Virus record (IMG/VR): IMGVR_UViG_3300031555_002005
Length of the DNA: 64,000 nt
Strand: one strand, 5' to 3'
Source: a virus
Lineage: Duplodnaviria; Heunggongvirae; Uroviricota; Caudoviricetes
In this document: positions 1 to 64,000 of the stretch, piece by piece
Position numbering within the stretch: the first letter of the stretch is position 1
How the letters are laid out: the number at the start of each line of letters is the position of its first letter
Made by a program: the position numbers and the translations under genes
The notes under the pieces: generated by a model
What the model was told of the DNA's origin: nothing
The model's input: only the letters and a program-made list of their open reading frames with translations
The model's database searches: none

Positions 1-2
1 AT

Positions 3-197
3 ATTGAAGATTTCTTTGTTAATTTTGATGACTGTAATGGAAATGATCATGGAATTGGTTGGTGCGCCGACAATGTAAATAGCTCACAGTACAAAGTTAA
101 TATCCTTGACTTGTCTTTTGTAAATGTAGAAACCTATGATGAATATCCAGTATCAAAGGATACAATTAATAGATATAATCATGGGGTGATACAATGA
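3..197 (+). CDS. hypothetical protein, 5'-truncated by window edge
   Basis: Open frame from window start to TGA 195-197; ATGA overlap with next ORF. Confidence 0.4.
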   Translation: MEDFFVNFDDCNGNDHGIGWCADNVNSSQYKVNILDLSFVNVETYDEYPVSKDTINRYNHGVIQ

Positions 198-400
198 GTA
201 AAAAATTTGTATTTGAAATTGAAGCATATGATGGCAATACAATGATGGCTTTTGAAGTCACAGTCAACGGAGACGAGCTTGAAGTAACCAAGACAATGGA
301 TTGTAGTCATGCAGATACAGACGCAGATTATATCTTTGATACAGAAGCAGACCTATATAGAATTCAATCAGACATATTGAGAATGGAGGGGTCTAATTAA
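194..400 (+). CDS. hypothetical protein (68 aa, acidic)
   Basis: ORF track; translationally coupled to neighbours. Confidence 0.6.
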   Translation: MSKKFVFEIEAYDGNTMMAFEVTVNGDELEVTKTMDCSHADTDADYIFDTEADLYRIQSDILRMEGSN

Positions 401-561
401 TGAGAAAAATAACAGAAAAGGAATATAAGAAAATAAAGTCTTTAGAAAATGGTTTCTATAGAGGTGTTGAGAAATATTGCGAAGAACTGGAAGACACATG
501 GGATTTTGAGTATTACTTTCAAAAAATTATTGCGATTATTGATAGCGCAAGGAGGGAGTAA
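400..561 (+). CDS. hypothetical small protein (53 aa)
   Basis: ATG overlaps previous stop (TAATG); read manually, below track cutoff. Confidence 0.5.
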   Translation: MRKITEKEYKKIKSLENGFYRGVEKYCEELEDTWDFEYYFQKIIAIIDSARRE

Positions 562-563
562 GT

Positions 564-953
564 ATGGGAGCATGTTATAGTGTAAAAGTAAAAGTAAATG
601 TGCTTGATATGCCGGGAGCAATTAAGGCATTAAATGAGCATATTGTTAATGATACAAGTGCTGATTATTCTTTAGACGAGTATGCAGAACAAGGAATCAC
701 AACTGAAACATTTGATGGCTTGATGATGATTCTGTTGGCAAATCTTCAACAGGGAATTTTTGTTTACCAGGAAGGCAAGTTTACTATTTATGAAAGTGAC
801 TTTAATGCTTCTTATGGATGGGAGCGTATAATGATGGAGTGGTTTGAAGTGCTTGCGCCATTCCTTGCAAATGGTTCTCAGATGTTAATTTATCCTGATG
901 AAGATTATGATAAACTCGTAATTAGAAACGGGAAATGTGTGCAAATTCATTAG
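564..953 (+). CDS. hypothetical protein (129 aa)
   Basis: RBS AGGAGGGAG upstream; ORF track. Confidence 0.75.
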   Translation: MGACYSVKVKVNVLDMPGAIKALNEHIVNDTSADYSLDEYAEQGITTETFDGLMMILLANLQQGIFVYQEGKFTIYESDFNASYGWERIMMEWFEVLAPFLANGSQMLIYPDEDYDKLVIRNGKCVQIH

Positions 954-968
954 TTTGGAGGTATATGT

Positions 969-1178
969 ATGAAATACGTAGTTGTTGTAACAGAAAAACT
1001 TGAAAGAGGATATATTGTAGAAGCAGACAATCCAAAAGAAGCAGAAAAGAAAGTGTCGGAAGTATATAATAACCAGGAAATTACTCTTGATTATAGCGAC
1101 TATAATGGCTATGAGATTTCATGTGATAGAGAGGCAAGTGAATGTGACCTTGACCTTTATGACGATTTAGAAGATTAA
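969..1178 (+). CDS. hypothetical protein (69 aa, acidic)
   Basis: RBS GGAGG 8 nt upstream. Confidence 0.7.
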   Translation: MKYVVVVTEKLERGYIVEADNPKEAEKKVSEVYNNQEITLDYSDYNGYEISCDREASECDLDLYDDLED

Positions 1179-1195
1179 ACAATACAAAATTAACG
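1179..1195 (+). promoter_or_regulatory. ACAATACAAAATTAAT box copy (leader/gene-end type)
   Basis: acaatacaaaattaacg directly 5' of RBS GGGAGG of the RT gene. Confidence 0.6.
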
Positions 1196-1207
1196 GGAGG
1201 TGTAAAC

Positions 1208-2467
1208 ATGGATATTCTATTGAAGAAGTTCTTTGAAAAAGAACGATGGGAACAGGCACTTGAAACTGGTGTAGATAAGCACATTGACAAGGGAGAATTG
1301 AGAAAGCTTACATCTCCCGAAGTTAGACTTGCTTTGTATAGTGCAATTGTTAACGACAACTATGAGATTGCCCCGCCACATCAAGTACAGATTCCCAAAG
1401 ATAACGGAGACATGAGAATTGTATATGTCAATGAAAATGTTGACCGTATCTTCTTGTCTATTGTGAACAATCTTTTCTTTGAAATGTTCCCTGAGTTTGT
1501 GCATAAAAGCTGTAAGTCATATCAGTCTGGTATTGGCTGTGGCAAGATTGTACAGGAAGTTTCAAGAGAGATGGTTAAGGTAAACAGCAAGATTGTTGGC
1601 TTTAAGGCAGATTTAACTAAATACTTTGATACTGTTCCTATTAAGTACATAGATGAAATCTTTGACAGAATGGAAAGCAAAGTTGGTAAGTCCAAAATCA
1701 TTGATGTTGTGCGCAAGTATTATCATGCTGATTTATGCTTTGACTACAACGGAGAGCTTATTGAACATTATCAGTCTTTAAAGCAAGGTTGTGCAGTAGC
1801 AAGCTTCTTGGCTGATGCAGTGCTCTATCCAATCGATAAGGAAATCAGTGACATGGATGTTTACTATGTAAGATATTCTGATGATTTGCTTGTAGTTGGT
1901 AGGTGTTACGATGAAGCTTTTCAGATTTTAAAGGCAATGCTGAAAGAGATGGACATGACTTTGAATCCCAAGAAAGTAGAAACTGTTTGCAAAGACAGAT
2001 GGGTTAAATTCCTTGGTTTTAATATCAAAGGAAGCCAGATTACGCTTTCCAAGCAGCGTGTTAAGTCTTTCCAAAAGGAGATTGAAGCACGAACTATTAA
2101 GCAGCGCAAAACTTCTATGGAAAGAGCCATCAACCAAGTGAATAACTATCTCTATAAAGGAGATGGAACTTATTCTTGGGCGACATCTGTGTTACCTATT
2201 ATCAATGTAGAAAAAGACATTGATTCTTTGAATGAATTTGTCATGGATGCAATCAGAGCGTGTGCTACTGGTAAGAAAAAGATTGGAGGTCTGGGAAGTG
2301 TAAACAGCAAAGAAGACTATACAATTCTGCGTGGCACTGGCAAGAATGTGAGCGCAAACAGAGACAAGACTGAAAAGGAAATTGACGGTTTCCTAAGCTT
2401 AAGGTGCATGAGAAACGCTATTCTTACAAACCGAAGTGTATATGAGACTTTGGTAAGAAGTATGTAA
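1208..2467 (+). CDS. reverse transcriptase, stand-alone (class unassigned)
   Basis: 419 aa; RT motifs RIVYV, ADLTKYFDTV, LKQGCAVASF, YVRYSDDLLVV (YxDD), LNPKKVE, FLGF; no En/maturase domain seen. Confidence 0.9.
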   Translation: MDILLKKFFEKERWEQALETGVDKHIDKGELRKLTSPEVRLALYSAIVNDNYEIAPPHQVQIPKDNGDMRIVYVNENVDRIFLSIVNNLFFEMFPEFVHKSCKSYQSGIGCGKIVQEVSREMVKVNSKIVGFKADLTKYFDTVPIKYIDEIFDRMESKVGKSKIIDVVRKYYHADLCFDYNGELIEHYQSLKQGCAVASFLADAVLYPIDKEISDMDVYYVRYSDDLLVVGRCYDEAFQILKAMLKEMDMTLNPKKVETVCKDRWVKFLGFNIKGSQITLSKQRVKSFQKEIEARTIKQRKTSMERAINQVNNYLYKGDGTYSWATSVLPIINVEKDIDSLNEFVMDAIRACATGKKKIGGLGSVNSKEDYTILRGTGKNVSANRDKTEKEIDGFLSLRCMRNAILTNRSVYETLVRSM

Positions 2468-2492
2468 TCAAAGTTGTAATGCAGCAATAAAT

Positions 2493-2622
2493 TGCAAGGC
2501 AACCGAATTCAACTATCTTCCGTCCACCGGCATATCAGAGGAGATACCCAGCTCGCTGTCGCTCCGCTGGAGTATCGCCTCGATCATGCAGGCGAACAGA
2601 AGCTAATATGAAGCAAATAAAG
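2493..2622 (+). ncRNA. RT-associated structured RNA unit U1
   Basis: 5' box TGCAAGG-N7-ATTCAA, 3' box ATATGAAGCAAATAAAG; internal helices cttc/gaag, gaggagatac/gtatcgcctc, ccagc/gctgg. Confidence 0.55.
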
Positions 2623-2670
2623 AAATGCATCGTGGTTGTGAGCAATTTAATTGGCAGTGCGGCCATAGAT

Positions 2671-2793
2671 TGCAAGGTAATTAAATTCAATGACGCAGCA
2701 TACAATTCAGAAATTATGATCTTACTTGCGTGCTATCTCACGCCATAAGATCATAATCTTCTGGCCAATGCTGCATATATGAAGCTATTAAAG
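2671..2793 (+). ncRNA. RT-associated structured RNA unit U2
   Basis: Same boxes (TGCAAGG..ATTCAA / ATATGAAGCTATTAAAG); helices gcagcat/atgctgc, attatgatctta/taagatcataat, gcgtg/cacgc. Confidence 0.6.
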
Positions 2794-2843
2794 TAACGCA
2801 CCAATATTATGAGCAATCTACATTTGGAGTATACCAAAAGAAA

Positions 2844-2967
2844 TGCAAGGCAGTTAAATTCAATACCCTGCAATTGATAAGCCCTAATATGAGGCTCCTT
2901 CAGGGTATCCCCTGAAGCTGCCTCATCTGATGGCTTCCAATCTCAGGGTTACATGAAACATCTAAAG
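2844..2967 (+). ncRNA. RT-associated structured RNA unit U3
   Basis: Boxes TGCAAGG..ATTCAA / ACATGAAACATCTAAAG; helices accctg/cagggt, atgaggc/gcctcat, cttcaggg-TATC-ccctgaag. Confidence 0.6.
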
Positions 2968-3018
2968 TTATATACCGAAACTGTTGAGCATCTTATATTT
3001 TATAAAGGAGGTAAATCA

Positions 3019-3480
3019 ATGACTATCTATGAAGAGCTGATTAAGCGAGTTGAAGAGGGTGAGTCATTTTATATTAACTTTAAGAATCAGGCGCTCAAAA
3101 TTGGCAAGGAATTTATTGTTGCTGATGGTTTTTATGACGATGAACGCATTCTTTATACAACTTCTGAATTGGAAATGTCTGAGATTTTGGCATATATTGA
3201 AACGCTGTATGAAAACTACAAGTACTCTTTACCAAGCGAAAGAAGCGACAGTAGGCGCAGACAGTATTTTAAGGCACTGCCAGTGGACAAGCTTACTGAT
3301 AAGCAAATGGCAACTGGGCAAAGACGTGAGGTTGCAAGAGCGAGGCTTGAAGGTTTCATTCTTTGCATGATTGTTGATGGCTTCTTTGTATGGAACGAAG
3401 AAGAAATGGGCAAGTGGTTTTACCAGTCTAATAGAAATCCTGATTTAGTAATTCTGAGAAACTGGATTGAAAATAATTAA
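3019..3480 (+). CDS. hypothetical protein (153 aa) between RT-associated RNA arrays
   Basis: Start moved from 2953 to ATG 3019 with strong RBS AAAGGAGG; 2953 start would lie inside unit U3. Confidence 0.7.
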   Translation: MTIYEELIKRVEEGESFYINFKNQALKIGKEFIVADGFYDDERILYTTSELEMSEILAYIETLYENYKYSLPSERSDSRRRQYFKALPVDKLTDKQMATGQRREVARARLEGFILCMIVDGFFVWNEEEMGKWFYQSNRNPDLVILRNWIENN

Positions 3481-3500
3481 TAGAAAAGGAGAATGATATT

Positions 3501-4424
3501 ATGATGCACAAAGAAAGAATGGAAAAGTTAAATAAGGCAGGTATAAACACTAGTAAGTATTTCACTGTTGATCTCGACAATGGAACTAAGATTCACCTTA
3601 TCATTGACGAGAATGGACAGCCTGTGGTTGTTAACAACAAGAACGATGAAATTGCTGAGCAGATTATTGCTGATGGCTATGTAAGAAACACCAAGCTTCA
3701 TAGAAGATTCGTTATGGCTCAGATGTTCCATATGCTTAACTATGTATCCTATGATGGAAAAGAGTCTGGCTATAATGCATACCTGAAGAATTACTATGGC
3801 TATCACTATACTCTCACCATGATGCTTGAAGAGGTTAGAGTGCTTGCTAAGCTGGAGGGTAGAGACAAGGAAAGTTTTGATGAGAGAAGCCACTTCTTTA
3901 CCAAGAGGGTTGTCATTGCTGTGCTTGAGGACTATGTGGAAAAGTTGAAGAAATATGTGGACAACCTGCCTGACCGCAAGTGCAAGGGTGTTCCTTATAA
4001 GAGAATTAAGGGTCAGGATATCTTTAATGCAGACCTTGACAAGAAGCTGTATGTTCCTTTGAGAAATAAGCTCAACTATGTTCGCTTTGCATCCAATTAT
4101 ACTGAAATCTATAATGCAATGCAGAAGTTTATGAATGATATGATTAAGCTTCCTTATGACACTCCTAAGAGTAAGATTTGGATTGATGCTTACAAGGGAG
4201 AAGGTGCTTACTATACTCTTAAGAATCTGATTATGTTCCATGAATGCAAGATTCTTGCTCGCTATGTGTTTTATACTACTAGTGAAAGTATGGACATTCT
4301 TAAGCAGAAACTTGATGAATACAAGGGAGAAGGCTGGAGAATGTTTGCTCTCATGAAGAAGGTAATTGAGGATAACAATTTTAACTTCAATGACAGAATG
4401 AAAGAAATATATTCTGACAAGTAA
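3501..4424 (+). CDS. hypothetical protein (307 aa) between RT-associated RNA arrays
   Basis: RBS AAAGGAG upstream; long uninterrupted ORF; no motif recognised. Confidence 0.8.
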   Translation: MMHKERMEKLNKAGINTSKYFTVDLDNGTKIHLIIDENGQPVVVNNKNDEIAEQIIADGYVRNTKLHRRFVMAQMFHMLNYVSYDGKESGYNAYLKNYYGYHYTLTMMLEEVRVLAKLEGRDKESFDERSHFFTKRVVIAVLEDYVEKLKKYVDNLPDRKCKGVPYKRIKGQDIFNADLDKKLYVPLRNKLNYVRFASNYTEIYNAMQKFMNDMIKLPYDTPKSKIWIDAYKGEGAYYTLKNLIMFHECKILARYVFYTTSESMDILKQKLDEYKGEGWRMFALMKKVIEDNNFNFNDRMKEIYSDK

Positions 4425-4453
4425 ACAACTGTCAGCAGATAGATACTGTTTAA

Positions 4454-4579
4454 TGCACAAGGTATTTGTACTTCAATTTACCGTCTATTGATAACATCTT
4501 ACCAGCCAATTGGCGGCATATCTGCCGCCAGTTTCGCTGGTAATATGTCACATATACGGTATATATGAAACAGTTAAAG
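4454..4579 (+). ncRNA. RT-associated structured RNA unit U4
   Basis: Boxes TGCACAAGG..CTTCAA / ATATGAAACAGTTAAAG; helices taccgt/acggta, ttaccagc/gctggtaa, ggcggca-TATC-tgccgcc. Confidence 0.6.
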
Positions 4580-4624
4580 TAATATCTACAGAAATACAGA
4601 GTGCATTTGGTATAAGCGCCAATA

Positions 4625-4749
4625 TACACAAGGGAATTGGTTCAATATAACCTGCGTAGACACCTGGTTACAGGATCCTTTATTCTGGATATCTCCCGAA
4701 ACAGGATCCTTTACCAGGTTAACGCAGGTTAAATATGAGACAGTTAAAG
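4625..4749 (+). ncRNA. RT-associated structured RNA unit U5
   Basis: Boxes TACACAAGG..TTCAA / ATATGAGACAGTTAAAG; helices aacctgcgt/acgcaggtt, acctggt/accaggt, apical gga-TATC-tcc. Confidence 0.6.
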
Positions 4750-4803
4750 GGAGCTTGCGCAATTCATGAGTGTATATAATTTTATAAAAATGGAGGTTAA
4801 AAT

Positions 4804-5073
4804 ATGAGCAAAATGGCTTTTATTGAAAAACCAGAAGTTCCTAATTACATAATGAAAGATTTACGCCAGCGCAGAGAACTTGATGAAAATGACACATCTC
4901 AAGATGAAGAGATACTTGGGCTCAGTGGATTTGAGTTCTTTGATGAGTGGTTAAAGTGGAATGGGTTCCTTGGTTACACAAGAGATTTCATTGATGTAAT
5001 CTATTTTGCTTATGGAATTGATTTGACTGAATATCCGTTTTATGAAGAGATTGAAAGAAGCTTGATGGAATAA
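4804..5073 (+). CDS. hypothetical protein (89 aa)
   Basis: RBS GGAGG upstream. Confidence 0.75.
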   Translation: MSKMAFIEKPEVPNYIMKDLRQRRELDENDTSQDEEILGLSGFEFFDEWLKWNGFLGYTRDFIDVIYFAYGIDLTEYPFYEEIERSLME

Positions 5074-5098
5074 AATATAAGATTTGGAGGTAATACAT

Positions 5099-5776
5099 AT
5101 GAAACAAGAAAAAGACTTTACAATGAGCAGACAGGAATACATAGATTTTCTTGCAAACAAAAGCAATGAAATCAATATGGGAAATAAGAACAGCAAGACT
5201 GGCGCAGCTTGTTTGAATCTTGCATTTCCTGTGGCTGTATGTCGTGAAGATGCACCTTGTAAGGCAACTTGCTATGCATGTAAAGGATGTCAGACTATGG
5301 CAAATGTGCAGGCAGCTTACTACAGAAATCTGAGACTGTATCATGATGATCCTGATAATTTCTTTGAACAGGTTTACTGCAAGGTAAAGTTCTCTGGACT
5401 ACCCAAAGTGAGACTGTTTGATAGTGGCGATTTTCCTGATGCAGACTTCTTGGTAAGGCTTGTGGATCTGTGTAAGAAAACTCCTGACACTAAGTATATG
5501 GCATTTACTAAGAAGTATGAGATTGTTAATGATTACATTGACAAGAATGGAGAGCTGCCTGAAAACCTTAACATTATATTCTCTGCATGGGACAAGCTTT
5601 GGGAAGTACCTAATCCTCATGGACTTGGTATGGCCTATGTGGATTTTAATGATAAGAGGTTGAATGCTGAATGGCCTAAAAACGCATTTATATGCCCCGG
5701 CAGAGCATCTACTTGTTCCGCTTGTGGCGCTTGCTGGTCTAAGAGACTTAAGGCAGTTGTGTTTCATCAGCACTAA
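5099..5776 (+). CDS. Cys-rich protein, possible Fe-S/radical-SAM-like (CX3CX2C)
   Basis: Start moved to ATG 5099 (RBS GGAGG); motif C-KAT-C-YA-C plus C-terminal CPGRASTCSACGAC. Confidence 0.7.
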   Translation: MKQEKDFTMSRQEYIDFLANKSNEINMGNKNSKTGAACLNLAFPVAVCREDAPCKATCYACKGCQTMANVQAAYYRNLRLYHDDPDNFFEQVYCKVKFSGLPKVRLFDSGDFPDADFLVRLVDLCKKTPDTKYMAFTKKYEIVNDYIDKNGELPENLNIIFSAWDKLWEVPNPHGLGMAYVDFNDKRLNAEWPKNAFICPGRASTCSACGACWSKRLKAVVFHQH

Positions 5777-5792
5777 CAATACAAAATTAATG
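5776..5792 (+). promoter_or_regulatory. ACAATACAAAATTAAT box copy
   Basis: acaatacaaaattaatg immediately after stop of 5099..5776. Confidence 0.6.
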
Positions 5793-5857
5793 TAAATGTT
5801 TAAGTAGACCGTATCATTTCTTTTATAGTATAATATGAAGGAAATGAGGTGTATGTA

Positions 5858-6043
5858 ATGGGAAATAAAATCATTGAACTAACAAAAGTTAATGATGACC
5901 ATACTTGTCTTATTTGTTGCAAAAATGACGCAACAATTAAAATGAAAATCAATCGACTGGTGCTTGACGATAGTGTTACAAGTTTTTCAATTTGTGATGA
6001 TTGTCTTGCAAAGATGCAAAAGGATATTGAGACCTGCGAGTAA
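5858..6043 (+). CDS. zinc-ribbon small protein
   Basis: CxxC..CxxC pattern; in-frame ATG 5858 after RBS-like GAGGTG. Confidence 0.6.
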   Translation: MGNKIIELTKVNDDHTCLICCKNDATIKMKINRLVLDDSVTSFSICDDCLAKMQKDIETCE

Positions 6044-6065
6044 GTGGGTCTCTTATTTTGTGATT

Positions 6066-6082
6066 ACAATACAAAATTAATG
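6066..6082 (+). promoter_or_regulatory. ACAATACAAAATTAAT box copy
   Basis: acaatacaaaattaatg upstream of RBS of 6109 ORF. Confidence 0.6.
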
Positions 6083-6108
6083 AAATGACGATTTGGTGAG
6101 GTAATAAA

Positions 6109-6309
6109 ATGGAATATAGATATGTGACTTGTCCTAATTGTGGTTTGAGTGATGGTAATGATGATAAGATTTTGTCTAGCAAAGTTATCGACAAATCATA
6201 CAATGGTGGGGAACTCGTGATTCTTGAAGAAAGAAAGTGTGATATCTGCCAAAAGATATACAGAGTGGAGATGCACTATACGCTCAAATACGAAGAGTTG
6301 AGAGTATAA
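6109..6309 (+). CDS. zinc-ribbon small protein
   Basis: CPNC..CDIC; RBS GGTGAGG. Confidence 0.7.
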   Translation: MEYRYVTCPNCGLSDGNDDKILSSKVIDKSYNGGELVILEERKCDICQKIYRVEMHYTLKYEELRV

Positions 6310-6340
6310 AAGAGTGAGTGATTTTAAGTGAGGCAAATAT

Positions 6341-6946
6341 ATGATTATTGAACAGAAACGTTATGAAATTGCAGATGTCTTTGGCCTTTTAGGAGAAGAA
6401 TATCTTTGTAGAAATAATGATGGCGGTCAGTCTGGAAGTGATATTGTTGTAGATGGATTTAATGTACATCCAATTTCTCTTCGATATATGACATTCTATC
6501 AGAAAGGTACAAAGTGTGTTTGTTGTGGAAAAGAAGGAACCCACTTCAAGCTTTGTGGCGATGAAAATACAAATCGAAGACATTTTAATCTGTATGCAGA
6601 AGATGGAACTCTAATGACAAAAGATCATATTTTGCCTAAGAGTAAGGGTGGTCTTAATAGAGTATCTAATATGCAAACAATGTGTACAGACTGTAATAGC
6701 GCAAAAGGCTCTCACTGCCCTGGCTATGAAAAAGAATATATTGTTGGCCGAAATGCAGAGGGAAAAGAAATTGCATTTTCCTCAATTGAAAAGGCAGTTT
6801 ATCACTTGGTAAACAATCATATGAAGAAAAAGAATACCAAAGAGGATTGGGCAAGAAAAGCTATTAATATTACTTTGCAATTACTCAATGTAATTGAAAC
6901 AGGAGAGTGTTATCAAAATAGAATTTGGACAAAGGAAATGAGATAA
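6341..6946 (+). CDS. HNH homing endonuclease
   Basis: KDHILPKSKGG ... CTDCNSAKG (HNH core). Confidence 0.85.
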   Translation: MIIEQKRYEIADVFGLLGEEYLCRNNDGGQSGSDIVVDGFNVHPISLRYMTFYQKGTKCVCCGKEGTHFKLCGDENTNRRHFNLYAEDGTLMTKDHILPKSKGGLNRVSNMQTMCTDCNSAKGSHCPGYEKEYIVGRNAEGKEIAFSSIEKAVYHLVNNHMKKKNTKEDWARKAINITLQLLNVIETGECYQNRIWTKEMR

Positions 6947-6966
6947 ATATAAATGGAGGGATATTA

Positions 6967-7266
6967 ATGAGTAAAATTTCTCTTGAAAATGAATTTAACA
7001 TAAAGGAACTAAATCGTCTAAAGGAATTGGGATATCCAGAGTGTTGTACAACCCCATTAACTGCTGATGAAATTAAAAATTTAAAAATTGGCGCAGTTTG
7101 TTATGTCGCCACGCTGCAGTCCACATTCAAGCTCATGATGTTTACTGGCTATCTACAGAATGTAGATGAATTTAGTTTTTGCTGCTATCAGGGTACATAT
7201 TGGTATAAGGCAAGAAATGTTGCAAAAACATATAATGTATTTAATGCAAATATGAAGGAGGATTAA
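6967..7266 (+). CDS. hypothetical protein (99 aa)
   Basis: Start moved to ATG 6967 after RBS GGAGGG. Confidence 0.7.
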   Translation: MSKISLENEFNIKELNRLKELGYPECCTTPLTADEIKNLKIGAVCYVATLQSTFKLMMFTGYLQNVDEFSFCCYQGTYWYKARNVAKTYNVFNANMKED

Positions 7267-7268
7267 CT

Positions 7269-7502
7269 ATGAAAGCTTTTACTATTAATGAAATGGAAAA
7301 TATTTTCGAGATTGGTCGTGCTATGCAGTGCGCAGCCGATGAAGGAGAAATTGAAATTGAAGATAGCAAGAATGCATTTCTTTTTGCAGCAAAACTTGCA
7401 ATGGAGTTTGAAGAAAAATATCCTGATTCTGAGGATTATTACTATGATCTGGATGAGTTCATTACAGAGAAAATTGTAAAGGAATTCAACAAAGGCAATT
7501 AA
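7269..7502 (+). CDS. hypothetical protein (77 aa, acidic)
   Basis: RBS AAGGAGG. Confidence 0.8.
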   Translation: MKAFTINEMENIFEIGRAMQCAADEGEIEIEDSKNAFLFAAKLAMEFEEKYPDSEDYYYDLDEFITEKIVKEFNKGN

Positions 7503-7513
7503 ATAATAAATAG

Positions 7514-7539
7514 GGCCAGGGGTTTCCCTGGCCTTTTTT
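7514..7539 (+). terminator. rho-independent terminator
   Basis: ggccaggg-gttt-ccctggcc followed by TTTTTT. Confidence 0.85.
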
Positions 7540-7563
7540 GTATTTAGAAAGGAGATTTAAATT

Positions 7564-8085
7564 ATGAGCACAAACTATGGATGGAAATTATTTGAGCAAG
7601 ATCCTGATGGTAACTTATATCCTTTGTTTCTGGACAAGAATACTGTATACCCCATTGATGAGTGGATTAATGCAGAAATTCACTATGGTGCAAAGTTCGC
7701 ACCGAGACCCGGTATTCATTGTGGAATCATTCCTGCGGCTCCTTGGCTCATGTCTGTTGATGCTCTTGGCAATGGATTTTATAAGGGAAGGCGCAAGGGC
7801 TGGAAGCGTGTTTGGGCATACATTGAATATAACTGCACTATCAATTATAACGATGAGGTGTCCAAGCTAAAGAAAAAGTGTTTTGAAGACAGAATTCCTG
7901 AGAATGGTTGGTATTACTTCAAGGAATATGGTAAGGCAACTTGGATTATTACTGATAAAATTAAGATCTTGAGAACTATTACCGAAGAAGAAAGACAGAA
8001 GATTCTTGGTAATGTTGGTTATGACGAAGCCAAGGAATTTATTCCATATAAAAATGCAATTCTGAAACGCAAAAAGATTGCATAA
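7564..8085 (+). CDS. hypothetical protein (173 aa)
   Basis: RBS AAAGGAG. Confidence 0.8.
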   Translation: MSTNYGWKLFEQDPDGNLYPLFLDKNTVYPIDEWINAEIHYGAKFAPRPGIHCGIIPAAPWLMSVDALGNGFYKGRRKGWKRVWAYIEYNCTINYNDEVSKLKKKCFEDRIPENGWYYFKEYGKATWIITDKIKILRTITEEERQKILGNVGYDEAKEFIPYKNAILKRKKIA

Positions 8086-8115
8086 AATTGAACAAATATT
8101 CGAAATTAATTATAC

Positions 8116-8144
8116 TTGACAATCCAAAATTAATGTAGTATAAT
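8116..8144 (+). promoter_or_regulatory. sigma70-type promoter with box in spacer
   Basis: TTGACA-aatccaaaattaatgta(17)-TATAAT. Confidence 0.75.
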
Positions 8145-8164
8145 GCAGAAAGGAAAAATTAAAA

Positions 8165-8410
8165 ATGAAACAGTGCTTATTTAATACTTGTTCTGACAAT
8201 TGCTGTGCATATTGTAAGTTGCATCATTGTTCTATGACAGTAAAGCAGATGAAGGCAAAGAACTGTCTTCAGAAACAGTGCTGGCATTTGGCAAAGAATG
8301 AAGAACATCCGTATTGGCGACAGAGAGACAATACAAAACAGAAGAGAAAGAATAGAAAGCAAGCTATTAATGATTATGTAAATTCTGTAAGTGGAGGTAT
8401 TTCTGTATGA
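8165..8410 (+). CDS. Cys-rich small basic protein
   Basis: ORF track; multiple Cys; downstream of promoter 8116. Confidence 0.65.
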   Translation: MKQCLFNTCSDNCCAYCKLHHCSMTVKQMKAKNCLQKQCWHLAKNEEHPYWRQRDNTKQKRKNRKQAINDYVNSVSGGISV

Positions 8411-8625
8411 ACAAGGCAAGACGTAAGGCAATTCAGGATGCAGTAAGAAAAATTGAAGATCTTGTGCAAAATATTTTAGACGATGAACAGGAAGCATACG
8501 ACAACATGCCCGAAAGTTTGCAAGAATCTGAAAACGGATTGAATTCAGCAGAAGCGCAGGAAAATCTTGAAGCAGCTATTGACGCACTTGAAGAGGCAAT
8601 TTCTTATCTGGAGGATATTTGCTAA
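8407..8625 (+). CDS. hypothetical acidic protein (72 aa)
   Basis: ATGA overlap with previous ORF. Confidence 0.65.
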   Translation: MNKARRKAIQDAVRKIEDLVQNILDDEQEAYDNMPESLQESENGLNSAEAQENLEAAIDALEEAISYLEDIC

Positions 8626-9044
8626 TGAGCGAAAGAGAGAATTTTATTGTCGTCAATGGTCAAAAATATTATACCGGAACTGTTTTTCTGATTGATTTTC
8701 ATGGTAAGGTACAAGAGGCATCTTTTGTCTGCACTGTTGTCAAGACAAATAGAGTTCGATGTAAACTTGCTAACTCTTACTGGTTTATACATGCTGACGA
8801 TTTTCGCAAAAGAATTGTTGAGATCACAGATAAGGTTGATTCCAGTGTGCACATGCCCGTTACCAAAACAATGAAAGACACTGAGATTGGCAGCCTGTTT
8901 ATTGGCTGGCTGTGGTATATTTTTCTTATGGCAATTAGCACGATTTTTAAAAATGCAATTGGACTGTGGTGTTTTATTTCTTGGGTGTTTTTTACTTGGA
9001 GAGCTAAGAAAATAAAAGAGGAGGGGACTTACATTGAGTGGTAG
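8625..9044 (+). CDS. membrane-anchored hypothetical protein
   Basis: ATG overlaps stop (TAATG), RBS GGAGGA; C-terminal hydrophobic helices. Confidence 0.7.
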   Translation: MSERENFIVVNGQKYYTGTVFLIDFHGKVQEASFVCTVVKTNRVRCKLANSYWFIHADDFRKRIVEITDKVDSSVHMPVTKTMKDTEIGSLFIGWLWYIFLMAISTIFKNAIGLWCFISWVFFTWRAKKIKEEGTYIEW

Positions 9045-10008
9045 ACTTGAAAAAGAAAGACAAATCGAACAGCAGGTCATGAAAAAACTTGACTCTATGC
9101 CTTCTATCTTAACAGACTATTATTATAGTTTAATTGGTGCAGGCAAATCATATAGAACTGCAAAAGTATATATAGAAAATGTAATTCAGTTTGTAAAATT
9201 TACATTTGGAAAAAATATTAAAGAAGACTTTTATTCTAGTGTGAACGCAATCCATATCAATAGATATATTGCTTCTCTGAGAACAAAGACTGTAAAAGGA
9301 AAAACGGAGCGCACATCTGATAGTCACAAAACATTAAATTGGTCTTCTTTAAATTCGTTTTTTCAATTCTTGGTTCCAGATTATATTTCCACAAACCCTG
9401 TGGCAAATACAAAAAGACCCAAAATGAAAGATAATCCAAATGTTACATTCTTGGACACGGAAGAAATGGCAAAAATCTTTAAAAATGTTAAAGAAAAAGC
9501 GAATCCACGAATGTTAAATAGAGATATGTGCCTTTTAAAACTTGGGTTTGCTACGGGCTTACGTATTTCTGCAATAGTACAAATTGATATTGATGATTTA
9601 GATTTAAAACGTAATCAAATCAGAATTACAGAAAAGGGAGATCATGACGATTATGTGATTATAGGAGATAATCTTAAAGCGCAAGTTGAACTGTGGCTAA
9701 AAGACAGAGAGGAATATTTTAGTGATGTAAACAGTAATGCTCTGTTTGTTTCGCAAGAAAAGAATAGACTTAGCGCACGATCTGTTAAGGATTTAATGGA
9801 TAAATATACACTTGGCGCAACTGATAAAAAGGTTACACCTCATGTAATGCGTCACTCTTGTGCGACAAATTTGTATGAAAAAACTGGAGATATTTATCTG
9901 TGTGCAAGACAGTTACATCATAAAAATGTATCTACAACACAGAGATATGCTGAGCTGTCTAAAGAGAAACAGAAAAAGGCGGCGAATATTCTTGATGACA
10001 TGATTTGA
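9034..10008 (+). CDS. int: tyrosine recombinase / phage integrase
   Basis: GLRISAI, HVMRHSCATNLY, TTQRYAE (R..HxxR..Y catalytic set); TTG start after GAGGAGGGG. Confidence 0.88.
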   Translation: MSGRLEKERQIEQQVMKKLDSMPSILTDYYYSLIGAGKSYRTAKVYIENVIQFVKFTFGKNIKEDFYSSVNAIHINRYIASLRTKTVKGKTERTSDSHKTLNWSSLNSFFQFLVPDYISTNPVANTKRPKMKDNPNVTFLDTEEMAKIFKNVKEKANPRMLNRDMCLLKLGFATGLRISAIVQIDIDDLDLKRNQIRITEKGDHDDYVIIGDNLKAQVELWLKDREEYFSDVNSNALFVSQEKNRLSARSVKDLMDKYTLGATDKKVTPHVMRHSCATNLYEKTGDIYLCARQLHHKNVSTTQRYAELSKEKQKKAANILDDMI

Positions 10009-10038
10009 CAAGAATATGATTATTCCAACAATTACAAA

Positions 10039-10067
10039 TTGACAAACACGTGTTCGCAATGTATAAT
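10039..10067 (+). promoter_or_regulatory. sigma70-type promoter
   Basis: TTGACA-N17-TATAAT (TG-extended). Confidence 0.75.
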
Positions 10068-10090
10068 ATTCCACGAAGGGGTGGCAAACA

Positions 10091-11005
10091 ATGTATCAAT
10101 CTGAAATGAAAGAGGGTTTTATAAAAGACTATATGAGATCAAGGGTGGTTGCTCGAACGTCTTTATATAGTTTATTCAGAAAAACAGAACCATTTGAAGA
10201 AGAGAATAAAAAGGATTGCAGTCAGTTCAATCAAGATGAAGCTTTATCTATGTACACAAAATTTAAAGCAAAATCAATTTATGTGCTTCTTAATTATAAT
10301 ACAATTTTAAAAGCTTATTGTGCATGGAGACACTATTACCATAAAGAAAAAGTTACGGACTCATATGACAATACTACTATAGAATTACTGAAACCATGTG
10401 TCCCAGAAGATAGTAATAAGTTTTTATCAAGAGAAGAAATAATAGAAATAGAAGATCAATTATATAATTGGACCGACAAGGCAATTGTAGAGTGTTTATG
10501 GGAAGGTATTTCTGGACCAAGTATGATTGACTTGGTGAATATCAATAGATCTATGGTCGATTTTAAGGAAAAGGAAATGTACTTTTCAGACGGAAGAATA
10601 ATTGAATTAACTGATAGGTTATGTGAGCTTTTAAACAAGACATTTGATGAAATTGAGTATATGTGCTACGGAGAATCATTAAGAGTTAAAAAGCTTGTTG
10701 GAATTGGCAATCTATACAAAGAAAGAGATAATGCGCATGCAACAGATTCAAATGATAAATATTTCAGATGGGTGTATAGGAAAGTACAAAATTTTAGAGA
10801 TCATGTTGGTATCCCCGGACTAACCATGAAAAATATACACATATCTGGTATGTATCATTATTTGTGTCAAGGGATGCAAGAAACTGGGCTTGACCTGAAA
10901 AGCTTCTTGAAATCTCAAGATGGTGCGGAATTGGCTTGTAAATATGGTTTTCATTCAGATAGTTACGTAGATAATTTAACACACCGCTTTAAAGATTTTG
11001 TTTAA
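10091..11005 (+). CDS. hypothetical protein (304 aa), possibly integrase-associated DNA-binding
   Basis: RBS GAAGGGG; function guess only from position next to int. Confidence 0.75.
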   Translation: MYQSEMKEGFIKDYMRSRVVARTSLYSLFRKTEPFEEENKKDCSQFNQDEALSMYTKFKAKSIYVLLNYNTILKAYCAWRHYYHKEKVTDSYDNTTIELLKPCVPEDSNKFLSREEIIEIEDQLYNWTDKAIVECLWEGISGPSMIDLVNINRSMVDFKEKEMYFSDGRIIELTDRLCELLNKTFDEIEYMCYGESLRVKKLVGIGNLYKERDNAHATDSNDKYFRWVYRKVQNFRDHVGIPGLTMKNIHISGMYHYLCQGMQETGLDLKSFLKSQDGAELACKYGFHSDSYVDNLTHRFKDFV

Positions 11006-11035
11006 GTTATTGACATTATTAAGGGGGATTTAGAA

Positions 11036-11305
11036 TTGTTTCAGACTATTACTACAGAATTTACGAGAAAATTTAATGAATTGAACGGAAAAAATGCAGA
11101 TGTCCAAATTAAGCATGCTCTTTATGGATCTCAAAAAATTAAAAGATGTGTTCTCCATCCTTTTGTTGATGGGGAACGCATTGGATTAAATATTAATGAG
11201 GAAGATATTTACATTACAACTGAAGAGCTAAGGGAGACTAGGGTGGGGGCAAATCAATATGTTATTAAAGGGGAATTGATGGAATTATATATTAGTTTAT
11301 TATAA
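11036..11305 (+). CDS. hypothetical protein (89 aa)
   Basis: TTG start after RBS AAGGGGG. Confidence 0.6.
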   Translation: MFQTITTEFTRKFNELNGKNADVQIKHALYGSQKIKRCVLHPFVDGERIGLNINEEDIYITTEELRETRVGANQYVIKGELMELYISLL

Positions 11306-11330
11306 GAAAAGTATGGCGGCGAGGGAGGGC

Positions 11331-11359
11331 TTGACAAAATAGAAAAAATATGTTATACT
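11331..11359 (+). promoter_or_regulatory. sigma70-type promoter
   Basis: TTGACA-N17-TATACT; box copy at 11376..11392 downstream. Confidence 0.7.
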
Positions 11360-11375
11360 ATCACTAGCAAAAGAA

Positions 11376-11392
11376 ACAATACAAAATGAATG
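11376..11392 (+). promoter_or_regulatory. ACAATACAAAATTAAT box copy (variant)
   Basis: acaatacaaaatgaatg at about +17 of promoter 11331. Confidence 0.55.
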
Positions 11393-11635
11393 TGTGTTTT
11401 ACAGCTGGTGAAGGGAGGTTACATATGTTTGGAAGGCAGGGGAAAAGAGCGCACGTGGATTCAGTGCCAAAGTTGTGGGCATATATACCAAACAAACAAA
11501 AAAGTTTCTATTGAGAAATCGATAATTGAATCAGTTTGTCCAGAATGTGAGGGACATGTTGGGTTAAACTGCGGAGATAAAGAAGAAGATATTTATGTTT
11601 ATATGAATCCAAATTTAGATAATAGATACTACTAA
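11390..11635 (+). CDS. zinc-ribbon small protein
   Basis: CQSC..CPEC; real start probably in-frame TTG 11429 behind RBS AAGGGAGG. Confidence 0.65.
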   Translation: MCVLQLVKGGYICLEGRGKERTWIQCQSCGHIYQTNKKVSIEKSIIESVCPECEGHVGLNCGDKEEDIYVYMNPNLDNRYY

Positions 11636-11657
11636 GGAAATTATATTTTTATAATTA

Positions 11658-11674
11658 ACAATACAAAATTTATG
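11658..11674 (+). promoter_or_regulatory. ACAATACAAAATTAAT box copy (variant)
   Basis: acaatacaaaatttatg upstream of RBS of 11694 ORF. Confidence 0.55.
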
Positions 11675-11693
11675 ACAAAAAGAGAGGTACTAT

Positions 11694-12047
11694 ATGGTTT
11701 ATTACGGAACTAGTAAAATTGAAACTCTATGGGTTGGGCCAGAGAACGACATGGATGATGTTTGCTGCATTGACATGACTAAGGCATATGATGAGAATAT
11801 GTTTTATGTTAGTACATGCTGTAATACTGATTGGGTGTGGAAGTTCAAGATGGAGGGAGAAACCAACTATGAAATGGTAAAGTACACCATTATTGATGAA
11901 ATTTTTGAATGCGAGAATATGATTGAACTGATGGATCATCTTGATGACATTTTTGGAGAACTTTTTGATGATATTGTTGCGTATGAAGATGAGGCACATG
12001 ATGAGCTGTGTTGTGAAAATTGCAACCATAGAAGTTGCTTGAATTAA
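11694..12047 (+). CDS. hypothetical acidic Cys-containing protein
   Basis: RBS AGAGAGG. Confidence 0.75.
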   Translation: MVYYGTSKIETLWVGPENDMDDVCCIDMTKAYDENMFYVSTCCNTDWVWKFKMEGETNYEMVKYTIIDEIFECENMIELMDHLDDIFGELFDDIVAYEDEAHDELCCENCNHRSCLN

Positions 12048-12071
12048 TAAATAGAAAAGTGTGTTGGTAAA

Positions 12072-12944
12072 ATGGAGGAAATTAATAATGGCGTTTTAAC
12101 AATACAAAAAATTTCAAATGAAAAACAAAATTGGTGTGTTTATTTACATACAAACAAAATAAATGGGAAGAAATATGTTGGTATCACTGGCCAAAATCCA
12201 GAAGATAGATGGAGAAGAGATGGTAAAGGATACAGAACTCAAAAGTATTTTTGGAGAGCAATTCAGAAATATGGATGGAACAACTTTAAACATGAAGTTG
12301 TTTTATATAACGAAACTTTTAAATACGCATGTGCCGTAGAAAAATGTTTAATAAAGCATTATAAATCTAATGATCCAAGGTATGGTTATAATCTTACTGA
12401 TGGTGGCGAAGGCGTTTCTGGTAGAACTCCATGGAATTATGGAATACCAATGTCTGACGAAATGAAAGAAATAATACGGAAAGCAAATACTGGGAGAAAA
12501 ATATCCGAAGAAACACGTAAAAAATTAATTAATGCAAAAAAGGGTAAGCCTCCCAATAACGCAGGGCGTCCAATGTCAGACGAAACAAAAAGAAAATTGT
12601 CAATGTCGCTTATTGGACGAGTGTTTGATGATGAGACAAAACAAAAAATTAGCAATTCCAAAAAAGGAAAATACACAGGCGTAGATAGCTCTAGACATCA
12701 CCCAATTTATTGCGTTGAATTAAATGAAATTTTTTGGGGTGCAAAGGCTGTGAAAGATAAGTATGGTTTTACCACATGTAATATTGGAGCATGTTGTAGA
12801 GGAGAGCGAAATTATGCCAATAAACATCCAGACACCGGAGAGAAGCTTCATTGGATCTATTGTGATGATGCAATAAAAAATGGATATATTACATCATTTC
12901 AACTTGATAATTACTATAAAGGATTAATGGACAAAGGAGATTAA
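12072..12944 (+). CDS. GIY-YIG homing endonuclease with NUMOD-like repeats
   Basis: WCVYLHTN..KKYVGIT..RW..GYNLTDGGEG; three repeats of M/ISDETKxKL. Confidence 0.85.
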   Translation: MEEINNGVLTIQKISNEKQNWCVYLHTNKINGKKYVGITGQNPEDRWRRDGKGYRTQKYFWRAIQKYGWNNFKHEVVLYNETFKYACAVEKCLIKHYKSNDPRYGYNLTDGGEGVSGRTPWNYGIPMSDEMKEIIRKANTGRKISEETRKKLINAKKGKPPNNAGRPMSDETKRKLSMSLIGRVFDDETKQKISNSKKGKYTGVDSSRHHPIYCVELNEIFWGAKAVKDKYGFTTCNIGACCRGERNYANKHPDTGEKLHWIYCDDAIKNGYITSFQLDNYYKGLMDKGD

Positions 12945-12948
12945 CAAA

Positions 12949-14016
12949 ATGAGCAACAGGGTATTTGATTTGCAGGAAACCAAGGGAACCTTTCAGGTGA
13001 GAGGTATTATTAATGGTGTAGAAAAGGATCGCTTCTATACTGATAAGAAGACTAAGACTGGCAAGGATTTTAGAGCAGTAAATTTTGGCTGCGAATATGA
13101 TGATAAGCAGACTATTTATCTAAATCTGAATGGTATGCCCCAGCAGAAGGTTTATTTTTCTAAGAGAAATCAGGCAACTGGCAAGACTGAAACTAAGGAC
13201 GTGCCTTGGGCAAATAGAAACAAGTTTAACGAAGAGGGCTTCCGCATGATTGGCGTTGGTCTTGGACTAACTAAGACTAGAGATAATAGTGGCAAGGAAG
13301 TTAATGACAAGAAGACTATGGCACCCTTTGATGCATGTGAGTATATCAATGCAAATCTAAAGGATGATATGTCTACTTTTATTAAGGGCAATGTCGAATT
13401 TAGCAGCTATACTGATAACGAAGGTAATATTCGTAGAAGTGTAAAGTATATTCCTAGCCAGATTTCTCTGTGTAAGGAAGTAGATTTCAGTAAGTATGAT
13501 GATGCAGATAATAAGCCTGCACATGATTTCACTCAGACCATTGTGTTTATGGGCGTAGATCAGGAAAAGGTAGATGATAAGGCAACTGGTAGATTCATTG
13601 TTTCTGCTAAGATTGTAACTTATTCTGATATTGTTGATACTGAATTCTATATTCTTGATAAGAGCCTAGCGAACCTATTTAAGAAGAATCTAAAGCCCTA
13701 TACTGCTATTACTGTACATGGTAAGATTGAAGTATCTCATAGCGTTCAGGAAGTTGAGGAAGAGGATTCTTGGGGTGAAGCAAATGCAATGAATAGAGTT
13801 TCTAATCCTACTAAGGCTGAAATGATTATTACGGGTGCCACTCCTAGTACTATTGATCGTGAGACTTATAATGAGAAGAATGTTGCAGAGGCGGTTGCAA
13901 AGGTAAAGGCATCTAAGACTGCCGAGCAGAATTTCTCTGGCAAGACAACTGAGAGTTCTGATGATAGTTGGGGCGATAGTTATGATGATACAGACGATGA
14001 GTCTGATCCATGGTAA
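12949..14016 (+). CDS. putative ssDNA-binding protein
   Basis: Position in replication module; acidic tail DDTDDESDPW typical of SSB C-termini; fold not verified. Confidence 0.45.
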   Translation: MSNRVFDLQETKGTFQVRGIINGVEKDRFYTDKKTKTGKDFRAVNFGCEYDDKQTIYLNLNGMPQQKVYFSKRNQATGKTETKDVPWANRNKFNEEGFRMIGVGLGLTKTRDNSGKEVNDKKTMAPFDACEYINANLKDDMSTFIKGNVEFSSYTDNEGNIRRSVKYIPSQISLCKEVDFSKYDDADNKPAHDFTQTIVFMGVDQEKVDDKATGRFIVSAKIVTYSDIVDTEFYILDKSLANLFKKNLKPYTAITVHGKIEVSHSVQEVEEEDSWGEANAMNRVSNPTKAEMIITGATPSTIDRETYNEKNVAEAVAKVKASKTAEQNFSGKTTESSDDSWGDSYDDTDDESDPW

Positions 14017-14049
14017 TTAACATTTGACATAAAAGGAGATTAAAGATAT

Positions 14050-15198
14050 ATGGCAATAGCAAGAAGTGGAAGCACAATTAAACCAAAGCTAAACATGTTA
14101 TTTTATGGTGAGCCAGGTGTTGGTAAGTCAACTATGGCGCTACAGCTGGCTTATTTTAAGAGAGAGGATGGAACTCCTTTTAGATTACTAGTTCTAGATG
14201 CAGAGAGTGGCGGCTGTGAAGAATGCCTAGCTGAACTAGAAGAGAACGGTATTGATTTGAGAAACGTATATATTGTATATAGCCAGTCTCAGAAGGAAAT
14301 TAAGGAATACATTGCAAAGGTAAGAGATCACGAGCCATTCTACGAATTGGATGAAGATGGTAATGAAACTGATGAGATCGTTAAGGATGCTTATGGTGAA
14401 GACTTCTACCCTGATGCGCTAGTTCTAGATGGTACTTCTGTTCTAAAGCTAGTTAGCTCTCAGAGCCTACTGGATCTATCTAGAAAGAGAAATAAGATTA
14501 AGGCTGAAAAGTCTGGCGCAACTGCAGAAGAGAAGTTTGTTGCAGTAAGTAATGCAAACCTAGAGCTAAAGGACTACTCCCAGCTGAATTACTCAGGACA
14601 GGATCTAGTTCTTTCTCTGATGGCATGTGGTGTGCATGTTATTATCACTGCAAGAGAAAAGGACGAGACTGTTTCCGTCAAAGGAGACGATGGTAAGATT
14701 ACTAGCGTTGCTACTGGCAAGCGTGTGTATGATTCCTTTAAGGGAATGGATTACAACACTAAGACTCTAGTCAGATTGTATAGAGATGATCTAGGTCAGG
14801 TGTGTGCCGAAGTTATTAAGGATAGAACTCGTGTTTACTCTGCAGGTGAGATTATTGAGAATCCTTCCTTGCTTGCTTGGGAAAGTGTTATTCAGAAGGG
14901 TAAGGGCAAGGCAGATTTTACTTTGAGAAATGACTTGGACAAGGCAATTGACACCGATCAGGCAATCTTTGAAAAGCAGATGATGGGTAGTAATGCTGCG
15001 GAAGCAGAGGATAAATCTGTAGCTGCTGGTTCAGCTGATAGTTTGAGAGCAACAATCAAGAGTGCTGTTGCAAAGCTAAGTAATGAAGGTAAGCAGGAAA
15101 TGAAAAAGAAGCTGACTGAAGCAAATCTTCCTACGAATTTTACAAAGGTAACTGATGTAAATGTCCTTCAGCAGATTCTAAATATTGTTTCTGAATAA
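14050..15198 (+). CDS. RecA-like AAA ATPase (Sak4/AAA_24-like)
   Basis: Walker A GEPGVGKST; Walker B-like LVLDG. Confidence 0.6.
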   Translation: MAIARSGSTIKPKLNMLFYGEPGVGKSTMALQLAYFKREDGTPFRLLVLDAESGGCEECLAELEENGIDLRNVYIVYSQSQKEIKEYIAKVRDHEPFYELDEDGNETDEIVKDAYGEDFYPDALVLDGTSVLKLVSSQSLLDLSRKRNKIKAEKSGATAEEKFVAVSNANLELKDYSQLNYSGQDLVLSLMACGVHVIITAREKDETVSVKGDDGKITSVATGKRVYDSFKGMDYNTKTLVRLYRDDLGQVCAEVIKDRTRVYSAGEIIENPSLLAWESVIQKGKGKADFTLRNDLDKAIDTDQAIFEKQMMGSNAAEAEDKSVAAGSADSLRATIKSAVAKLSNEGKQEMKKKLTEANLPTNFTKVTDVNVLQQILNIVSE

Positions 15199-15214
15199 CA
15201 GTATGAAATTAATG
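15198..15214 (+). promoter_or_regulatory. ACAATACAAAATTAAT box copy (variant)
   Basis: acagtatgaaattaatg overlapping stop of 14050..15198. Confidence 0.45.
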
Positions 15215-15242
15215 TAGGGAGGCTTAGTCCTCCCTATCTTTA
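15215..15242 (+). terminator. terminator-like hairpin
   Basis: tagggagg-cttagt-cctcccta then TCTTT. Confidence 0.6.
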
Positions 15243-15272
15243 TATATGCATTGGCAGAAATGGAGATCTAAA

Positions 15273-15929
15273 ATGGCTAATTCTACAGTAAGAAAGTGTG
15301 AGCATTGTAAGGACAGTATACTTATTGACAGAAATAATGTTCATGATGTAACACTGTTTAAAAATAAATATTATCATAGCAAGTGCTTTAAAGAACGTGT
15401 AGAACAAAGACTTGCAGGTAAAAATCCACATAAGATGTGGAAGGATGCATTGAGCCACGTGGGCGAGTATGAAAATGACGCAAAGGAAGCAATAGAATTT
15501 TGGTTCAATAGAGATGATATATACAATCACTTGTTAGACAACTATGATATTGTAGAGGTTCCAGGTACAGTATTTACACGTCTTGATGCGGTTATTACTG
15601 GTACATATGGACGTAAGTCAAAGCCAATTGACTATGCAGATTTTGTGTCATGTTGGCGTGATGGTCAAACAACTCTTAATAGGATTAACAGAAATAATAG
15701 GGTGAATGGTAAAAATATCGATGGAGTTCATAGAATAAATTATGACTTGGCAGTTGTTCTCAAGAAGTTTCCGCAGTGGAGAAAGCATCAAGAGAAATTG
15801 AAAGCTGAGCGCATTGAAGCTGAAAGAGCGCAAAGGGAAGCTGTGCGCATTAATTATGATAGCATGATCAGAACAGAAATCAAGCATGAAGGTTTGGATG
15901 ACATTTCTGATTTACTAGATGAATTTTAA
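15273..15929 (+). CDS. hypothetical zinc-finger protein
   Basis: Start moved to ATG 15273 (RBS GGAG); CEHC..HSKC. Confidence 0.7.
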   Translation: MANSTVRKCEHCKDSILIDRNNVHDVTLFKNKYYHSKCFKERVEQRLAGKNPHKMWKDALSHVGEYENDAKEAIEFWFNRDDIYNHLLDNYDIVEVPGTVFTRLDAVITGTYGRKSKPIDYADFVSCWRDGQTTLNRINRNNRVNGKNIDGVHRINYDLAVVLKKFPQWRKHQEKLKAERIEAERAQREAVRINYDSMIRTEIKHEGLDDISDLLDEF

Positions 15930-15933
15930 GTAG

Positions 15934-17490
15934 GTGACAGAATTGCAAAATGAAAATAATGCAGTGAAATTTGATAAAACAAATGTACAGTCGGAGCTAT
16001 TGTTTTGCGGCTGTATGTATAAAGAACCAGATTTATATCTAAGTTATGGTGAATCTACAAAGTCTAAGTATGACTTGTCTGATCCTGCGACAAGATTTTT
16101 TTATGACTTGTTTGAAGATTACTATTTAACTTTCAGTCAGGATATTTCTCAGAACAAAATCAATAATTTTGTAACGCAAAACTCTGAAAGATTGAAGTCA
16201 TACAAGAGTTATGGTGGATGGAAAACCATTCAGAACATGATGGATTTAGCAGATCCTAATGATTTTAAGAACGTATTTAATACGGTCAAGAAGTATTCAT
16301 TGATTCGTGAATATGACAAGCAAGGATTCCCTGCTGAAAAAATGCTGTCAATGAAGAACTTCCAGTACATGACGGCTCATGATGTGTATCGTATGATGCG
16401 CAGTAAGGCAGATAAAATTAATACTAAAATTAATGTTATTGAAGAGCCTGTATTGCTTACTAAGGGAGTTTCTAAAGTTGTTGATTCTTATTTGTTGGCT
16501 CCGCAATTTGGCATTCAGACGCACTGGAAGGGATACAATGAATATTTTAGAGGTCTATTGCCTGGAAATGTTTTATTCCAAGGTTTTCTTTCCAATGAAG
16601 GTAAGTCAAGAAATCTTGTTAATCTAATTGCATATGTTACTCTTGTTAAAAAACAAAAGTTTATGCTGCTAAGTAATGAGATGACTGAAGATGCAATGAA
16701 GAACTGCTTGATTACTACTGTACTAAACTGCAAGGAATTTAAGGAACTTCATGGTGTTGAGCTTATGAAGCCTGAAAAAGAAATCACCATGGGCATGTAC
16801 AGAGATGATGTTACAGGTGAGTTTATAGAAAGAAAAAATGATGGCAAGGGAAACTTCACAGAAAGCGAAGAAGATTTCCTTAACAGAATTAAAAGCACAA
16901 AGGAATATCAGGACGTAATTAAGGTTGCCAACTGGATGGAAGAACAGCTGGAAGGCAAATTCTATTTTAATGATATTACCTCTGATTATAGCGATGAAGC
17001 AATTGAGTTGGAAGTCAGAAGAGCAAAGCTTGTTTATAATTGTAATTGCTTTGCGGTTGATACATTGAAAGCTTGGGGCGCTGAGGACTGGGTTAAGGTT
17101 AAGGCAACTGCTACCAAGATTGTTGAGCTTGGAAAGGAATTGAAGTTATTCGGTATGTGCACATTCCAGCTGACTGACGCAACAGTATTTGATAGTGTGT
17201 TTGATCTGTCGAGTAATAATATTGGTGCGGCTAAGGGCATAAAGCATCCAGTCGATTTATTGACGCTTGGTAAAAGAATTACACCAGAAGAATATCCGTC
17301 GTTGCAATATTTGGCTTATGACGATAATTGGGGCGAAGAGGTAGCACATGACCTTGATCCTCAGAAGCAATATTTTGGCCTGCGAATCGACAAGAACCGT
17401 CTAAATGAGAAGGGTAAGATACTATTGTTTTCCTACGATTTAAATTTCAATTTTTGGTACAACGAGGGAATTTTGATTAAAAAGAAATAA
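15934..17490 (+). CDS. DnaB-like replicative helicase
   Basis: 518 aa; degenerate P-loop SNEGKSR, size and position next to ATPase and primase-type genes. Confidence 0.65.
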   Translation: MTELQNENNAVKFDKTNVQSELLFCGCMYKEPDLYLSYGESTKSKYDLSDPATRFFYDLFEDYYLTFSQDISQNKINNFVTQNSERLKSYKSYGGWKTIQNMMDLADPNDFKNVFNTVKKYSLIREYDKQGFPAEKMLSMKNFQYMTAHDVYRMMRSKADKINTKINVIEEPVLLTKGVSKVVDSYLLAPQFGIQTHWKGYNEYFRGLLPGNVLFQGFLSNEGKSRNLVNLIAYVTLVKKQKFMLLSNEMTEDAMKNCLITTVLNCKEFKELHGVELMKPEKEITMGMYRDDVTGEFIERKNDGKGNFTESEEDFLNRIKSTKEYQDVIKVANWMEEQLEGKFYFNDITSDYSDEAIELEVRRAKLVYNCNCFAVDTLKAWGAEDWVKVKATATKIVELGKELKLFGMCTFQLTDATVFDSVFDLSSNNIGAAKGIKHPVDLLTLGKRITPEEYPSLQYLAYDDNWGEEVAHDLDPQKQYFGLRIDKNRLNEKGKILLFSYDLNFNFWYNEGILIKKK

Positions 17491-17547
17491 AAGCGAAACA
17501 AAAAGCTCAAAAAGAAAGGAATTTGACAACATGGAAGTGACTTAATA

Positions 17548-18603
17548 TTGGAACAAATCAATAATAATTGGTGTGTTTATATGCACACCAATATCATAAA
17601 TAATAAAAAATATATTGGAATTACGTGCAAGAAGCCAGAACATAGGTGGAATGAAGGCAAAGGATATAAACATAATAGATATTTTTGGAATGCAATTCAA
17701 AAATATGGTTGGGAAAATTTTAAACATGAAATTGTTTCATTTAACCTCTCTCACGATGATGCTTGTAAAATGGAAAAATATTTAATCGCTTATTATAGCT
17801 CGAATAATTCGATATATGGTTATAATCTTACAAGTGGTGGAGATAGTGGGTTTTTACATACTGAAGAAACAAAAGAGAGAATAAGACAAGCTAATAGTGG
17901 TATAAGCAATGCAATGTACGGTATTTCTCCAAAAGAACGAATGGATGAAGATACGTACAAACAATGGCTTTATAAGCAACAGACAAATAAACCACACGGT
18001 GAAGATAATCCACAATATGGTGTATCTCCAAAAGAGAGAATGGATGAAACAACATACCAAGAATGGTTGTACAAACAGAAAAATAACAAGCCAAAAGGGA
18101 AAGACCATCCTATGTATGGAGTGTCGCCACAGGAGCGAATGGACGAAGATACATACAAAAATTGGTTGGAAAAAATGAAAAATCCAGCCAAAAGCATATC
18201 TGTTAAGTGCATTGAAACAGATAAAATATATAAAAGTGCAAGAGAAGCAGAAAGAGAAACAGGAATTGCACACAGTTCAATTGTGAAGTCTTGTATGTCA
18301 GAAGATCATTCGGTAATTGCTGGCGGATTTCATTGGTGTTTGGGCAGCGATAATTTTTCTATGGAGGATCTTGGCTTAGAATATAAAGGTAAGAGGTACA
18401 TTAGGTGCATAGAGACTAATCGTATTTATAAAACAGCCAGAGAAGTTAAGAGAGAAACAGGTTTGGATGACTCATCCATTAACAAATGTTGCAAGGGATA
18501 TTATTTCAAAACAGTTGGTGGCCTTCATTGGGAATATATTTATTTGCTTCCAGAACAATACGAAGAATGGTGCAAAACCAACAACTTAACAACACAAAAT
18601 TAA
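17548..18603 (+). CDS. GIY-YIG homing endonuclease with repeats
   Basis: WCVYMHTN..KKYIGIT..RW..GYNLTSGG; three repeats YGxSPKERMDExTY. Confidence 0.85.
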   Translation: MEQINNNWCVYMHTNIINNKKYIGITCKKPEHRWNEGKGYKHNRYFWNAIQKYGWENFKHEIVSFNLSHDDACKMEKYLIAYYSSNNSIYGYNLTSGGDSGFLHTEETKERIRQANSGISNAMYGISPKERMDEDTYKQWLYKQQTNKPHGEDNPQYGVSPKERMDETTYQEWLYKQKNNKPKGKDHPMYGVSPQERMDEDTYKNWLEKMKNPAKSISVKCIETDKIYKSAREAERETGIAHSSIVKSCMSEDHSVIAGGFHWCLGSDNFSMEDLGLEYKGKRYIRCIETNRIYKTAREVKRETGLDDSSINKCCKGYYFKTVGGLHWEYIYLLPEQYEEWCKTNNLTTQN

Positions 18604-18605
18604 TA
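18589..18605 (+). promoter_or_regulatory. ACAATACAAAATTAAT box copy (variant)
   Basis: acaacacaaaattaata encodes C-terminal TQN-stop of the GIY-YIG gene. Confidence 0.5.
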
Positions 18606-18624
18606 AACGAAAGAAGGGAAGTTC

Positions 18625-18885
18625 ATGGCAGTAAACCTACAATTACGTGCCGAACTCCCAGAGGATGCAATAGTCTTTGACAACATGTCATATGATGGTT
18701 CAATAGTGGGAGTAACGACAGATGGTAGAGTAGTTTATGACTACGATAAAATGGTAGAAGAATTAATGCATGATGAAGAATGGAGCTATGAAGAGGCCGC
18801 AGAGTGGATCGACTATAACACAATTAGAGCGCTTCCATATGCAGGCGAGAATGGTCCAATTATTATGTTTAGTATACTAGAATAA
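18625..18885 (+). CDS. hypothetical protein (86 aa)
   Basis: RBS GAAGGGAAG. Confidence 0.75.
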   Translation: MAVNLQLRAELPEDAIVFDNMSYDGSIVGVTTDGRVVYDYDKMVEELMHDEEWSYEEAAEWIDYNTIRALPYAGENGPIIMFSILE

Positions 18886-18889
18886 CCAG

Positions 18890-18922
18890 TTAGGCAGGGT
18901 AAAATTTGTTTATCCTGCCTAA
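18890..18922 (+). terminator. terminator-like hairpin
   Basis: ttaggcagg-N15-cctgcctaa, abuts -35 of next promoter; no T-run. Confidence 0.45.
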
Positions 18923-18950
18923 TTGACATATGGAAAATTTTTGGTATAAT
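18923..18950 (+). promoter_or_regulatory. sigma70-type promoter
   Basis: TTGACA-N16-TGgTATAAT; box at 18952. Confidence 0.75.
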
Positions 18951-18951
18951 A

Positions 18952-18968
18952 ACAATACAAAATTAATA
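18952..18968 (+). promoter_or_regulatory. ACAATACAAAATTAAT box copy
   Basis: acaatacaaaattaata 2 nt after -10. Confidence 0.6.
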
Positions 18969-18980
18969 GGAGTGAATATT

Positions 18981-19118
18981 ATGGTAAATAAAGATAATTG
19001 TGATGCTTACGATAGTGGTTATTGTTATCGTTTAGGCAGACCTTTAACGGATGAAGAAGATGATATGTGCGAACATTGTTGTTGTGAAGATATTAAACAA
19101 ATAAAAGCAGAGTTTTAA
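18981..19118 (+). CDS. Cys-rich small protein (45 aa)
   Basis: Start moved to ATG 18981 after RBS AGGAG. Confidence 0.55.
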   Translation: MVNKDNCDAYDSGYCYRLGRPLTDEEDDMCEHCCCEDIKQIKAEF

Positions 19119-19129
19119 GAGGTAAGAAT

Positions 19130-19486
19130 ATGATTAAAGTTATATATAGTAAAGACGGACAACCTATTTCTGACTTTAAGGTATACGATGCTGTTGACGA
19201 TATGATTGAAGTTTATAACACCCATAGAAACACAATCACACAAGATATTCCTATTAAAACTTCTAGTGAACTTTATCTATCGGTTTTTTCTCTGCGTGTA
19301 ATGGAAGGGAAAATTTCAGCGGACGAAGTAGAGTTTTACTGTGAAGACGAAAAGTTAGAATTCGATATCTATTTCGGAGTTTCAATATCAAAAAATCACG
19401 CTATGGGATTTTTTGCGGAAGTTACTGAGAAAGCCGTTGTAACTGGATATAAAAATATGAAACGAGATAGATGTTACGACATATAA
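19130..19486 (+). CDS. hypothetical protein (118 aa)
   Basis: ORF track; RBS AGAGG. Confidence 0.7.
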   Translation: MIKVIYSKDGQPISDFKVYDAVDDMIEVYNTHRNTITQDIPIKTSSELYLSVFSLRVMEGKISADEVEFYCEDEKLEFDIYFGVSISKNHAMGFFAEVTEKAVVTGYKNMKRDRCYDI

Positions 19487-19517
19487 AAGAAGATTTTTAA
19501 ATGGAGAAGATAAACTA

Positions 19518-19724
19518 ATGGAACAGAATGCAAAGATTAAACCCTTTAAATGGGCAGATCTTACACTAGTTGTGCAATTTGAACATTGCACAAAGTGCAA
19601 ATATTTTTCTAGTTGTTATGATATAAAAGAATTGGCATGTGAATATGATGGACGTTCACGTGTTGTTAAAAAAGTGCCAAATTATATAAGTCAAGATTGT
19701 TTTAAGGAAGGAAGCGAAGATTAG
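19518..19724 (+). CDS. hypothetical Cys-containing protein (68 aa)
   Basis: RBS TGGAGAAG. Confidence 0.65.
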   Translation: MEQNAKIKPFKWADLTLVVQFEHCTKCKYFSSCYDIKELACEYDGRSRVVKKVPNYISQDCFKEGSED

Positions 19725-19726
19725 AA

Positions 19727-20254
19727 ATGAACCTAACAAAAGTAAGTAAATATATTAGTTTAATTTTGCGCCATAAGCCAGAAACAATTGGCATCAGCCT
19801 TGATGAGCATGGCTGGGCCAATGTAAAGGATCTTATTGATGGCGTAAATAAAACTCACAAGCTAGATATGAAAATGCTTGAAGAGATTGTAGCAACAGAT
19901 GATAAGCAGCGCTATTCTTTCAATGAAGATAAGACTATGATTCGTGCCAATCAGGGGCATTCTATTGATGTAGACGTGGAACTTGAAGAAGCTGTGCCTC
20001 CTGAGATGCTTTGGCATGGAACTGGTGTTAAATACATGAAGAGCATTGATACAGAGGGGCTTATTCCTAAGTCCAGATTGTATGTGCATTTGTCTACTGA
20101 TCCTAATACGGCAATGGAGGTCGGTAAGAGACATGGTGCACCTATGATTTACTGCATTGATGCGCTAAGAATGCATGAAGATGGATATAAGTTTTACAAA
20201 TCCAAGAACGGTGTGTGGTTAACTAAACATGTGCCTGCGGAGTATTTTAGGTAA
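19727..20254 (+). CDS. kptA: RNA 2'-phosphotransferase Tpt1/KptA
   Basis: Near full-length collinearity with KptA as I recall it: LRHKPE..GI.LD..GWA, FNED..IRANQGHS, WHGT, YVHLS, NGVWLT. Confidence 0.9.
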   Translation: MNLTKVSKYISLILRHKPETIGISLDEHGWANVKDLIDGVNKTHKLDMKMLEEIVATDDKQRYSFNEDKTMIRANQGHSIDVDVELEEAVPPEMLWHGTGVKYMKSIDTEGLIPKSRLYVHLSTDPNTAMEVGKRHGAPMIYCIDALRMHEDGYKFYKSKNGVWLTKHVPAEYFR

Positions 20255-20265
20255 GGGAAAAGCGA

Positions 20266-20448
20266 ATGAAATGGATACATAAGGAAAATATAATTGGAGA
20301 GACAGTCAGTCATGAATGCTGTTGTTCTAAGTGTGGGTATGTAACCATAAGATACTCGCATTTAATTTATGATTTGAGAGCGGGAAAGCCATATAGTGCG
20401 CCTAAGTATAATTATTGCCCAAATTGTGGAGAGGGAGTGGAAGCATGA
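20266..20448 (+). CDS. zinc-ribbon small protein
   Basis: CSKCG..CPNCG. Confidence 0.65.
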   Translation: MKWIHKENIIGETVSHECCCSKCGYVTIRYSHLIYDLRAGKPYSAPKYNYCPNCGEGVEA

Positions 20449-20702
20449 ATATTAATCAAAAGTGTAACGGTAGAAATAATGTAATGATTGGTAGCTGCAA
20501 TGTAATTAAGGGAAGCAACATTATTAGTGGGTCTGCTATTATTGACGGAACTGTTATTGTTAATGGCGTAGAATTGCCACCGCCTCCTACTAAGTGCCGT
20601 AGCACTACAATTATTAATAATAAAGTATATATTGACGGCTATGAATTTAAGAATGGCAAATGGAAGAAGACGCTACGGGCGTGGTGGCATTTGTGGTTTT
20701 AA
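20445..20702 (+). CDS. beta-helix repeat small protein (bactofilin-like)
   Basis: Start at ATG 20445; repeats GSxNVIKGSNIISGSAIIDGTVIVNG. Confidence 0.55.
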   Translation: MNINQKCNGRNNVMIGSCNVIKGSNIISGSAIIDGTVIVNGVELPPPPTKCRSTTIINNKVYIDGYEFKNGKWKKTLRAWWHLWF

Positions 20703-20714
20703 GGAGGTGTAAGT

Positions 20715-21509
20715 ATGCCCAAATTTTTTGTAAGTTCTGATATTCATAGTGCATATACTCCGTGGATGAAGGCATTAAAAGAAGCGGGTTTTGATGAAAA
20801 CAATCCTAGTCACAAAATTGTCGTATGCGGAGATTTGTTCGATAGACTGGATGAATCTATTCAGGTGTACGATTTTGTTAAGGACATGCTTGAAAAAGAT
20901 AAGTTAATTTACGTAAAAGGAAATCACGAAAGTCTAATGGAAGAATGCCTTGAAAGAGGATACCCTGGAAGGCATGATTGGTCAAATGGTACGGCAAAAT
21001 CTATTATTGACCTCGTTCCCCATGCAGAGAATTTTTATGATGGTTGCGCCGTCGTACGTGAAAAAATGAAATCTTTGTGGGGCAAGACTGTCAATTATTT
21101 TGAGACTAAGAATTATATTTTTGTACATGGCTGGATCCCGGTTATTTGCAAGGATAATTTGCCTAGCTATTATACTAGAAATAGAAAGTTTGAATTTAAC
21201 CCAGAGTGGCGTCATGCGCACTTTTCTGAGTGGGAACAGGCTAGATGGTTAAACGGTATGGATATGGCCAGAAAAGGCTTTGTGGAGCCTGAGAAGACTA
21301 TTGTATGCGGACACTGGCATTGCAGCTATGGTCATATGATGGATGATATGGCTAAGAATGGCCCATTTGATTGTATTGATGAATTTGGAGAAACTGCAAT
21401 TTGGGAACCTTATTATGGAAATGGTATAATTGCAATTGATCGCTGCACTGCACATACTGGAGAGGTTAATGTTCTTGTCATTGAGGATGAACTGTTGGAG
21501 GAATTATGA
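20715..21509 (+). CDS. calcineurin-like metallophosphoesterase
   Basis: SDIHS, GDLFDR, GNHE, GHWH motifs. Confidence 0.85.
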   Translation: MPKFFVSSDIHSAYTPWMKALKEAGFDENNPSHKIVVCGDLFDRLDESIQVYDFVKDMLEKDKLIYVKGNHESLMEECLERGYPGRHDWSNGTAKSIIDLVPHAENFYDGCAVVREKMKSLWGKTVNYFETKNYIFVHGWIPVICKDNLPSYYTRNRKFEFNPEWRHAHFSEWEQARWLNGMDMARKGFVEPEKTIVCGHWHCSYGHMMDDMAKNGPFDCIDEFGETAIWEPYYGNGIIAIDRCTAHTGEVNVLVIEDELLEEL

Positions 21510-21662
21510 AAAAGTTAACAGCAAAGCAATGAGCAAACATACAATGGGCAAAGGGGAAAAATCCAATTCACTTATTTGGTAACGTATATTTGGTACGCTA
21601 TAAGTCTACACAGCTCTCTAAAATCCCATTTTATTTGATCAAAATTTTTAAAGAATACCCTC

Positions 21663-21691
21663 TTGACAAATAGAAATAAATATGCTATAAT
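21663..21691 (+). promoter_or_regulatory. sigma70-type promoter (conserved cassette)
   Basis: cctcTTGACAaat-N17-TATAAT. Confidence 0.8.
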
Positions 21692-21708
21692 ACAGACACT
21701 TCAGAGAT

Positions 21709-21725
21709 ACAATACAAAATTAACG
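21709..21725 (+). promoter_or_regulatory. ACAATACAAAATTAAT box copy
   Basis: acaatacaaaattaacg 17 nt after -10, directly 5' of RBS. Confidence 0.6.
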
Positions 21726-21738
21726 AAGGAGTAAAGAT

Positions 21739-22071
21739 ATGAGCAAGAATTACTTTGCCATTGAAAGAAACGAACAGTGTTGGACTCCCGTAATCCTGGC
21801 GGATAGAAACGGAAATCCCGCATTTGAAGAGTTTTTTGACATGAGCTATGATGAAATGAAGAACAGTGCGCTGCTTGAGGATTTCGTTGTTGCCGCTATG
21901 GAGGCAGCGGATATAGTTTGTGGTGTAGAAGATGATCAGACTATCATGACGCTTGTGGGCAGCGATGATGTTTTCATTTGGAGTATCATTATGGGATATG
22001 AAAATGATGATATTCGATATTGCCTTGTTGACTGGAAGAAAGATGGTCATTCTTACAGATATGCAACTTAA
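21739..22071 (+). CDS. hypothetical protein (110 aa)
   Basis: RBS AAGGAG. Confidence 0.8.
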   Translation: MSKNYFAIERNEQCWTPVILADRNGNPAFEEFFDMSYDEMKNSALLEDFVVAAMEAADIVCGVEDDQTIMTLVGSDDVFIWSIIMGYENDDIRYCLVDWKKDGHSYRYAT

Positions 22072-22079
22072 ATACCCCC

Positions 22080-22108
22080 TTGACAAATAATGGAAAGTGT
22101 GCTATAAT
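22080..22108 (+). promoter_or_regulatory. sigma70-type promoter (first of tandem pair)
   Basis: ccccTTGACAaat-N17-TATAAT. Confidence 0.75.
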
Positions 22109-22158
22109 ACAGATACTTCAAAGGAGAGCGGCCTTGAATCGGGAGATTACAAAGGGGC

Positions 22159-22187
22159 TTGACAAATGAAGAAAGATGTGCTATAAT
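22159..22187 (+). promoter_or_regulatory. sigma70-type promoter (second of tandem pair)
   Basis: ggcTTGACAaat-N17-TATAAT. Confidence 0.75.
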
Positions 22188-22201
22188 ATTTACAGCTTAA
22201 A

Positions 22202-22218
22202 ACAATACAAAATTAATG
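22202..22218 (+). promoter_or_regulatory. ACAATACAAAATTAAT box copy
   Basis: acaatacaaaattaatg. Confidence 0.6.
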
Positions 22219-22233
22219 AGAGGAACAAAAAAT

Positions 22234-22578
22234 ATGGCAATTAAGTATTTTGTAAACGAAGAGAAGCGACAGGTTATTGGTCTGCTGGAAAACACTCGGT
22301 GGGACGCACTGAATAAGATTTGTAAGACTGTTGCGGATACTGATTTTTGTGTAGTGCCCAATGAAAAGTACATGATGCCCTCTGAATTCAGAACTGTTGT
22401 CACCTGTGATCCTAGAGATGAGTTTGATGTAGAGATTGGTAAGAAGATTGCCAAGGAGCGTCTACTAAAGAATTATTACGCATCTCTTGATAAGCGTGTG
22501 AACAAGTTCTTGGACGCTGCGCTGATCTTCAATGGAAAGGTATTCAAGACTCCTGAAACGCTTGAAAATAACACTTGA
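22234..22578 (+). CDS. hypothetical protein (114 aa)
   Basis: Start moved from box-internal ATG 22216 to ATG 22234. Confidence 0.75.
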   Translation: MAIKYFVNEEKRQVIGLLENTRWDALNKICKTVADTDFCVVPNEKYMMPSEFRTVVTCDPRDEFDVEIGKKIAKERLLKNYYASLDKRVNKFLDAALIFNGKVFKTPETLENNT

Positions 22579-22603
22579 CAAAATGTAAGATGTATGATAT
22601 AAT
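22575..22603 (+). promoter_or_regulatory. sigma70-type promoter for tRNA island 1
   Basis: TTGACA-N17-TATAAT overlapping stop of upstream ORF. Confidence 0.8.
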
Positions 22604-22617
22604 ACATACACTTAATC

Positions 22618-22634
22618 ACAATACAAAATTAATG
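22618..22634 (+). promoter_or_regulatory. ACAATACAAAATTAAT box copy
   Basis: acaatacaaaattaatg in the leader of a tRNA operon (no CDS follows). Confidence 0.6.
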
Positions 22635-22697
22635 GAAAGTTACGATTGAATAATGGGTAACGAGTCAGCTGATGAGGTTTAGAGCTGGCATGAATTT

Positions 22698-22774
22698 GGT
22701 TCCGTGGCTCAGTGGTCTAGAGCAGCGGGCTCATAATCCGTCAGACTTCGGTTCGAATCCGAACGGAACCACCA
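22698..22774 (+). tRNA. tRNA-Met/Ile2 (CAT)
   Basis: Manual cloverleaf: acceptor ggttccg/cggaacc, loop ctCATaa, T-loop ttcgaat, encoded CCA. Confidence 0.9.
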
Positions 22775-22777
22775 AAT

Positions 22778-22854
22778 GCTCTAGTAGCTCAGTTGGTTAG
22801 AGTATTCGCCTGATAAGCGAAAGGTCGGCTGTTCAAGTCAGCCCTAGAGCACCA
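22778..22854 (+). tRNA. tRNA-Ile (GAT)
   Basis: acceptor gctctag/ctagagc, loop ctGATaa, CCA. Confidence 0.9.
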
Positions 22855-22857
22855 AAT

Positions 22858-22983
22858 GACGGTGTAGCTCAGTTGGAAGAGCAATAGCCTTTGTCAGATG
22901 CAGGCTTGCACTAATTCAGTTCGATTCTGAAGTTTGGCACCATAAGCTATGGGTCGAGAGTTCGAGCCTCTCCACCGTCACCA
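22858..22983 (+). tRNA. interrupted tRNA: Lys(TTT) after removal of 50-nt nested insert (alternative register Gln TTG)
   Basis: acceptor gacggtg/caccgtc, D arm, anticodon stem atagc/gctat enclosing cttt+50 nt+taa, T arm gagag-ttcgagc-ctctc, CCA. Confidence 0.75.
22893..22942 (+). ncRNA. nested mini tRNA-like element (acceptor + T arm + ACCA)
   Basis: gtcagat/gtttggc 7-bp helix (3 G-U), ttcag-ttcgatt-ctgaa T arm, ends ACCA. Confidence 0.6.
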
Positions 22984-22989
22984 AAAGAA

Positions 22990-23265
22990 ATGGAGTTTAT
23001 TATGTATCATTCTTATTCTTGGAAGAAACATCATGATTGGGTTAAAGCGATAAGGAAAAGAAAAGTTGCAAAAGACATTTTCCCTTTTTATGACGAATGC
23101 CCCGAATTACATAAGCTCCATCATTATTCTAAAAATAAATTTCATTGTGTTTGGACTTATTCTCCGAAAACAAAGCAGAATGGAATTTATAACTACAAAG
23201 TAAGTGACATGCGAAAAATCCAAAGATTATTTGATTCTAAAAAAGAATATGATATGGTCCCTTAG
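22990..23265 (+). CDS. hypothetical His/Lys-rich protein inside tRNA island
   Basis: ORF track; 3' end overlaps tRNA-Asn start. Confidence 0.55.
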   Translation: MEFIMYHSYSWKKHHDWVKAIRKRKVAKDIFPFYDECPELHKLHHYSKNKFHCVWTYSPKTKQNGIYNYKVSDMRKIQRLFDSKKEYDMVP

Positions 23266-23331
23266 CTCAGTTGGCAGAGCAATAGGCTGTTAACCTATGT
23301 GTCGCTGGTTCGAGCCCAGCAGGGATCGCCA
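23256..23331 (+). tRNA. tRNA-Asn (GTT)
   Basis: acceptor ggtccct/agggatc, loop ctGTTaa, CCA. Confidence 0.9.
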
Positions 23332-23450
23332 AGCCTAGTTAGTTATCTGCGCAGATACGGCACATCCCATGGTTAAGGCGGCTGACCTTATAAAAGCCAC
23401 CCTGGTACGGTGATAATGCTTGCTAACGGCAAAACAACCGTACAACATAT

Positions 23451-23604
23451 ATCCCAGTAGCTCAGCTGGATAGAGCAACGGTCTTCGGGGAGTTCGTTAA
23501 AAGGTAAGATACTTTAGGATAAAACCTAAGGAGATTACAGTTCGAGTCTGTTGCTCCCCACCATAAACCGTAGGTCGGGGGTTCGAGTCCCTCCTGGGAT
23601 ACCA
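23451..23604 (+). tRNA. interrupted tRNA: Arg(TCT) after removal of 77-nt nested insert (alternative register Arg TCG)
   Basis: acceptor atcccag/ctgggat, anticodon stem acggt/accgt enclosing cttc+77 nt+taa, T arm ggggg-ttcgagt-ccctc, CCA. Confidence 0.75.
23487..23563 (+). ncRNA. nested full-length tRNA-like element with 6-nt 'anticodon' loop
   Basis: ggggagt/gctcccc acceptor, tttagg-ataaaa-cctaag arm, acag-ttcgagt-ctgt T arm, ends ACCA. Confidence 0.6.
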
Positions 23605-23610
23605 AAATAT

Positions 23611-23745
23611 CGGGAACAGGTGGAATGGTATACACATCGGAACCATAACTGAGTTTTGATAAAAACTTGCCAACAGCAAATACGTGGACGTAAAATCCGA
23701 CGCTTTTGCAAGCATCCTTGGTTCGAATCCAAGGGTTCCCGACCA
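23611..23745 (+). tRNA. tRNA-like gene with ACAGCAA-module insert in anticodon-arm position (anticodon uncertain, possibly CAT)
   Basis: acceptor cgggaac/gttcccg, T arm ccttg-gttcgaatc-caagg, CCA; stem tcgga/tccga encloses hairpin agtttt-gata-aaaact + ACAGCAA (23673..23679). Confidence 0.55.
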
Positions 23746-23748
23746 AAT

Positions 23749-23823
23749 GGTCCCGTCGTCTAGTGGCTAGGACTCAGGATTTTCATTCCTGCAACAGGGT
23801 TTCGAATACCCTCGGGATCACCA
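23749..23823 (+). tRNA. tRNA-Glu (TTC)
   Basis: acceptor ggtcccg/cgggatc, loop ttTTCat, CCA. Confidence 0.9.
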
Positions 23824-23896
23824 ATAAAGTAATTCTTGTCAAACGATACACAAAAGATGCTAAAGAATTACCTAATTTTAAAAGTTAGGTGATAGC

Positions 23897-24541
23897 ATGG
23901 AACAGAAGAAAAAAGATTATTCCAAGTATAGAAAAAAGTATTGGAGAGAACAAATAAAACATAGAGGTGTTCAATTTCTAGGTGGTGTGTGTCGTAATTG
24001 CGGAGGCGCTTTTGAAGATTGTTGCTATGATTTTCATCATTTAAATCCAAAAGAAAAAGACTTCACGATTGGAAATGTACAAACTAACGGAGCAAAAAGT
24101 TGGTTTAAAGTACGTGACGAATTAAAGAAGTGTGTACTATTATGTGCGAACTGTCATCGTCTTGCTCATGCAGGACTAATTGAAACAGATCTTCAGTTAT
24201 ATTTTAATGATGAATACTATGAATGGGATTTGACAAAATTTAAACTAATTGATTCATCAACTGGTTTGCCCAAGGATGCAAATATTACATGTCCTATATG
24301 CGGACAATACAAATCTCCAAATGCAAATAAATGTTCAGAGTGTGCAATGAAAGAGCAAATAAGATTTGAAGTCTCACGAGAAGAATTAAAAGAAATGATA
24401 TACACTATGGCATTTACTGATATTGGTAAAAAATATGGGGTTTCTGATAATTCTATTAGAAAAAGATGTGAAAAATTTGGATTACCATCTTACAAGAAAG
24501 ATATTCTAAAATACTCACCAGAAGAGTGGGCATCTATTTAG
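23897..24541 (+). CDS. HNH homing endonuclease
   Basis: FHHLNPKEKD...LLCANCHRLAH; C-terminal HTH-like tail. Confidence 0.85.
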   Translation: MEQKKKDYSKYRKKYWREQIKHRGVQFLGGVCRNCGGAFEDCCYDFHHLNPKEKDFTIGNVQTNGAKSWFKVRDELKKCVLLCANCHRLAHAGLIETDLQLYFNDEYYEWDLTKFKLIDSSTGLPKDANITCPICGQYKSPNANKCSECAMKEQIRFEVSREELKEMIYTMAFTDIGKKYGVSDNSIRKRCEKFGLPSYKKDILKYSPEEWASI

Positions 24542-24611
24542 ATATTATTCTATAAAACATAGACAATAAGTTTTAAGAATGTATATTCTGTTTTAAAGTT
24601 GTCATTTATAC

Positions 24612-24687
24612 GGTGGTGTAGCATAGTGGCTAATGCGCTGGACTGTCTCTCCAGTTACCGTGGGTTCGAGTCCCATCACCATCGCCA
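24612..24687 (+). tRNA. tRNA-Asp (GTC)
   Basis: acceptor ggtggtg/caccatc, loop ctGTCtc, CCA. Confidence 0.9.
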
Positions 24688-24690
24688 TAT

Positions 24691-24775
24691 CGGTGAGTCG
24701 CCTAGTTGGTTAGGGCAGCAGACTGTAAATCTGCCGGTTTTACCATCGTTGGTTCAAATCCAACCTCACCGACCA
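24691..24775 (+). tRNA. tRNA-Tyr (GTA), class II
   Basis: acceptor cggtgag/ctcaccg, loop ctGTAaa, long variable arm, CCA. Confidence 0.9.
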
Positions 24776-24917
24776 GTCCTCTTGATGCAGCGAGAGTAAG
24801 ATAATTTCAGCCGATGACAAGGCTATACATTGGTACTGCATTACCGATTCACGACGTAAATACGGATATAACAACGTATTTGAAGGACAGTGCCAACTAC
24901 TGGTTAGTTGGAGATCT

Positions 24918-24992
24918 GCGGTAGTAGCTCAATGGTAGAGTTCCAGATTTCCAATCTGGCTGTTGCGAGTTCGAGTCTCGTCTACCGCTCCA
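24918..24992 (+). tRNA. tRNA-Gly (TCC)
   Basis: acceptor gcggtag/ctaccgc, loop ttTCCaa, CCA. Confidence 0.9.
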
Positions 24993-24993
24993 T

Positions 24994-25160
24994 GCTATAT
25001 GGAGTATGCAACTTTAATTAAATGAATTTAGTAATAAAGACTTCGGGCCTTGATGCGTACGACAGGGCTTTATGTAAAGGTGGATTAATAAGCTTAGAAG
25101 TACAAAAAGCTAAATGAGTTTAATTCATTGGGGGTTGTGCATAGCTCCGCTTCATATAGC
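24994..25160 (+). ncRNA. unassigned multi-branched structured RNA candidate
   Basis: Closing helix gctatatg/catatagc, then tatgcaac/gttgtgcata, aatgaatt/aattcatt, ataaag/ctttat, agctt/aagct. Confidence 0.4.
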
Positions 25161-25214
25161 AACCACCTGAACAAATGACATAGTGTTATGTGTGGCTGAC
25201 CAACCTTAAGGTCA

Positions 25215-25700
25215 ATGAATATTGAACAAGTAATTCTTTATAAAAGAATCGAAAAAGTACTTAAGAATTACCTAATAAATGACTTGGGTGATTCACAAAT
25301 GAAGAAAAAGGAAAGCTATTGTTTGAATTGTGGAGTTTCTATACCAAATAGAAATAAATATTGCTCAAACAAATGCCAACTAGATTTCCAATATAAAGAG
25401 TATATACAGAGATGGAAAAATGGGCTTGAAGATGGTATGAGAGGTGAATATCTTATATCAGTACACATTAGAAAATATTTAATGGAAAAGTTTGATAACA
25501 AATGCTCAAAATGTGGATGGGGAGAAATAAATCCTTATACCAAAAATGTACCACTAGAAGTCCATCATAAAGATGGAGATTATACCAATAATTCAGAAGA
25601 CAATCTTGACTTACTATGTCCAAATTGTCACTCATTAACAGAAACATATAAAGCTGCAAATAAAGGCAATGGAAGAAAAGATCGTAAAAAATACACATAA
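25215..25700 (+). CDS. HNH homing endonuclease
   Basis: EVHHKDGDYTNN..LDLLCPNCHSL; start may be internal ATG 25299. Confidence 0.85.
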   Translation: MNIEQVILYKRIEKVLKNYLINDLGDSQMKKKESYCLNCGVSIPNRNKYCSNKCQLDFQYKEYIQRWKNGLEDGMRGEYLISVHIRKYLMEKFDNKCSKCGWGEINPYTKNVPLEVHHKDGDYTNNSEDNLDLLCPNCHSLTETYKAANKGNGRKDRKKYT

Positions 25701-25703
25701 TAT

Positions 25704-25777
25704 GCCCCGATAGTTCAACGGTAAAACGGTGGATTTGTAATCCTCTGTTCTCGGTTCAAGTCCGGGTCGGGGCTCCA
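25704..25777 (+). tRNA. tRNA-Thr (TGT)
   Basis: acceptor gccccga/tcggggc, loop ttTGTaa (one anticodon-stem mismatch), CCA. Confidence 0.8.
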
Positions 25778-25914
25778 TATTAAAAGCACAAGTGGATAAG
25801 TACTTTATAGTCAACTGACTAGTCATGTCACGAAAGGTAAGACGAGTTTGCACAAAAATGGCCATGGACATTTAGTGATGAATCCGCAAATCTACGAAAC
25901 GGAGGATATTGCCT

Positions 25915-25962
25915 ATGATTGTTTGTAGTGAATCCAGTGTGGGGGACACCCCACCCGCTTAG
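25915..25962 (+). CDS. conserved 15-codon uORF, copy 1 (MIVCSESSVGDTPPA)
   Basis: GGAGGA 7 nt upstream; TAG stop sits in loop of hairpin cccac/gtggg; paralog at 30959. Confidence 0.4.
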   Translation: MIVCSESSVGDTPPA

Positions 25963-26017
25963 TAGTGGGTTTCGCCGTTCCCACCAAAAACGGCGAACTT
26001 AATTAAGAGGTAATAAA

Positions 26018-26200
26018 ATGTGTAAACACCAAAACGGAAGTATATCAAGTATGTTTGGCATTCCAGTAGATCCTTGTGTGTACAAGGATATTGAAGCATA
26101 CAAGAATGTAACAGTAATTGTTAGCAAATGTATTCACTGTGGTGCTATTAATATCAGTTGGAAGCGTCAGGAAGATACTGAAGAAATTGAAGTTGAGTAA
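26018..26200 (+). CDS. zinc-ribbon small protein (60 aa)
   Basis: RBS AGAGG; Cys pairs. Confidence 0.6.
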   Translation: MCKHQNGSISSMFGIPVDPCVYKDIEAYKNVTVIVSKCIHCGAINISWKRQEDTEEIEVE

Positions 26201-26208
26201 TTAAATAT

Positions 26209-26299
26209 GGGGAATTGGCCGAGTGGTCGAAGGCAGCTGACTTGAAATCAGTAGACGGTGCTGAGCCGTCCGTGGGTTCGAATCCTACATTCCCCGCCA
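26209..26299 (+). tRNA. tRNA-Ser (TGA), class II
   Basis: acceptor ggggaat/attcccc, loop ctTGAaa, long variable arm, G73, CCA. Confidence 0.9.
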
Positions 26300-26344
26300 C
26301 AAAATGGGCTTACGGCTTCACCCAACCAAAGAAGCCGACGATAT

Positions 26345-26436
26345 GGAGCAGTACCCAAGTGGCTATAAGGGGACGCCCTGCTAAGGCGTTAGACCGAGCA
26401 ATCGGTGCGAGAGTTCGAATCTCTCCTGCTCCGCCA
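26345..26436 (+). tRNA. tRNA-Ser (GCT), class II
   Basis: acceptor ggagcag/ctgctcc, loop ctGCTaa, long variable arm, CCA. Confidence 0.9.
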
Positions 26437-27064
26437 TGCACTCAAGGGCACTACAGATGTTACCGATATTAGAAAACTCATATCGCCCTCGTAAATACTA
26501 AGAATGGTGCGAAGTATTTACACAAATCTCACGCAACACTACTTATTGCAGTAAGTTGATTGAATAAAGGTGTTGCTTATATAGGGGAGTCGTTCAAAGG
26601 AAGGACTGTAGTCTCCAAAACTACCAATGGGATATCGTGATTCTCCTCCCCTGCCAAGTAAGTGATACTTAAATACTGCAGAATAAAGGATTTGCCTTCC
26701 AGGGAACTGTGCCTGCATAGATCCCGTTTACTGGTGTTGATGCCAAAGTACACGGTGCAGTAGCCAGCTGATAAAGCCAACAACAAAGATTGGCCGCTTG
26801 TTTCGTGCGGCATATAAAAGTGAAACTCGCTAGTCACAGTGTGAACCTGAAAAAGATGCTTCGTCAAAAGCTTAAAATGGCATCGCTCTTCAATAATTGG
26901 CGGTTGTTGGAAATCTAAAGAAAGGAAATTATGTATCATGTGGAAGACTTTTAAAAAGAGACTTTTTGATGCTATTGTTGAATACGGTAAGTTTGTTCAG
27001 TTTATGTATTCCTAATAGCGTTATTAAGTGGATCATTGAGCCTAAAAAGCTTAATGATTCCCTC
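26437..27064 (+). ncRNA. 628-nt ORF-free structured region; large ncRNA candidate
   Basis: No supported + strand ORF; helices gcaacac/gtgttgc, ggggag/ctcccc and many local hairpins; flanked by tRNAs. Confidence 0.4.
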
Positions 27065-27093
27065 TTGACAAATCTTAAAACATGTGATATAAT
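27065..27093 (+). promoter_or_regulatory. sigma70-type promoter (conserved cassette)
   Basis: cctcTTGACAaat-N17-TATAAT. Confidence 0.8.
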
Positions 27094-27110
27094 TCCTTCA
27101 GTTCAAAGGA

Positions 27111-27127
27111 ACAATACAAAATTAATA
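27111..27127 (+). promoter_or_regulatory. ACAATACAAAATTAAT box copy
   Basis: acaatacaaaattaata, 2 nt before a tRNA 5' end. Confidence 0.6.
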
Positions 27128-27128
27128 T

Positions 27129-27216
27129 TGGGGATTCGCCTAGAGGCTAAGGGCGGCGGGCTTTGACCCCGTTTGGAGAAATCCTATCGTGTGTTCGAAT
27201 CACACATCCCCAACCA
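27129..27216 (+). tRNA. class II-shaped tRNA with Gln anticodon TTG
   Basis: acceptor tggggat/atcccca, loop ctTTGac, 16-nt variable arm (gga-gaaa-tcc), A73, CCA. Confidence 0.7.
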
Positions 27217-27219
27217 TAT

Positions 27220-27296
27220 AGAGCCGTAGCCAAGCGGTTAAGGCATCAGACTCTGACTCTGACATTTCATTGGTTCAAATCCAATCGGCTCTACCA
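27220..27296 (+). tRNA. tRNA-Gln (CTG)
   Basis: acceptor agagccg/cggctct, loop ctCTGac, CCA. Confidence 0.88.
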
Positions 27297-27322
27297 TTAT
27301 TTATTTGACATTAAAGAAGTGA

Positions 27323-27922
27323 TTGACATTGGCGAAACATGTAACTACAGAAGAAATAGCAACAAGAATAAAAAATACTTTTAAACAAAATGTTTCATTA
27401 GTTGGAGAATATAAGAATAAACGATCAAAATTAACATTACATTGTAATGATTGTGGACATGAATGGGAATCTCCATCAAGTAGTGTTATATATGGAGATA
27501 GACACGAGTGTCCTCGGTGTGGAAGACATGCAAAACAATTGAATGAATTTCAATGTACAAACTGTGGACAAGTTGTGTATCGTAAAGATTCAGACATTAA
27601 AAAGAATCAAACAGGTAATTTCTTTTGTTCTCAACAATGTGGAAATGAGTTTAAAAATCGAATACGAAAAGAAAGTGGAGAATGGGATAACTCGTTAAGC
27701 TATAGACGGAAAGCATTTGAAACTTATGAACATTTATGTTGTGTATGCGGTTGGAATGAAGATGAAAGAATTTTAGAAGTTCATCATAAAGATGAAGATC
27801 GTACAAACAATATGGTAAATAATCTATGTATTCTATGTCCTACATGTCATAGAAAAATAACATTAGGATATTATGAATTAACAGATGATTTCAAGCTAGT
27901 TGATAAAAATCAAAAGAATTAA
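27323..27922 (+). CDS. HNH homing endonuclease with zinc ribbons
   Basis: EVHHKDEDRTNN..CILCPTCHRKI; several CxxC pairs. Confidence 0.85.
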   Translation: MTLAKHVTTEEIATRIKNTFKQNVSLVGEYKNKRSKLTLHCNDCGHEWESPSSSVIYGDRHECPRCGRHAKQLNEFQCTNCGQVVYRKDSDIKKNQTGNFFCSQQCGNEFKNRIRKESGEWDNSLSYRRKAFETYEHLCCVCGWNEDERILEVHHKDEDRTNNMVNNLCILCPTCHRKITLGYYELTDDFKLVDKNQKN

Positions 27923-27924
27923 TA

Positions 27925-28001
27925 TCCGGTAGTGGCCAAATTTGGTAAGGCTCTTGATTTGGGTTCAAGAAATTTGCACGTTCGAGTCGTGTCTACCGGA
28001 C
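27925..28001 (+). tRNA. tRNA-Pro (TGG)
   Basis: acceptor tccggta/taccgga, loop ttTGGgt; CCA not encoded. Confidence 0.85.
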
Positions 28002-28028
28002 CACAAAAAATAACAAAAGGAGATTTTT

Positions 28029-28202
28029 ATGCTAGAATTTGGAACAACTGTAACCGATACCAACACTGGATATTCAGGTAAGATCACCGCACGTGCAGAG
28101 TATAATATTGGTACAATTTTGTATCTGGTCGAAAGCGTTGATACAACTGGTAGACCGATTGAACAGTGGATTAACTCTGAAAGAATTGAAGTAGAAATTT
28201 AA
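28029..28202 (+). CDS. hypothetical small protein (57 aa)
   Basis: RBS AAAGGAG 8 nt upstream; read manually, below track cutoff. Confidence 0.6.
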   Translation: MLEFGTTVTDTNTGYSGKITARAEYNIGTILYLVESVDTTGRPIEQWINSERIEVEI

Positions 28203-28212
28203 AAAATACCCC

Positions 28213-28240
28213 TTGACAAATCAGAATTATATGATATAAT
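28213..28240 (+). promoter_or_regulatory. sigma70-type promoter for the ACAGCAA RNA array
   Basis: ccccTTGACAaat-N16-TATAAT. Confidence 0.8.
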
Positions 28241-28257
28241 ACAAGCAGTTCAAGGGA

Positions 28258-28274
28258 ACAGTACAAAATTAATA
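28258..28274 (+). promoter_or_regulatory. ACAATACAAAATTAAT box copy (variant)
   Basis: acagtacaaaattaata in leader of a non-coding array. Confidence 0.55.
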
Positions 28275-28275
28275 A

Positions 28276-28369
28276 AGGCGCACACAGCAAATTTACTATA
28301 TGGTTAAAATTTTTTATGTTTGTGTTAAAAAATGAGAAGGTTCAAATCCTTTAAAAATTTCATGCGCCT
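28276..28369 (+). ncRNA. ACAGCAA-module RNA unit A
   Basis: outer helix aggcgca/tgcgcct, 5' bulge cACAGCaa (28284..28290), inner helix aaattt/aaattt, cargo with T-arm-like aagg-ttcaaat-cctt. Confidence 0.55.
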
Positions 28370-28379
28370 TGACAAAAAA

Positions 28380-28442
28380 AGACACTAACAGCAACTTTAT
28401 TAACTATACAATTTGGGCTTGTAAATATTGTTAATAGTGTCT
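28380..28442 (+). ncRNA. ACAGCAA-module RNA unit B
   Basis: outer helix agacact/agtgtct, bulge aACAGCAA (28388..28394), inner helix attaac/gttaat. Confidence 0.55.
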
Positions 28443-28449
28443 TGAATAT

Positions 28450-28561
28450 GGGAACGTCCGGTGGCAGTAAATAAGTGCATGGAGTGGGCAGCACACACAG
28501 CAATTTTACTTAACAATTTCTGGAAAAAATTGACTCCTTGGTTCAACTCCGAGGGTTCCCA
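28450..28561 (+). ncRNA. tRNA-like RNA with permuted ACAGCAA module (unit C)
   Basis: acceptor-like gggaac/gttccc, T arm cttgg-ttcaact-ccgag; hairpin gtgc-N12-gcac + ACAGCAA (28497..28503); agtaaa/tttact. Confidence 0.5.
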
Positions 28562-28582
28562 AAAATCCCACTAACTTAATAT

Positions 28583-28712
28583 GCGGAAGTAGCTCAGCTG
28601 GGAGAGCAATAGTATTTATTTAAAAATGTGTTTAGATTAACACTAACAGCAATTTTTATTTAAAGAAGAAGTTGGGGACTATGGGTCGTAGGTTCGAGCC
28701 CTACCTTCCGCA
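28583..28712 (+). tRNA. tRNA-like gene with permuted ACAGCAA module in anticodon loop (unit D; anticodon unassigned)
   Basis: acceptor gcggaag/cttccgc, D and T arms canonical, stem atagt/actat encloses 64 nt: taaaaa-[gtgtt-tagatt-aacac]-tAACAGCAA-ttttta. Confidence 0.6.
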
Positions 28713-28724
28713 TCAACTAAATAT

Positions 28725-28852
28725 GCCAGAGTAGCTCAGTTGGTAGAGCACGTATATATCAACCAACGTGGTATGAAAATTTCACGCACAGCAATTTTAA
28801 TGATTCTTGCCTTTTAAGCACGTTGTCGTGGGTTCGAGTCCCATCTCTGGCA
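28725..28852 (+). tRNA. tRNA-like gene with ACAGCAA module (unit E; anticodon unassigned)
   Basis: acceptor gccagag/ctctggc, D/T arms canonical; insert has hairpin cgtg-N12-cacg + cACAGCAA (28788..28794); flanked by direct repeat agcacgt. Confidence 0.55.
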
Positions 28853-28862
28853 AACTTTATAT

Positions 28863-28981
28863 GGCGCAATGGTGTAATGGTAGCACAACGTAATAATTGA
28901 GGTTTGTTAAAATCTTAAACTGCAATTTTACAATGCATGATCACGCCGTAGGTTGAAGTTCGATTCTTCATTGCGTCTCCA
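28863..28981 (+). tRNA. tRNA-like gene with variant module ACTGCAA (unit F; anticodon unassigned)
   Basis: acceptor ggcgcaa/ttgcgtc, T arm tgaag-ttcgatt-cttca, CCA; hairpin gttt-N11-aaac + TGCAATTTTA. Confidence 0.5.
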
Positions 28982-28998
28982 AATTAACAATTAAATAA

Positions 28999-29118
28999 AG
29001 GCACATACAGCAATTTTAAATTCTGAAGCAGCCATTTTGCTTTGTAGTATAACTGGTTAGTACGCAGGACTGATAATCCTGAAATGCTGGTTCGAGTCCA
29101 GTCTTTAAAAATGTGCCT
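28999..29118 (+). ncRNA. ACAGCAA-module RNA unit G carrying an internal tRNA-like domain
   Basis: outer aggcacat/atgtgcct, bulge ACAGCAA (29007..29013), inner ttttaaa/tttaaaa; cargo has arm cagga-ctGATaa-tcctg and T arm ctgg-ttcgagt-ccag. Confidence 0.6.
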
Positions 29119-29129
29119 TGCAATTAAAA

Positions 29130-29235
29130 GAGAGACGAACAGCAAATTGATTGAATTAAAGAAGATAGAAAACTTATTTACTAATTATTGTTGTTTTATT
29201 TATGTATTAGATTATTTATCACTTTTAAGTCTCTC
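29130..29235 (+). ncRNA. ACAGCAA-module RNA unit H
   Basis: outer gagagac/gtctctc, bulge gAACAGCAA (29139..29145), AT-rich cargo. Confidence 0.5.
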
Positions 29236-29250
29236 GAATAAATAAAATCT

Positions 29251-29313
29251 CCAAAGACGCTAACAGCAATGTACGACTTGACTGCAAATCAATAATCGTA
29301 AAATGCGTCTTGG
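29251..29313 (+). ncRNA. ACAGCAA-module RNA unit I
   Basis: outer ccaaagacgc/gcgtcttgg, bulge tAACAGCAA (29263..29269), inner tacga/tcgta. Confidence 0.55.
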
Positions 29314-29353
29314 ATTTTAGTAATAAAATCAAAACTTTTAGGAGGAACAAAAA

Positions 29354-30907
29354 ATGGAATTTATGAGTGCAGTTAGACAGACTCTCAATAATGAGTACAA
29401 TGTGTCTATCACTGAGAACGGCGCAGTTGGTTATAGAACCACTGGCAAGGAGCTGCTTGACCTGAACTTTGCAGTAGCATCTCTTCGTAAGATGACCGAT
29501 GCAGAAGTCGCAAAGAGATTCAAGAAGGCTTTTTGTGAAGATCAGGTTCTCGCAATGAAGTGGCTGTTCTACGCAAGAGACGTTCGTGGTGGTTTGGGTG
29601 AGCGTAGACTGTTCAGAGTTGTTCTGGCAGATCTGGTACAGTCCAATCCTGAAATGGTTATTCCTGTCATGAATCTGATTCCTGAGTATGGTCGCTACGA
29701 TGACCTGTGGTGTCTGTTAGATGACAAGGAAGCAGCTAATGTGATTTATCAGATTGTTGATAATCAGCTGAAGCGTGACTGGGAAAACATGGCTTCAAAG
29801 AAGCCTATTTCTATTCTGGCAAAGTGGATGCCTTCTATCAATGCATCTTCTGCTAAGACCAAGGAATACGGAAAGAAGCTGTGCAAGGCTCTGAAGATGA
29901 CTGAGCGTGAATACCGCAAGGCTCTGAGCAAGCTTCGTGCATATCTGGATGTTGTTGAAGTTAAGATGTCCGATAAGAACTGGTCTGCAATTAAGTATGA
30001 AGCAGTTCCTTCTCGTGCAAATCTGATTTACAACAGCGCATTCCTGAGAAATGACGAAGCAAGACGTAGAGAATATCTTGGCCAGCTTGAAAAGGGCGAG
30101 ACTAAGATTAACGCATCTACTCTGTTCCCTCACGATATTGCTCATAAGTATACTAACAACTCATGGGGTCGTGGTCTAAAGGCAAAGGATGCAACCATTG
30201 AAGCTCTGTGGAAGGCGCTACCTGACACTGTAAATGGCTGTGGTAATACTATTGTTGTTGCTGACGGCTCTGGTAGTATGACTTGCACTGTTGACAATCA
30301 CTCTCGTGTTACTGCACTTGAAGTTGCAAACGCACTGGCAATTTACTTTGCTGAGCACTCTTCTGGTCAGTTCAAGGATAAGTACATTACTTTCTCTGAA
30401 AGACCTCAGTTTGTTGACTTCAGCAATTGTAAGACTCTGCATGACAAGCTACACACTGCACTAATGCATAATGAAGTTGCAAATACTAACATCGAAAAGG
30501 TGTTTGATTTGATTCTGACTTCTGCGGTCAATAACCATATGCATCAGGAAGATCTTCCTCAGAACATCCTGATCATCTCTGATATGGAGTTTGATAGCTG
30601 TGCAACTTCTGGCAATGTTGATCGTTGGAGCTACCGTAACAGACCTACTCAGAAGCTATTCGATGTTATCGCTCAGAAGTACGCAAGAGCAGGTTACAAG
30701 ATGCCTCGTCTGGTATTCTGGAATGTAAACTCTCGCACTGGTACTATTCCTGTAAAGGAAAATGACCTTGGTGTGGCACTGGTCAGCGGTTTCTCTGTAA
30801 ACGTTGCCAAGATGGTCATGAGTGGCAAGACTGATCCTTTCGAGTGTCTGCTTGAAACTCTGAACTCTGAGAGATATGCTCCTGTTGAGGAAGCTTTAAA
30901 TCAGTAA
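29354..30907 (+). CDS. DUF2828 / TROVE(Ro60)-like protein with C-terminal vWA domain
   Basis: N-terminal ITENGAVGYRTTGKELLDLNF signature as I recall for DUF2828; MIDAS-like VVADGSGSM; strong RBS AGGAGG. Confidence 0.75.
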   Translation: MEFMSAVRQTLNNEYNVSITENGAVGYRTTGKELLDLNFAVASLRKMTDAEVAKRFKKAFCEDQVLAMKWLFYARDVRGGLGERRLFRVVLADLVQSNPEMVIPVMNLIPEYGRYDDLWCLLDDKEAANVIYQIVDNQLKRDWENMASKKPISILAKWMPSINASSAKTKEYGKKLCKALKMTEREYRKALSKLRAYLDVVEVKMSDKNWSAIKYEAVPSRANLIYNSAFLRNDEARRREYLGQLEKGETKINASTLFPHDIAHKYTNNSWGRGLKAKDATIEALWKALPDTVNGCGNTIVVADGSGSMTCTVDNHSRVTALEVANALAIYFAEHSSGQFKDKYITFSERPQFVDFSNCKTLHDKLHTALMHNEVANTNIEKVFDLILTSAVNNHMHQEDLPQNILIISDMEFDSCATSGNVDRWSYRNRPTQKLFDVIAQKYARAGYKMPRLVFWNVNSRTGTIPVKENDLGVALVSGFSVNVAKMVMSGKTDPFECLLETLNSERYAPVEEALNQ

Positions 30908-30958
30908 ACTGGTACACGCAAGTGTCTTGTTTAAATAATCCAAAGGAGGACTTTGCCT

Positions 30959-31006
30959 ATGATTGTATCAGCTAATTCCAACTTGGAGGATTGTCCACCA
31001 GCTTAG
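30959..31006 (+). CDS. conserved 15-codon uORF, copy 2 (MIVSANSNLEDCPPA)
   Basis: GGAGGActTTGCCTATGATTGT shared with copy 1; TAG in loop of hairpin tccacc/ggtgga. Confidence 0.4.
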   Translation: MIVSANSNLEDCPPA

Positions 31007-31041
31007 GTGGAGTCCTGGGTAAGACTTAAAACTGCCCATTC

Positions 31042-31165
31042 AGACATTAACAGCAAACAATAATTACTTGGTTGCGAGGTTAGCTTAGCTGGTCTAAAGC
31101 AATAGATGTGAAAATCTATGATCACTGGTTCGAACCCAGTACCTTGTGTTTAAGTGATAATGTCT
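31042..31165 (+). ncRNA. ACAGCAA-module RNA unit J carrying a tRNA-like domain
   Basis: outer agacatt/aatgtct, bulge aACAGCAA (31049..31056), inner ttactt/aagtga; cargo 31074..31148 cloverleaf-like with 6/8-nt 'anticodon' loop. Confidence 0.6.
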
Positions 31166-31176
31166 AGTTTCTATAT

Positions 31177-31254
31177 TGCGGAGTGGACAAGAGGTCTAAG
31201 TCGCCAGCCTCATAAGCTGGAGGTCGCTGGTTCGAATCCAGCCTCACGCAACCA
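31177..31254 (+). tRNA. tRNA-Met/Ile2 (CAT) with bulged acceptor stem
   Basis: loop ctCATaa, T arm gctgg-ttcgaat-ccagc, CCA; acceptor tgcggag/ctc(a)cgca needs a 1-nt bulge. Confidence 0.6.
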
Positions 31255-31257
31255 TAT

Positions 31258-31344
31258 GCCGCTGTGGTGGAATCGGTAGACACCAGGGACTTAAAATCCC
31301 TTGCTGACAACAGCGTACGAGTTCGAGTCTCGTCAGCGGCACCA
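31258..31344 (+). tRNA. tRNA-Leu (TAA), class II
   Basis: acceptor gccgctg/cagcggc, loop ctTAAaa, long variable arm, CCA. Confidence 0.9.
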
Positions 31345-31379
31345 TAAAAAATATTGGCACTTTGAAAGGAGAAATTAAA

Positions 31380-31538
31380 ATGCCTGTATTTTATATTTTA
31401 GTCATTCTCGCAGCGTGTCTGTTGTGGTTCTTACTAGCTTTTATGTTTAAGCCAATGGGAAAGCTTGGACATAGAATCTGGAAAGATGCAGTAGATGCAA
31501 TGAATGAGGATGATGAAAACGAAAACAAAAAGGAGTAA
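31380..31538 (+). CDS. small membrane protein (52 aa), NfeD-like position
   Basis: RBS AAAGGAG; N-terminal TM helix; precedes SPFH gene. Confidence 0.55.
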   Translation: MPVFYILVILAACLLWFLLAFMFKPMGKLGHRIWKDAVDAMNEDDENENKKE

Positions 31539-31544
31539 AAACAA

Positions 31545-32465
31545 ATGAGAAAAGGTAGTATTGGCGCAATTCTTCTGGCATTTCTGATCTTTGGTGGACT
31601 GCTTCTATGTCTAGCATGCACAGAAAAGATTCCGACTGGTTATGTTGGTGTTGTTTACAACATGAGCGGTGGCGTAGATGGTGAAGTGCTTTCCCAGGGC
31701 TTCCATATCGTAGCACCCACTAAGAAGGTAACCACTTATTCTGTAGGACTAGAGCAGAGTTATCTGTCTTCTGAAGATGTTGGCGACTCCCCGAAGGATG
31801 AAAGTTTCAACATTCCTACTTCTGATGGTAAGACTGTCCGTGTAAATCTAGAATTCTCTTATCGTTTTGATTCCGAGCGTGTTGCAGAAACCTTTACTAT
31901 GTTTAAGGGTAAGTCTGGTGAAAACATTAAGGAAACCTTTATTAAGCCCAAGGTAATGGCATGGACTCAGGAAGTTTCCGCAAAGTATCCTGTTACAGAC
32001 ATTTTTGGTGACAAGCGTACTGCTATCAATGCAGAGCTAGACATTTATCTGCGTGAAAAGTTTGCACCTTATGGCATTATTATTGACACTGTAAACTTTA
32101 CTGACATTTCTGTTGACAATGAAACTGCCGCAGCAATTCAGAAGAAGGTTAATGCACAGCAGGAACTAGAGCTTGCAAACATTGAAGCAGAAACTGCAAA
32201 GATTCAGGCCCAGAAGGACAAAGAGGTTGCACGTGTTCAGGCAGAAAAGGACAAGGAAGTTGCCGCTATTAAGGCAGAGCAGAAGATTATTGCAGCCGAA
32301 GCAGATGCCGAGGCACTAAGAATTGCATCTGAAGCAGAAGCAGAAGCAAACCGTGAGATCGCAGCTTCTCTGACTCCTCAGCTAATCGAGAAGATTAAGT
32401 ATGAGCAGTGGAATGGTCAGATGCCCAAGGTCACTGGTGGCAGTTCTATTGTAAGTATTGATTAA
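31545..32465 (+). CDS. SPFH / band-7 (prohibitin-HflK-like) membrane protein
   Basis: N-terminal TM, SPFH core then Ala/Glu/Lys-rich coiled coil. Confidence 0.8.
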   Translation: MRKGSIGAILLAFLIFGGLLLCLACTEKIPTGYVGVVYNMSGGVDGEVLSQGFHIVAPTKKVTTYSVGLEQSYLSSEDVGDSPKDESFNIPTSDGKTVRVNLEFSYRFDSERVAETFTMFKGKSGENIKETFIKPKVMAWTQEVSAKYPVTDIFGDKRTAINAELDIYLREKFAPYGIIIDTVNFTDISVDNETAAAIQKKVNAQQELELANIEAETAKIQAQKDKEVARVQAEKDKEVAAIKAEQKIIAAEADAEALRIASEAEAEANREIAASLTPQLIEKIKYEQWNGQMPKVTGGSSIVSID

Positions 32466-32485
32466 AACTAAATTGAGGTAACACA

Positions 32486-32749
32486 ATGAAGAAGAACAAG
32501 CAGGATATTCTCACTCTAAAGACTCAGGAATATGCATCTGCGGCAAAGGAAGCAGAAAATGCAGTGTCTATGGTTTCTACTGCTATGAATCGTCTAAAGG
32601 CAGCAAACCATAGAATGGAAAGCAACATGAAGGACATTCGAGAGTATTGTACCAACATGATGGCTATTCATGATCAGATGGGCAAGGATCATGCCCACAA
32701 TGAAGCAGTTATTTCCAACTTTTCTAAGCTGCTATGCATTGAAGAGTAA
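32486..32749 (+). CDS. hypothetical coiled-coil protein (87 aa)
   Basis: RBS TGAGG. Confidence 0.7.
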   Translation: MKKNKQDILTLKTQEYASAAKEAENAVSMVSTAMNRLKAANHRMESNMKDIREYCTNMMAIHDQMGKDHAHNEAVISNFSKLLCIEE

Positions 32750-32757
32750 TTAAATAT

Positions 32758-32776
32758 AGGGGTGTTTTACACCCCT
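32758..32776 (+). terminator. terminator-like hairpin
   Basis: aggggtg-tttta-cacccct; no clear T-run. Confidence 0.45.
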
Positions 32777-32858
32777 AAAATATTAATAACAGGCTCATAT
32801 TATTTACAACAAAATGCAAGTTCGAGTCTTAAATAAATTTTAAGCGGGTGACAAGAAC

Positions 32859-33704
32859 TTGAAAAAATTTCATATCATTTGTGCACTAATATTGATTATT
32901 ACATTAATTATTGGTTGTGCACATGTACCAAATAATAATAACATTTCAAATAATATAATAGAAACAACAGTTGTTGAAACTGAAATTCCAGCAACAACAG
33001 AAGCAGAATACACTTTCTTTAATCCAGATAGCATATTTTCATATGAATATATTTATGATGGAGAAATTATTCCACATATTTTATTTACGCCTTCAATAAG
33101 TGATGAAAGTAGACCAAAGCCATTAATTGTATGGCTACATGGAACTGGCGAAAGAAATGCAAATAAGCTAGATTTTTTACTATCTGGTCTACCTTTAACA
33201 ATCAACATGTGGTTAACTGATGGATTTGATGCTTATGTTCTATGTCCACATCTAACTGGTAAATGGAATATTAGCGTTTGGAATTACATTTATTCAGCAG
33301 ATAATTTAAAATTATTATTGGATAAATTTATCAGTGAACATAATGTAGACACAGGCAATATTGTTATTGTTGGTCACAGCTTAGGCGGTCAAGGCGCACT
33401 ATATATGGCACATCAGTTGCCAGAGTATTTTTCTAAATGCGTTGTTCTTAGTGGATATCCAGCAGGAATAGATATTTCAGAAATCAAAATACCTACTATC
33501 GGATATGTTGGACAATATAACTGTGGAGAAAGCCGTGACAGCATTAATTATATGATGAACTATTTCGCCCCAGTTTTCGGAGAAGAAAATACATTTAGCA
33601 TTCCAACTTCTCATGGTAAATTACCATTTGTAGTTTTCAATCAGGATGTTGATGATAATAATAGATCAGATGTTATTGAATGGATGTTTGATGGCATTGA
33701 TTAA
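32859..33704 (+). CDS. alpha/beta-hydrolase lipoprotein (esterase-like)
   Basis: lipobox LIIGC; WLHGTGE; nucleophile elbow GHSLGG. Confidence 0.75.
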   Translation: MKKFHIICALILIITLIIGCAHVPNNNNISNNIIETTVVETEIPATTEAEYTFFNPDSIFSYEYIYDGEIIPHILFTPSISDESRPKPLIVWLHGTGERNANKLDFLLSGLPLTINMWLTDGFDAYVLCPHLTGKWNISVWNYIYSADNLKLLLDKFISEHNVDTGNIVIVGHSLGGQGALYMAHQLPEYFSKCVVLSGYPAGIDISEIKIPTIGYVGQYNCGESRDSINYMMNYFAPVFGEENTFSIPTSHGKLPFVVFNQDVDDNNRSDVIEWMFDGID

Positions 33705-33707
33705 TAT

Positions 33708-33792
33708 GCAGGTGTGTATGGAATGGTAGACAGGGTAGACTCAAAATCTACTGGCATATGCCGTGTGGGTTCGAATCCCACCACCTGCACCA
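33708..33792 (+). tRNA. tRNA-Leu (CAA), class II
   Basis: acceptor gcaggtg/cacctgc, loop ctCAAaa, variable arm, CCA. Confidence 0.9.
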
Positions 33793-33796
33793 AATC

Positions 33797-33900
33797 CCAA
33801 AGCTGACAGAGCGCAGGGGTGAACTTGATGATCCCGTCAGCAGGGCCCGAGCTAAGCCGGGAAGGAAAGCGGCGCTTTTCGGTGAAGTGCGACGCCAAGG
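33797..33900 (+). ncRNA. GC-rich structured RNA candidate
   Basis: helices gctgac/gtcagc, cccg/cggg, ggcg/cgcc in a locally GC-rich, ORF-free stretch. Confidence 0.3.
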
Positions 33901-33957
33901 ATATATCTGGAGAACTGTGTTCTCAATTTAAGGGTTATATCAAACCGAATTAAATAT

Positions 33958-34049
33958 CCAGCAATGGCGAAAATGGTAAACGCAGTCCGCAGTAGGATTG
34001 CCTGATAGCGCAGTCGGGCATGATAGTTCAAGTCTATCTTGCTGGGCCA
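33958..34049 (+). ncRNA. non-canonical tRNA-like RNA
   Basis: acceptor ccagcaa/ttgctgg+G+CCA, D arm gcg-N11-cgc, T arm gatag-ttcaagt-ctatc; middle is 7-bp hairpin tgcctga/tcgggca with 8-nt loop; direct repeat cgcagtc. Confidence 0.45.
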
Positions 34050-34089
34050 GAATTAAATTAAAAAAAACAAAAAAGGACGGTAACAAATT

Positions 34090-34290
34090 ATGCATTACGA
34101 ACTACCCGCAATGGAGCGACATGCCATGGAAGAACGAATTAATGAGCTTGAATCTATGCTCAAAGCTATGCAGTCTGATTTTGCAAAGAGCGCAAGAGGA
34201 ATTTCTCCGTGTTTCTTCTGTGCCAAAGATGATAGTTGTCAGTGTGTAGACGATAAAAAGTGTGAGTTTGTATGGGAAAAGCATAATTAA
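34090..34290 (+). CDS. hypothetical Cys-containing protein (66 aa)
   Basis: ORF track; weak RBS AAGGA. Confidence 0.6.
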   Translation: MHYELPAMERHAMEERINELESMLKAMQSDFAKSARGISPCFFCAKDDSCQCVDDKKCEFVWEKHN

Positions 34291-34306
34291 TTAGGAGGAA
34301 ACAAAA

Positions 34307-34429
34307 ATGTTTAACACTATTGATTCACTAAAGACTCGTATTCATAATCTGCAGCAGCGTGACCCTGTTGCTAATGCAAAGATTATTGCAAAGCTGAAGC
34401 GAAGAATCCGTGCACTAGAAAATAAGTAA
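34307..34429 (+). CDS. hypothetical small basic protein (40 aa)
   Basis: RBS AGGAGG 7 nt upstream; read manually. Confidence 0.55.
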   Translation: MFNTIDSLKTRIHNLQQRDPVANAKIIAKLKRRIRALENK

Positions 34430-34438
34430 AAAATATAA

Positions 34439-34469
34439 AGCCAGGGGTCTTCCCTGGCTTATTTTTTTT
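34439..34469 (+). terminator. rho-independent terminator
   Basis: agccaggg-gtctt-ccctggct followed by T8. Confidence 0.9.
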
Positions 34470-34474
34470 GTTAC

Positions 34475-34502
34475 TTGACAAAATGGTAAAATGTGTTATA
34501 AT
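34475..34502 (+). promoter_or_regulatory. sigma70-type promoter
   Basis: TTGACA-N16-TATAAT; box starts 2 nt after -10. Confidence 0.8.
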
Positions 34503-34503
34503 A

Positions 34504-34520
34504 ACAATACAAATTTAATG
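34504..34520 (+). promoter_or_regulatory. ACAATACAAAATTAAT box copy (variant)
   Basis: acaatacaaatttaatg. Confidence 0.55.
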
Positions 34521-34535
34521 AAGGGAGTATACATA

Positions 34536-35630
34536 GTGACATATCTTGACTACGCTGCCACAACGCCAATATGTGATGCAGCACAGCAAACAATAATTAA
34601 GTATTTAAATTACTTTGGCAACCCATCAAGTTCTCATGAGTTTGGAAGACAATCCAGACTGTTAATCGAAGATGCACGTGAAAGAATTGCCCAATGTATC
34701 AACGCAGATCCTAGTGAAATTTACTTCACGTCTGGAGGTTCTGAAGCAAATACACTTGCGTTAAACAATAGGAGATATTCAGCGTCTTCAAAATTTGAGC
34801 ATCATTCTGTGGTGTCAAATTGGCCAAAAATTTCTATTACAAAAGATGGATTTATCAAGGTACATAAACTAAATAATATGATCTCAGAATGGTGGGAGGT
34901 TCCATTTGATGTTATGTCTTGCATGTATGTGAACAATGAAATTGGAACAATACAGCCAGTAAAAGAGCTATCTACTGTAGCGCATAGATATGGTATTTTA
35001 CTTCACACTGACGCAGTTCAGGCAATGCCTTATGTACACATAGACGTTAAAGATTTGGGTTGCGATATGTTATCTGCAAGTGGGCATAAGTTTGGTGCAC
35101 CAAAAGGCATAGGATTTTTATATGCAAATTCTCGTTCAAGAATCAAGCCGATCATTAATGGAGGCAAGCAAGAAAACTCTATGCGCCCAGGTACTGAAAA
35201 TATTTTAGGCATTCTGGCCATGGCTTCGGCGCTTGAAGACGCTGTGGAACATATGGATGAACGTAATGAGCGCATTAAATCTTTAAGAGACAGTCTGCTT
35301 GATAAGTTACTTAAAATTGATGGAGCGCATCTTAATGGCTCACTTGAAAATCGCATTCCAGGCAACATCAATATCAGATTTGATGGGGTTTACGGTTCAA
35401 GACTAGTTACATTGTGCAGTTTATATGGAGTTTATATTTCCGCAGGATCTGCATGCAACGAAGGCACCACTGAGCCAAGCCACGTGCTTAAAGCAATTAA
35501 TCTATCAGACGAAGAAGCATTAAGTAGCGTAAGAATTACTTTGGGGCATCAAACTACCGAAGAAGATGTTAACATAGCAGCAGATATTATTACAGCACTA
35601 GTTAAAAGGATTCGTTCAGATGAATCTTAA
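34536..35630 (+). CDS. cysteine desulfurase (NifS/IscS-like, class V aminotransferase)
   Basis: GTG start giving MTYLDYAATTP; PLP lysine SGHKFGAPKG; active-site SAGSACNEG. Confidence 0.88.
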   Translation: MTYLDYAATTPICDAAQQTIIKYLNYFGNPSSSHEFGRQSRLLIEDARERIAQCINADPSEIYFTSGGSEANTLALNNRRYSASSKFEHHSVVSNWPKISITKDGFIKVHKLNNMISEWWEVPFDVMSCMYVNNEIGTIQPVKELSTVAHRYGILLHTDAVQAMPYVHIDVKDLGCDMLSASGHKFGAPKGIGFLYANSRSRIKPIINGGKQENSMRPGTENILGILAMASALEDAVEHMDERNERIKSLRDSLLDKLLKIDGAHLNGSLENRIPGNINIRFDGVYGSRLVTLCSLYGVYISAGSACNEGTTEPSHVLKAINLSDEEALSSVRITLGHQTTEEDVNIAADIITALVKRIRSDES

Positions 35631-35694
35631 GACATTTGTTATAATGTGCGCTATTATGCTTTCAGCAATGTTTATTAGCTGGTGTATAATACTC

Positions 35695-35723
35695 TTGACA
35701 ATACAAAATTAATGTGTTATAAT
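35695..35723 (+). promoter_or_regulatory. sigma70-type promoter with box as -35/spacer
   Basis: TTGACAatacaaaattaatgtgtTATAAT. Confidence 0.85.
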
Positions 35724-35746
35724 GATGGCACATTAAGAACTAACAG

Positions 35747-36790
35747 GTGAGCAGAATGGATATCAGAGATCTGAAAGAAGAAATTTTGAATAGAGAGCTC
35801 ATTTCTGATATCTTGACAGAGCTTGGATGTCATCATGTCAGAGATAAAGGCGATTATATCCAAGCAGGCAATCGTGATGGAGATAACCCAAGCAGTATTG
35901 TAGTTTATAAGAATGAATATATCAGCTGTATCAACTATACAAGACAGATAACTAAAAATGGTAGAACAGCTGATATTTTTGACTTGGTTGCTTATGTAGA
36001 GGATTGTTCCTTCGCTGAGGCAATGAAATTTGTATGCGGAGTTGCAGGAATTGATTATTACGGTGAAAGAGAAGATTTGCCTGAGTCATTGCAAATTCTT
36101 CGTATGCTAAAAGATATGAGCATCAATGATGATGATGAAGATAATAGCCAAGTGAAGCCAATATCTGAAAAAATATTGAGCTACTATCTTCATTGTGGCA
36201 ATAAGATGTTTGAAGATGACAATATCTCTCTTGAAACCCAAAAAGAATTTGAGATTGGGTATGATCCTCAAAGCAATTATATTACTATCCCTATTCGTGA
36301 CAGTCTAGGAACGCTTTGTGGTATCAAGGGGCGCTATTTTGGTGAGCCTGACGAGTCACACACCAAATATACGTATTTGGAAAAGTGCAATAAGTCTAAA
36401 ATTTTATACGGATATTGGCAAAATCGAGAGCATATCAAGCAAAATAAGTATATATATGTGTTAGAAAGCGAAAAGGCAGTTCAGCAATTAGCTACTATTG
36501 GAGTGCGTTCATGCGTATCGACTGGCGGCAAAACTATTTCTAAGTACCAAGTTGAAGAGATTATACGAACTGGATGCACTCCAATTCTTGCACTTGATAA
36601 GGATGTTGATGAAGAAGAGTTAAAAAAAATAGCATCAATGTTTATGGATGGCATCACCGTTTATGCTGTTATAGATAAAGAAAACATTCTTGATGAAAAA
36701 GAAAGCCCATCTGATTGCCCCGAGAAATGGGCAAAGCTTGTTAATAATCATATCTATGATATTAGCAAAGGGGGTGAGTCAGATGGTTAG
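35747..36790 (+). CDS. Toprim-domain DNA primase
   Basis: Toprim E...DxD: YVLESEKAVQQL ... LALDKDVDE; alternative start ATG 35756. Confidence 0.7.
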   Translation: MSRMDIRDLKEEILNRELISDILTELGCHHVRDKGDYIQAGNRDGDNPSSIVVYKNEYISCINYTRQITKNGRTADIFDLVAYVEDCSFAEAMKFVCGVAGIDYYGEREDLPESLQILRMLKDMSINDDDEDNSQVKPISEKILSYYLHCGNKMFEDDNISLETQKEFEIGYDPQSNYITIPIRDSLGTLCGIKGRYFGEPDESHTKYTYLEKCNKSKILYGYWQNREHIKQNKYIYVLESEKAVQQLATIGVRSCVSTGGKTISKYQVEEIIRTGCTPILALDKDVDEEELKKIASMFMDGITVYAVIDKENILDEKESPSDCPEKWAKLVNNHIYDISKGGESDG

Positions 36791-36983
36791 GTTTGAAGAT
36801 GAGTGTGTTGGATGCCCTCCAGAAATTGGATGTATGGGAGAATATTGCCCTTATAAAAACGTCCCTACATTATATTGCGATGAATGCGAGGAAGAGAATC
36901 AACTTTATTGGTTTGATGGCCAACAGCTTTGTCTTGGTTGTATAGAGGCACGATTGGAAAGGGTTGAATACGACGATGATTGA
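36783..36983 (+). CDS. zinc-ribbon small protein (66 aa)
   Basis: Start moved to ATG 36783 (overlaps primase end); CVGC..CDEC..CLGC. Confidence 0.6.
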   Translation: MVRFEDECVGCPPEIGCMGEYCPYKNVPTLYCDECEEENQLYWFDGQQLCLGCIEARLERVEYDDD

Positions 36984-37116
36984 TAAAAATAAGAAAAAAG
37001 AAGAGGCTAAACAGCAGCGCAATCTGTGGCCAATGAGTCCAGTAACAAGAATTGTTGAGAGCCGAAAAAAGTATAACAGGCAAAAAGATCGCAAGAATAA
37101 GAAATTGTATGATTAA
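36976..37116 (+). CDS. small basic protein (46 aa)
   Basis: ATG overlaps upstream end; Lys/Arg-rich; read manually. Confidence 0.4.
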   Translation: MIDKNKKKEEAKQQRNLWPMSPVTRIVESRKKYNRQKDRKNKKLYD

Positions 37117-37133
37117 AAAAGAGGTAGAGTGTT

Positions 37134-37550
37134 GTGGATTTGACAAAGAAAGACAGAGCATATTTTAATATTGCAAAAGAAGTATCTAAGCTGTCTGATT
37201 TTCCTAGAGTTCAAATTGGTGCGTGTGCAGTATACAAGCATAAAGTAATCAGCACAGGTTGTAACTCTATGCGCACAAGCCCTCTTCAGAAGAAATATAA
37301 TCAGTACAGATTTACGGTGGAAACTCCACACACTTGCCACGCCGAAACAAGTTGCCTTAAGCCGCTTATTGGGCGCAAGGATATCGATTTTAGAAATGTA
37401 GATATTTACATATTCAGGTCTTATAAAAACGGCGAACTGGGGCTTGCACGGCCTTGTGAGAGCTGTTTTAACTTGATAAAAGACCTTGGAATCAGAAATA
37501 TTTATTACTCTAATGAGGGCGGGTTCTCTCATGAAGAGATTATATATTAA
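37134..37550 (+). CDS. dCMP / cytidine deaminase family zinc enzyme
   Basis: HAETSCL ... PCESCFNLI (H-A-E, PCxxC). Confidence 0.85.
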   Translation: MDLTKKDRAYFNIAKEVSKLSDFPRVQIGACAVYKHKVISTGCNSMRTSPLQKKYNQYRFTVETPHTCHAETSCLKPLIGRKDIDFRNVDIYIFRSYKNGELGLARPCESCFNLIKDLGIRNIYYSNEGGFSHEEIIY

Positions 37551-37566
37551 CAATACAAAATTAATA
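37550..37566 (+). promoter_or_regulatory. ACAATACAAAATTAAT box copy
   Basis: acaatacaaaattaata overlapping stop of deaminase gene. Confidence 0.6.
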
Positions 37567-37579
37567 AGGAGAGTTATTA

Positions 37580-37741
37580 ATGAGTCAACAGGATATATAC
37601 GAATCTCTTTGTAAGAAGTGTTATATTCGTATTATGAAGCCGACCAAGAAGGAAATTAAGAAGATTGTTATGAGTGACGAAGAGTATCAGTGTGATTGTT
37701 GTAATAAGACTGATTACATTGTTGAGTATGTGGAGGATTAA
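37580..37741 (+). CDS. zinc-ribbon small protein (53 aa)
   Basis: RBS AAGGAGAG; CKKC..CDCC; read manually. Confidence 0.6.
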   Translation: MSQQDIYESLCKKCYIRIMKPTKKEIKKIVMSDEEYQCDCCNKTDYIVEYVED

Positions 37742-37743
37742 CA

Positions 37744-38520
37744 ATGACAGAAGAAAGACTGAAATTCATTCAGCCAATTTTAGACACATTTGAGAATGAA
37801 GATATTAAAGAATTTGCAGTTGTTTTGCTTGGCGATTTGCCTGATTATATTTGGCATGTAGGCGCAAGCTCCACTGGCAAATATCACCCAGCATATTCGC
37901 TTGGAGAAATGGGTTTGATGAGACATCAAGTTGCAGTAGTTAGATTTTTAAATTTCTTTTTGGAGTTAGAACAATATAATAGCAAGTTAACAAGCAGAGA
38001 AAGGGATCTTATTAGACTTTCTGGACTTGTGCACGATGGGCGCAAATCAGGATCTCAGGAAGATTATGAAAAGTCCAAGTACACCAGATTTAATCATCCT
38101 ATTCTGATGGCAGACGTAATTAGAAGTTTTGATGGAAAGTATTTAACTCATGAAGAAATTGAAATGGTAGCCGATACCATTAGCAAACATATGGGACAAT
38201 GGAACGAAGACAAAAAAACTGGTGTTGAGCTTCCTAAGCCTAATAATAAGTTTGCCAGAATGGTTCATGTTGCAGACTATCTTGCATCTAGAAAATGCTT
38301 GACTATGGACTTTGATGGATATTTCATGGTGCAAGAAAATGTTGAATTTGATGAGAATTATACACTACCATTCGGTAAGCATTCAGGTAAACGTCTAATT
38401 GATGTGTATAGATCTGCGCCTGACTATATTGCGTGGATGGAAGAAAACATTAAAAAGCCTGATATTTTGAATATGATTAAGGCAATGAAAGAACATTTGA
38501 ATAAGGAGAATAAAGAATGA
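37744..38520 (+). CDS. HD-domain phosphohydrolase with DUF3820-like C-terminus
   Basis: KYHP, GLVHDGRK (HD), C-terminal LPFGKHSGKRLIDV. Confidence 0.75.
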   Translation: MTEERLKFIQPILDTFENEDIKEFAVVLLGDLPDYIWHVGASSTGKYHPAYSLGEMGLMRHQVAVVRFLNFFLELEQYNSKLTSRERDLIRLSGLVHDGRKSGSQEDYEKSKYTRFNHPILMADVIRSFDGKYLTHEEIEMVADTISKHMGQWNEDKKTGVELPKPNNKFARMVHVADYLASRKCLTMDFDGYFMVQENVEFDENYTLPFGKHSGKRLIDVYRSAPDYIAWMEENIKKPDILNMIKAMKEHLNKENKE

Positions 38521-38939
38521 AGGTTGAAGTGCTAACTGGTGGAGAATTTCGTGATGTCGTAAGTCATCTACATATTGCAGCAAAGCGTACATATAGATGT
38601 CCGCATGATCCATACAATGACCATCCTTATTATGAAGTTTGGAAAGTAGAAAAGTGTGACCTAGGCAATATTGAATCATTCTGTATGAATGAAGAAATTT
38701 TCTGCTGCTTTTCAAATGGCGAGCACAGAGGAACCGCATATGATTTCCTAACCATTAATGGTGTTGGAGTAATTGCTTGGCAAGAGGGAAGCAAGAAAGA
38801 TACATTTAATTGTCTAAGTGATTACTTTAAGGATTGTATTGGTGTAACTGATAGCTATAAGATTGGCGCTTATTCTGTGTATCTGGCAAAGACTAACGGT
38901 TGGTCTTTGAGTGATATGTGGAAGAAATTGGAGGGCTAA
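38517..38939 (+). CDS. hypothetical protein (140 aa)
   Basis: ATGA overlap with upstream gene. Confidence 0.7.
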   Translation: MKVEVLTGGEFRDVVSHLHIAAKRTYRCPHDPYNDHPYYEVWKVEKCDLGNIESFCMNEEIFCCFSNGEHRGTAYDFLTINGVGVIAWQEGSKKDTFNCLSDYFKDCIGVTDSYKIGAYSVYLAKTNGWSLSDMWKKLEG

Positions 38940-38943
38940 GAGA

Positions 38944-39399
38944 ATGACTGTAACAGAGTGCAAGGTAGAAACGATTAAGCACATTGAAAATGTAAGAATG
39001 TATATTAGAATGTTTACAGATGCACTTACAACTCGTGGAGTTAAACATGATGCTTCTAAGCTAGAAAGTCCAGAAGTAGAAGCATTTACTAAATGCACTC
39101 CAAAGTTGGCAAAACTGACTTACGGAACACCAGAATATAACGAGTCACTAAAGGAACTTAATACAGCACTTCAACATCACTATGCGTGTAATCGTCATCA
39201 TCCTGAGCATTTTAGCAAAGGTATTAACGATATGACTCTTGTTGATGTTGTGGAAATGTTATGTGATTGGAAGGCTGCTAGTATGAGGCAACATGATGGC
39301 AATCTGCTCAAATCAATTGAAATTAACGCAACAAGATTTGGATATGATGACCAGCTAAAGCAGATCTTTATTAATACTGCAAAAATGCTTGATGAATAA
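38944..39399 (+). CDS. His-rich conserved phage protein (DUF5662-like?)
   Basis: Start moved to ATG 38944; HDASK ... HHYACNRHHPEHF. Confidence 0.65.
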   Translation: MTVTECKVETIKHIENVRMYIRMFTDALTTRGVKHDASKLESPEVEAFTKCTPKLAKLTYGTPEYNESLKELNTALQHHYACNRHHPEHFSKGINDMTLVDVVEMLCDWKAASMRQHDGNLLKSIEINATRFGYDDQLKQIFINTAKMLDE

Positions 39400-39426
39400 A
39401 TGTTGATTTTATTTGAGGTATGAAAA

Positions 39427-39834
39427 ATGAGTAATGAATGGAAAGATTATCAGCATGATATTCGGACAGATTTTGAATATAACTTTGAATCTTCAATTGA
39501 TGGTATTCCAGATGGCTGGATTAAGTCATTTTTCCCTCAATTAAAAGACGAATTGTTTAAAGCGTGCGGCGCATATGCGGACGAGATAATGTTTTATCAG
39601 ATTAAAGAAAAGTACGGGCAGTTAACTGTGTACTGGAATTTCCCCGATAAAGATTATTATACAGATATAGACAATAAAGATATTGAAGAGATCATTCCGA
39701 CTGTCCAAGATATTATTAAGAGGTATACTGAAATTAGCAGACATACCTGTATAATCTGTGGCAAAGAAACAGCACATATGACGTATGGACATATCATTGT
39801 GCCGCTTTGTGGTAGTTGCGAAGATAAACTTTAA
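39427..39834 (+). CDS. hypothetical protein with C-terminal zinc ribbon
   Basis: RBS TGAGG; CIICG..CGSC. Confidence 0.75.
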   Translation: MSNEWKDYQHDIRTDFEYNFESSIDGIPDGWIKSFFPQLKDELFKACGAYADEIMFYQIKEKYGQLTVYWNFPDKDYYTDIDNKDIEEIIPTVQDIIKRYTEISRHTCIICGKETAHMTYGHIIVPLCGSCEDKL

Positions 39835-39845
39835 CTAAAATAAAC

Positions 39846-39874
39846 AAATGGCCGAAGTGATCTTTGGCCATTTT
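39846..39874 (+). terminator. rho-independent terminator
   Basis: aaatggcc-N12-ggccattt then T-run. Confidence 0.8.
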
Positions 39875-39880
39875 GCCATA

Positions 39881-39908
39881 TTGATTTCTGGAAAATATAT
39901 GATATACT
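39881..39908 (+). promoter_or_regulatory. sigma70-type promoter
   Basis: TTGATT-N16-TATACT. Confidence 0.6.
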
Positions 39909-39909
39909 A

Positions 39910-39926
39910 ACAGTACAAAATGAATG
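39910..39926 (+). promoter_or_regulatory. ACAATACAAAATTAAT box copy (variant)
   Basis: acagtacaaaatgaatg. Confidence 0.5.
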
Positions 39927-39939
39927 GAGGTACAAAACA

Positions 39940-40104
39940 ATGCTTGATCTAAAATATGAACTGAAGAAATGTAAGGAATGTAGCTGCTCTAGATGCAGTC
40001 TAAATGGAACAAATGGATGCTTTATTGAAGTTGCTATTAAAGAGCTTGATAGATATGAGCAGGCTTTTGATTCCATGGAAAAACATAAGAATGATGAAGA
40101 TTAA
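39940..40104 (+). CDS. Cys-rich small protein (54 aa)
   Basis: RBS GGAGG; CKECSCSRC; read manually. Confidence 0.55.
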   Translation: MLDLKYELKKCKECSCSRCSLNGTNGCFIEVAIKELDRYEQAFDSMEKHKNDED

Positions 40105-40123
40105 TTAGAAAGGACAATAAGAA

Positions 40124-41509
40124 ATGGCTTATACAGCATTTATTACAAGAATTAAGAATCTGCGTACACACCCTAAGGCGGATCGACTGCAGATGGGTGA
40201 GTGCTTTGGTAACACTGTAATTGTCTCTCTGGAATACGAGGACAACCAGCTTGGCATTTACTTCCCTTCTGATGGACAGATTAGCACTGCATTTGCAGAA
40301 GCAAATAACCTGCTTCGCAAGAAGGATGAAAACGGCAATAACATTGGCGGTTACATGGATCCCGACAAGCGCAACGTCACTGCTATTAAGCTTCGTGGAG
40401 AAAAGTCTGATGGCCTGTTCCTGCCTCTGAAGTCTCTTGAGCCTTTTGGTGACATTACCACTCTGCGTGAGGGTGACCGAATTGATAACTTTAATGGACA
40501 TGAGATTTGCTGCAAGTATGTACCTTTTAAGCGTGAACGTACTGCCGCAGGTGGAGCAGGAAAGCGCATTAAGCGTAGAGCTAAGAGAAGCATTGCACCT
40601 CTGTTTTATGAGCATATGGACACTGAGCAGCTCGCCTACAATCTGGCAGCTTTTAAGCCCGGTGACGAGATTGAAATCACTCTAAAGATGCATGGCACTT
40701 CTCAGCGAACTGCACACCTACCTGTGTTTAAGGACTACAAGCGCACAATCTGGGACAAACTATTCCGTCGTGAAGGTACTCCTGTTTATGATTGGGGTTA
40801 CGTCTCTGGCACTCGTCGTACTGTTCTAGAGAATTTTGAAGGTGGATATTATGGATCTAACGAGTTCCGTGAAGCACATTCTAAGTTCTTTGAGGGCAAG
40901 CTGTGGAAGGGCGAAGAGGTCTACTACGAGGTGGTTGGTTTCACTCATACTGGCGCACCTATTATGTCTACGGCAGACAATAAGAAGCTGAACGACAAGG
41001 AGTTTGTTAAGCAGTATGGAAAGACTACTACTTTCTCTTATGGTTGTGCCCCTGATGGTGTAAATTCCGCAGATGGAGTTATTCCTCAGTCTGATATCTA
41101 CGTTTACCGTATGACAATGACCAATGAAGATGGTGATGTTGTCGAGTACACTCCTGATTTCATGCGCTATCGTTGTGAGCAGATGGGTGTTAAGACTGTC
41201 CCTGTGATGTGGAAGGGCACTATTCCTTACGCAGATTGGCTTGAAGCTAACACGTGGGAAAGCGCAGGGCATTATGCAATTACTCGTGCAGAAAAGTACT
41301 ATGATGGTCCCGACCCTATTGGCAAGACTCATGTCCGTGAAGGCGTTGTAGTTCGTATTCTGAACCGTCCTAAATTCTGTGCATACAAGCATAAGAACTG
41401 GTCTTTCAAGGCTCTTGAAGGAATTGTTAAGGTTGAAGCTGAGGCTCCTGATATGGAAGAAGCCGATGGCATTAATGAGGAAGTGATGACTGATGAATTT
41501 TCACAGTGA
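40124..41509 (+). CDS. ATP-dependent RNA ligase (Rnl2/Rnl5-like, N-terminal OB-like module)
   Basis: Motif I LKMHGTS (KxHG as in T4 Rnl2/DraRnl per memory); N-terminal ~150 aa extra domain. Confidence 0.7.
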   Translation: MAYTAFITRIKNLRTHPKADRLQMGECFGNTVIVSLEYEDNQLGIYFPSDGQISTAFAEANNLLRKKDENGNNIGGYMDPDKRNVTAIKLRGEKSDGLFLPLKSLEPFGDITTLREGDRIDNFNGHEICCKYVPFKRERTAAGGAGKRIKRRAKRSIAPLFYEHMDTEQLAYNLAAFKPGDEIEITLKMHGTSQRTAHLPVFKDYKRTIWDKLFRREGTPVYDWGYVSGTRRTVLENFEGGYYGSNEFREAHSKFFEGKLWKGEEVYYEVVGFTHTGAPIMSTADNKKLNDKEFVKQYGKTTTFSYGCAPDGVNSADGVIPQSDIYVYRMTMTNEDGDVVEYTPDFMRYRCEQMGVKTVPVMWKGTIPYADWLEANTWESAGHYAITRAEKYYDGPDPIGKTHVREGVVVRILNRPKFCAYKHKNWSFKALEGIVKVEAEAPDMEEADGINEEVMTDEFSQ

Positions 41510-42302
41510 TGAATGGATCATGCGGAATGTTCGAGAGCACTACAACGAGGCTCTCGAACACTTCCCCGAAGATAGAATTGTAGGTATCTTTTATCAGGGC
41601 AGCGGTAACTACGGCCTTGACTATGAAGGTTCTGATGTAGACACCAAGCTGATTGTCACGCCAACCTTTGAAGATATTGCAATGAATAAAAAGGCAGTAA
41701 GTACAACTCATATCAGAGAGAATGAAGAGCACATCGATTTTAAGGATATTAGACTCTATATCCAGACTTTCAGAAAGCAAAACTTGAACTTCCTAGAAAT
41801 CCTGTTTACTAAATATGCAATTATCAATCCTATGTATAAAGATGAATGGGATAGACTTGTAAAGGCTCGTGAGAAAATTGCACGCTATGCACCTGTACAG
41901 GCTATTAAGTCTATGAAGGGCATTGCAAAAGAAAAGTATCATGCAATGGAACATCACTATCCTGCACGAATGGCATGGATTGAGAAGTTTTCTTACGATC
42001 CGAAACAACTGCATCATCTACTGAGAGTTAATGAATATATCAGCAGATACATTGACGGCGAATCATATGAAGATTGCTTGATTTCAAAAATGCCAGACTA
42101 TTTACAGTCAGTAAAACTTGGTTTTCACAACCTGGATGATGCTCGCATGATTGCTAATTGGGCTATTGGCTGTATTGATAAAATGTGCGATAAGTATCTA
42201 GAGACTTGTTCAACTGAAGTTGATAAAGATGTTGATGTTCTACTTGATGATGTGCAGTACAACATTATGAAGATTGCTATTAAGAAAGAAATTGGTGATT
42301 AA
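41493..42302 (+). CDS. Pol-beta superfamily nucleotidyltransferase (RNA-ligase-associated type)
   Basis: GSGNYGLDYEGSDVD (GS..DxD NTase signature); overlaps ligase gene end. Confidence 0.7.
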   Translation: MNFHSDEWIMRNVREHYNEALEHFPEDRIVGIFYQGSGNYGLDYEGSDVDTKLIVTPTFEDIAMNKKAVSTTHIRENEEHIDFKDIRLYIQTFRKQNLNFLEILFTKYAIINPMYKDEWDRLVKAREKIARYAPVQAIKSMKGIAKEKYHAMEHHYPARMAWIEKFSYDPKQLHHLLRVNEYISRYIDGESYEDCLISKMPDYLQSVKLGFHNLDDARMIANWAIGCIDKMCDKYLETCSTEVDKDVDVLLDDVQYNIMKIAIKKEIGD

Positions 42303-42303
42303 A

Positions 42304-43200
42304 ATGAACAGACCTAGTTTAATTTTACTTGTCGGAATTCCCGGCTCAGGCAAAACTACATACGCAGAAAAATATATTAAAGAGAATCCCAATACAGTAC
42401 ATCTTTCCTCCGACAAGATTCGTGAAGAACTTTGGGGTAATGAAGCTACTCAGGGCGACAACAACAAAGTGTTTTCTCTGATGCAGTCTAGAGCAATTGA
42501 AGCACTGAATAACGGACAGTCTGTGGTATATGACGCTACGAACATTACAAGAAAAGACAGATCTTACATTATCACTCTTTGCCCTAAGTTTGCTAAGATT
42601 GAGTGCCATATTATTTGGGCACCTATTGAGACTTGCATCGAGAGAGACGCTGCCAGAGAACGCACTGTTGGCAAGGAAGTCATTGATAGAATGCTTAAGC
42701 GATTCCAGGCACCTTATTATGATGAAGGGTTTGATGGTATCTATATTCGTTATTCTGATGACAATTTTAATGCAAAAGAATACAGTAAAAAGATAGTTAT
42801 GAACATGGATATCCCTCATGATAACCCTCATCACACTTTGAATATTTTAGATCATTGTGCTGAAGCAGGATCATATTTTTATGAAAGAGGTCAGTATGAC
42901 GAAGTGTGGGTGGCAGCTATGTATCATGACATAGGAAAACCATACGTAAAAGCATTTGTTGATAGCAAAGGTAATCCTTGTGAGAATGCTCATTACTACC
43001 AGCATCAATGTTTGGGTTCATATATGTATTATGGAATGACTAGTGAAATTGGTGGTACTAGTGACACATGGGTAAAAATTGCTTGGCTGATTTCCACACA
43101 TATGGATCCTTATCTAAATACGAAATATTACAATAGACTTCCTGCTTATCTAAAGAAACAGGTAGATTTGCTTCACGAGGCGGACAGGAATGCACATTAA
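42304..43200 (+). CDS. polynucleotide kinase (P-loop) fused to HD phosphohydrolase (Pnkp-like)
   Basis: Start ATG 42304; GIPGSGKTT; C-terminal MYHDIGKP ... HMDP. Confidence 0.75.
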   Translation: MNRPSLILLVGIPGSGKTTYAEKYIKENPNTVHLSSDKIREELWGNEATQGDNNKVFSLMQSRAIEALNNGQSVVYDATNITRKDRSYIITLCPKFAKIECHIIWAPIETCIERDAARERTVGKEVIDRMLKRFQAPYYDEGFDGIYIRYSDDNFNAKEYSKKIVMNMDIPHDNPHHTLNILDHCAEAGSYFYERGQYDEVWVAAMYHDIGKPYVKAFVDSKGNPCENAHYYQHQCLGSYMYYGMTSEIGGTSDTWVKIAWLISTHMDPYLNTKYYNRLPAYLKKQVDLLHEADRNAH

Positions 43201-43225
43201 GTAATTAAAAATAAAAGATGCATAG

Positions 43226-43242
43226 ACGATACAAAATTAATG
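43226..43242 (+). promoter_or_regulatory. ACAATACAAAATTAAT box copy (variant)
   Basis: acgatacaaaattaatg upstream of LAGLIDADG gene. Confidence 0.5.
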
Positions 43243-43260
43243 TAAAATTGGAGTGGTTCT

Positions 43261-44049
43261 ATGCCAAATAAAATTGATAAAAAAACAGAAAAAGATATAA
43301 TTGATTTATATAATAATGGATACGGGACTATGGAAATATCACAAAAATGTGAAATTCATAGAGCAACTGTTCAAAGAATTTTAAAAAGAAATAATATAGA
43401 TTTACGTAAACGTACACCTGTACATTATGACATTCATTTCTTTGACGAATACAATGAAAATAGTTGTTATTGGGCAGGGTTTATTGCAGCAGATGGATAT
43501 GTGAGATCCGACAGAGCAGCTGTAACAATACATTTAGCAAGTGTAGATTATGAGCATTTGTTAAAACTTGCCAAATTAACCAATTATGAAGGGAACGTCA
43601 AACTCAATAAGAATGATTGTTATATTACATTTGCTGGCAAATGGTTTCAAGATGCTCTAGATAAAAATTTTAATATACGTCCAAATAAAACATTTGATAT
43701 TACAATTCCAGACAAAATTCCAGAAGATATGGTTAAACATTTTATTCGTGGTTACTTTGATGGCGATGGTAGTGTAACTCATACAAACAATTATTTACGC
43801 ATTAATTTCACTTCTGGATCTGAAACTATGCTTCAACAGATTATGAATTTTGTATATAACAATAATATATTAGTTCGAAATAATACTGGAATGCCACCAA
43901 TCCATCAATATGTAATTAACTATTCTTGTAGTGTTGCATATAAAATTCTAGACATATTATATGGATGTTCATCAGACTTAACAAGACTGGATAGAAAATA
44001 TCAATTATATTTAAGTTATAAAAAATCTAAAAGTCCATTGGCAAATTAA
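43261..44049 (+). CDS. LAGLIDADG homing endonuclease with N-terminal HTH
   Basis: GFIAADGYV and GYFDGDGSV motifs; free-standing between Pnkp-like and Thg1-like genes. Confidence 0.85.
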   Translation: MPNKIDKKTEKDIIDLYNNGYGTMEISQKCEIHRATVQRILKRNNIDLRKRTPVHYDIHFFDEYNENSCYWAGFIAADGYVRSDRAAVTIHLASVDYEHLLKLAKLTNYEGNVKLNKNDCYITFAGKWFQDALDKNFNIRPNKTFDITIPDKIPEDMVKHFIRGYFDGDGSVTHTNNYLRINFTSGSETMLQQIMNFVYNNNILVRNNTGMPPIHQYVINYSCSVAYKILDILYGCSSDLTRLDRKYQLYLSYKKSKSPLAN

Positions 44050-44069
44050 TTTGATTGGAGAATAATATT

Positions 44070-44903
44070 ATGGATACAAGTGAACTAGCAAAAAGAATGA
44101 AAGACTATGAGTCTGTGCCAAAAGCAAGGCTGATGAGGCGTTGTCCCGTGGCATGTCGTATTGACGGAAAGGCTCACCATAGCTTTACAAAAGGATTCAA
44201 AAGACCGTTTGACGAAGTTTATATTAAGTCGATGCAGAAAACAGCAAAATATTTATGTGAAAATGTACAAGGTGTTGTGCTGTCATATCAGCAGTCAGAT
44301 GAAATTACTTTGATTTTAATTGACTATAAAGAATTCAACACATCTCCATATTTTGACTACGAAATTCAAAAGCTGTGTTCAATTCTAGCTTCTATGGCAA
44401 CTATGGCGTTCAATAAGTTTTTTGCAAACGAATGTTGTCAGTGGTTTGAAAATAACATTGATTGGAGTGACCTAGACGTTGTCGCAGCAGATGAAGATAT
44501 CAAGAAGTTGTTTAATGCCTATACCAAGGCTTGTGAAAAAGGTGCAATGTTCGATGCTAGAGTATTTAATATCCCTAAGGAAGAAGTCATGAACCTTCTA
44601 TATTGGAGACAGTTAGATGCTACTAGAAACAGCATTCAAATGGTTGGGCAGGCAAACTTCTCTCATAATCAGCTTCACGGTAAGAACTGTAGCGATATTC
44701 AGGATATGTTAATGTTCGAAAAGGGCATCAACTGGAACGATTATCCGACTCACCTAAAGCGTGGCAGCTGTTGTATTAAGAAACCTTTCAAGATTAATGA
44801 GGGCACCGAGCAGGAAACAGTTCGTAACAAATGGGTAATTGACACTGAGATACCTATTTTCACGCAAGATAAAGATTATGTAAATAAATTGATTTTTATT
44901 TAA
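44070..44903 (+). CDS. tRNA-His guanylyltransferase-like protein (Thg1/TLP, 3'-5' polymerase)
   Basis: ACRIDGKAHHSFTKGFKRPFDE, SYQQSDEITL; start ATG 44070 (track 44055 TTG). Confidence 0.85.
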   Translation: MDTSELAKRMKDYESVPKARLMRRCPVACRIDGKAHHSFTKGFKRPFDEVYIKSMQKTAKYLCENVQGVVLSYQQSDEITLILIDYKEFNTSPYFDYEIQKLCSILASMATMAFNKFFANECCQWFENNIDWSDLDVVAADEDIKKLFNAYTKACEKGAMFDARVFNIPKEEVMNLLYWRQLDATRNSIQMVGQANFSHNQLHGKNCSDIQDMLMFEKGINWNDYPTHLKRGSCCIKKPFKINEGTEQETVRNKWVIDTEIPIFTQDKDYVNKLIFI

Positions 44904-44911
44904 AAAAGTTC

Positions 44912-44939
44912 TTGACAAACAAAGAATATATGATATAAT
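44912..44939 (+). promoter_or_regulatory. sigma70-type promoter
   Basis: TTGACA-N16-TATAAT. Confidence 0.8.
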
Positions 44940-44954
44940 ACACACAGTTAAATA

Positions 44955-44971
44955 ACAACACAAAATTAATT
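44955..44971 (+). promoter_or_regulatory. ACAATACAAAATTAAT box copy (variant)
   Basis: acaacacaaaattaatt then RBS AAGGAG. Confidence 0.5.
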
Positions 44972-44986
44972 AAGGAGAAAAACATT

Positions 44987-45595
44987 GTGGGTAAATATCA
45001 GAAAAAAGTAAATCGCTTTTCTCAAATTCAAAAAGTAGTGATTTACGTAATCATTTTTGCTATTGTGATTATGACTCCCGTTGTAAGTCAACGAGTCAAG
45101 TACGAAAAGCAAATTGCAGAAATTAATGCCAATCACGAAGAAGAGATGGTTGCTCTTCGTGCAGAATTACAGAGTGATTACGAATCCAAAGTCTCTGAAC
45201 TTGAACAATACTATGAATATGGTGGAGATGTTTCTCAGATCGAACGAGAAGCAGAATACATCGCAAAGGTTATTTATGGCACTGCTCGCAATCATGTGGA
45301 TTCCGATAAGAAAGCTGTTGTGTGGTGTATCTTAAATCGAGTTGAACATTATGCCCACCCTGACACTATTGCAGAAGTTTGTGAACAGCCTAAACAGTGG
45401 ATGGGCTACTCTAGTGACAATCCAGTTTTAACTGAGAATTATGATTTAGCTCTAGCTGAATTAAAGACCTGGTATAACGATGGTCATCGCCCTATGAGTA
45501 GTGACTACATCTATTTATCTTGGTCTTCCAAGGAAATTCTGTTGCGAGATACTTTTGAAGAAAACAAGAACACCCATTATTGGCGTATGAGATAA
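44987..45595 (+). CDS. membrane-anchored cell-wall hydrolase (SleB/CwlJ Hydrolase_2-like)
   Basis: N-terminal TM; AKVIYGTARN...VVWCILNRVEH...QPKQW. Confidence 0.7.
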   Translation: MGKYQKKVNRFSQIQKVVIYVIIFAIVIMTPVVSQRVKYEKQIAEINANHEEEMVALRAELQSDYESKVSELEQYYEYGGDVSQIEREAEYIAKVIYGTARNHVDSDKKAVVWCILNRVEHYAHPDTIAEVCEQPKQWMGYSSDNPVLTENYDLALAELKTWYNDGHRPMSSDYIYLSWSSKEILLRDTFEENKNTHYWRMR

Positions 45596-45607
45596 AGGAG
45601 ACTTTAA

Positions 45608-46156
45608 ATGAAGAGTTCAAAGATTGTATTAATTACTATTGCAATTATTATTGCAACTATTCTACTGGGTGTATTTGCATTCCAGGGTGTGCAGAATAAA
45701 GCAATTTCCCTAGAGGAGCAGATTTACACTGCATACTCTGACATTGATGTTCAGCAGAAGCGCAGAGCAGACCTTATTCCCAATCTGGTAGACTGCGTTA
45801 AAGCATATGACAAGCATGAATATCAGACTCTGATGGACGTTGTGAGCGCAAGAGGCACTGATTCTGACCAGTCTGTAGCAGAAATCCAGACTATGATTCA
45901 GGCGGTTGCAGAAGCGTATCCTGACCTGAAGAGCAATGAGAACTATAAGGAGCTTATGAATGAGCTTGCAACCACAGAGAATCTAATTGCAAACTACCGT
46001 AGCAACTATAATAAATGGATCAAGAGCTATAATCAGTATGTTCGCAAGTTCCCTAACAAGCAGATTCTAAGTATGCTTGGCTATGAAGCAGTTGCCTATA
46101 CTTATTTGGACTATAATACGTCTGCCGATGCCCCTACTAATTTGTTTGGTGATTAA
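45608..46156 (+). CDS. lemA: LemA family membrane protein
   Basis: N-terminal TM; QQKRRADLIPNLV...YNxxVRKFPN. Confidence 0.8.
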   Translation: MKSSKIVLITIAIIIATILLGVFAFQGVQNKAISLEEQIYTAYSDIDVQQKRRADLIPNLVDCVKAYDKHEYQTLMDVVSARGTDSDQSVAEIQTMIQAVAEAYPDLKSNENYKELMNELATTENLIANYRSNYNKWIKSYNQYVRKFPNKQILSMLGYEAVAYTYLDYNTSADAPTNLFGD

Positions 46157-46158
46157 TA

Positions 46159-46911
46159 ATGAAAGTTACAAAACGAGAAGTTCTGTTTAGCATTGTTATT
46201 GTTTGTGCCATGCTCATCATTGGTATTGTTATTGCTGGCAATATCAATGATGCAGTTATGGAAAAGCAGCAAGAATATATTACTGCATTGCAAATTAATA
46301 ATGATAAAGACCTATTTGAATATGGTATGAGAACGAACGTTGGTAATGCATTTGTATATGGTGAGCTAAAAGCTGTTGACACCGTGACGTTCGATGAAAT
46401 TGGTGGAGAATATTCATATGTTGAAAAAGTCAAAGAGAGATACACAAGACACACCAGAACCGTAACAAAAACTAGAACTGTTAATGGCAAGACTCAAACA
46501 TATACTGAAACAGAAGTGTATTGGACCTGGGATGAAGTAGATAGTTGGGATAAACATTCTGAGAAAATTACATTTTTAGACGTTGAGTTTGATTATGGTA
46601 AAATTAATTTTCCCAGTGAACGTCATATTGACACACAAGATGGCGGATATCATATTAGATATGTATACTATGGTGCACCAACATACAGCATTGGTACAAT
46701 TTATACAAATTTAAAAGATGATACAATTTCTAACTATACCACTATGTATCATAACTGCACAATTGAAGAAACTCTTGAGATTAAAACAAACGATTTTGGA
46801 ATTATATTCTTTTGGATTTGTTGGGTTTTCCTAACTGGCGTAGTTGTTTATGGATTCTATTATATCGACAATAGGTGGCTCGAAGACAACTATAGAAGAA
46901 GATATTATTAA
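46159..46911 (+). CDS. membrane protein (LemA partner position)
   Basis: TM helices at both ends; ATAATG coupling to lemA. Confidence 0.7.
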   Translation: MKVTKREVLFSIVIVCAMLIIGIVIAGNINDAVMEKQQEYITALQINNDKDLFEYGMRTNVGNAFVYGELKAVDTVTFDEIGGEYSYVEKVKERYTRHTRTVTKTRTVNGKTQTYTETEVYWTWDEVDSWDKHSEKITFLDVEFDYGKINFPSERHIDTQDGGYHIRYVYYGAPTYSIGTIYTNLKDDTISNYTTMYHNCTIEETLEIKTNDFGIIFFWICWVFLTGVVVYGFYYIDNRWLEDNYRRRYY

Positions 46912-46917
46912 TTTATA

Positions 46918-46948
46918 CGGGTCACGGCAAAACTGTGGCCCGTTTTTT
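46918..46948 (+). terminator. rho-independent terminator
   Basis: cgggtcac-N9-gtggcccg then TTTTTT. Confidence 0.85.
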
Positions 46949-46964
46949 GTATATATTGTCAATA

Positions 46965-46993
46965 TTGACAATACAAAATTAATGTGGTATAAT
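46965..46993 (+). promoter_or_regulatory. sigma70-type promoter with box as -35/spacer
   Basis: TTGACAatacaaaattaatgtggTATAAT. Confidence 0.85.
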
Positions 46994-47021
46994 AGCGATG
47001 CTAGAAAGGAGTTGGAATTAT

Positions 47022-48749
47022 TTGAAATATAAACTAATAGGAAGCAATGATACAAATAATATAATTAAAACAATATTAAACAACAGAGGAATAGAAGACT
47101 GGAATGGGTACATTAACCTTAGTAAAGCTCCACGAGACACATATGATAACTTGGATAATATTGCAAAAGCTGTTTTTGCGTTTGATTTGCACTATGTACA
47201 GAAACATCCAATTGCAATTCTTGTGGACAATGACGTTGATGGTGTTTGTAGTAGTACATTAATGTACAGGTTTATTAAGACACTTGATCCAGATTACGAT
47301 GTTAGAATGTATGTTCACAGAAAAAATAAGAGTCATGGACTAGATGGAGACTTCGACATTGACAGTGATATTAAGTTGTTAATTGTGCCAGATGCAGGAT
47401 CCAACGATGTTGCAGAGCATAAAAGACTGTATTACGAGCTTGGAATTGATTGTTTGTGTTTAGACCATCACCAAGTAACTGTTGATACAAGCAAGAGCCC
47501 AGCGATCATTGTTAACAATCAAACAAGTGATAGATATGAAAACAAAGGATGCTGTGGCGCATCAGTGACACTAGAATTCTGCAGAGCACTAGAAGAATTT
47601 TATTGGGAAGACGTATGCGACGATCTGTTAGACCTTGCCGCTGTGGCAAATGTATGTGACATTATGCCAATCACTGAATTTGAAACTAGAGCAGTAATTA
47701 ATGAGGGCTTGTCTAATATAAACAACAAGATGCTACAAGAAATCATTAAAGCTCAAGACTTCTCCATGAAAGGTATTGTGAGTCCACATACAGTAGGTTT
47801 TTATGTTGGCCCTCTAATCAATGCTTTTATTCGCATGGCAACTTTTGAAGAGCGTCAACTACTTGTTCGAGCATTTTGCGAAGATGAGTCTGAAACTTTT
47901 TCGTACACAAAACGTGGAGAATCACTACCAACTGAAGAGAACATTTATGAACATGTTGTTCGACTAATGAAGTCATATAAGGGCAAACAAGACCGACAGA
48001 GACAAAATACTTTACCTACGCTTGTAAACAAGGGTAAAGAGTGTGATGGTAACGTTGCACTTATTGATGCCACTGGCATTATTGACACATCTCTAACAGG
48101 AGTTGTGGCAATCAAGGTTTCAGAATCTTTAAACAAGCCAACATTACTTTTACAACAAAGAAATGACAAAGTGTATGGAGGAAGTGGCAGAGTATTTGAT
48201 AACTGTCCAATAGAAGACTTCAGAGCACTTGTTGATGAATGTCCTTACACCACCTTGGCACAAGGGCACCCAGGTGCATTCGGAATTGAGATTCCAGTTG
48301 AGAATATAGGACTTGCAAGAGATTGGCTTAACGAGCGGCTTGCGAATGTTGATATGGATAAAGTCTACAACGTTGACTTCGAAATCAACGCAGAAAATCT
48401 TTCTATTCCAATGTTCCAAGCGCTTGACCAAAACAAAACACTTTGGGGACATAACGTTAACGAACCTTTGTTCGCAATTAATAATCTACACATATCTTCT
48501 GAGAACTCTAGAATCTGTGGCAAAAGTCAAAATACAATTCAGATTTATGATGAAGTAGCAAACGTAAAGTATGTTATGTTCTTCTGCAATGGAGCAGAGG
48601 AACTGTATCAATGGATTAGTAATAACTGGGGAGATGATAAAGCAGTTATTACTGTTATTGGTACACTTGGATTGAGCTTGTATGAAGGTAAGCTAGATAG
48701 TCAAGTTATTATTAAGGATGCAAGAATAGAAAAAACAATACAAAATTAA
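47022..48749 (+). CDS. RecJ-like DHH-family ssDNA exonuclease
   Basis: DNDVDGVCS, VPDAGSND, LDHHQV (DHH); start likely TTG 47022 (RBS AAAGGAG) because track ATG 46998 lies at the predicted TSS. Confidence 0.8.
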   Translation: MKYKLIGSNDTNNIIKTILNNRGIEDWNGYINLSKAPRDTYDNLDNIAKAVFAFDLHYVQKHPIAILVDNDVDGVCSSTLMYRFIKTLDPDYDVRMYVHRKNKSHGLDGDFDIDSDIKLLIVPDAGSNDVAEHKRLYYELGIDCLCLDHHQVTVDTSKSPAIIVNNQTSDRYENKGCCGASVTLEFCRALEEFYWEDVCDDLLDLAAVANVCDIMPITEFETRAVINEGLSNINNKMLQEIIKAQDFSMKGIVSPHTVGFYVGPLINAFIRMATFEERQLLVRAFCEDESETFSYTKRGESLPTEENIYEHVVRLMKSYKGKQDRQRQNTLPTLVNKGKECDGNVALIDATGIIDTSLTGVVAIKVSESLNKPTLLLQQRNDKVYGGSGRVFDNCPIEDFRALVDECPYTTLAQGHPGAFGIEIPVENIGLARDWLNERLANVDMDKVYNVDFEINAENLSIPMFQALDQNKTLWGHNVNEPLFAINNLHISSENSRICGKSQNTIQIYDEVANVKYVMFFCNGAEELYQWISNNWGDDKAVITVIGTLGLSLYEGKLDSQVIIKDARIEKTIQN

Positions 48750-48751
48750 TA
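48735..48751 (+). promoter_or_regulatory. ACAATACAAAATTAAT box copy
   Basis: acaatacaaaattaata encodes C-terminal TIQN-stop of the RecJ-like gene. Confidence 0.6.
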
Positions 48752-48767
48752 TAAAAGGAGCAATAAA

Positions 48768-49937
48768 ATGATTCATTCTTATCAGAAACCTTTGAGTGGC
48801 AAAAGTGTTGGTGTAGTATTTGGCTCTTTTGCCCCTCTACACCAAGGTCATCTGGACTGCATTATGAGGGCAAAGAAAGAAAATGATGGCGGCGCAATTG
48901 TAATCGTTTGCGGATTCGACGGTGACAAGGGTGGTAAAATGATGCCACTAAAGCGAAGATACAGATATGTTAGAGAGTTCTTCTCTGATGATGATTTGGT
49001 TGCTGTATATGCAATTGATGACGGTGAGATTGGCGCAGAGCCTTATCCTAATGGTTGGGAAAAGTGGCTCGACGAGTTTTGGAATATTTGGGAAAAGGCC
49101 ACTGAGCTATCTTGGAAAGAAACAGATGGTCCAGAAGGTTTTGAAACTAGTGTTAGTTTGGAACGTCCTAAGCGCCACTGGTATGCAGGTGACCCTAATT
49201 ATGTGAGTGACCTCGTTGAACGTGGCGAAGAAGCAACTCTGCTTGACCGTGTAGCAGACAATCCTATTTGTGCAACAATGATTCGTCAGAATCCTATTAA
49301 GCACTGGGATAAAATTACTTTCCCCTTCCGTCGTCTGTTTAGCCACAACATTCTAATTTGTGGCACAGCATCTGAAGGTAAATCAACTCTTACAACGGAT
49401 CTTGGTAAGTATTTCAATGCGCCTTATAGCTATGAATGGGCACGTGACTATATGAGAGAAAGTTGCGTTATTGACTGGGAACTAGATGGCGCAGATTATA
49501 TGGCTTTCCTTGAAGGCCAGTACAACCTAAACAAGCAGATGATTAATTCTCCTGGCAATCATGGCATTTTCTTTGCTGATTCTGACTCTATGGTAACTAG
49601 AATGTATGCAGAGTATTATGCTCAGGATGAAACTTGTGCGCTTACTCAAGAAGAATTTGAACGAGTAGCAGTAATGGCCGATGAAATTACACGTAAATCT
49701 CGTTGGGACAAGATCTTCTTACTGGCACCGCATGGTGTATTTGTTGACGACCATGAAAGATATATGGCTCATTCTGGCATGAAGGAACGGCAAGAGCTAT
49801 TTGAAATCCTATGCAGAAACATTAAGGAATCTGGAAACTGGGACAAGGTTACAATTCTAACTGGAAACTATTACGAAAATTTCATGGCAATTGTAAGTTA
49901 TGTAAAAGATCGAATTGAGAAAGGCATGGCTGATTAA
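48768..49937 (+). CDS. nadR: NadR-type bifunctional NMN adenylyltransferase / ribosylnicotinamide kinase
   Basis: GVVFGSFAPLHQGHLDCIMRA (HxGH) plus P-loop CGTASEGKST. Confidence 0.85.
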   Translation: MIHSYQKPLSGKSVGVVFGSFAPLHQGHLDCIMRAKKENDGGAIVIVCGFDGDKGGKMMPLKRRYRYVREFFSDDDLVAVYAIDDGEIGAEPYPNGWEKWLDEFWNIWEKATELSWKETDGPEGFETSVSLERPKRHWYAGDPNYVSDLVERGEEATLLDRVADNPICATMIRQNPIKHWDKITFPFRRLFSHNILICGTASEGKSTLTTDLGKYFNAPYSYEWARDYMRESCVIDWELDGADYMAFLEGQYNLNKQMINSPGNHGIFFADSDSMVTRMYAEYYAQDETCALTQEEFERVAVMADEITRKSRWDKIFLLAPHGVFVDDHERYMAHSGMKERQELFEILCRNIKESGNWDKVTILTGNYYENFMAIVSYVKDRIEKGMAD

Positions 49938-50429
49938 ATGGCTAAAATGTATTTAATGTGCGGTTGCAGTGGCGCAGGAAAGACAACATTTGCAAAAGAG
50001 TTTGCCAAGAAAAATAGCCTTAAGTATTTAGGTATTGATGATTTCTACGCACTAGTCAATGGTGATGAATGTATACACACTAATTCATTTGAAGTGTGGA
50101 TTGAATTTTATAAAGCAATTCATGAAGCAGAGATTAATAATCTTGACGTAGTTATTGATACAAATGCAATTACTCGTTCTCATCGTGAACAGTTTATTGA
50201 TTGGTTTCCAACTTTTGAACATCATCTAATTTACATTAAAGCTACACATGACCTAAGAAAGCAGAACAATAAATCTCGTCGCAGACAAGTTCCAGACGAT
50301 GTAATGGATAAAATGCGTGACCAATTTCAAATACCTTTGTTGAGTGAAAAGTTTAAAACAATCACAATAATTAGAAACGTTGATAATAATTTTAGAGTAC
50401 CTATTGTATTAAAAGGAGAAGCAAAATGA
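49938..50429 (+). CDS. P-loop kinase/ATPase (AAA_33-like)
   Basis: GCSGAGKTTFA Walker A. Confidence 0.6.
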   Translation: MAKMYLMCGCSGAGKTTFAKEFAKKNSLKYLGIDDFYALVNGDECIHTNSFEVWIEFYKAIHEAEINNLDVVIDTNAITRSHREQFIDWFPTFEHHLIYIKATHDLRKQNNKSRRRQVPDDVMDKMRDQFQIPLLSEKFKTITIIRNVDNNFRVPIVLKGEAK

Positions 50430-51118
50430 AGAATTGGGTATTGAAGAATTTTTGGAATGGATACACTCTTTTCGAGAAGCTGTTTATGCTAGTAGCAGTA
50501 GCAATGCAGGTGATTGTCTTTATGATTACACCTGATAGTTGGCTAAATATCGTAGCTGGCCTTGCTGGTGTAGTGTCTGTTATTATGTGCGCCAAGGGTA
50601 GAACCATGTTCTATTTTATTGGCTTTATTCAGACGGTAACGTATCTGGTTCTTGCATGGCAGAATAGATTTTATGGCGAAGTGCTTGAAAACATTTTCTA
50701 CTTTGTAACTATGATTTTGGGCATTTTTGAGTGGAAGAAGAATGAAGTCACCAATGCTGACGGTACTGAGGATGTTATTGCCAAGAAGTTCAGTCCCACT
50801 CAGTGGATTCTGTCTATTGCTGGCACTGTAATTGCAACGATGGCTATGGGTTACTGGTTAGACGGTATTGGTAGCGCACAGGCATATACAGATGCAGCTA
50901 CTAATGTTATGGCTATCTTTGCTCAGCTTTTAATGGTTTGGAGATTCCGTGAGCAGTGGATTTGGTGGATCGTAATTGATCTGTTCTGCATCAAGATGTG
51001 GTTCGTTGCAGGTAATTGGTCCATGGTTGCAATGTACATTGTTTGGACTGTAAATGCAATTTATGGTTGGATTAATTGGAGTAAGTTGAACAAGATTCAG
51101 AGCGTTAAGGAGGCTTAA
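50426..51118 (+). CDS. pnuC: PnuC nicotinamide riboside transporter
   Basis: 7 predicted TM helices, W/F-rich pattern typical of PnuC; adjacent to nadR. Confidence 0.75.
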   Translation: MKNWVLKNFWNGYTLFEKLFMLVAVAMQVIVFMITPDSWLNIVAGLAGVVSVIMCAKGRTMFYFIGFIQTVTYLVLAWQNRFYGEVLENIFYFVTMILGIFEWKKNEVTNADGTEDVIAKKFSPTQWILSIAGTVIATMAMGYWLDGIGSAQAYTDAATNVMAIFAQLLMVWRFREQWIWWIVIDLFCIKMWFVAGNWSMVAMYIVWTVNAIYGWINWSKLNKIQSVKEA

Positions 51119-51120
51119 AT

Positions 51121-51567
51121 ATGACACTAGAAAAGCTACAGTCTGAAATGGTTCAGGCTATGAAGGACAAAGATAAACTACGCAAGTCCGTACTTTCTGG
51201 ACTTGTGGACGCAGTAAAGAAAGCATCTATGACCAATAATGGTCGTATTGAAATTACAGAGCAGCTTGTTGATGAAGTTCTGTTAAAGTATAAGAAAATG
51301 GTTCAAGAACAGATTGACACTTGTCCTGCAAAGCGCATTGAAACTCTTGAAGAGTATAAGGCGCAGATGGCAGTTGTTACCGAATTTGCACCTACTCTGA
51401 TCACTGATGAAACTGAGATTCATTATCTCATTCTTGACATTGTTAATAATGAACATGAATTCTCAAAATCAAATAGAGGCGTTCTTATGAAGATTCTTGC
51501 TCCTGTACTGAAGGGTAAGGCAGATATGAGTATTGTTAATAAGGTACTTGGAGGAATGTTGCAGTGA
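51121..51567 (+). CDS. GatB/YqeY-domain protein
   Basis: N-terminus LQSEMVQAMKDKDKLRKSVL typical of YqeY. Confidence 0.75.
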   Translation: MTLEKLQSEMVQAMKDKDKLRKSVLSGLVDAVKKASMTNNGRIEITEQLVDEVLLKYKKMVQEQIDTCPAKRIETLEEYKAQMAVVTEFAPTLITDETEIHYLILDIVNNEHEFSKSNRGVLMKILAPVLKGKADMSIVNKVLGGMLQ

Positions 51568-52841
51568 ACACTAATATATTTGTGCCAAAGCAAATCAATG
51601 TTGGTTTTCAAAATCGCAAAGATACATATTCTGGCAAGCTCGCATATGTAATTTACTTTGACGAAAAAGGAAAACTTCGCAAAGAAACTTCATGGAATAG
51701 TTGGAGAGATGAGAACATCCCCAATGAAATCTATGACAATGAGCCAACTGAAGGATTTGTTTTAAACAAAAAGGTTGGCGGTGTGGAAGAATGTTGGGGC
51801 TGGGATCCAAGAAAAACATACACAAGAGTCTATGATCCAAGAGGATTTGAATTTGAAATTACAATTCCTAATCTGCTATGGATTCTAGAAAACGCCAATT
51901 GTATTAAGGGCAAGGGTCTTGAAGGTGAGTTTGTTTATGGTTGGGATGGAAAGGAACTATTGCTAGTTCCTGTAGACTCTGCAGACTATAAAGAAATTGA
52001 AAGAAAGAATAAGATTTTCCACAATAACGAATTTATTAAAGCAAAAGACTTAAAAGTTGGCGCAACATATTTAAGTAAAAACGACGGTAAATACGTATAT
52101 ATGGGAAAGTTTGATAAATATGAACAAGGTTATTGGAAAAATGGTTTGTTCTTTACAACTCGCAAAAAGATGATTAAATATTGTGAAGAAAACAATATTC
52201 CGCCAACAAAAACATATAATGGTTATTGGACTACAAGCTGTTATGAAGCAGATAAGTGGGATTATGGCCCTGTTGGTAAACAGCATTGTTTCTATTACTC
52301 ATGGACAGACAGTAATGGTGCAGAGCGTTCTACATTTGAATGGAAAGCTTCAATTAGTAAATTTTTAATTAATGTAATTGATGAAAATTGTAATGCAAAT
52401 TATGCAACATATTTTGATTCATTGGAGCGCAAGCCAAGCTATTCTATGCCAGATAACGATAAAGTAACATACCACGAAGAGTTACTTGAAGACTTCTCTA
52501 AAAGAGCATATACTCCAAATTATTATTGGCCATATGCAACAGTTTATTTTTATTCAAATATAAATGGCAAAATTGAACGTTTTAAAATTGTTCCTAAAAA
52601 TAGTAATGTTAATGAATATGTGTTATATAAATGCAAAGTAGATAATAATTATGCAGAAAAAGAAGTTCTAGATATTTTTCCTGTAATAAGTGAAGAAAAA
52701 ACTGAATATCGTTGGCCATATAAAAAGTACACAGAACATCACATGATTCCAGCAACATGGCAGGAAATATATAATAAAATGAAACCAATGTACAAGCAAA
52801 CTTATTTAACTAATGGAAAAGAATATACAAAGGGGTATTAA
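51564..52841 (+). CDS. hypothetical protein (425 aa)
   Basis: GTG start overlapping upstream stop; long ORF. Confidence 0.75.
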   Translation: MNTNIFVPKQINVGFQNRKDTYSGKLAYVIYFDEKGKLRKETSWNSWRDENIPNEIYDNEPTEGFVLNKKVGGVEECWGWDPRKTYTRVYDPRGFEFEITIPNLLWILENANCIKGKGLEGEFVYGWDGKELLLVPVDSADYKEIERKNKIFHNNEFIKAKDLKVGATYLSKNDGKYVYMGKFDKYEQGYWKNGLFFTTRKKMIKYCEENNIPPTKTYNGYWTTSCYEADKWDYGPVGKQHCFYYSWTDSNGAERSTFEWKASISKFLINVIDENCNANYATYFDSLERKPSYSMPDNDKVTYHEELLEDFSKRAYTPNYYWPYATVYFYSNINGKIERFKIVPKNSNVNEYVLYKCKVDNNYAEKEVLDIFPVISEEKTEYRWPYKKYTEHHMIPATWQEIYNKMKPMYKQTYLTNGKEYTKGY

Positions 52842-52843
52842 TT

Positions 52844-53257
52844 ATGAGCAAGAATGATGATAGAATTTTAACTCTCAAGAAACAGATTGAAGACAAGAAG
52901 AAGGAGCTAGGTAAGCAGCCTAGATTCACTCCTGTAACCACATGTATGTTTACTTATAACGGCAATAGAGTGAATATTCACACTCTAACATCTGTTAAGG
53001 ATATTAATGCAATGTTAGTTTATTTTAATATCTACGCCATGTCTGCAGAGAACCTTGGCATTAACCTAGAAGATGTTGCTTTTGATGGTTTTTCTGTTGC
53101 TGATTGGATGGAAGACCTACATTCTAAGAAGACAGTTATTGAATATACCGCAAAGAAGTCTCAGCTAACTGTAATGGAAAAGAAGTTGGACAAGCTACTA
53201 TCTGACGATAAGAAGACAGAGCTAGAAATTGATGCAATTGCTGACCTGTTGGGGTGA
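52844..53257 (+). CDS. hypothetical protein (137 aa)
   Basis: RBS AAGGGG. Confidence 0.75.
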   Translation: MSKNDDRILTLKKQIEDKKKELGKQPRFTPVTTCMFTYNGNRVNIHTLTSVKDINAMLVYFNIYAMSAENLGINLEDVAFDGFSVADWMEDLHSKKTVIEYTAKKSQLTVMEKKLDKLLSDDKKTELEIDAIADLLG

Positions 53258-53262
53258 TAAAT

Positions 53263-53616
53263 ATGTTTGGTTTTAACAAAAATAATAGCTTTAGTCGAAT
53301 TGTTATTAATGGAAAATCCATTGACTGTGTTGGTAATAACATTACTGTACAAAACGGCAAAGTCATCGTTGATGGCAAGGTAATTCAGTCCAACATTGGA
53401 TATGATATCAAGGTTGTTGTATATGGTGACGTAAATAAGCTTGATTGCGCTGGCTCTGTTGAAGTGCATGGCAATTGTGGTTCCATTGATTGTAGCGGCA
53501 GCTGTAAAGTAGATGGTAATGTTAATGGTGACATTGACGCAAGTGGATCTGTGACTTGTGGTAATGTCTCAGGTGATATTGATTGCAGTGGAAGTGTAAG
53601 ATGTAGAAGGGGATAA
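53263..53616 (+). CDS. beta-helix repeat protein (bactofilin-like)
   Basis: repeats G(D/N)I(D)xSGSVxC; paralog-like to 20445..20702; track start GTG 53254. Confidence 0.6.
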   Translation: MFGFNKNNSFSRIVINGKSIDCVGNNITVQNGKVIVDGKVIQSNIGYDIKVVVYGDVNKLDCAGSVEVHGNCGSIDCSGSCKVDGNVNGDIDASGSVTCGNVSGDIDCSGSVRCRRG

Positions 53617-53617
53617 A

Positions 53618-55573
53618 GTGAATAAAATTGATAGAATTAAAGAACTCGTAGAGCTGCTAAATCATTATCGAAATGAATATTATAACAACTCTCGCAGTGA
53701 AATCTCAGATTTTGAATATGACCAGTTATTTGACGAACTTGTTAGTCTAGAATCAGAAACTGGTTTTATTATGGCAGTGTCACCAACACAAACAGTTGGT
53801 TATGAGGTTAAGTCAGAACTGAAAAAAGTGAAACATAATCATCCTATGTTGTCACTTGATAAAACCAAAAGCGTAGATGATGTACTTTCATTCCTTGATG
53901 GAAAAGATGGCGCAATTATGGCCAAGATGGATGGGCTGACATGTTCGCTACGATATTTGAATGGAGAGCTTGTTTCTGCTGAAACGAGAGGCAATGGTGA
54001 GGTCGGAGAGGATATTTTGCACTGTGCAAAAACTATTAAAAATATTCCTCTTAAAATTAATTGCACAGAAGAAATCATTATTGATGGCGAAGTGATTATT
54101 ACATATGATGACTTTGAAAAAATCAATTCCACATTACCAGACGATCAAAAATACAAACATCCACGAAACCTTGCGTCAGGATCTATTAGACAGCTTGATA
54201 GCAATATTGCCGCACAAAGAAACATGAAGTTCATTGCGTGGAAAGTTATTAAAGGTTGTAGTAATAATTCTTTTATACGTAGGTTGATGTTTGCAAGTGG
54301 ACTTGGGTTTAGCACTACTCCACTAATTCCACTGCCGACGATTTTTCAAAATAAAGAGCAGATTCAAATTGCGATTGAACAAATTAAGATTTGGTCTAAA
54401 GAAGAAGGATATCCTATTGACGGATGTGTGTTTGGATATGACGATGTAGCTTATGGTAAATCACTTGGTGCAACAGGACACCATCTGCGTAGCCAACTTG
54501 CTTTTAAGTTTTATGATGAGTTATATCCTACAAGATTACAATATATTGATTGGACAATTGGTAAGTCTTCTCAGCTAACACCAACAGCAGTATTTGATAC
54601 TGTAGAAATTGATGGAGCCGATGTGTCACGTGCATCACTACATAATATCAGTATTATTAAAAATCTTGGACTGACTAATGGTTGTACTGTAAATGTATTT
54701 AAGGCCAATCAAATTATCCCACAGATTGACTCTTGTGAAAATGATGGCAGTGGTGATATTGAAATCCCTATGACTTGCCCGATTTGTGGAGGAGCAACTG
54801 CTATTAAAAGAGATAATGAATCTGAGGTGCTAATCTGTACAAATTCTGAGTGTGCGGGCAAGAAGCTTGCGCAGTTTACTCACTTTGTTTCTAAGAAAGG
54901 TATGGATATTAAAAATTTATCTGAGGCAACACTTCAAGATTTGATCTCACATGGATTTATCCACAACTTCAAAGACATTTACCATCTTGCTGACCATAAA
55001 CAGCAACTTATTCGTCTAGATGGATTTGGCAAAAAATCAGTGGAAAATCTGCTAAAATCTATTGAAGATTCGAGGAATGTGAAGCTTGAGAATTTTATTG
55101 CTGCACTAGGCATTCCAAACATTGGACTATCAGCGTCTAAAACTATATCAAAACACTTCAGTGGCAGCTATAAAGAATTAATGAATACATATTTTTACTG
55201 GCGTTTTGATTGGACAGCTCTTGAAGACTTTGGAGATGTTATGGCAGAAAGTATCAATAAGTATTTGTGTAATCATTTTGAAGAAATTAATGAATTGGCC
55301 GATGAAATGAATTTTATACTTCCAGAGGAGCATAATGATAATTCTCTTGAAGGATTAAAGTTTTGCATAACTGGCAGTTTCAGTCAGCCTAGAGATGGCC
55401 TCAAGAAGCAGTTAGAGAGCCGTGGAGCCAAGTTTATCAGCTCCGTGAGCAAGAATCTGGACATTCTTTTCGCAGGAGAGAAGGCTGGCAGCAAGCTTAC
55501 AAAGGCACAACAGCTTGGTGTTAGAGTTGCAAATGAAGAAGAATTAATGAAGATGCTTGGAGAACATATATGA
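53618..55573 (+). CDS. ligA: NAD-dependent DNA ligase
   Basis: adenylation KMDGLT, Zn finger CPICGG..CTNSEC, HhH and C-terminal BRCT-like. Confidence 0.92.
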   Translation: MNKIDRIKELVELLNHYRNEYYNNSRSEISDFEYDQLFDELVSLESETGFIMAVSPTQTVGYEVKSELKKVKHNHPMLSLDKTKSVDDVLSFLDGKDGAIMAKMDGLTCSLRYLNGELVSAETRGNGEVGEDILHCAKTIKNIPLKINCTEEIIIDGEVIITYDDFEKINSTLPDDQKYKHPRNLASGSIRQLDSNIAAQRNMKFIAWKVIKGCSNNSFIRRLMFASGLGFSTTPLIPLPTIFQNKEQIQIAIEQIKIWSKEEGYPIDGCVFGYDDVAYGKSLGATGHHLRSQLAFKFYDELYPTRLQYIDWTIGKSSQLTPTAVFDTVEIDGADVSRASLHNISIIKNLGLTNGCTVNVFKANQIIPQIDSCENDGSGDIEIPMTCPICGGATAIKRDNESEVLICTNSECAGKKLAQFTHFVSKKGMDIKNLSEATLQDLISHGFIHNFKDIYHLADHKQQLIRLDGFGKKSVENLLKSIEDSRNVKLENFIAALGIPNIGLSASKTISKHFSGSYKELMNTYFYWRFDWTALEDFGDVMAESINKYLCNHFEEINELADEMNFILPEEHNDNSLEGLKFCITGSFSQPRDGLKKQLESRGAKFISSVSKNLDILFAGEKAGSKLTKAQQLGVRVANEEELMKMLGEHI

Positions 55574-55893
55574 TAAATATGGCGCCAATAGTATTAAACT
55601 TAATTAACGCATCAAGGCGTCCTACTGCAAGTAAAAGACAGCCTAATCCAAATTACAAGCATCCTGCATCAGTAGCTAATCGAGATATTCTTGATGGTAG
55701 AGGTTTAAAACCACTTGGGCACACAAATATTCCTATGTCACCAGTGAAACCGTCTGTCAAACATAATATACATATCAAAATGACTTATGATAATGTATGG
55801 CATATTTATGTTAATAATAAGCTAACATTTAGTACTACTTCAAACAAGAATTTACTAAAACATTTAGCAACAATTATTAATAATAAAAATTAA
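55570..55893 (+). CDS. hypothetical basic protein (107 aa)
   Basis: ATGA overlap with ligA. Confidence 0.65.
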   Translation: MINMAPIVLNLINASRRPTASKRQPNPNYKHPASVANRDILDGRGLKPLGHTNIPMSPVKPSVKHNIHIKMTYDNVWHIYVNNKLTFSTTSNKNLLKHLATIINNKN

Positions 55894-55900
55894 TTGAAAA

Positions 55901-55931
55901 GGGCACATGGGCTATCTATGTGCCCTTAATT
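55901..55931 (+). terminator. terminator-like hairpin
   Basis: gggcacat-N9-atgtgccc then TTAATTT. Confidence 0.65.
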
Positions 55932-55936
55932 TGCAC

Positions 55937-55964
55937 TTGACAAACTAGAAATTTCTGCTATAAT
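55937..55964 (+). promoter_or_regulatory. sigma70-type promoter
   Basis: TTGACA-N16-TATAAT. Confidence 0.8.
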
Positions 55965-55965
55965 A

Positions 55966-55982
55966 ACAGTACAAAATTAATG
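55966..55982 (+). promoter_or_regulatory. ACAATACAAAATTAAT box copy (variant)
   Basis: acagtacaaaattaatg 2 nt after -10. Confidence 0.55.
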
Positions 55983-55997
55983 AAAGGAATAACCAAT

Positions 55998-56483
55998 ATG
56001 GCAAGTAACAATATTGTCAACAATTACTGTAGCACTCTTATTCAGATTGCAACTGACGTGGTAAAAAAGTACGAAAGCAACGTAGAAATTATCAAGAAGA
56101 CTGAAGATGAGCTGAATGACGTTTATCACGAAATTGAGCTTGGTAAACCTCAGGATCTTTATGGCGGATATAAACTGTATAAACAAGTGAAGGATTTGCG
56201 TATGCAGAGAAGACAGGCCAAGGATGAGAATGATTTGCTCAAAGACATGTATGACTATATTAAGAGTCAGCCAGGACAGTCTTTCAAGAGTAAGATTCAG
56301 TCTATTCAGGGAAGCTCTGCAAAGGTTTATGAAGCACAGAATCGTAGAACTTATAATCCTCGACAAAGAAGTGATTTGACTATTACGAATAAGACTTGTG
56401 AGGTAAATAGACCGTTTGAGGATTTGATGAAGGAATTTAAGCAGACGAAGGTAACAATGCAGGGTGGCAAGTTAAGGAAGTGA
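55998..56483 (+). CDS. hypothetical protein (161 aa)
   Basis: Start moved from box ATG 55980 to ATG 55998. Confidence 0.7.
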   Translation: MASNNIVNNYCSTLIQIATDVVKKYESNVEIIKKTEDELNDVYHEIELGKPQDLYGGYKLYKQVKDLRMQRRQAKDENDLLKDMYDYIKSQPGQSFKSKIQSIQGSSAKVYEAQNRRTYNPRQRSDLTITNKTCEVNRPFEDLMKEFKQTKVTMQGGKLRK

Positions 56484-56487
56484 ATTA

Positions 56488-57627
56488 ATGGTTTTAACTA
56501 ATGGACAAGAAAAAGGATTAAAGATAGCGGTTGAAAGATATAAAAAAGGAAAGCCGTACACAACTATTGTCGGGTACGCTGGAACTGGTAAAACGACACT
56601 TGTTAGATTTATTGTGGATGAACTCAAGCTACATGACTCTAAAGTTGTATACATTGCATACACAGGAAAGGCTGCATTAGTTCTACGTAACAAAGGATGT
56701 ACTAATGCTATGACCGCCCATAGGCTATTATATAAATCAGAAGAGCTTCCAGACGGAACATTTATTCATACGCCAAAAAAGAAGCTGGACAGAAATTATG
56801 ATCTAATTGTTTGTGATGAGGCGTCAATGCTGCCACAGGAGATGATAGACCTATTGTTGTCACACAGTGTTCATGTATTATTTCTTGGTGATAATGCACA
56901 GCTCCCTCCAATTGAAGGCAAGCAGACTATTCTCAATAATCCAAATGTATTTTTAACAGAGGTTACGAGGCAAGCACTTGATAATCCTATTATTCAATTA
57001 TCTATGGATGTGCGAGAAGGAAAACGGCTTGAATATGGCGGTGACAAGCGATGCAGAGTAATGCAGAATGACAAAGTTACAGATGCGTTGTTGCTTGGTG
57101 CAGATCAAATTATTGTTGGTAAAAATATTACCAGACATAAGATTAATGAGTATATGCGTCAATTAAAATGGGGAGAAAAATATTCTAAAGATCCCCTAGA
57201 AGGAGAAAAGTGTATTTGTCTTAAAAATAACTGGAACGAAACCGCATCAAATGGAGATCCATTAATTAATGGGCAAATTGGGCAGTTAACAAACATTCAC
57301 ATAATTGAAATGCCCCCTTATGAGAAAGTTATTGTTGCAGATTTTATATCTGATGATGGTGGAGTTTATGAAGATTTATTAATTGACTATAAGTTAATGG
57401 TTGAGGGAAAATCCACTGTAAATAAAGATAATTGGAAACAATATGCCGGTGCGCCAAAATTGCTTGAATTTGCATATGCATATGCGATCACTTGTCATAA
57501 GAGCCAAGGTTCTGAGTTTAATCGTGTGATTTTATTTGAAGAGTGGCTAGGAGATTATGAACAGCATCAGAAGTGGTTATATACCGGAATCACGAGAGCT
57601 TCAAAACAATTAGTAATTGTTAAATAA
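56488..57627 (+). CDS. RecD/Dda-like SF1 DNA helicase
   Basis: GYAGTGKTT, CDEASML, TCHKSQGSEF, YTGITRA. Confidence 0.88.
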   Translation: MVLTNGQEKGLKIAVERYKKGKPYTTIVGYAGTGKTTLVRFIVDELKLHDSKVVYIAYTGKAALVLRNKGCTNAMTAHRLLYKSEELPDGTFIHTPKKKLDRNYDLIVCDEASMLPQEMIDLLLSHSVHVLFLGDNAQLPPIEGKQTILNNPNVFLTEVTRQALDNPIIQLSMDVREGKRLEYGGDKRCRVMQNDKVTDALLLGADQIIVGKNITRHKINEYMRQLKWGEKYSKDPLEGEKCICLKNNWNETASNGDPLINGQIGQLTNIHIIEMPPYEKVIVADFISDDGGVYEDLLIDYKLMVEGKSTVNKDNWKQYAGAPKLLEFAYAYAITCHKSQGSEFNRVILFEEWLGDYEQHQKWLYTGITRASKQLVIVK

Positions 57628-57644
57628 ACAATACAAAATTAATA
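57628..57644 (+). promoter_or_regulatory. ACAATACAAAATTAAT box copy
   Basis: acaatacaaaattaata directly after helicase stop. Confidence 0.6.
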
Positions 57645-57660
57645 TAAGTGAGGTGAGAGT

Positions 57661-58314
57661 ATGGGAAAAATAATTGATATGACCGGATGGGTTATGAGTG
57701 AACATGGTGTTCCTGATAGCAAATGGAAAGTTATAGAGCGGTCTAAATCTTTAGACGGGAAAAATAGTTTTTGGTTATGCGAATGCTCCTGTGATAATCA
57801 TACAAGAAAAATTATAGCACGGCATAGTCTTGTAAGCGGAAATAGTAAGTCTTGTGGGTGTTTGTCAGCAGAAGAAACAAGTAAGAGAATAAGTACTCAT
57901 AAAATGTCTGGATCTCGCCTTCATAATATATGGAAAAGCATGAAAGAAAGATGCTATAACATTAATCACAACCAATATAAAGACTATGGCGGAAGAGGAA
58001 TTGCTATATGCGAAGAATGGAAAGATGATTTTATTTCTTTTTATAACTGGGCAACAAGTAATGGTTATAGTGACAATTTGACAATAGATAGGATTGATAA
58101 TAATAAAAATTACTGTCCTGAAAATTGTAAATGGAGCACAAGAAAAGAACAAAATAATAATCAGCGAACTAATCATTTGCTTACATATAACAATAAAACA
58201 CAAACAATGGCGCAGTGGGCGGAAGAGATTGGATTGAATCCACGTACATTGCAAACACGTATTTCAAGAGGATGGAATGTACAAGATGCATTGTTCGGAA
58301 AAGCACAAAATTAA
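57661..58314 (+). CDS. HNH-type homing endonuclease with C-terminal DNA-binding repeats
   Basis: DRIDNNKNYCPENCKWSTRKEQ; C-terminus ends AQN-stop inside a partial box copy. Confidence 0.75.
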   Translation: MGKIIDMTGWVMSEHGVPDSKWKVIERSKSLDGKNSFWLCECSCDNHTRKIIARHSLVSGNSKSCGCLSAEETSKRISTHKMSGSRLHNIWKSMKERCYNINHNQYKDYGGRGIAICEEWKDDFISFYNWATSNGYSDNLTIDRIDNNKNYCPENCKWSTRKEQNNNQRTNHLLTYNNKTQTMAQWAEEIGLNPRTLQTRISRGWNVQDALFGKAQN

Positions 58315-58333
58315 TGAGAGGGAGTGATATAAA

Positions 58334-61300
58334 TTGAGTTTTGTGAATCTTCATGTTCACTCAGCACAAGGTTCATTACTAGATTCAATTTTAACTATTG
58401 ACCAAATGGTCAAGTATGCTGTAGATAATAAACAACCAGCTATTGCACTGTCTGACCATGGAACAATGCATGGTTTTGTGGACCAAGTAGAGCTGTGTAA
58501 TAAACATGGCATTAAGCCCATTGTTGCTTGTGAAATTTATGAGGTAGATAACTACCTTGAAAAGCAAGATACTAAAGAATATAAACAGCCAAGATATCAC
58601 TTGCTTCTTATTGTCAAAACACAGCAAGGTCTAAAAAATCTATTTAAAATTGTAAGTGAAGCATCGACGACTGGTTTTTATGGCAAGCCAAGAATTTCAA
58701 TTCCTTGGATAAAAGATAATAATCTTGGTGATGGCATTATTTGCCTTACCGCATGTCAAGCAGGTCGTGTTAGTAGATATCTTGAAGCAGAAAGATATAA
58801 AGAAGCAGAAGAATATGTTAAGCTTCTTAAAGATACTTTCGATTATGTATCTCTTGAAATTCAATCTCACCCCACAGAACAGCAGTTGGCATGCAATACT
58901 TTAATTTTTAATTTTGCAAGATATATGAAAATGCCTTATGTCATTACTACTGATGCACATATGTTAAGCGCCGATCAGCTTGATTCTCATTCCATTTTTG
59001 TTGAAATCGGTGAAGGTCGTGAAGCCGGTGAGATTTATTCAGGATGTCATTTGCAAAATGAAAAAGATGTCTACAAATATTTAGGCAACTGGAATCTAGA
59101 CAGAGTAATTCAGGCGGGAATTGACGAAACAATTAAAATCACAAATATGATTGATGATGGTATTGATTATGGTCTAGGACATGGTAGTATTACTCCTGTA
59201 GTTGATGTTCCTGCAGAATATTCATCTCATGCAGACTATTTGCACTATCTTGTTTTCCAAACGTTTAATGAAAAGTTTGGATGGATGAGTAAAGAAGAGC
59301 AAGAAATTAGACGAGAGAGACTTGAAAGAGAGCTTCCTGTTATTAACGCTCTAGATTACACAGACTATTTTATTATGCTTTATATGATTGCAAAAGAAGC
59401 AGATAAACGTGGACTTCCTAGAGGGTATTCTAGAGGTTCTGGCGCAAACTGCTTGTGTCTATTTATGCTAAATGTCACTCAGGTTGACAGTGTAAGATGG
59501 ACGCTTGATTTTTCTCGTTTTGCTAATATGGGTCGTATTGGTAGTCTAGCAGACTTCGACTGGGATATTTCTAAGCGTAGACGTAAAGAAATTATTGAAA
59601 TTACAGAAGAGTTATTTGGCAAAGAAAACGTGGCACCAATTGCTACATTTAATACATTGTCTACAAAGGTTGCAATCAAAGATATTGGTAAGGTTCTTAA
59701 TGAAAAAGAAAGTAGCCCATATTTTGGTCAGATTCCATATTCAGTACGTGATGAAGTTGCAAAAATGATTCCTACTGTAAAAACATTAAGCGACCTTGGT
59801 GAAGCCGAAGAAAAAGATGTCTTGCTACGAGAACTCGTTGGTAAAAATGAAAAGCTTGACACAATTCACAAACAATTCCCTATGTGGTTTAAGTATGTTA
59901 TGGATCTTGAAGGACTTCCTAAGAGTAGGGGTAGACATGCAAGTGCAACATTGATTACGCCACATCCAGTTATTGAGCATATGCCATTATGTCTTGATAA
60001 CGACAAAAATGTTATGGCTCAGCTTGAAATGCATGCCGCTATGGACAAGCTGGGTTATTGTAAAATGGACTATCTTGGTCTTGAAAATCTTGACATTATT
60101 GATGATGCTTTAAAAAATGCAGGCTTGACATGGGATAATGTTAACATCAACCATCTAAACATTGATGACAAAAAAGTCTTTGATGAAGTATACAATTCTG
60201 GCAATACAATTGGAATTTTCCAGTTTGAATCTGCCGAAGCTAGAGCGATGAGTATTGCTGCGCATGTTGACAATATTGAAGATGTTATTGCAGTGAATGC
60301 AAGTAATCGTCCTGGCACTAAAAATAGTTTTCCTGACTACTGCAAGAATAAGCTACATCCAGAAAGTATAGAAAGCATCCATAAAGACCTTGATACTTTA
60401 TTTAAAACTACTCATAGTATTCTTTTGTACCAAGAAGATGCACTTCATTTATTTGCATATGCAGGTTTTCCCGAGGAAAAACAAGATGTTGCAAGAAGAG
60501 CAATTGGTAAGAAGAAAAAAGATGTCATGGCTTCTTTGTACGAAGAATTTAAAAATGGATTAGTTGCAAAGCAATGGTCAGAAAAGCAGATTCAAGATGT
60601 ATGGGCATTGCTTGCTAAGCAGGCAGAATATTCTTTTAACCGTGGGCATGCAGTTGCATACAGTTTGTTATCTTATTTGACAGCTTGGTTAAAAGTTTAT
60701 TATCCTGTTCAGTTTATGACTGCACTATTGACTGCAAAATCAGACCGTACTGAAAAGCTGAGCGCAATTATTAATGATTGTAATCGAATGGGTATCCAAG
60801 TGCTTCCTCCGAAGATCAATGAATCAAAGCAGTCATTTACGGGCAATGCCGCTAAGCGTGAGATTCTATTTGGATTTGGCGCAGTTAAAGGCATTGGAGA
60901 TTCAGTTATCTCTAAGATTATTGAAAATCAGCCATATAAAAGCTTTGATGATTATGTTGATAAAGTTCAAGATAAAACTGCAACTATTGCTCTCATTAAA
61001 GCAAATGCGTTTCCAACCAAAGATAGAATGAAACTTATGCAGAAATATGCAAAGAGTTTGTATCCTGAAAAAGAATATAAACCAGTTTCTTCTTTGCCCA
61101 CTAAAGCCAGGCTTCTACTTGATTGGGATATTGACACTTCCGATTATATGATTGGCAAAAAGGTCGATAAAGAAAGAGTGCTTAATATTTATAATCAAAA
61201 GCGCAAAGAAATATTTGATGCAGATCAAAAGCAAAAGTTTAAAGCTTTTATGGCAGAGTTTAAATGTAAATATGCGGAAGATGAATTCTTGTGGGAATTC

Positions 61301-61675
61301 CAGAGTCTATCTATGTTTATCACATTTAATCCTTTGAAAGAAGCCTATGATCTTATTGGCACCGAGTGGGATGATGTTCCAAGTGGCAACAAAGCAGTTG
61401 TGCCATGTGTTATTGTAGATATCAAACGTAAAAAGGATAGAAATAATAATCAGTTTGCATATTTAGATTTGTGTATTAATGACCGCATTCTAGAAGCAAC
61501 TATTTGGAGTAAACAGCTTAAAGAATATGCTGAGCTTATCACAAAGGGTAGTTGTATTTGCATTCTTGGTAAAAAAGAAGAAGAACATTTATTTGTTGAG
61601 AAGATTAAGCCGTATCAGGTTTGGCTTAACAAGATCAAAAAGCTTAAAGCAAAAGCTAATATTTATAACTATTAA
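58334..61675 (+). CDS. dnaE: DNA polymerase III alpha subunit (DnaE-type, PHP domain)
   Basis: 1113 aa; FVNLHVHSAQGSLLDS PHP start; RGSGANCL; FNRGHAVAYS; C-terminal OB-like. Confidence 0.92.
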   Translation: MSFVNLHVHSAQGSLLDSILTIDQMVKYAVDNKQPAIALSDHGTMHGFVDQVELCNKHGIKPIVACEIYEVDNYLEKQDTKEYKQPRYHLLLIVKTQQGLKNLFKIVSEASTTGFYGKPRISIPWIKDNNLGDGIICLTACQAGRVSRYLEAERYKEAEEYVKLLKDTFDYVSLEIQSHPTEQQLACNTLIFNFARYMKMPYVITTDAHMLSADQLDSHSIFVEIGEGREAGEIYSGCHLQNEKDVYKYLGNWNLDRVIQAGIDETIKITNMIDDGIDYGLGHGSITPVVDVPAEYSSHADYLHYLVFQTFNEKFGWMSKEEQEIRRERLERELPVINALDYTDYFIMLYMIAKEADKRGLPRGYSRGSGANCLCLFMLNVTQVDSVRWTLDFSRFANMGRIGSLADFDWDISKRRRKEIIEITEELFGKENVAPIATFNTLSTKVAIKDIGKVLNEKESSPYFGQIPYSVRDEVAKMIPTVKTLSDLGEAEEKDVLLRELVGKNEKLDTIHKQFPMWFKYVMDLEGLPKSRGRHASATLITPHPVIEHMPLCLDNDKNVMAQLEMHAAMDKLGYCKMDYLGLENLDIIDDALKNAGLTWDNVNINHLNIDDKKVFDEVYNSGNTIGIFQFESAEARAMSIAAHVDNIEDVIAVNASNRPGTKNSFPDYCKNKLHPESIESIHKDLDTLFKTTHSILLYQEDALHLFAYAGFPEEKQDVARRAIGKKKKDVMASLYEEFKNGLVAKQWSEKQIQDVWALLAKQAEYSFNRGHAVAYSLLSYLTAWLKVYYPVQFMTALLTAKSDRTEKLSAIINDCNRMGIQVLPPKINESKQSFTGNAAKREILFGFGAVKGIGDSVISKIIENQPYKSFDDYVDKVQDKTATIALIKANAFPTKDRMKLMQKYAKSLYPEKEYKPVSSLPTKARLLLDWDIDTSDYMIGKKVDKERVLNIYNQKRKEIFDADQKQKFKAFMAEFKCKYAEDEFLWEFQSLSMFITFNPLKEAYDLIGTEWDDVPSGNKAVVPCVIVDIKRKKDRNNNQFAYLDLCINDRILEATIWSKQLKEYAELITKGSCICILGKKEEEHLFVEKIKPYQVWLNKIKKLKAKANIYNY

Positions 61676-61685
61676 TTGTTAAGTC

Positions 61686-61707
61686 AAGAGGGAATTACCA
61701 CCCTCTT
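61686..61707 (+). terminator. hairpin after dnaE, overlapping next -35
   Basis: aagaggg-N8-ccctctt. Confidence 0.5.
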
Positions 61708-61734
61708 GACAATACAAAATTAATGTGATATAAT
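61706..61734 (+). promoter_or_regulatory. sigma70-type promoter with box as -35/spacer
   Basis: TTGACAatacaaaattaatgtgaTATAAT. Confidence 0.85.
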
Positions 61735-61766
61735 ATATCCGACTACAATGAAAGGAAGGTATTACA

Positions 61767-62090
61767 ATGGAAGATGAAATGAAGACCATTGAAGATCAGG
61801 AAAATGATAAGCCCGTTCTAGACGACGATGCTCTAAAGGGAGCAATTGAGGAACAGCTTTCTAAGATTCGAAGACAGTCTATGATTTTAGGCTTTAGAGT
61901 AAGCTGTCAGACTGTTCTAGACAAGATCACCGCATTTGAAAGATCCCCTGGCAGCAAGTCTAACAATGATCATAAGAGACTTATTAAGGATATTAAAAAG
62001 TTTGTAGAAACTGGACTTGCTCGTAAGATGAATGAGAATGGTGAAATCGAAGTTCCAGAAGAAACTGAATCTGAAACAGTACAAAATTAA
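61767..62090 (+). CDS. hypothetical acidic protein (107 aa)
   Basis: RBS AAAGGAAGG; ends TVQN-stop inside box copy. Confidence 0.75.
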   Translation: MEDEMKTIEDQENDKPVLDDDALKGAIEEQLSKIRRQSMILGFRVSCQTVLDKITAFERSPGSKSNNDHKRLIKDIKKFVETGLARKMNENGEIEVPEETESETVQN

Positions 62091-62092
62091 TG
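62076..62092 (+). promoter_or_regulatory. ACAATACAAAATTAAT box copy (variant)
   Basis: acagtacaaaattaatg spanning stop of 61767 ORF, then RBS GGAGGG. Confidence 0.55.
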
Positions 62093-62104
62093 GAGGGCAA
62101 ATAC

Positions 62105-62818
62105 ATGAAAGTAACAATTTTAAACCCTGAAGAAACTACAAGACTTTTTGAGTATTGGGGAAAAGCAAGCTGTGTATGTTATGATACTGAAACCGACACT
62201 CCTGCAAATGTTGGTAAGCATTGTATGAATAGTGGCCATTTCTCTGGAAGTCGTGGAAGATTTATCTTATTCAAAGTAGAGGGCTGCCCCAGATTTACAA
62301 TTGATCAAGCCGTCAGACATGAAGTTGGCGTAATGAAAAATGTACAGTCATTTAGATACGTAAGTAAAGATGCGTTTGTCTATGAAATCCCTGTAGAAAT
62401 TACTGACAATCATGAGCTATTAGAAAAGTACCATGTACATATGATGGCTGCTAGAGATCTTTACTGTGAAATTCAGGAGTATGTTCTGAATAAAACTGGT
62501 TCTCATGAAAGAGCAAATGAACAGGCGAGACATGTTATTCCTATTTCTACTCATGCAGATTTTGTTATTGGCATGACTGTAGAAGCACTTATTCATTTTG
62601 AAAATTCTAGACTGTGCATCAGAGCAGAAGATAAAATTAGAGAACTGGCTTTAGGATTTAAAAATGCGACACTTGAACTTCTCCCTGAACTAAAAGAAAA
62701 GCTAGTTCCTAACTGTCAGGAGTTGCTGTGGTGCCCTGAGGGCAAAGCATCTTGCGGTGCATATCCTACCAAGAAACAGCTTAAGCAAATGATTGCAGAG
62801 GTGAGGGTTCGTGGATAA
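62105..62818 (+). CDS. thyX: flavin-dependent thymidylate synthase ThyX
   Basis: Start ATG 62105 (MKVTIL); AVRHEVG..QSFRYV resembles the ThyX RHRxxSxxxxSxRY motif. Confidence 0.8.
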   Translation: MKVTILNPEETTRLFEYWGKASCVCYDTETDTPANVGKHCMNSGHFSGSRGRFILFKVEGCPRFTIDQAVRHEVGVMKNVQSFRYVSKDAFVYEIPVEITDNHELLEKYHVHMMAARDLYCEIQEYVLNKTGSHERANEQARHVIPISTHADFVIGMTVEALIHFENSRLCIRAEDKIRELALGFKNATLELLPELKEKLVPNCQELLWCPEGKASCGAYPTKKQLKQMIAEVRVRG

Positions 62819-63374
62819 TACTCTTTATTTATTCGTGGGCAAAAGTGCATCAGGCAAAACAACTGTGGCAAATTTTCTAGAACAAAAACATGGTTTTAAA
62901 CAGGTAAATTCCTACACCACAAGACCTCCTAGATATGAAGGTGAAATTGGTCACATCTTTGTAAGTGATGAAGAGTTTGATGATCTTGGAGAGATGGTGG
63001 CGTATACAGAATACAATGGTCATCGCTACGGCACAACAGCAGAACAGCTAGATCAGTGCCAGATGTATGTAGTTGATGTGCCTGGAGTGGAAACACTACT
63101 AGAAAGATATGAAGCAGATAGGCAAATTGCGATTTTATATTTTAGCACCAATGTTTGCACTCGCATTAATCGAATGATAGATAGAGGTGATAGCGATATG
63201 GCTATTATTTCTAGGCTTTTGCAAGACGAGAAAGAAGATTGGCATGACAAACTAGATGATGTTGTTTGGCGATATAGAGCTTATTATAACCGTCGAATTT
63301 TTTTGTTTGACATGTATGCAGATGATGATCTAGCATCTGTAGTCACTAGAGCTGAGCGCCACATGGGGGTGTAA
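62811..63374 (+). CDS. guanylate kinase-like nucleoside monophosphate kinase
   Basis: GKSASGKTT; SYTTRPPRYGE. Confidence 0.8.
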   Translation: MDNTLYLFVGKSASGKTTVANFLEQKHGFKQVNSYTTRPPRYEGEIGHIFVSDEEFDDLGEMVAYTEYNGHRYGTTAEQLDQCQMYVVDVPGVETLLERYEADRQIAILYFSTNVCTRINRMIDRGDSDMAIISRLLQDEKEDWHDKLDDVVWRYRAYYNRRIFLFDMYADDDLASVVTRAERHMGV

Positions 63375-63376
63375 AC

Positions 63377-63928
63377 ATGGTGATTGTATGTGATGTAGAC
63401 AATGTGATATGTAATCTTCAAGAAGTTGTAGTTAACTTATTTAATGAGCGCAATGGCACACATTATACACTTAATCATTTTACTGAGTATGATGTAATGA
63501 ATGTTTTACCTACATCTGATGCAATTAAAATGCGAGATATATACAGCGAAACAGGCTTATACAATATTGTAAAGCCGCTTATTGGGGCACAAGATTCATT
63601 ACAAAAATTAATTAGTGACGGTCATCAAGTATATTTGGTGACCGACGCAATTCCAAAAACATATGGAGAAAAAGTTGAATTTATTCATCGGTATTTTCCA
63701 TTCATCGATGATGGGCATATTGTTGCCATGAAACACAAGCATTTATTTAGATGTGATGTACTTATTGAAGATAATTTAGCTAATCTTCTTGCGAAGCCTT
63801 ATTATCATCGAATCTGTTTCAACTATCCTTGGAACGAATCAAAAAAGGATTATGTTTACGGCATTCATCGTTGTTACAACTGGGATGATGTTGTTGCAGC
63901 GATTAATAAAATTAATGATTTGGAGTGA
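63377..63928 (+). CDS. 5'(3')-deoxyribonucleotidase (HAD/NT5C-like)
   Basis: N-terminal CDVDNV (DxDxV). Confidence 0.75.
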   Translation: MVIVCDVDNVICNLQEVVVNLFNERNGTHYTLNHFTEYDVMNVLPTSDAIKMRDIYSETGLYNIVKPLIGAQDSLQKLISDGHQVYLVTDAIPKTYGEKVEFIHRYFPFIDDGHIVAMKHKHLFRCDVLIEDNLANLLAKPYYHRICFNYPWNESKKDYVYGIHRCYNWDDVVAAINKINDLE

Positions 63929-63934
63929 TGAATA

Positions 63935-64000
63935 TTGAACGTTCAAGAATGGCTTGGAGAAGATAATCAGTTAGGAATTGATATCTGGGAAAAAAAGTAC
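63935..64000 (+). CDS. ribonucleotide reductase N-terminus (class II-like), 3'-truncated by window
   Basis: TTG start; EWLGEDNQLGIDIWEKKY resembles the N-termini of B12-dependent RNRs as I recall them. Confidence 0.5.
   Translation, partial: MNVQEWLGEDNQLGIDIWEKKY

Follow-up and report, generated by a model that had tools for sequence, protein, structure and literature searches.

The five genes at positions 40124-44903 of the analysed window, a 64,000-nt stretch of DNA from a large uncultured phage whose record consists of metagenome contigs only, probably encode a genuine phage module for healing and sealing RNA (tRNA) ends (probability of about 0.6). All five are located on the + strand, as checked from the ORF coordinates, in the order RNA ligase, nucleotidyltransferase (NTase), kinase-HD protein, LAGLIDADG endonuclease and Thg1-like protein (Table 1). 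An earlier note made from the sequence alone had proposed this RNA repair block, and its coordinates, strand and family assignments agreed with that proposal; every gene identification in it was upheld by profile, structure or comparative tests, and so was the LAGLIDADG insertion, whereas the scale of novelty and the "fungal/plant-type" chemistry that it had claimed were not.

Table 1. Predicted features of the window, with the matches or properties used for their assignment.
Feature	Position	Strand	Support
Tpt1/KptA, NAD+-dependent RNA 2'-phosphotransferase	19727..20254	+	NF002014, phrog_5470
Calcineurin-type metallophosphoesterase	20715..21509	+	Metallophos 1e-13; phrog_246 4e-24; phrog_8238
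Interrupted tRNA-Lys(UUU) gene	22858..22983	+	50-nt insert 22893-22942 inside anticodon
Interrupted tRNA-Arg(UCU) gene	23451..23604	+	77-nt insert 23487-23563 inside anticodon
Three tandem tRNA-like RNAs	28582..28981	+	Rfam, ARAGORN with introns
DUF2828 + DUF7788 (vWA-like) protein	29354..30907	+	PF11443 2.5e-35; PF25043 3.4e-45; phrog_850 1e-141
Cysteine desulfurase (NifS-like)	34491-35630		Aminotran_5 2e-63
Primase	35747 (start)
ATP-dependent RNA ligase, Rnl5-like	40124..41509	+	461 aa; phrog_968 9e-66
RlaP-family Pol-beta NTase	41493..42302	+	269 aa; phrog_388 3e-17
P-loop 5'-kinase + HD phosphoesterase	42304 (ATG) or 42274 (TTG)..43200	+	AAA_33 1e-27
Insertion with free-standing LAGLIDADG homing endonuclease	43201..44054 (ORF 43261-44049)	+	LAGLIDADG_3 1e-15
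Thg1-like protein, bacterial TLP type	44070 (ATG) or 44055 (TTG)..44903	+	PF04446, phrog_4717
Sigma-70-type promoter match	44912..44939	+	12/12 hexamer matches + extended TG
RecJ	46998 (start)
NadR-like NMN adenylyltransferase/kinase	48768..49937	+	CTP_transf_like + AAA_28; phrog_3462 3e-60
NAD-dependent DNA ligase	53618-55573

In the ligase, an N-terminal OB domain precedes a nucleotidyltransferase domain, and K188 of the motif K188-M-H-G191 is the adenylylation lysine. Besides the PHROGs RNA ligase profile, it matched TIGR02306 (DRB0094; 4.8e-13) and, weakly and under Pfam's own cut-offs, PF21189 and PF09414. A profile built from 54 diverse homologues, in which K188, G191, E269, G272, E406, G407, K422 and K424 as well as motifs I, III, IV and V were invariant, matched the Naegleria RNA ligase 5COT from the OB domain through motif I (6e-8), bearing out the initial guess of an Rnl5-like enzyme. 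The closest solved relative is the Rnl5 prototype NgrRnl, and not a Trl1 ligase. For Rnl5 enzymes (NgrRnl, DraRnl), nicked duplexes with a 3'-OH strand of RNA are better substrates than broken loops, and the window ligase exceeds NgrRnl in length by about 120 aa; its predicted substrate is therefore uncertain.

The NTase gene starts 17 nt before the end of the ligase gene and encodes the motif QGSGNYG...DVD, as expected for the GS..DxD nucleotidyltransferase noticed earlier. The protein itself scored 18.4 bits against Pfam RlaP, under the cut-off of 23; among its 33 close homologues, RlaP was the only family matched by 30 (best 1.7e-6). Its AF2 model (pLDDT 88.5) had kanamycin nucleotidyltransferase and HalB as top Foldseek matches (probability 1.0), residues G36, S37, D48 and D50 were invariant among homologues, and a Pol-beta fold is confidently predicted. 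RlaP adds one or two NMP onto damaged RNA 3' ends in vitro (PMC12776372), and the NTase is likewise predicted to extend RNA 3'-OH ends by 1-2 nucleotides, in line with the 3'-end addition previously considered possible.

The fusion of a P-loop kinase to an HD domain was also recovered, with an N-terminal polynucleotide 5'-kinase and a C-terminal HD phosphoesterase; gene callers favour its ATG start over the TTG. In addition to AAA_33, the protein matched the bacterial Pnkp kinase family TIGR04075 (5e-21) and, at a borderline level, the HD family (7e-4), and the nearest solved structures were Pnkp1 (4XRP, 2e-11) and the CthPnkp kinase (4GP7). The P-loop and the SSD, DATN, R.R, HH...H, HDiGK, AHyY.H, HM.P and LheaD motifs were conserved across 39 homologues, and the product is predicted to be a bifunctional end-healing enzyme. 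The Thg1-like protein matched PF04446 (96.8 bits, cut-off 29.2; 1e-27), phrog_4717 (2e-86) and, as nearest solved relative, the Bacillus thuringiensis TLP 4KGK (2.8e-59), relative to which it carries an insertion of about 40 aa at residues 124-163. It is a predicted template-dependent 3'-5' nucleotidyltransferase, consistent with the 3'-5' polymerase named earlier, and is of the bacterial TLP type, whose members rebuild 5' ends, in line with the 5'-end tRNA rebuilding suggested earlier.

The LAGLIDADG gene that interrupts the set is part of a true insertion of about 850 bp. Its ORF encodes a double-motif endonuclease with an N-terminal HTH (HTH_23 match) and belongs with phrog_4645 (1e-38). 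Two close relatives lack it at the matching site: in L095 about 20 nt separate the kinase-HD stop from the Thg1 start, and in L089 an 85-aa ORF occupies its position. The gene represents a selfish insertion of a homing endonuclease that takes no part in the repair pathway.

Across 80 related viral contigs surveyed within 10 kb of the ligase, the NTase was present in 64 and the kinase-HD gene in 68, always on the ligase strand, and the order ligase, NTase, kinase-HD was kept inside 6.5 kb in 40; this linkage is not a chance arrangement. In L095, RlaP, kinase-HD and TLP remain in place but the position of the ligase is taken by a different OB+RNA_ligase protein; this indicates selection for the function and not for a particular gene. 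The ligase also adjoins a homologous "polynucleotide kinase" in the Bacillus phages Kirov and vB_BcoS-136. In the window, the genes from ligase to Thg1-like protein apparently form one transcription unit, and the promoter match directly after the Thg1 stop codon likely marks its end; this match sits in an element of about 70 nt that has three matches in L095, at least two of them intergenic.

The enzyme families, the conservation of catalytic residues and of gene linkage, and the insertion polymorphism are direct observations; from them we infer the following substrates, order of action and purpose. The P-loop kinase would phosphorylate the 5'-OH of a broken tRNA, and the fused HD domain would strip the 2',3'-cyclic or 3'-phosphate. 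RlaP could then restore one or two nucleotides missing from the 3'-OH end, and the Thg1-like enzyme could refill missing 5' nucleotides with the opposite strand as template, before the ligase would adenylylate the 5'-PO4 via K188 and join it to the 3'-OH. Tpt1 and the metallophosphoesterase, the Ro-like protein with the three tRNA-like RNAs, and the NadR-like enzyme may be dispersed accessories of the same tRNA-maintenance repertoire. Most likely, the main purpose would be to keep host and phage tRNAs working in spite of cleavage by anticodon nucleases or toxins of the infected host. Comparative genomics has already assigned phage RNA repair to exactly these families, in kits comprising RNA ligase, PNK, RlaP, Thg1, KptA, HD/calcineurin phosphoesterases and Ro/TROVE proteins (PMC7824862, PMC9503650). 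The set is indeed broader than the T4 Pnkp plus Rnl1 pair against which it had been compared, but it is of a kind already catalogued and T4 itself encodes an RlaP, NrdC.11 (PMC12776372); the novelty of the set had been overstated.

The unexpected part lies outside the block, in tRNA-like inserts within anticodons. More than 20 tRNAs had been counted in the window, and ARAGORN found 21, Rfam 22, and ARAGORN with introns allowed 25. The interrupted genes, which ARAGORN labelled Met and Arg-UCG, are the only tRNA-Lys(UUU) and tRNA-Arg(UCU) of a window in which Lys is used at 84 per 1000 codons and AGA is the main Arg codon. The tRNA-Lys insert is a tRNA-like minihelix that runs from G1 of a 7-bp stem to a terminal ACCA; without it, the tRNA is 76 nt long with the loop CUUUUAA, and the Rfam tRNA model scored 55.8 bits over the full interrupted span. 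The tRNA-Arg insert is also tRNA-like (stem GGGGAGU/GCUCCCC, then ACCA), and its removal leaves 77 nt with the loop CUUCUAA; tRNA-Arg genes of isolated phages match only the two exon halves of the interrupted gene. At the syntenic positions L090, L091 and L095 carry intact tRNA-Lys(ttt) and tRNA-Arg(tct) genes of 76 and 77 nt. In total, 25 distinct interrupted tRNAs were found in the window and the fetched viral-contig loci of this phage group. Each insert starts at nucleotide 1 of a 7-bp acceptor stem and has N-CCA at its end; the initial 7 nt pair with the 7 nt preceding the discriminator (7/7 in 15 of the first 16 cases and 6/7 in one; 7/7 in all 10 pattern-scan cases), with 22 different stem sequences and, in a register-shift control, 0/75 with at least 6 pairs. 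Precise removal gives canonical CUU-NN-A-A/C loops with the anticodons UUU, UAA, UUG, UCU, UAU, UGU or UAC. No description of tRNA-like inserts of this type was found in the literature searched.

These inserts raise the possibility that the ligase, either alone or together with the healing enzymes, seals the phage's own interrupted tRNAs by protein-dependent splicing, a reading compatible with repair that we regard as plausible but somewhat short of even odds. The interrupted tRNAs would be an endogenous substrate distinct from broken tRNAs, and this counts against the repair reading. RNase P would cut at insert nucleotide 1, leaving a 3'-OH on the 5' exon, an RNase Z/BN-type enzyme would cut after the insert CCA, leaving a 5'-PO4 on the 3' exon, and the phage ligase would close the anticodon loop by joining the two halves. 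Cleavage by RNase P and RNase Z produces 3'-OH/5'-PO4 ends, the very ends that ATP-dependent Rnl enzymes require and that are unusable for RtcB, the RNA ligase usual in bacteria; excision of this type would therefore yield Rnl substrates, and it may be precisely this ligase on which the function of the split genes depends. The regular insert ends and stems, the restored loops with the same identities as the intact syntenic genes, and the lack of other Lys and Arg(UCU) tRNAs in the window all argue for splicing. So does co-occurrence: a pattern scan made independently of the ligase gave nine nested tRNAs, whose three evaluable contigs each carry an Rnl5-type ligase, a tiny sample mostly from one phage group; in L142 this ligase lies within 6 kb and adjoins a metallophosphoesterase. 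The previously noted fit with the split tRNA genes is thus strengthened, but remains something we infer. However, CCA inhibits the RNase Z of Firmicutes, which makes this enzyme a doubtful candidate for the 3' cut, and P/Z-type ends need no kinase, HD, RlaP or TLP, so that splicing cannot account for the block as a whole. Moreover, Bacillus phages have homologous ligase/kinase-HD pairs, Kirov has zero tRNAs in the 67 kb examined, and the part seen of relatives such as L003 contains 16 tRNAs but no insert.

The Tpt1/KptA gene reported earlier is real (NF002014, 250.7 bits against a cut-off of 239; phrog_5470, 5e-76; candidate catalytic R-H-R-R residues read by eye), and the fungal/plant-type ligation chemistry once invoked has this gene as its one basis, while the ligase is not Trl1-like. 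As main chemistry, the conversion of cyclic phosphates to 3'-OH/2'-PO4 ends, sealing by a ligase that requires or tolerates the 2'-PO4 and its removal by Tpt1 with NAD+ is unlikely. HD healing domains, as in Runella HD-Pnk, fully remove 2', 3' and cyclic phosphates, which would leave Tpt1 no substrate, and a scan covering part of the window's ORFs showed no 2H cyclic phosphodiesterase. A distance of 20 kb separates Tpt1 from the block, it occurred at 10 kb or less from the ligase in 0/80 related viral contigs, and only five close relatives of it were found in the viral collection. In favour of this chemistry, Tpt1 adjoins a metallophosphoesterase gene in the window, where two small ORFs lie between them, and in L090-L093. 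The metallophosphoesterase is similar to the phosphatase part of Pnkp-type proteins of bacteria (positions 173-312 of the kinase-phosphatase-ligase family phrog_8238) and belongs to the lambda-phosphatase type, a family whose enzymes open 2',3'-cyclic phosphates to 2'-NMP or mixtures (PMC2190708). A Runella cluster that joins Tpt1, ligase and HD-Pnk (PMC6097658) also speaks for it, as does the NadR-like NAD+ salvage gene, which possibly supplies NAD+ to Tpt1 and the NAD-dependent DNA ligase. It is highly improbable that the block serves DNA or RNA-DNA hybrid end repair in replication instead of tRNA repair. The primase, RecJ and NAD-dependent DNA ligase genes are nearby, Runella HD-Pnk heals ends of both DNA and RNA, and nicks in duplexes are substrates of Rnl5 enzymes. 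Against this, RlaP, TLP, Tpt1 and the Ro-like protein are enzymes of RNA or tRNA, conservation of the block is seen next to a large array of tRNAs, and the window already has a dedicated DNA ligase.

Among the other genes noted earlier, the NifS-like desulfurase is real. The DUF2828/DUF7788 protein is possibly Ro/TROVE-like: it has a weak VWA_2 match, its PHROGs family is labelled "RNA-binding protein", and in 43 of the 80 relatives its gene is found no more than 10 kb from the ligase. Directly upstream, the three tRNA-like RNAs (YrlA, 25 bits, under the gathering score of 69) have the anticodon loop replaced by an expanded arm consisting of a hairpin and a AACAGCAA motif, and the same arrangement with DUF2828 is repeated in L007, L034, L060, L062 and L071.

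The five open reading frames that the earlier note had proposed for the RNA-repair block were recovered at exactly the positions it assigned, all on the + strand. Two starts were possible for the kinase-HD and for the Thg1-like gene, and the ATG codons at 42304 and 44070 were those used by the gene calls of identical metagenome contigs. As a sigma-70-like promoter with a perfect match lay directly 3' of the Thg1 stop, and no convincing terminator was found inside the block, we infer that the genes from ligase to Thg1 probably form a single transcription unit. An intergenic element of about 70 nt (44898-44976), holding a perfect TTGACA-16-TG-TATAAT promoter, also matched three places in the related viral-contig locus L095, at least two of them intergenic. 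Elsewhere in the window, the Tpt1/KptA gene, the cysteine desulfurase gene and the more than 20 tRNAs expected from the first reading were present (21 tRNAs by ARAGORN, 22 by Rfam and 25 by intron-aware ARAGORN). Among 50,697 phage records searched by Megablast, none matched the block.

Coordinates of the RNA-repair block, the interrupted tRNA genes and other RNA-related features of the window
Feature	Position	Strand	Remarks
Tpt1/KptA	19727-20254		
Interrupted tRNA-Lys(UUU)	22858-22983		50-nt insert; removal leaves 76 nt with loop CUUUUAA
Interrupted tRNA-Arg(UCU)	23451-23604		77-nt insert; removal leaves 77 nt with loop CUUCUAA
Three tandem tRNA-like RNAs	28582-28714, 28724-28853, 28863-28981		Hairpin and AACAGCAA motif replace the anticodon loop
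DUF2828/DUF7788 (vWA-like) protein	29354-30907		'RNA-binding protein' in PHROGs; Band-7 protein gene next
Cysteine desulfurase	34491-35630		
RNA ligase	40124-41509	+	ORF as placed by the earlier note
Nucleotidyltransferase	41493-42302	+	17-nt overlap with the ligase gene
Kinase-HD	42274/42304-43200	+	Two possible starts
LAGLIDADG endonuclease	43261-44049	+	ORF
Thg1-like protein	44055/44070-44903	+	Two possible starts

The ligase matched the phage RNA-ligase family phrog_968 (9e-66), with PF21189 (PHA02142 OB domain) covering residues 6-102 and TIGR02306 (Deinococcus DRB0094 ligase) residues 7-196 (4.8e-13). Since its scores fell under the curated cut-offs, both for the two Pfam models (RNA_ligase and PHA02142 OB; 23 and 21.3 bits against 27) and for TIGR02306 (48.7 against 151 bits), it is a divergent relative and not an equivalog. 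Searches of solved structures with the ligase alone or with a shallow profile gave nothing useful; only a profile of 54 diverse homologues (33-66% identity) reached the Naegleria gruberi RNA ligase NgrRnl (5COT), the Rnl5 prototype, aligning to its residues 8-180 (E 6e-8), with significance confined to that stretch, from the N-terminal OB domain to the motif I lysine. Residues K188, G191, E269, G272, E406, G407, K422 and K424 were invariant in the 54 sequences, and motifs I (KxxG), III, IV and V were assigned by eye. An AF2 model built from a shallow alignment (sequences 80-92% identical) had a pLDDT of 33. With the OB domain first, the profile match to NgrRnl and the invariant motifs, the protein is, judged from its sequence, a divergent Rnl5-like ATP-dependent RNA ligase, as the earlier note had guessed. 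It shares with the Naegleria gruberi and Deinococcus radiodurans ligases an N-terminal OB domain followed by a nucleotidyltransferase domain with a KxxG motif I, but is about 120 aa longer. We know of no biological substrate of Rnl5-type ligases.

The nucleotidyltransferase (NTase) scored 18.4 bits against the Pfam RlaP model (PF10127; cut-off 23), and RlaP was the sole family matched by 30 of its 33 homologues (73-95% identity; best 1.7e-6). Its AF2 model (pLDDT 88.5) showed a Pol-beta fold and a helical C-terminal domain, with Foldseek probability 1.0 to kanamycin nucleotidyltransferase and HalB, and G36 and S37 of the GS motif and the DxD carboxylates D48 and D50 were invariant among homologues. 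By its modelled fold the protein is a Pol-beta nucleotidyltransferase. Solved structures searched with the NTase alone or with a shallow profile gave nothing useful, and no RlaP structure for comparison was returned. The hallmark of RlaP, a gene beside an RNA ligase gene, was found here both in the overlap that the earlier note had reported, which measures 17 nt, and in the relatives, where 64 of 80 loci had the NTase gene no more than 10 kb from the ligase. RlaP, which includes T4 NrdC.11, adds one or two nucleotides to damaged RNA 3' ends (PMC12776372). In the Pseudomonas RtcB-RlaP-RtcA operons, RlaP is likewise encoded directly beside an RNA ligase, but the phage partner is an ATP-dependent 5'-PO4 ligase and not RtcB, and the phage protein, a probable RlaP, is divergent, under the Pfam cut-off (PMC12776372).

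The predicted fusion of a P-loop kinase to an HD domain was firm as to the kinase and probable as to the HD part. The kinase domain (residues 16-147) matched TIGR04075 (5e-21) and was closest to the RNA-repair kinases Pnkp1 (4XRP; 2e-11) and CthPnkp, and its motifs GxxxSGK, SSD, DATN and R.R were conserved in 39 homologues. The HD domain (residues 187-281) scored 20.3 bits against Pfam HD (cut-off 22), with the residues H...HD...H...H...D conserved in the same number of homologues. Because the order, kinase then HD, is the reverse of that in Runella slithyformis HD-Pnk, the protein is predicted to be HD-Pnk-like in working and lies outside that family as defined (PMC6097658). The Thg1-like protein was well founded, with 96.8 bits against PF04446 (cut-off 29.2) and a match over its whole length to the solved Bacillus thuringiensis Thg1-like protein (TLP; BtTLP, 4KGK; 2.8e-59); RIDG and SDE, read by eye in the unaligned sequence, would be the expected positions of the catalytic carboxylates. 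The phage protein belongs with the bacterial TLPs, which repair tRNAs truncated at their 5' ends, but differs from BtTLP by an insertion of about 40 residues (residues ~124-163) and by the place of its gene in a ligase operon.

The viral-contig collection contained 258 relatives of the ligase, whose contigs measured about 130-200 kb, and metagenomes contained more than 8,000, of which a few bore the label Lachnospiraceae or Cellulosilyticum; clustering at 50% identity left 2,150 representatives. The closest isolated phages by ligase were the large Bacillus siphoviruses Kirov, PBC2 and vB_BcoS-136 (~50% protein identity), and the annotations of Kirov and vB_BcoS-136 place a homologous 'polynucleotide kinase' next after the ligase. 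Across 80 loci, within 10 kb on either side of the ligase match, the kinase-HD gene was present in 68, the DUF2828 gene in 43, the TLP gene in 18 and Tpt1 in none, and the linked genes were always on the ligase strand. In L095, a different 391-aa OB+RNA_ligase protein (L095:15417-16592) occupied the slot of the 461-aa ligase, too diverged from it for a tblastn link, with RlaP, kinase-HD and TLP still in place; this replacement in situ, with the neighbours kept, argues that selection maintains the ligase function and not a particular gene.

The LAGLIDADG gene (LAGLIDADG_3, 58.1 bits in two stretches; motifs GFIAADGYV and GYFDGDGSV; N-terminal HTH) does interrupt the set, being a true insertion missing from the same site in the otherwise collinear L089 and L095. 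In L095 (NTase 94% and TLP 85% identical), about 20 nt separated the kinase-HD stop from the TLP start, and in L089 (ligase 92% identical) an 85-aa ORF stood in its place. L089 also carried a GIY-YIG endonuclease gene between NTase and kinase-HD (L089:10642-11310), and genes adjoining these insertions had 68-77% DNA identity compared with 88-92% in the flanks. According to Pfam, the ligase homologues P0245 and P0257 contained inteins of about 350 aa with a LAGLIDADG endonuclease, right after the motif I lysine; P0250, P0254, P0260 and P0347 resembled them in length and in their two matched stretches, all six being ~790-813 aa. The LAGLIDADG polymorphism, the GIY-YIG gene and the inteins together mark the locus as a hot spot of selfish elements. 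Homing endonuclease density was high in the window, with three HNH genes inside the tRNA array (23897-24541, 25215-25700, 27323-27922) and two GIY-YIG/NUMOD3 genes upstream of it (12072-12944, 17548-18603). Two adjacent tyrosine recombinase-like genes (9034-10008 and 10091-11005; Phage_integrase, MrpR-type core-binding domain) were also found in what otherwise resembles a large phage of virulent type.

Tpt1 exceeded the NCBI equivalog cut-off (NF002014; 250.7 against 239 bits) and contained LRH, IRANQGHS and SRLYVHL, compared by eye with the catalytic residues (Arg-His-Arg-Arg) listed in PMC6097658. Its five close relatives in viral contigs were on contigs none of which is known to carry the ligase. 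Two small ORFs 3' of Tpt1, the window encoded a calcineurin-type metallophosphoesterase, similar to a Pnkp-type phosphatase module and from a family capable of opening cyclic phosphates to 2'-phosphates (PMC2190708); this adjacency was kept in the related loci L090-L093. Two more HD-type proteins were encoded directly upstream of the ligase, and a NadR-like NAD+ enzyme at 48768. The fungal/plant-type ligation chemistry proposed for the set was favoured only by Tpt1 and its conserved neighbour, and the ligase is nearest Rnl5 and not Trl1-like: of the parts of the Trl1 and Tpt1 pathway only Tpt1 was present, the healing domains were of HD and calcineurin type, and no 2H domain was found among the window proteins scanned. 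The claim of a yeast-type chemistry was overstated.

Several over-long tRNAs were reported by both Rfam and ARAGORN, and two of them were resolved as tRNA genes with a tRNA-like minihelix inserted in the anticodon. When each insert was ended at CCA, its first 7 nt paired perfectly with the 7 nt preceding the discriminator in both window cases, and the 77-nt insert was called a tRNA in its own right by ARAGORN. The boundaries were confirmed by the close relatives L090, L091 and L095, which possessed intact tRNA-Lys(ttt) and tRNA-Arg(tct) genes of equal lengths at equal array positions. ARAGORN itself called the two genes Met-CAU and Arg-UCG; these calls were rejected, since the inserts are bounded by their own acceptor stem and CCA and since the relatives have uninterrupted Lys-UUU and Arg-UCU genes in synteny. 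No other Lys or Arg-UCU tRNA is encoded in the window, and the codons that these two read are very common.

In total, the window and the fetched loci contained 25 distinct interrupted tRNAs with 22 different stem sequences and inserts of 44-119 nt (other loci: L005, L007, L009, L011, L013-L015, L017, L043, L057, L092, L095, L100, L117, L118, L121, L126, L142, L151, L154 and L155). The first nucleotide of the insert was G in 20 and C in five, and the discriminator was A in 18; the anticodons always had U34, and insertion was always after CUU, CUUN or similar contexts. Pairing was lost when the insert register was shifted (0/75). The split genes include U34 tRNAs that are presumably essential (Lys-UUU, Arg-UCU, Leu-UAA, Gln-UUG and others). 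A pattern scan of the viral collection, independent of the ligase, gave 71 stretches, nine of which met the strict definition; the sample numbers of these nine overlapped those of the ligase relatives, and an Rnl5-type ligase was present in all three evaluable contigs carrying interrupted tRNAs from the scan. Pattern-scan contigs from other environments (L104-L140) had 30-64-nt inserts with T-arm-like hairpins, without CCA or with other boundaries (for example L120, L125 and L131), and the strict class may be only a part of a wider and more diverse phenomenon. No description of such tRNA inserts was found in the literature searched.

The conventional purpose of such a gene set, the repair of tRNAs cut by host anticodon nucleases, would fit both the literature and the large tRNA array. 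RlaP and TLP would then restore the nucleotides missing on the 3' and the 5' side, respectively, and the ligase would seal 3'-OH to 5'-PO4. The interrupted tRNAs suggest a further role, namely that the ligase joins the phage's own split tRNA halves. The same genomes possess tRNA genes that are nonfunctional unless two RNA halves are joined, and because the insert ends coincide with mature-tRNA ends (acceptor nucleotide 1 and CCA), host tRNA-processing enzymes would excise the inserts. After cleavage by RNase P the upstream fragment ends in a 3'-OH, and after an RNase Z-type cut the downstream fragment begins with a 5'-PO4; the halves would plausibly carry these ends, which are those needed by an ATP-dependent RNA ligase and unusable by RtcB. 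However, Firmicute RNase Z is inhibited by CCA, which speaks against it as the enzyme of the 3' cut; the healing enzymes would not be needed for splicing; and homologous cassettes also occur in genomes in whose examined part no interrupted tRNA appeared, for instance Bacillus phage Kirov, where the 67 kb examined contained no tRNA at all. Set against each other, these points leave the joining role tentative and somewhat short of an even chance. It is compatible with a repair role and not opposed to it. Removal by self-splicing is unlikely, as inserts of 44-119 nt are too small given the sizes of group I and group II introns, and Rfam finds only tRNA there.

Taken further, the joining of split halves by the phage ligase would mean that this lineage has a protein-dependent tRNA splicing for which bacteria and their viruses offer no described example, in which host RNase P and an RNase Z/BN-like enzyme would cut, the Rnl5-like ligase would rejoin, and kinase-HD, RlaP and TLP would be end-correcting helpers. 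Reading this from the sequence, we give it roughly one chance in three. It would resemble archaeal and eukaryal tRNA splicing, where an anticodon-loop insert is removed and the halves are joined by a protein ligase, and MALAT1-mascRNA processing, where a tRNA-like structure is a built-in RNase P/Z cleavage signal. The differences are that the phage system has no bulge-helix-bulge motif and no splicing endonuclease, and that its insert, which folds as a tRNA-like minihelix with a CCA end, lies after position 34 or 35, in the anticodon, and not after 37. If true, the 'repair' cassette would be machinery obligatory for tRNA maturation, and tRNAs would here be interrupted and put together again in a new manner. 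We know of no settled role for RlaP, bacterial TLPs, Tpt1 or Rnl5 in bacteria and phages, and through this system Rnl5-type ligases, possibly also RlaP, bacterial TLPs and Tpt1, would gain a natural substrate and a phenotype open to selection. A cassette role in joining the phage's split tRNAs would, if real, be of high interest and is directly testable.

Taken by itself, the gene set is moderately interesting. It is a richly stocked case of a phage RNA-repair toolkit, and its enzyme families have already been linked in the literature. The earlier note was right on the gene identities and the LAGLIDADG insertion; its contrast with T4 Pnkp plus Rnl1 was justified as to breadth, but that breadth, presented as new, was already known, and the novelty was overstated. 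In the sections of two surveys considered here, phage RNA-repair sets comprise an ATP-dependent ligase, PNK, HAD/HD/calcineurin phosphatases, RlaP, a CCA-adding enzyme, Thg1, KptA and Ro/TROVE with a tRNA-like partner (PMC7824862 and PMC9503650, citing Burroughs & Aravind 2016). Those sections give the same parts list together with many phage tRNAs, but they cover isolated and jumbo phages and make no mention of interrupted tRNA genes, whereas the window belongs to an uncultured lineage with contigs of about 130-200 kb, has most parts together in one 64-kb stretch and encodes a ligase of Rnl5 type, not Rnl1 or Rnl2. Compared with T4, which also has Rnl2 and the RlaP homologue NrdC.11, the window has an HD phosphatase in place of a DxD acylphosphatase and a ligase with an N-terminal OB domain (Rnl5-like) in place of Rnl1, and adds TLP and Tpt1. 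The Runella slithyformis cluster (Tpt1, MTase-HIT, ligase, HD-Pnk) is similar in its ligase gene overlapping a neighbour, its kinase and HD healing enzyme and its Tpt1, but in the window Tpt1 lies away from the ligase, MTase-HIT is absent, and RlaP and TLP are added (PMC6097658). The main contribution of the gene set to the picture of phage RNA repair is a very large uncultured lineage, in which a ligase has been replaced in situ and homing endonucleases and inteins have invaded repeatedly.

The three tandem tRNA-like RNAs lay directly upstream of the DUF2828 gene in the window and in at least five relatives. The DUF2828 and DUF7788 protein had a weak VWA_2 match, with no TROVE match and no sequence match among solved structures, and a literature search on DUF2828 returned nothing informative. 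An identification of the trio as Y RNAs was rejected, as the Rfam YrlA match was under threshold (25 against 69 bits) and straddled two neighbouring genes. By analogy of position, the trio may possibly be the tRNA-like partner of a Ro-type protein, in a Ro/Y-RNA-like pair. A further tRNA-like gene of 136 nt (23610-23745) possessed an acceptor stem, a T arm, a CCA end and a large internal expansion with CAACAGCAAAT, and was forced by ARAGORN into an overlapping 'tRNA-Arg(cct) with intron' call.

Follow-up and report, generated by a model that had tools for sequence, protein, structure and literature searches.

The locus considered here raises the question of whether three adjacent genes at positions 48768-51118 of a 64,000-nucleotide stretch of viral DNA (IMG/VR record IMGVR_UViG_3300031555_002005, hereafter the window) provide a phage with its own route to NAD+, whether that route is new, and what is contributed by a small kinase encoded between its two recognisable salvage genes. 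The initial annotation had proposed an NAD+ salvage module of a NadR enzyme, a second P-loop kinase, listed without a role, and a PnuC transporter, by which nicotinamide riboside (NR) would be imported, phosphorylated and adenylylated in a third pathway distinct from the phage NAD+ reconstitution pathways NARP1 and NARP2. The best explanation overall, and in our view a highly probable one, is a divergent NARP3-type NR salvage module carried by a large, uncultivated phage. The NadR-PnuC core is of an already-described kind and adds little; the small kinase is the new part and the sole element of the locus that is out of the ordinary.

Organisation of the locus and its predicted transcription unit

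Three closely spaced ORFs on the + strand, with exactly the annotated coordinates, make up the module. These and the other features of the window used below are:

19727..20254, + strand: Tpt1/KptA RNA 2'-phosphotransferase, a second NAD+-consuming phage enzyme (Pfam PTS_2-RNA 3e-48)
42274..43200, + strand: Pnk-like kinase and HD domain protein (Pnk-HD), a paralogue of the small kinase (32% identity) that keeps the canonical SSDxxR acceptor motif
46917..46943, + strand: intrinsic-terminator-like hairpin at the end of the upstream unit (11 bp stem, 7 GC, T-run)
46965..46993, + strand: perfect sigma-70/sigma-A type promoter (TTGACA-17-TATAAT with TG extension), predicted start of the module's unit
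46998..48749, + strand: RecJ-like DHH/OB exonuclease, opening the predicted unit (Pfam DHH 4e-14, RecJ_OB 2e-7)
48768..49937, + strand: NadR-like NMN adenylyltransferase and ribosylnicotinamide kinase, 389 aa, without HTH (profiles, PDB matches, motifs)
49938..50429, + strand: PNK-fold P-loop kinase ('K family'), 163 aa (AAA_33; D34xxY37)
50426..51118, + strand: PnuC-type (Pnu family) NR transporter, 230 aa (profiles; WxxW(x)3D at residues 178-185)
51121..51567, + strand: YqeY-like protein in the predicted RecJ-LigA unit (Pfam YqeY 7e-18)
53618..55573, + strand: NAD-dependent DNA ligase LigA, an NAD+ consumer, in the predicted RecJ-LigA unit (NF005932; Pfam domains)
55937..55964, + strand: next perfect consensus promoter, start of the following unit

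The NadR/kinase, kinase/PnuC and PnuC/YqeY junctions measure 0, -4 and 2 nt: the small-kinase frame opens immediately behind the NadR stop codon and overlaps PnuC by 4 nt. No other perfect promoter sites lie between 46965 and 55937, and the sequence predicts a transcription unit of ~9 kb that would run from the host-type promoter at 46965 through RecJ, NadR, the kinase, PnuC, YqeY, three ORFs and LigA to orf107. Since the module shares this predicted unit with LigA, located 2.5 kb downstream, production of NAD+ would be co-expressed with an NAD-dependent ligase. The annotation of LigA as NAD-dependent is borne out by its scores (541 bits against a cut-off of 369 for NF005932, 515 against 444 for TIGR00575), by its adenylation, OB, HhH and BRCT domains in Pfam and by a KMDG in the translation that corresponds to the KxDG motif. 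An Rfam gathering scan matched tRNAs alone, with neither an NAD riboswitch nor a pnuC motif, and PADLOC gave no match for NadR, the small kinase or PnuC, which places the module outside known defence systems.

The phage origin of the window can be inferred from its IMG/VR relatives, PHROG matches, homing endonucleases and tRNA array; it contains no structural genes, and the contigs related to it are as long as 160-173 kb. Its promoters and its DNA polymerase have a Firmicutes-like appearance. The exact NadR protein is found on six independent metagenome contigs, on which the kinase, PnuC and flanking genes, as far as each contig extends, are 97.5-100% identical to the window, and this recurrence indicates that the locus is not an assembly artefact. 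When 50,697 deposited phage records were searched by megablast, none matched the 2.35-kb module, which thus has no close cultured relative.

The NadR-like enzyme and the PnuC transporter

The first gene product combines, as annotated, an HxGH NMNAT motif (H25-Q-G-H28, with A169TMIR) and a kinase P-loop; the ribosylnicotinamide kinase (RNK) motifs are Walker A G199TASEGKST, F268FADSD and V326DDHER. Pfam assigns CTP_transf_like to residues 17-82 (27 bits, cut-off 21) and AAA_28 to residues 195-367 (62 bits, cut-off 27), and the protein matches phrog_3462 'nicotinamide-nucleotide adenylyltransferase' (3e-60). Its PDB matches are the NadR proteins of Lactococcus lactis (6GYE, 3.8e-61), Escherichia coli (8X7F, 7e-22) and Haemophilus influenzae (1LW7, 9e-19), together with Bas30_86 (9X6F, 5.6e-20). 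The closest solved relative, L. lactis NadR, has measured NR-to-NAD activity (PMC7221760). No HTH domain was detected, the alignment to NF005988 beginning at profile position 60. None of the transporter and kinase assignments failed profile searches, with the qualification that this protein scores under the NCBIfam equivalog cut-offs (191.3 against 341.15 for TIGR01526; 105.1 against 201 for NF005988), and we therefore class it as NadR-like by architecture rather than as an NCBI equivalog.

The transporter matches PF04973 (2e-44), TIGR01528 (141.8 bits, cut-off 42.45) and phrog_1880 (3e-49), and aligns over its full length, residues 4-225, with Neisseria mucosa PnuC (4QTN, 5.9e-41). The PnuC assignment therefore stands, with eight transmembrane segments more likely than the seven originally proposed, since the alignment covers the additional N-terminal helix of 4QTN. 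Residues W178-I-W-W181-I-V-I-D185 correspond to the WxxW(x)3D/N motif in TM6 of the Pnu family, which has a conserved 7-TM core, transports by facilitated diffusion with metabolic trapping by a kinase, and in which D or N is allowed at the last position (PMC5749112). Import of another vitamin or nucleoside (thiamine, riboflavin or nicotinate riboside) in place of NR is very unlikely. Such a substrate would be in keeping with the Asp of the motif, shared with thiamine-type PnuT (PMC5749112) where N. mucosa PnuC and Bas30_87 have Asn, and with the absence of the Gln of PxQF, but the protein scores 100 bits above the PnuC equivalog cut-off, its best PDB match is an NR transporter, and at more than 20 loci the same D-type transporters always have a NadR or NMNAT gene as neighbour.

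Relationship to NARP3 and other NAD+ pathways

The proposed route, NR import followed by phosphorylation and adenylylation, is supported in the window by domain, motif and solved-structure matches, and has been shown experimentally in T5-like homologues (PMC13464706). It is distinct in substance from NARP1 (Adps and Namat) and NARP2 (Nampt and Nmnat), which serve the same end of rebuilding NAD+ during infection by different enzymes, acting on ADP-ribose or on nicotinamide and PRPP; none of their genes was seen in the window. The claim to newness does not hold, since an NR-to-NAD+ route was hypothesised by Osterman et al. in 2024 (bioRxiv 10.1101/2024.02.11.579819), and NARP3 (Bas30_86/87 of T5-like phages) was named and demonstrated experimentally in Sci Adv on 12 Aug 2026, where such pairs take up NR, produce NAD+ and overcome Sir2-HerA and DSR1 (PMC13464706).

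NARP3 of Escherichia phage TrudiRoth (NadR-like Bas30_86 and PnuC-like Bas30_87; 9X6H/9X6F) and the window module are both phage-encoded and co-oriented, pair an HTH-less NMNAT-RNK protein with PnuC, and are predicted to convert NR into NAD+ by way of NMN. We compared sequences using the EPS7 pair as a stand-in for Bas30_86/87, its NadR-like gene being 100% identical to Bas30_86/9X6F over the 89 residues compared; identities are 26% for NadR and 30% for PnuC (6e-26 and 2e-25). [quoted passage not shown] Its NadR has HxGH where Bas30_86 has TRGH, its pair sits inside a predicted RecJ-to-LigA unit, and, although the two genes are on the same strand and in the same predicted unit, the gene for a 163-aa PNK-fold kinase stands between them, whereas published NARP3 consists of two genes. 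The essential residues N45, Q94 and N180 of Bas30_87 align with G48, M96 and D185, and K10/F11, E230 and D275 of Bas30_86 with S20/F21, N253 and D314, alignments that are uncertain at 26-30% identity. N. mucosa PnuC likewise carries Gly at the N45 position, and the K10 position is occupied by Thr in the active L. lactis enzyme, so K10 is not family-defining.

The closest solved relatives of the pair remain L. lactis NadR and N. mucosa PnuC. Bacterial NadR and PnuC, including H. influenzae NadR, resemble the window pair in domain order, in their Walker A/B, lid and HxGH/SxTxxR-type motifs and in the logic of trapping; the window genes differ in being phage-borne, in an insert between the NMNAT motifs of NadR that is ~20-30 residues longer, and in the Asp of the transporter motif. 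PHROG classes both as 'auxiliary metabolic gene' families, and among deposited phage records 401 carry NadR and 816 carry PnuC. Nearest in sequence (37% and 42% identity) are the pairs of Prevotella Lak megaphages and gut 'NAD-jumbo phages'. As in the window, these pairs are accompanied by an NAD-dependent ligase in large gut phages; co-occurrence of NAD synthesis genes and NAD-dependent ligase was reported for gut jumbo phages in 2024 (PMC11662467). NadR is followed directly by PnuC in Lak megaphages, with no kinase between them; no K-family gene was detected in the Lak NadR-PnuC records, and PMC11662467 mentions no kinase. The core would present NARP3 in predicted co-transcription with an NAD-dependent ligase.

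Supply of NAD+ or counter-defence

By this scheme, PnuC would let NR diffuse into the infected cell, phosphorylation would trap it as NMN, and the N-terminal NMNAT domain of NadR would adenylylate NMN to NAD+. The NAD+ so formed may remain available to LigA and Tpt1 or, by analogy with NARP3, may refill a pool drained by SIR2/TIR-type defences; for this phage, the counter-defence role is extrapolated from a system that is 26-30% identical.

That the module mainly supplies the phage's own stoichiometric NAD+ consumers, LigA in large-genome replication and Tpt1 in tRNA/RNA repair, has close to an even chance of being correct, is compatible with counter-defence and accounts for the locus equally well. 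LigA lies within the predicted unit and, in the related contig L021, one small ORF after PnuC; Tpt1, present in the window, is 2 kb from the NAD cluster in contig L035; and RNA repair is fully represented in the window, by RNA ligase, a nucleotidyltransferase, Pnk-HD and Thg1. A study of gut 'NAD-jumbo phages' likewise ties phage NAD synthesis to phage NAD-dependent enzymes (PMC11662467). On the other hand, many NadR-PnuC phages have no LigA nearby, and the normal host NAD+ pool is far above the needs of ligation. Homologous two-gene modules, moreover, suffice against NAD-depleting defences (PMC13464706).

The small kinase represents a distinct PNK-fold subfamily

The presence of a second P-loop kinase after NadR was confirmed by a match to AAA_33 (2.5e-16; 60.7 bits, cut-off 27) and a G9CSGAGKT P-loop. 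Its best fold and sequence matches are the kinase domains of CthPnk, PSTK and T4 Pnk, the strongest by fold being true polynucleotide kinases, and PHROG returns 'polynucleotide kinase' (4.7e-12). K-family proteins are compact, with a fold of high confidence. A BFVD fold search found generic PNK/zeta-like proteins and nothing else, and the longer representatives (218-293 aa) contain AAA_33 alone, with no fused domain.

K15, D34, Y37, W54, W89, R114 and R116 are common to ~75 cluster representatives of the family; the P-loop residues K15 and T16, the general base D34 and the lid arginines R114 and R116 are invariant, and Tyr37 is found in nearly all. The K family thus shares with the 5'-kinase domains of T4 and Clostridium thermocellum Pnk (1LY1, 4GP6) the P-loop Lys, the Asp general base, the lid arginines and a DTN motif (D74-T75-N76; D85-T86-N87 in T4), including the Thr that contacts the acceptor phosphate in T4. 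The family's Asn76, against Thr in PNK-type kinases, might suggest loss of a second acceptor-phosphate ligand, a reading rejected because the apparent difference is a one-residue register shift relative to 'DATN' kinases. The family differs from T4 and Cth Pnk in N41, W54 and W89, in standing alone without a phosphatase domain, in having NAD genes rather than RNA ligases as neighbours and, above all, in Tyr37: the next-nearest, PNK-type family has Arg at this position, including the window's own Pnk-HD, whose SSDxxR makes it a useful contrast. In T4 and Cth Pnk this Arg, three residues after the Asp (R38 and R41), binds the 3'-phosphate or first phosphodiester of the acceptor and is essential (PMC2831316, PMC3902929).

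No K-family member was found in the 50,697 phage records, and when 185,579 species genomes were scanned by pattern a single match emerged, on a 4-kb contig of a Lachnospiraceae MAG that is probably phage DNA. Among 22 informative metagenomic contigs, 17 have NAD genes within 6 kb of the K gene, a sampling that is phylogenetically non-independent, and five have no nearby NAD gene; two contigs shorter than 1.1 kb were uninformative for context. The gene occurs in at least five NAD-cluster architectures, with the orders NadR-K-PnuC, K-NadR-PnuC, NMNAT-PnuC-K-PncA-NMNAT-PncB-NadE, PncB-K-PncA, NrtR-K-PncB and NadE-(His_Phos)-K. Among 12 close IMG/VR relatives of the NadR-PnuC pair (64-83% identity), however, K is absent from the locus in 10; NadR is followed directly by PnuC in 10 of the 12. 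We conclude that the K family is a distinct, undescribed and almost phage-restricted PNK-fold subfamily that recurs in phage NAD+ clusters, and its absence from cultured phages and near-absence from cellular genomes, set against its tracking of these clusters, makes it a useful lead.

Candidate substrates of the small kinase

The small kinase may act as a further 5'-kinase, on NR or nicotinate riboside (NaR), trapping the nucleoside imported by the Pnu transporter, an assignment that we make tentatively, at slightly under even chance. For the family as a whole we would propose, with similar reserve, essentially phage-only PNK-fold kinases acting on a pyridine nucleoside or an NAD-related metabolite, the 5'-OH of NR or NaR being the most likely acceptor.

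It is unlikely that the kinase is instead a conventional polynucleotide 5'-kinase, healing 5'-OH ends on behalf of LigA or RNA ligase and owing its position only to the accumulation of accessory genes. The resemblance to CthPnk, PSTK and T4 Pnk, the PHROG match, the 32% identity to the kinase domain of Pnk-HD, the company of RecJ and LigA in the predicted unit and the absence of K from most close NadR-PnuC relatives would all fit such an enzyme, and mammalian Pnkp, which has no counterpart of Arg38, is still a polynucleotide kinase (PMC2831316). However, the phage already encodes a canonical Pnk-HD adjoining its RNA ligase, and the replacement of Arg by Tyr at a residue essential in T4 and Cth Pnk is family-wide (PMC2831316, PMC3902929). 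Linkage to NAD genes, present in 17 of the 22 contigs, extends over unrelated gene orders and to identities as low as ~40%, and also argues against this reading, given a chance linkage by position estimated at no more than ~10% for genomes of at least 160 kb; the neighbours in NAD clusters are PncA, PncB, NadE and PnuC, not ligases.

Equally doubtful is action on the product of the pathway, whether as a P-loop NAD(H) kinase forming NADP(H) or as a kinase for another molecule derived from NAD, for example an ADP-ribose-type metabolite or an immune signal. NAD+, rather than NR, is common to all types of K cluster (NR salvage, Preiss-Handler and NadE-adjacent), the window's clade already has an intact RNK domain that makes K redundant, and the phage encodes ThyX, an enzyme that uses NADPH. 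Yet the family retains the Asp general base and the geometry of kinases that act on a 5'-OH, and in NAD+ no 5'-OH is free; the family resembles Pnk far more than AvrRxo1, and the literature searched offered no example of an NAD kinase with a PNK fold. Were the product the substrate, K would point to an unexplored layer of NAD conflict, through NADP or modification of an immune signal.

Returning to the NR/NaR 5'-kinase, its activity in the window would be either redundant with or complementary to the RNK domain of NadR. A related proposal, that K replaces an RNK domain that has degenerated where K is present, was rejected: in an alignment of 13 NadRs the Walker A/B and lid motifs are identical with or without K nearby, and K is therefore not making up for a dead RNK. 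The situation may differ in jumbo-phage clusters that combine PnuC with stand-alone NMNATs (with PncA-PncB-NadE), where K would be the sole such kinase, in place of the RNK domain of NadR. If K is a nucleoside kinase, it would complete the otherwise incomplete NR pathways of these clusters, exemplify a nucleic-acid repair kinase retooled for cofactor salvage, and suggest a minimal cassette of PnuC, kinase and NMNAT for NAD-resilient phages or NMN production; with NR or NaR as its substrate, it would constitute a non-orthologous displacement of ribosylnicotinamide kinase and extend NARP3 by a third component. In contigs L028, L030 and L036 there is no RNK domain, and the K gene abuts PnuC.

A probable NARP3-type module with an embedded kinase

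The interval 48768-51118 comprises three plus-strand ORFs without spacing between them, which the initial annotation had assigned to NadR, a P-loop kinase and PnuC. Profile searches and matches to solved structures uphold these assignments at the same coordinates, and the neighbouring LigA, also named there, passes both LigA equivalog models and carries the full domain set.

Module genes and the ligase
48768-49937, + strand, NadR-like protein, 389 aa
49938-50429, + strand, 163-aa kinase, beginning at the base directly after the NadR-like stop codon
50426-51118, + strand, PnuC, 230 aa, overlapping the kinase ORF by 4 nt
53618-55573, LigA

The NadR-like protein carries two domains that score above the Pfam gathering thresholds, NMN adenylyltransferase (NMNAT, cytidylyltransferase-like) at the N terminus and an AAA_28 kinase at the C terminus, and it matches phrog_3462, 'nicotinamide-nucleotide adenylyltransferase' (3e-60). 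Among solved structures the closest relatives are Lactococcus lactis NadR (6GYE, 3.8e-61), E. coli NadR (8X7F), Bas30_86 (9X6F, 5.6e-20) and H. influenzae NadR (1LW7), and the alignments place the motifs H25QGH28, A169TMIR, Walker A G199TASEGKST, F268FADSD and lid V326DDHER in register with the solved enzymes. Since the trifunctional NadR model aligns only from profile position 60, the HTH domain is absent, and because the score falls below the NCBIfam equivalog cut-offs we use the name NadR-like rather than NadR. The PnuC ORF matches PF04973 (2e-44) and TIGR01528 (141.8 bits against a cut-off of 42.45) and aligns over nearly its full length with N. mucosa PnuC (4QTN, 5.9e-41). Six metagenome contigs, independent of one another, encode exactly this NadR-like protein, and where they cover the kinase, PnuC and neighbours these are 97.5-100% identical.

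The proposal that this module constitutes a third route beside NARP1 and NARP2, through import, phosphorylation and adenylylation of nicotinamide riboside (NR), holds in substance but not in novelty, as the route is that of NARP3. A two-gene cassette of a T5-like coliphage, encoding the HTH-less NadR-like Bas30_86 and the PnuC-like Bas30_87, takes up NR and turns it into NAD+, brings back NAD(H) and plating in Sir2-HerA or DSR1 cells, and has been solved crystallographically (9X6H, 9X6F; PMC13464706). NadR+PnuC operons were flagged as a probable further pathway in the NARP1/2 paper (bioRxiv 10.1101/2024.02.11.579819), nadR/pnuC clusters alongside NAD-dependent ligases were reported in gut jumbo phages in a 2024 Microbiome paper (PMC11662467), and in the deposited-phage collection the window NadR matches 401 records and the window PnuC 816. 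The NadR-like gene of Escherichia phage EPS7 is 100% identical to Bas30_86 (9X6F) over 89 comparable residues, and we therefore used the EPS7 pair as a proxy for Bas30_86/87, with which the window NadR-like protein and PnuC share 26% (E 6e-26) and 30% (E 2e-25) identity, respectively. At these identities the locus would be a remote member of the NARP3 type; the phage lineage that carries it is new. The nearest named relatives, the Prevotella Lak megaphages (37% identity for NadR, 42% for PnuC), differ in having PnuC immediately after NadR. The headline claim is thus already known from NARP3 and the prior bioinformatic predictions, and the sole feature of the locus that is not ordinary is the embedded PNK-fold kinase.

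The window transporter differs from Bas30_87 at all three residues proven essential in the latter. It has D, not N, in the WxxW(x)3D/N motif, as does every transporter of these phage NAD clusters; the thiamine-type PnuT also has D at this position (PMC5749112). The genomic surroundings speak strongly for a pyridine nucleoside as the predicted substrate.

A distinct kinase family with linkage to NAD+ clusters

The middle kinase is an AAA_33 protein whose best sequence matches are PSTK and the kinase domains of the T4 and C. thermocellum polynucleotide kinases, and it shares 32% identity with the kinase domain of the Pnk-HD fusion encoded elsewhere in the window (42274-43200). Its AlphaFold model, built with 60 homologues as input, is confident (pLDDT 95.4), and AvrRxo1 (12.0) and human NRK1 (10.4) are among the lower fold matches. 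When 1.84 billion representatives were searched with a profile, 56 clusters scored at E<1e-30, and an alignment of the best 150 matches split cleanly into two groups. The group of the middle kinase (the K family) comprises some 75 representatives, of which almost all are stand-alone and 160-190 aa long, and which have in common K15, T16, D34, Y37, N41-G-D-E, W54, R83, W89, N111, R114 and R116. The next group, which includes ~300-aa kinase-HD proteins like that of the window, has Arg at the Y37 position, the window Pnk-HD motif at this site being SSDKIR. In the HMMER alignment to CthPnk, D34 corresponds to the general base D38 and Y37 to R41. Structures and mutagenesis have shown that this Arg (T4 R38, Cth R41) is essential and holds the acceptor 3'-phosphate or first phosphodiester (PMC2831316, PMC3902929); the threonine of the T4 Pnk DTN motif is kept in the K family. 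The Arg-to-Tyr substitution is suggestive but not decisive for the acceptor, since mammalian Pnkp acts on polynucleotides although it lacks that Arg (PMC2831316).

Members of the K family were not found among 50,697 deposited phage records, where the best matches (≤31% identity) are Pnk-type genes beside RNA ligases, and the papers on phage NAD pathways that we consulted do not mention the family. A single match among 185,579 species genomes lies on a 4-kb MAG contig with NadE adjoining. On metagenomic contigs, NAD genes lie within 6 kb of the kinase in 17 of the 22 distinct contigs with usable flanks, and were not seen near it in the remaining five (L027, L032, L034, L037 and L040); two further contigs, with flanks that were too short, were left out of this count. 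For genomes of at least 160 kb with one NAD cluster each, we estimate that such proximity would arise by chance with a probability of at most ~10%. The K family is therefore distinct, nearly phage-restricted and linked to NAD+ clusters.

Gene orders around K-family kinases (K) on metagenomic contigs
NadR-K-PnuC, with small inserted ORFs in some: L008, L021, L022, L023, L041
K-NadR-PnuC: L033, L043
NrtR-like / NMNAT / PnuC / K / PncA / NMNAT / PncB / NadE: L028, L030 (253-kb contig), L036
PncB / K / PncA / ... / NMNAT-NadE fusion, Tpt1 2 kb upstream: L035 (467 kb), L029
NrtR-like / K / PncB / PncA: L031
NadE / (His_Phos_1) / K: L025, L039

The near-complete NAD+ clusters lie on jumbo-phage contigs of 230-467 kb (L030, 3341-10304; L035, 3301-11691; L031, 1433-8426) and include NrtR-like Nudix/winged-helix regulators, PncA, PncB, NadE, stand-alone NMNATs and the NMNAT-NadE fusion, together with a Nuc_deoxyribosyltransferase-Nudix fusion, a YpsA/SLOG protein and a PRAI-like protein; several of the proteins in these clusters are not ones assigned to NAD metabolism. 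In L043, NadR (40% identity to the window NadR) is called as two ORFs of 272 and 84 aa (683-1756) beside intact K and PnuC genes, reflecting either a frameshifted or decaying gene or an assembly error.

Candidate roles of the kinase

The kinase is dispensable for the NadR-PnuC core, because PnuC directly follows NadR in 10 of 12 IMG/VR loci (NadR 64-83% identity); it lies between the two genes in one of the others and 3.5 kb upstream in the last. In the L028, L030 and L036 clusters, where K adjoins PnuC, the ribosylnicotinamide kinase (RNK) domain is absent: the 'NadR' matches cover residues 14-190 only and Pfam finds the transferase domain only. Since Pnu transporters are facilitators that rely on a trapping kinase (PMC5749112, PMC7221760), K is the obvious candidate for this role in these clusters. 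In the window clade, the RNK motifs of NadR are fully intact with or without K, so here K would either be redundant or phosphorylate something else, for instance nicotinate riboside, NAD(H) or a different molecule derived from NAD. Because what all K-containing clusters share is NAD+, not NR, a kinase acting on the product side is a live rival to trapping.

Transcriptional organisation and NAD+ consumers

Every large ORF of the window is on the plus strand. Downstream of a strong terminator (46917-46943) lies a perfect promoter (46965-46993), and the next one is at 55937, which delimits a predicted unit of RecJ, NadR, kinase, PnuC, YqeY, orf425, orf137, orf120, LigA and orf107; the NAD-dependent ligase is therefore probably expressed together with NAD+ synthesis. 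The window also encodes another NAD+ consumer, Tpt1. For the module, a putative anti-defence function and the supply of NAD+ to LigA and Tpt1 are equally economical explanations.

The window has fifteen perfect TTGACA-N16-18-TATAAT sites (for example at 8116, 35695, 46965 and 61706), all on the plus strand, against 0.15 expected by chance. Most have a TG-extended -10 element, and four have in common a nearly identical 29-nt sequence (TTGACAATnCAAAATTAATGTnnTATAAT) that looks like a repeated phage promoter cassette for the host primary sigma factor. Upstream of the NAD operon, a plus-strand block (44987-46911) encodes a Hydrolase_2 protein (SleB-like cell-wall hydrolase), LemA and a conserved 250-aa membrane-anchored protein (phrog_3886, 4.5e-74).

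The phage and its RNA-repair and tRNA genes

The window polymerase is closest to that of Clostridium phage Amboise (47.5% identity) and contigs with close kinase homologues reach 160-173 kb which, together with the fifteen perfect promoters, suggests that the phage is large and uncultivated and infects a host of Firmicutes type. Replication genes comprise a primase, DnaB-like and Dda-like helicases and a PolIII-alpha-type polymerase, in addition to ThyX. A complete RNA/tRNA repair toolkit spans 19727-21509 and 40124-44903, and its inclusion of Tpt1 suggests NAD+-consuming ligation by a route in which a 2'-phosphate is left at the junction.

RNA-repair genes
19727-20254, Tpt1/KptA
20715-21509, metallophosphoesterase
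40124-41509, RNA ligase
41493-42302, nucleotidyltransferase
42274-43200, Pnk-like kinase and HD domain fusion
44055-44903, Thg1-like 3'-5' polymerase

At least 21 tRNA genes form a plus-strand array (22698-34049). Four Rfam tRNA matches of 123-151 nt (22858-22980, 23451-23601, 28583-28712 and 28725-28852) and three ARAGORN tRNAs with two-base 'anticodons' suggest tRNAs that contain introns or are unusual in some other way. Between the tRNA genes lie HNH endonuclease ORFs (23897-24541, 25215-25700). A DUF2828/DUF7788 protein among the tRNA genes (29354-30907, +; phrog_850 'RNA-binding protein', 1e-141) and a class-V aminotransferase/cysteine-desulfurase-like protein at the downstream edge (34491-35630, +; 2.4e-63) may be linked to tRNA modification. 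At least four homing-endonuclease genes (HNH, two GIY-YIG/NUMOD3, LAGLIDADG) are dispersed across the replication/repair region, at 6341-6946, 12072-12944, 17548-18603 and 43261-44049.

A tyrosine integrase (Phage_integrase, 2.9e-32) followed by an MrpR-like core-binding-domain protein (9034-11005, +) would not be expected in a large phage of otherwise lytic appearance, and the two could be a resolvase or invertase pair. The 419-aa reverse transcriptase at 1208-2467 (+) aligns along its entire length with PADLOC RT_UG27 (683 bits, E 2.6e-206) and is a predicted 'DRT/unknown group' defence-type enzyme in a phage genome; just downstream lies a minus-strand 310-aa ORF (3528-4460) with no family match.
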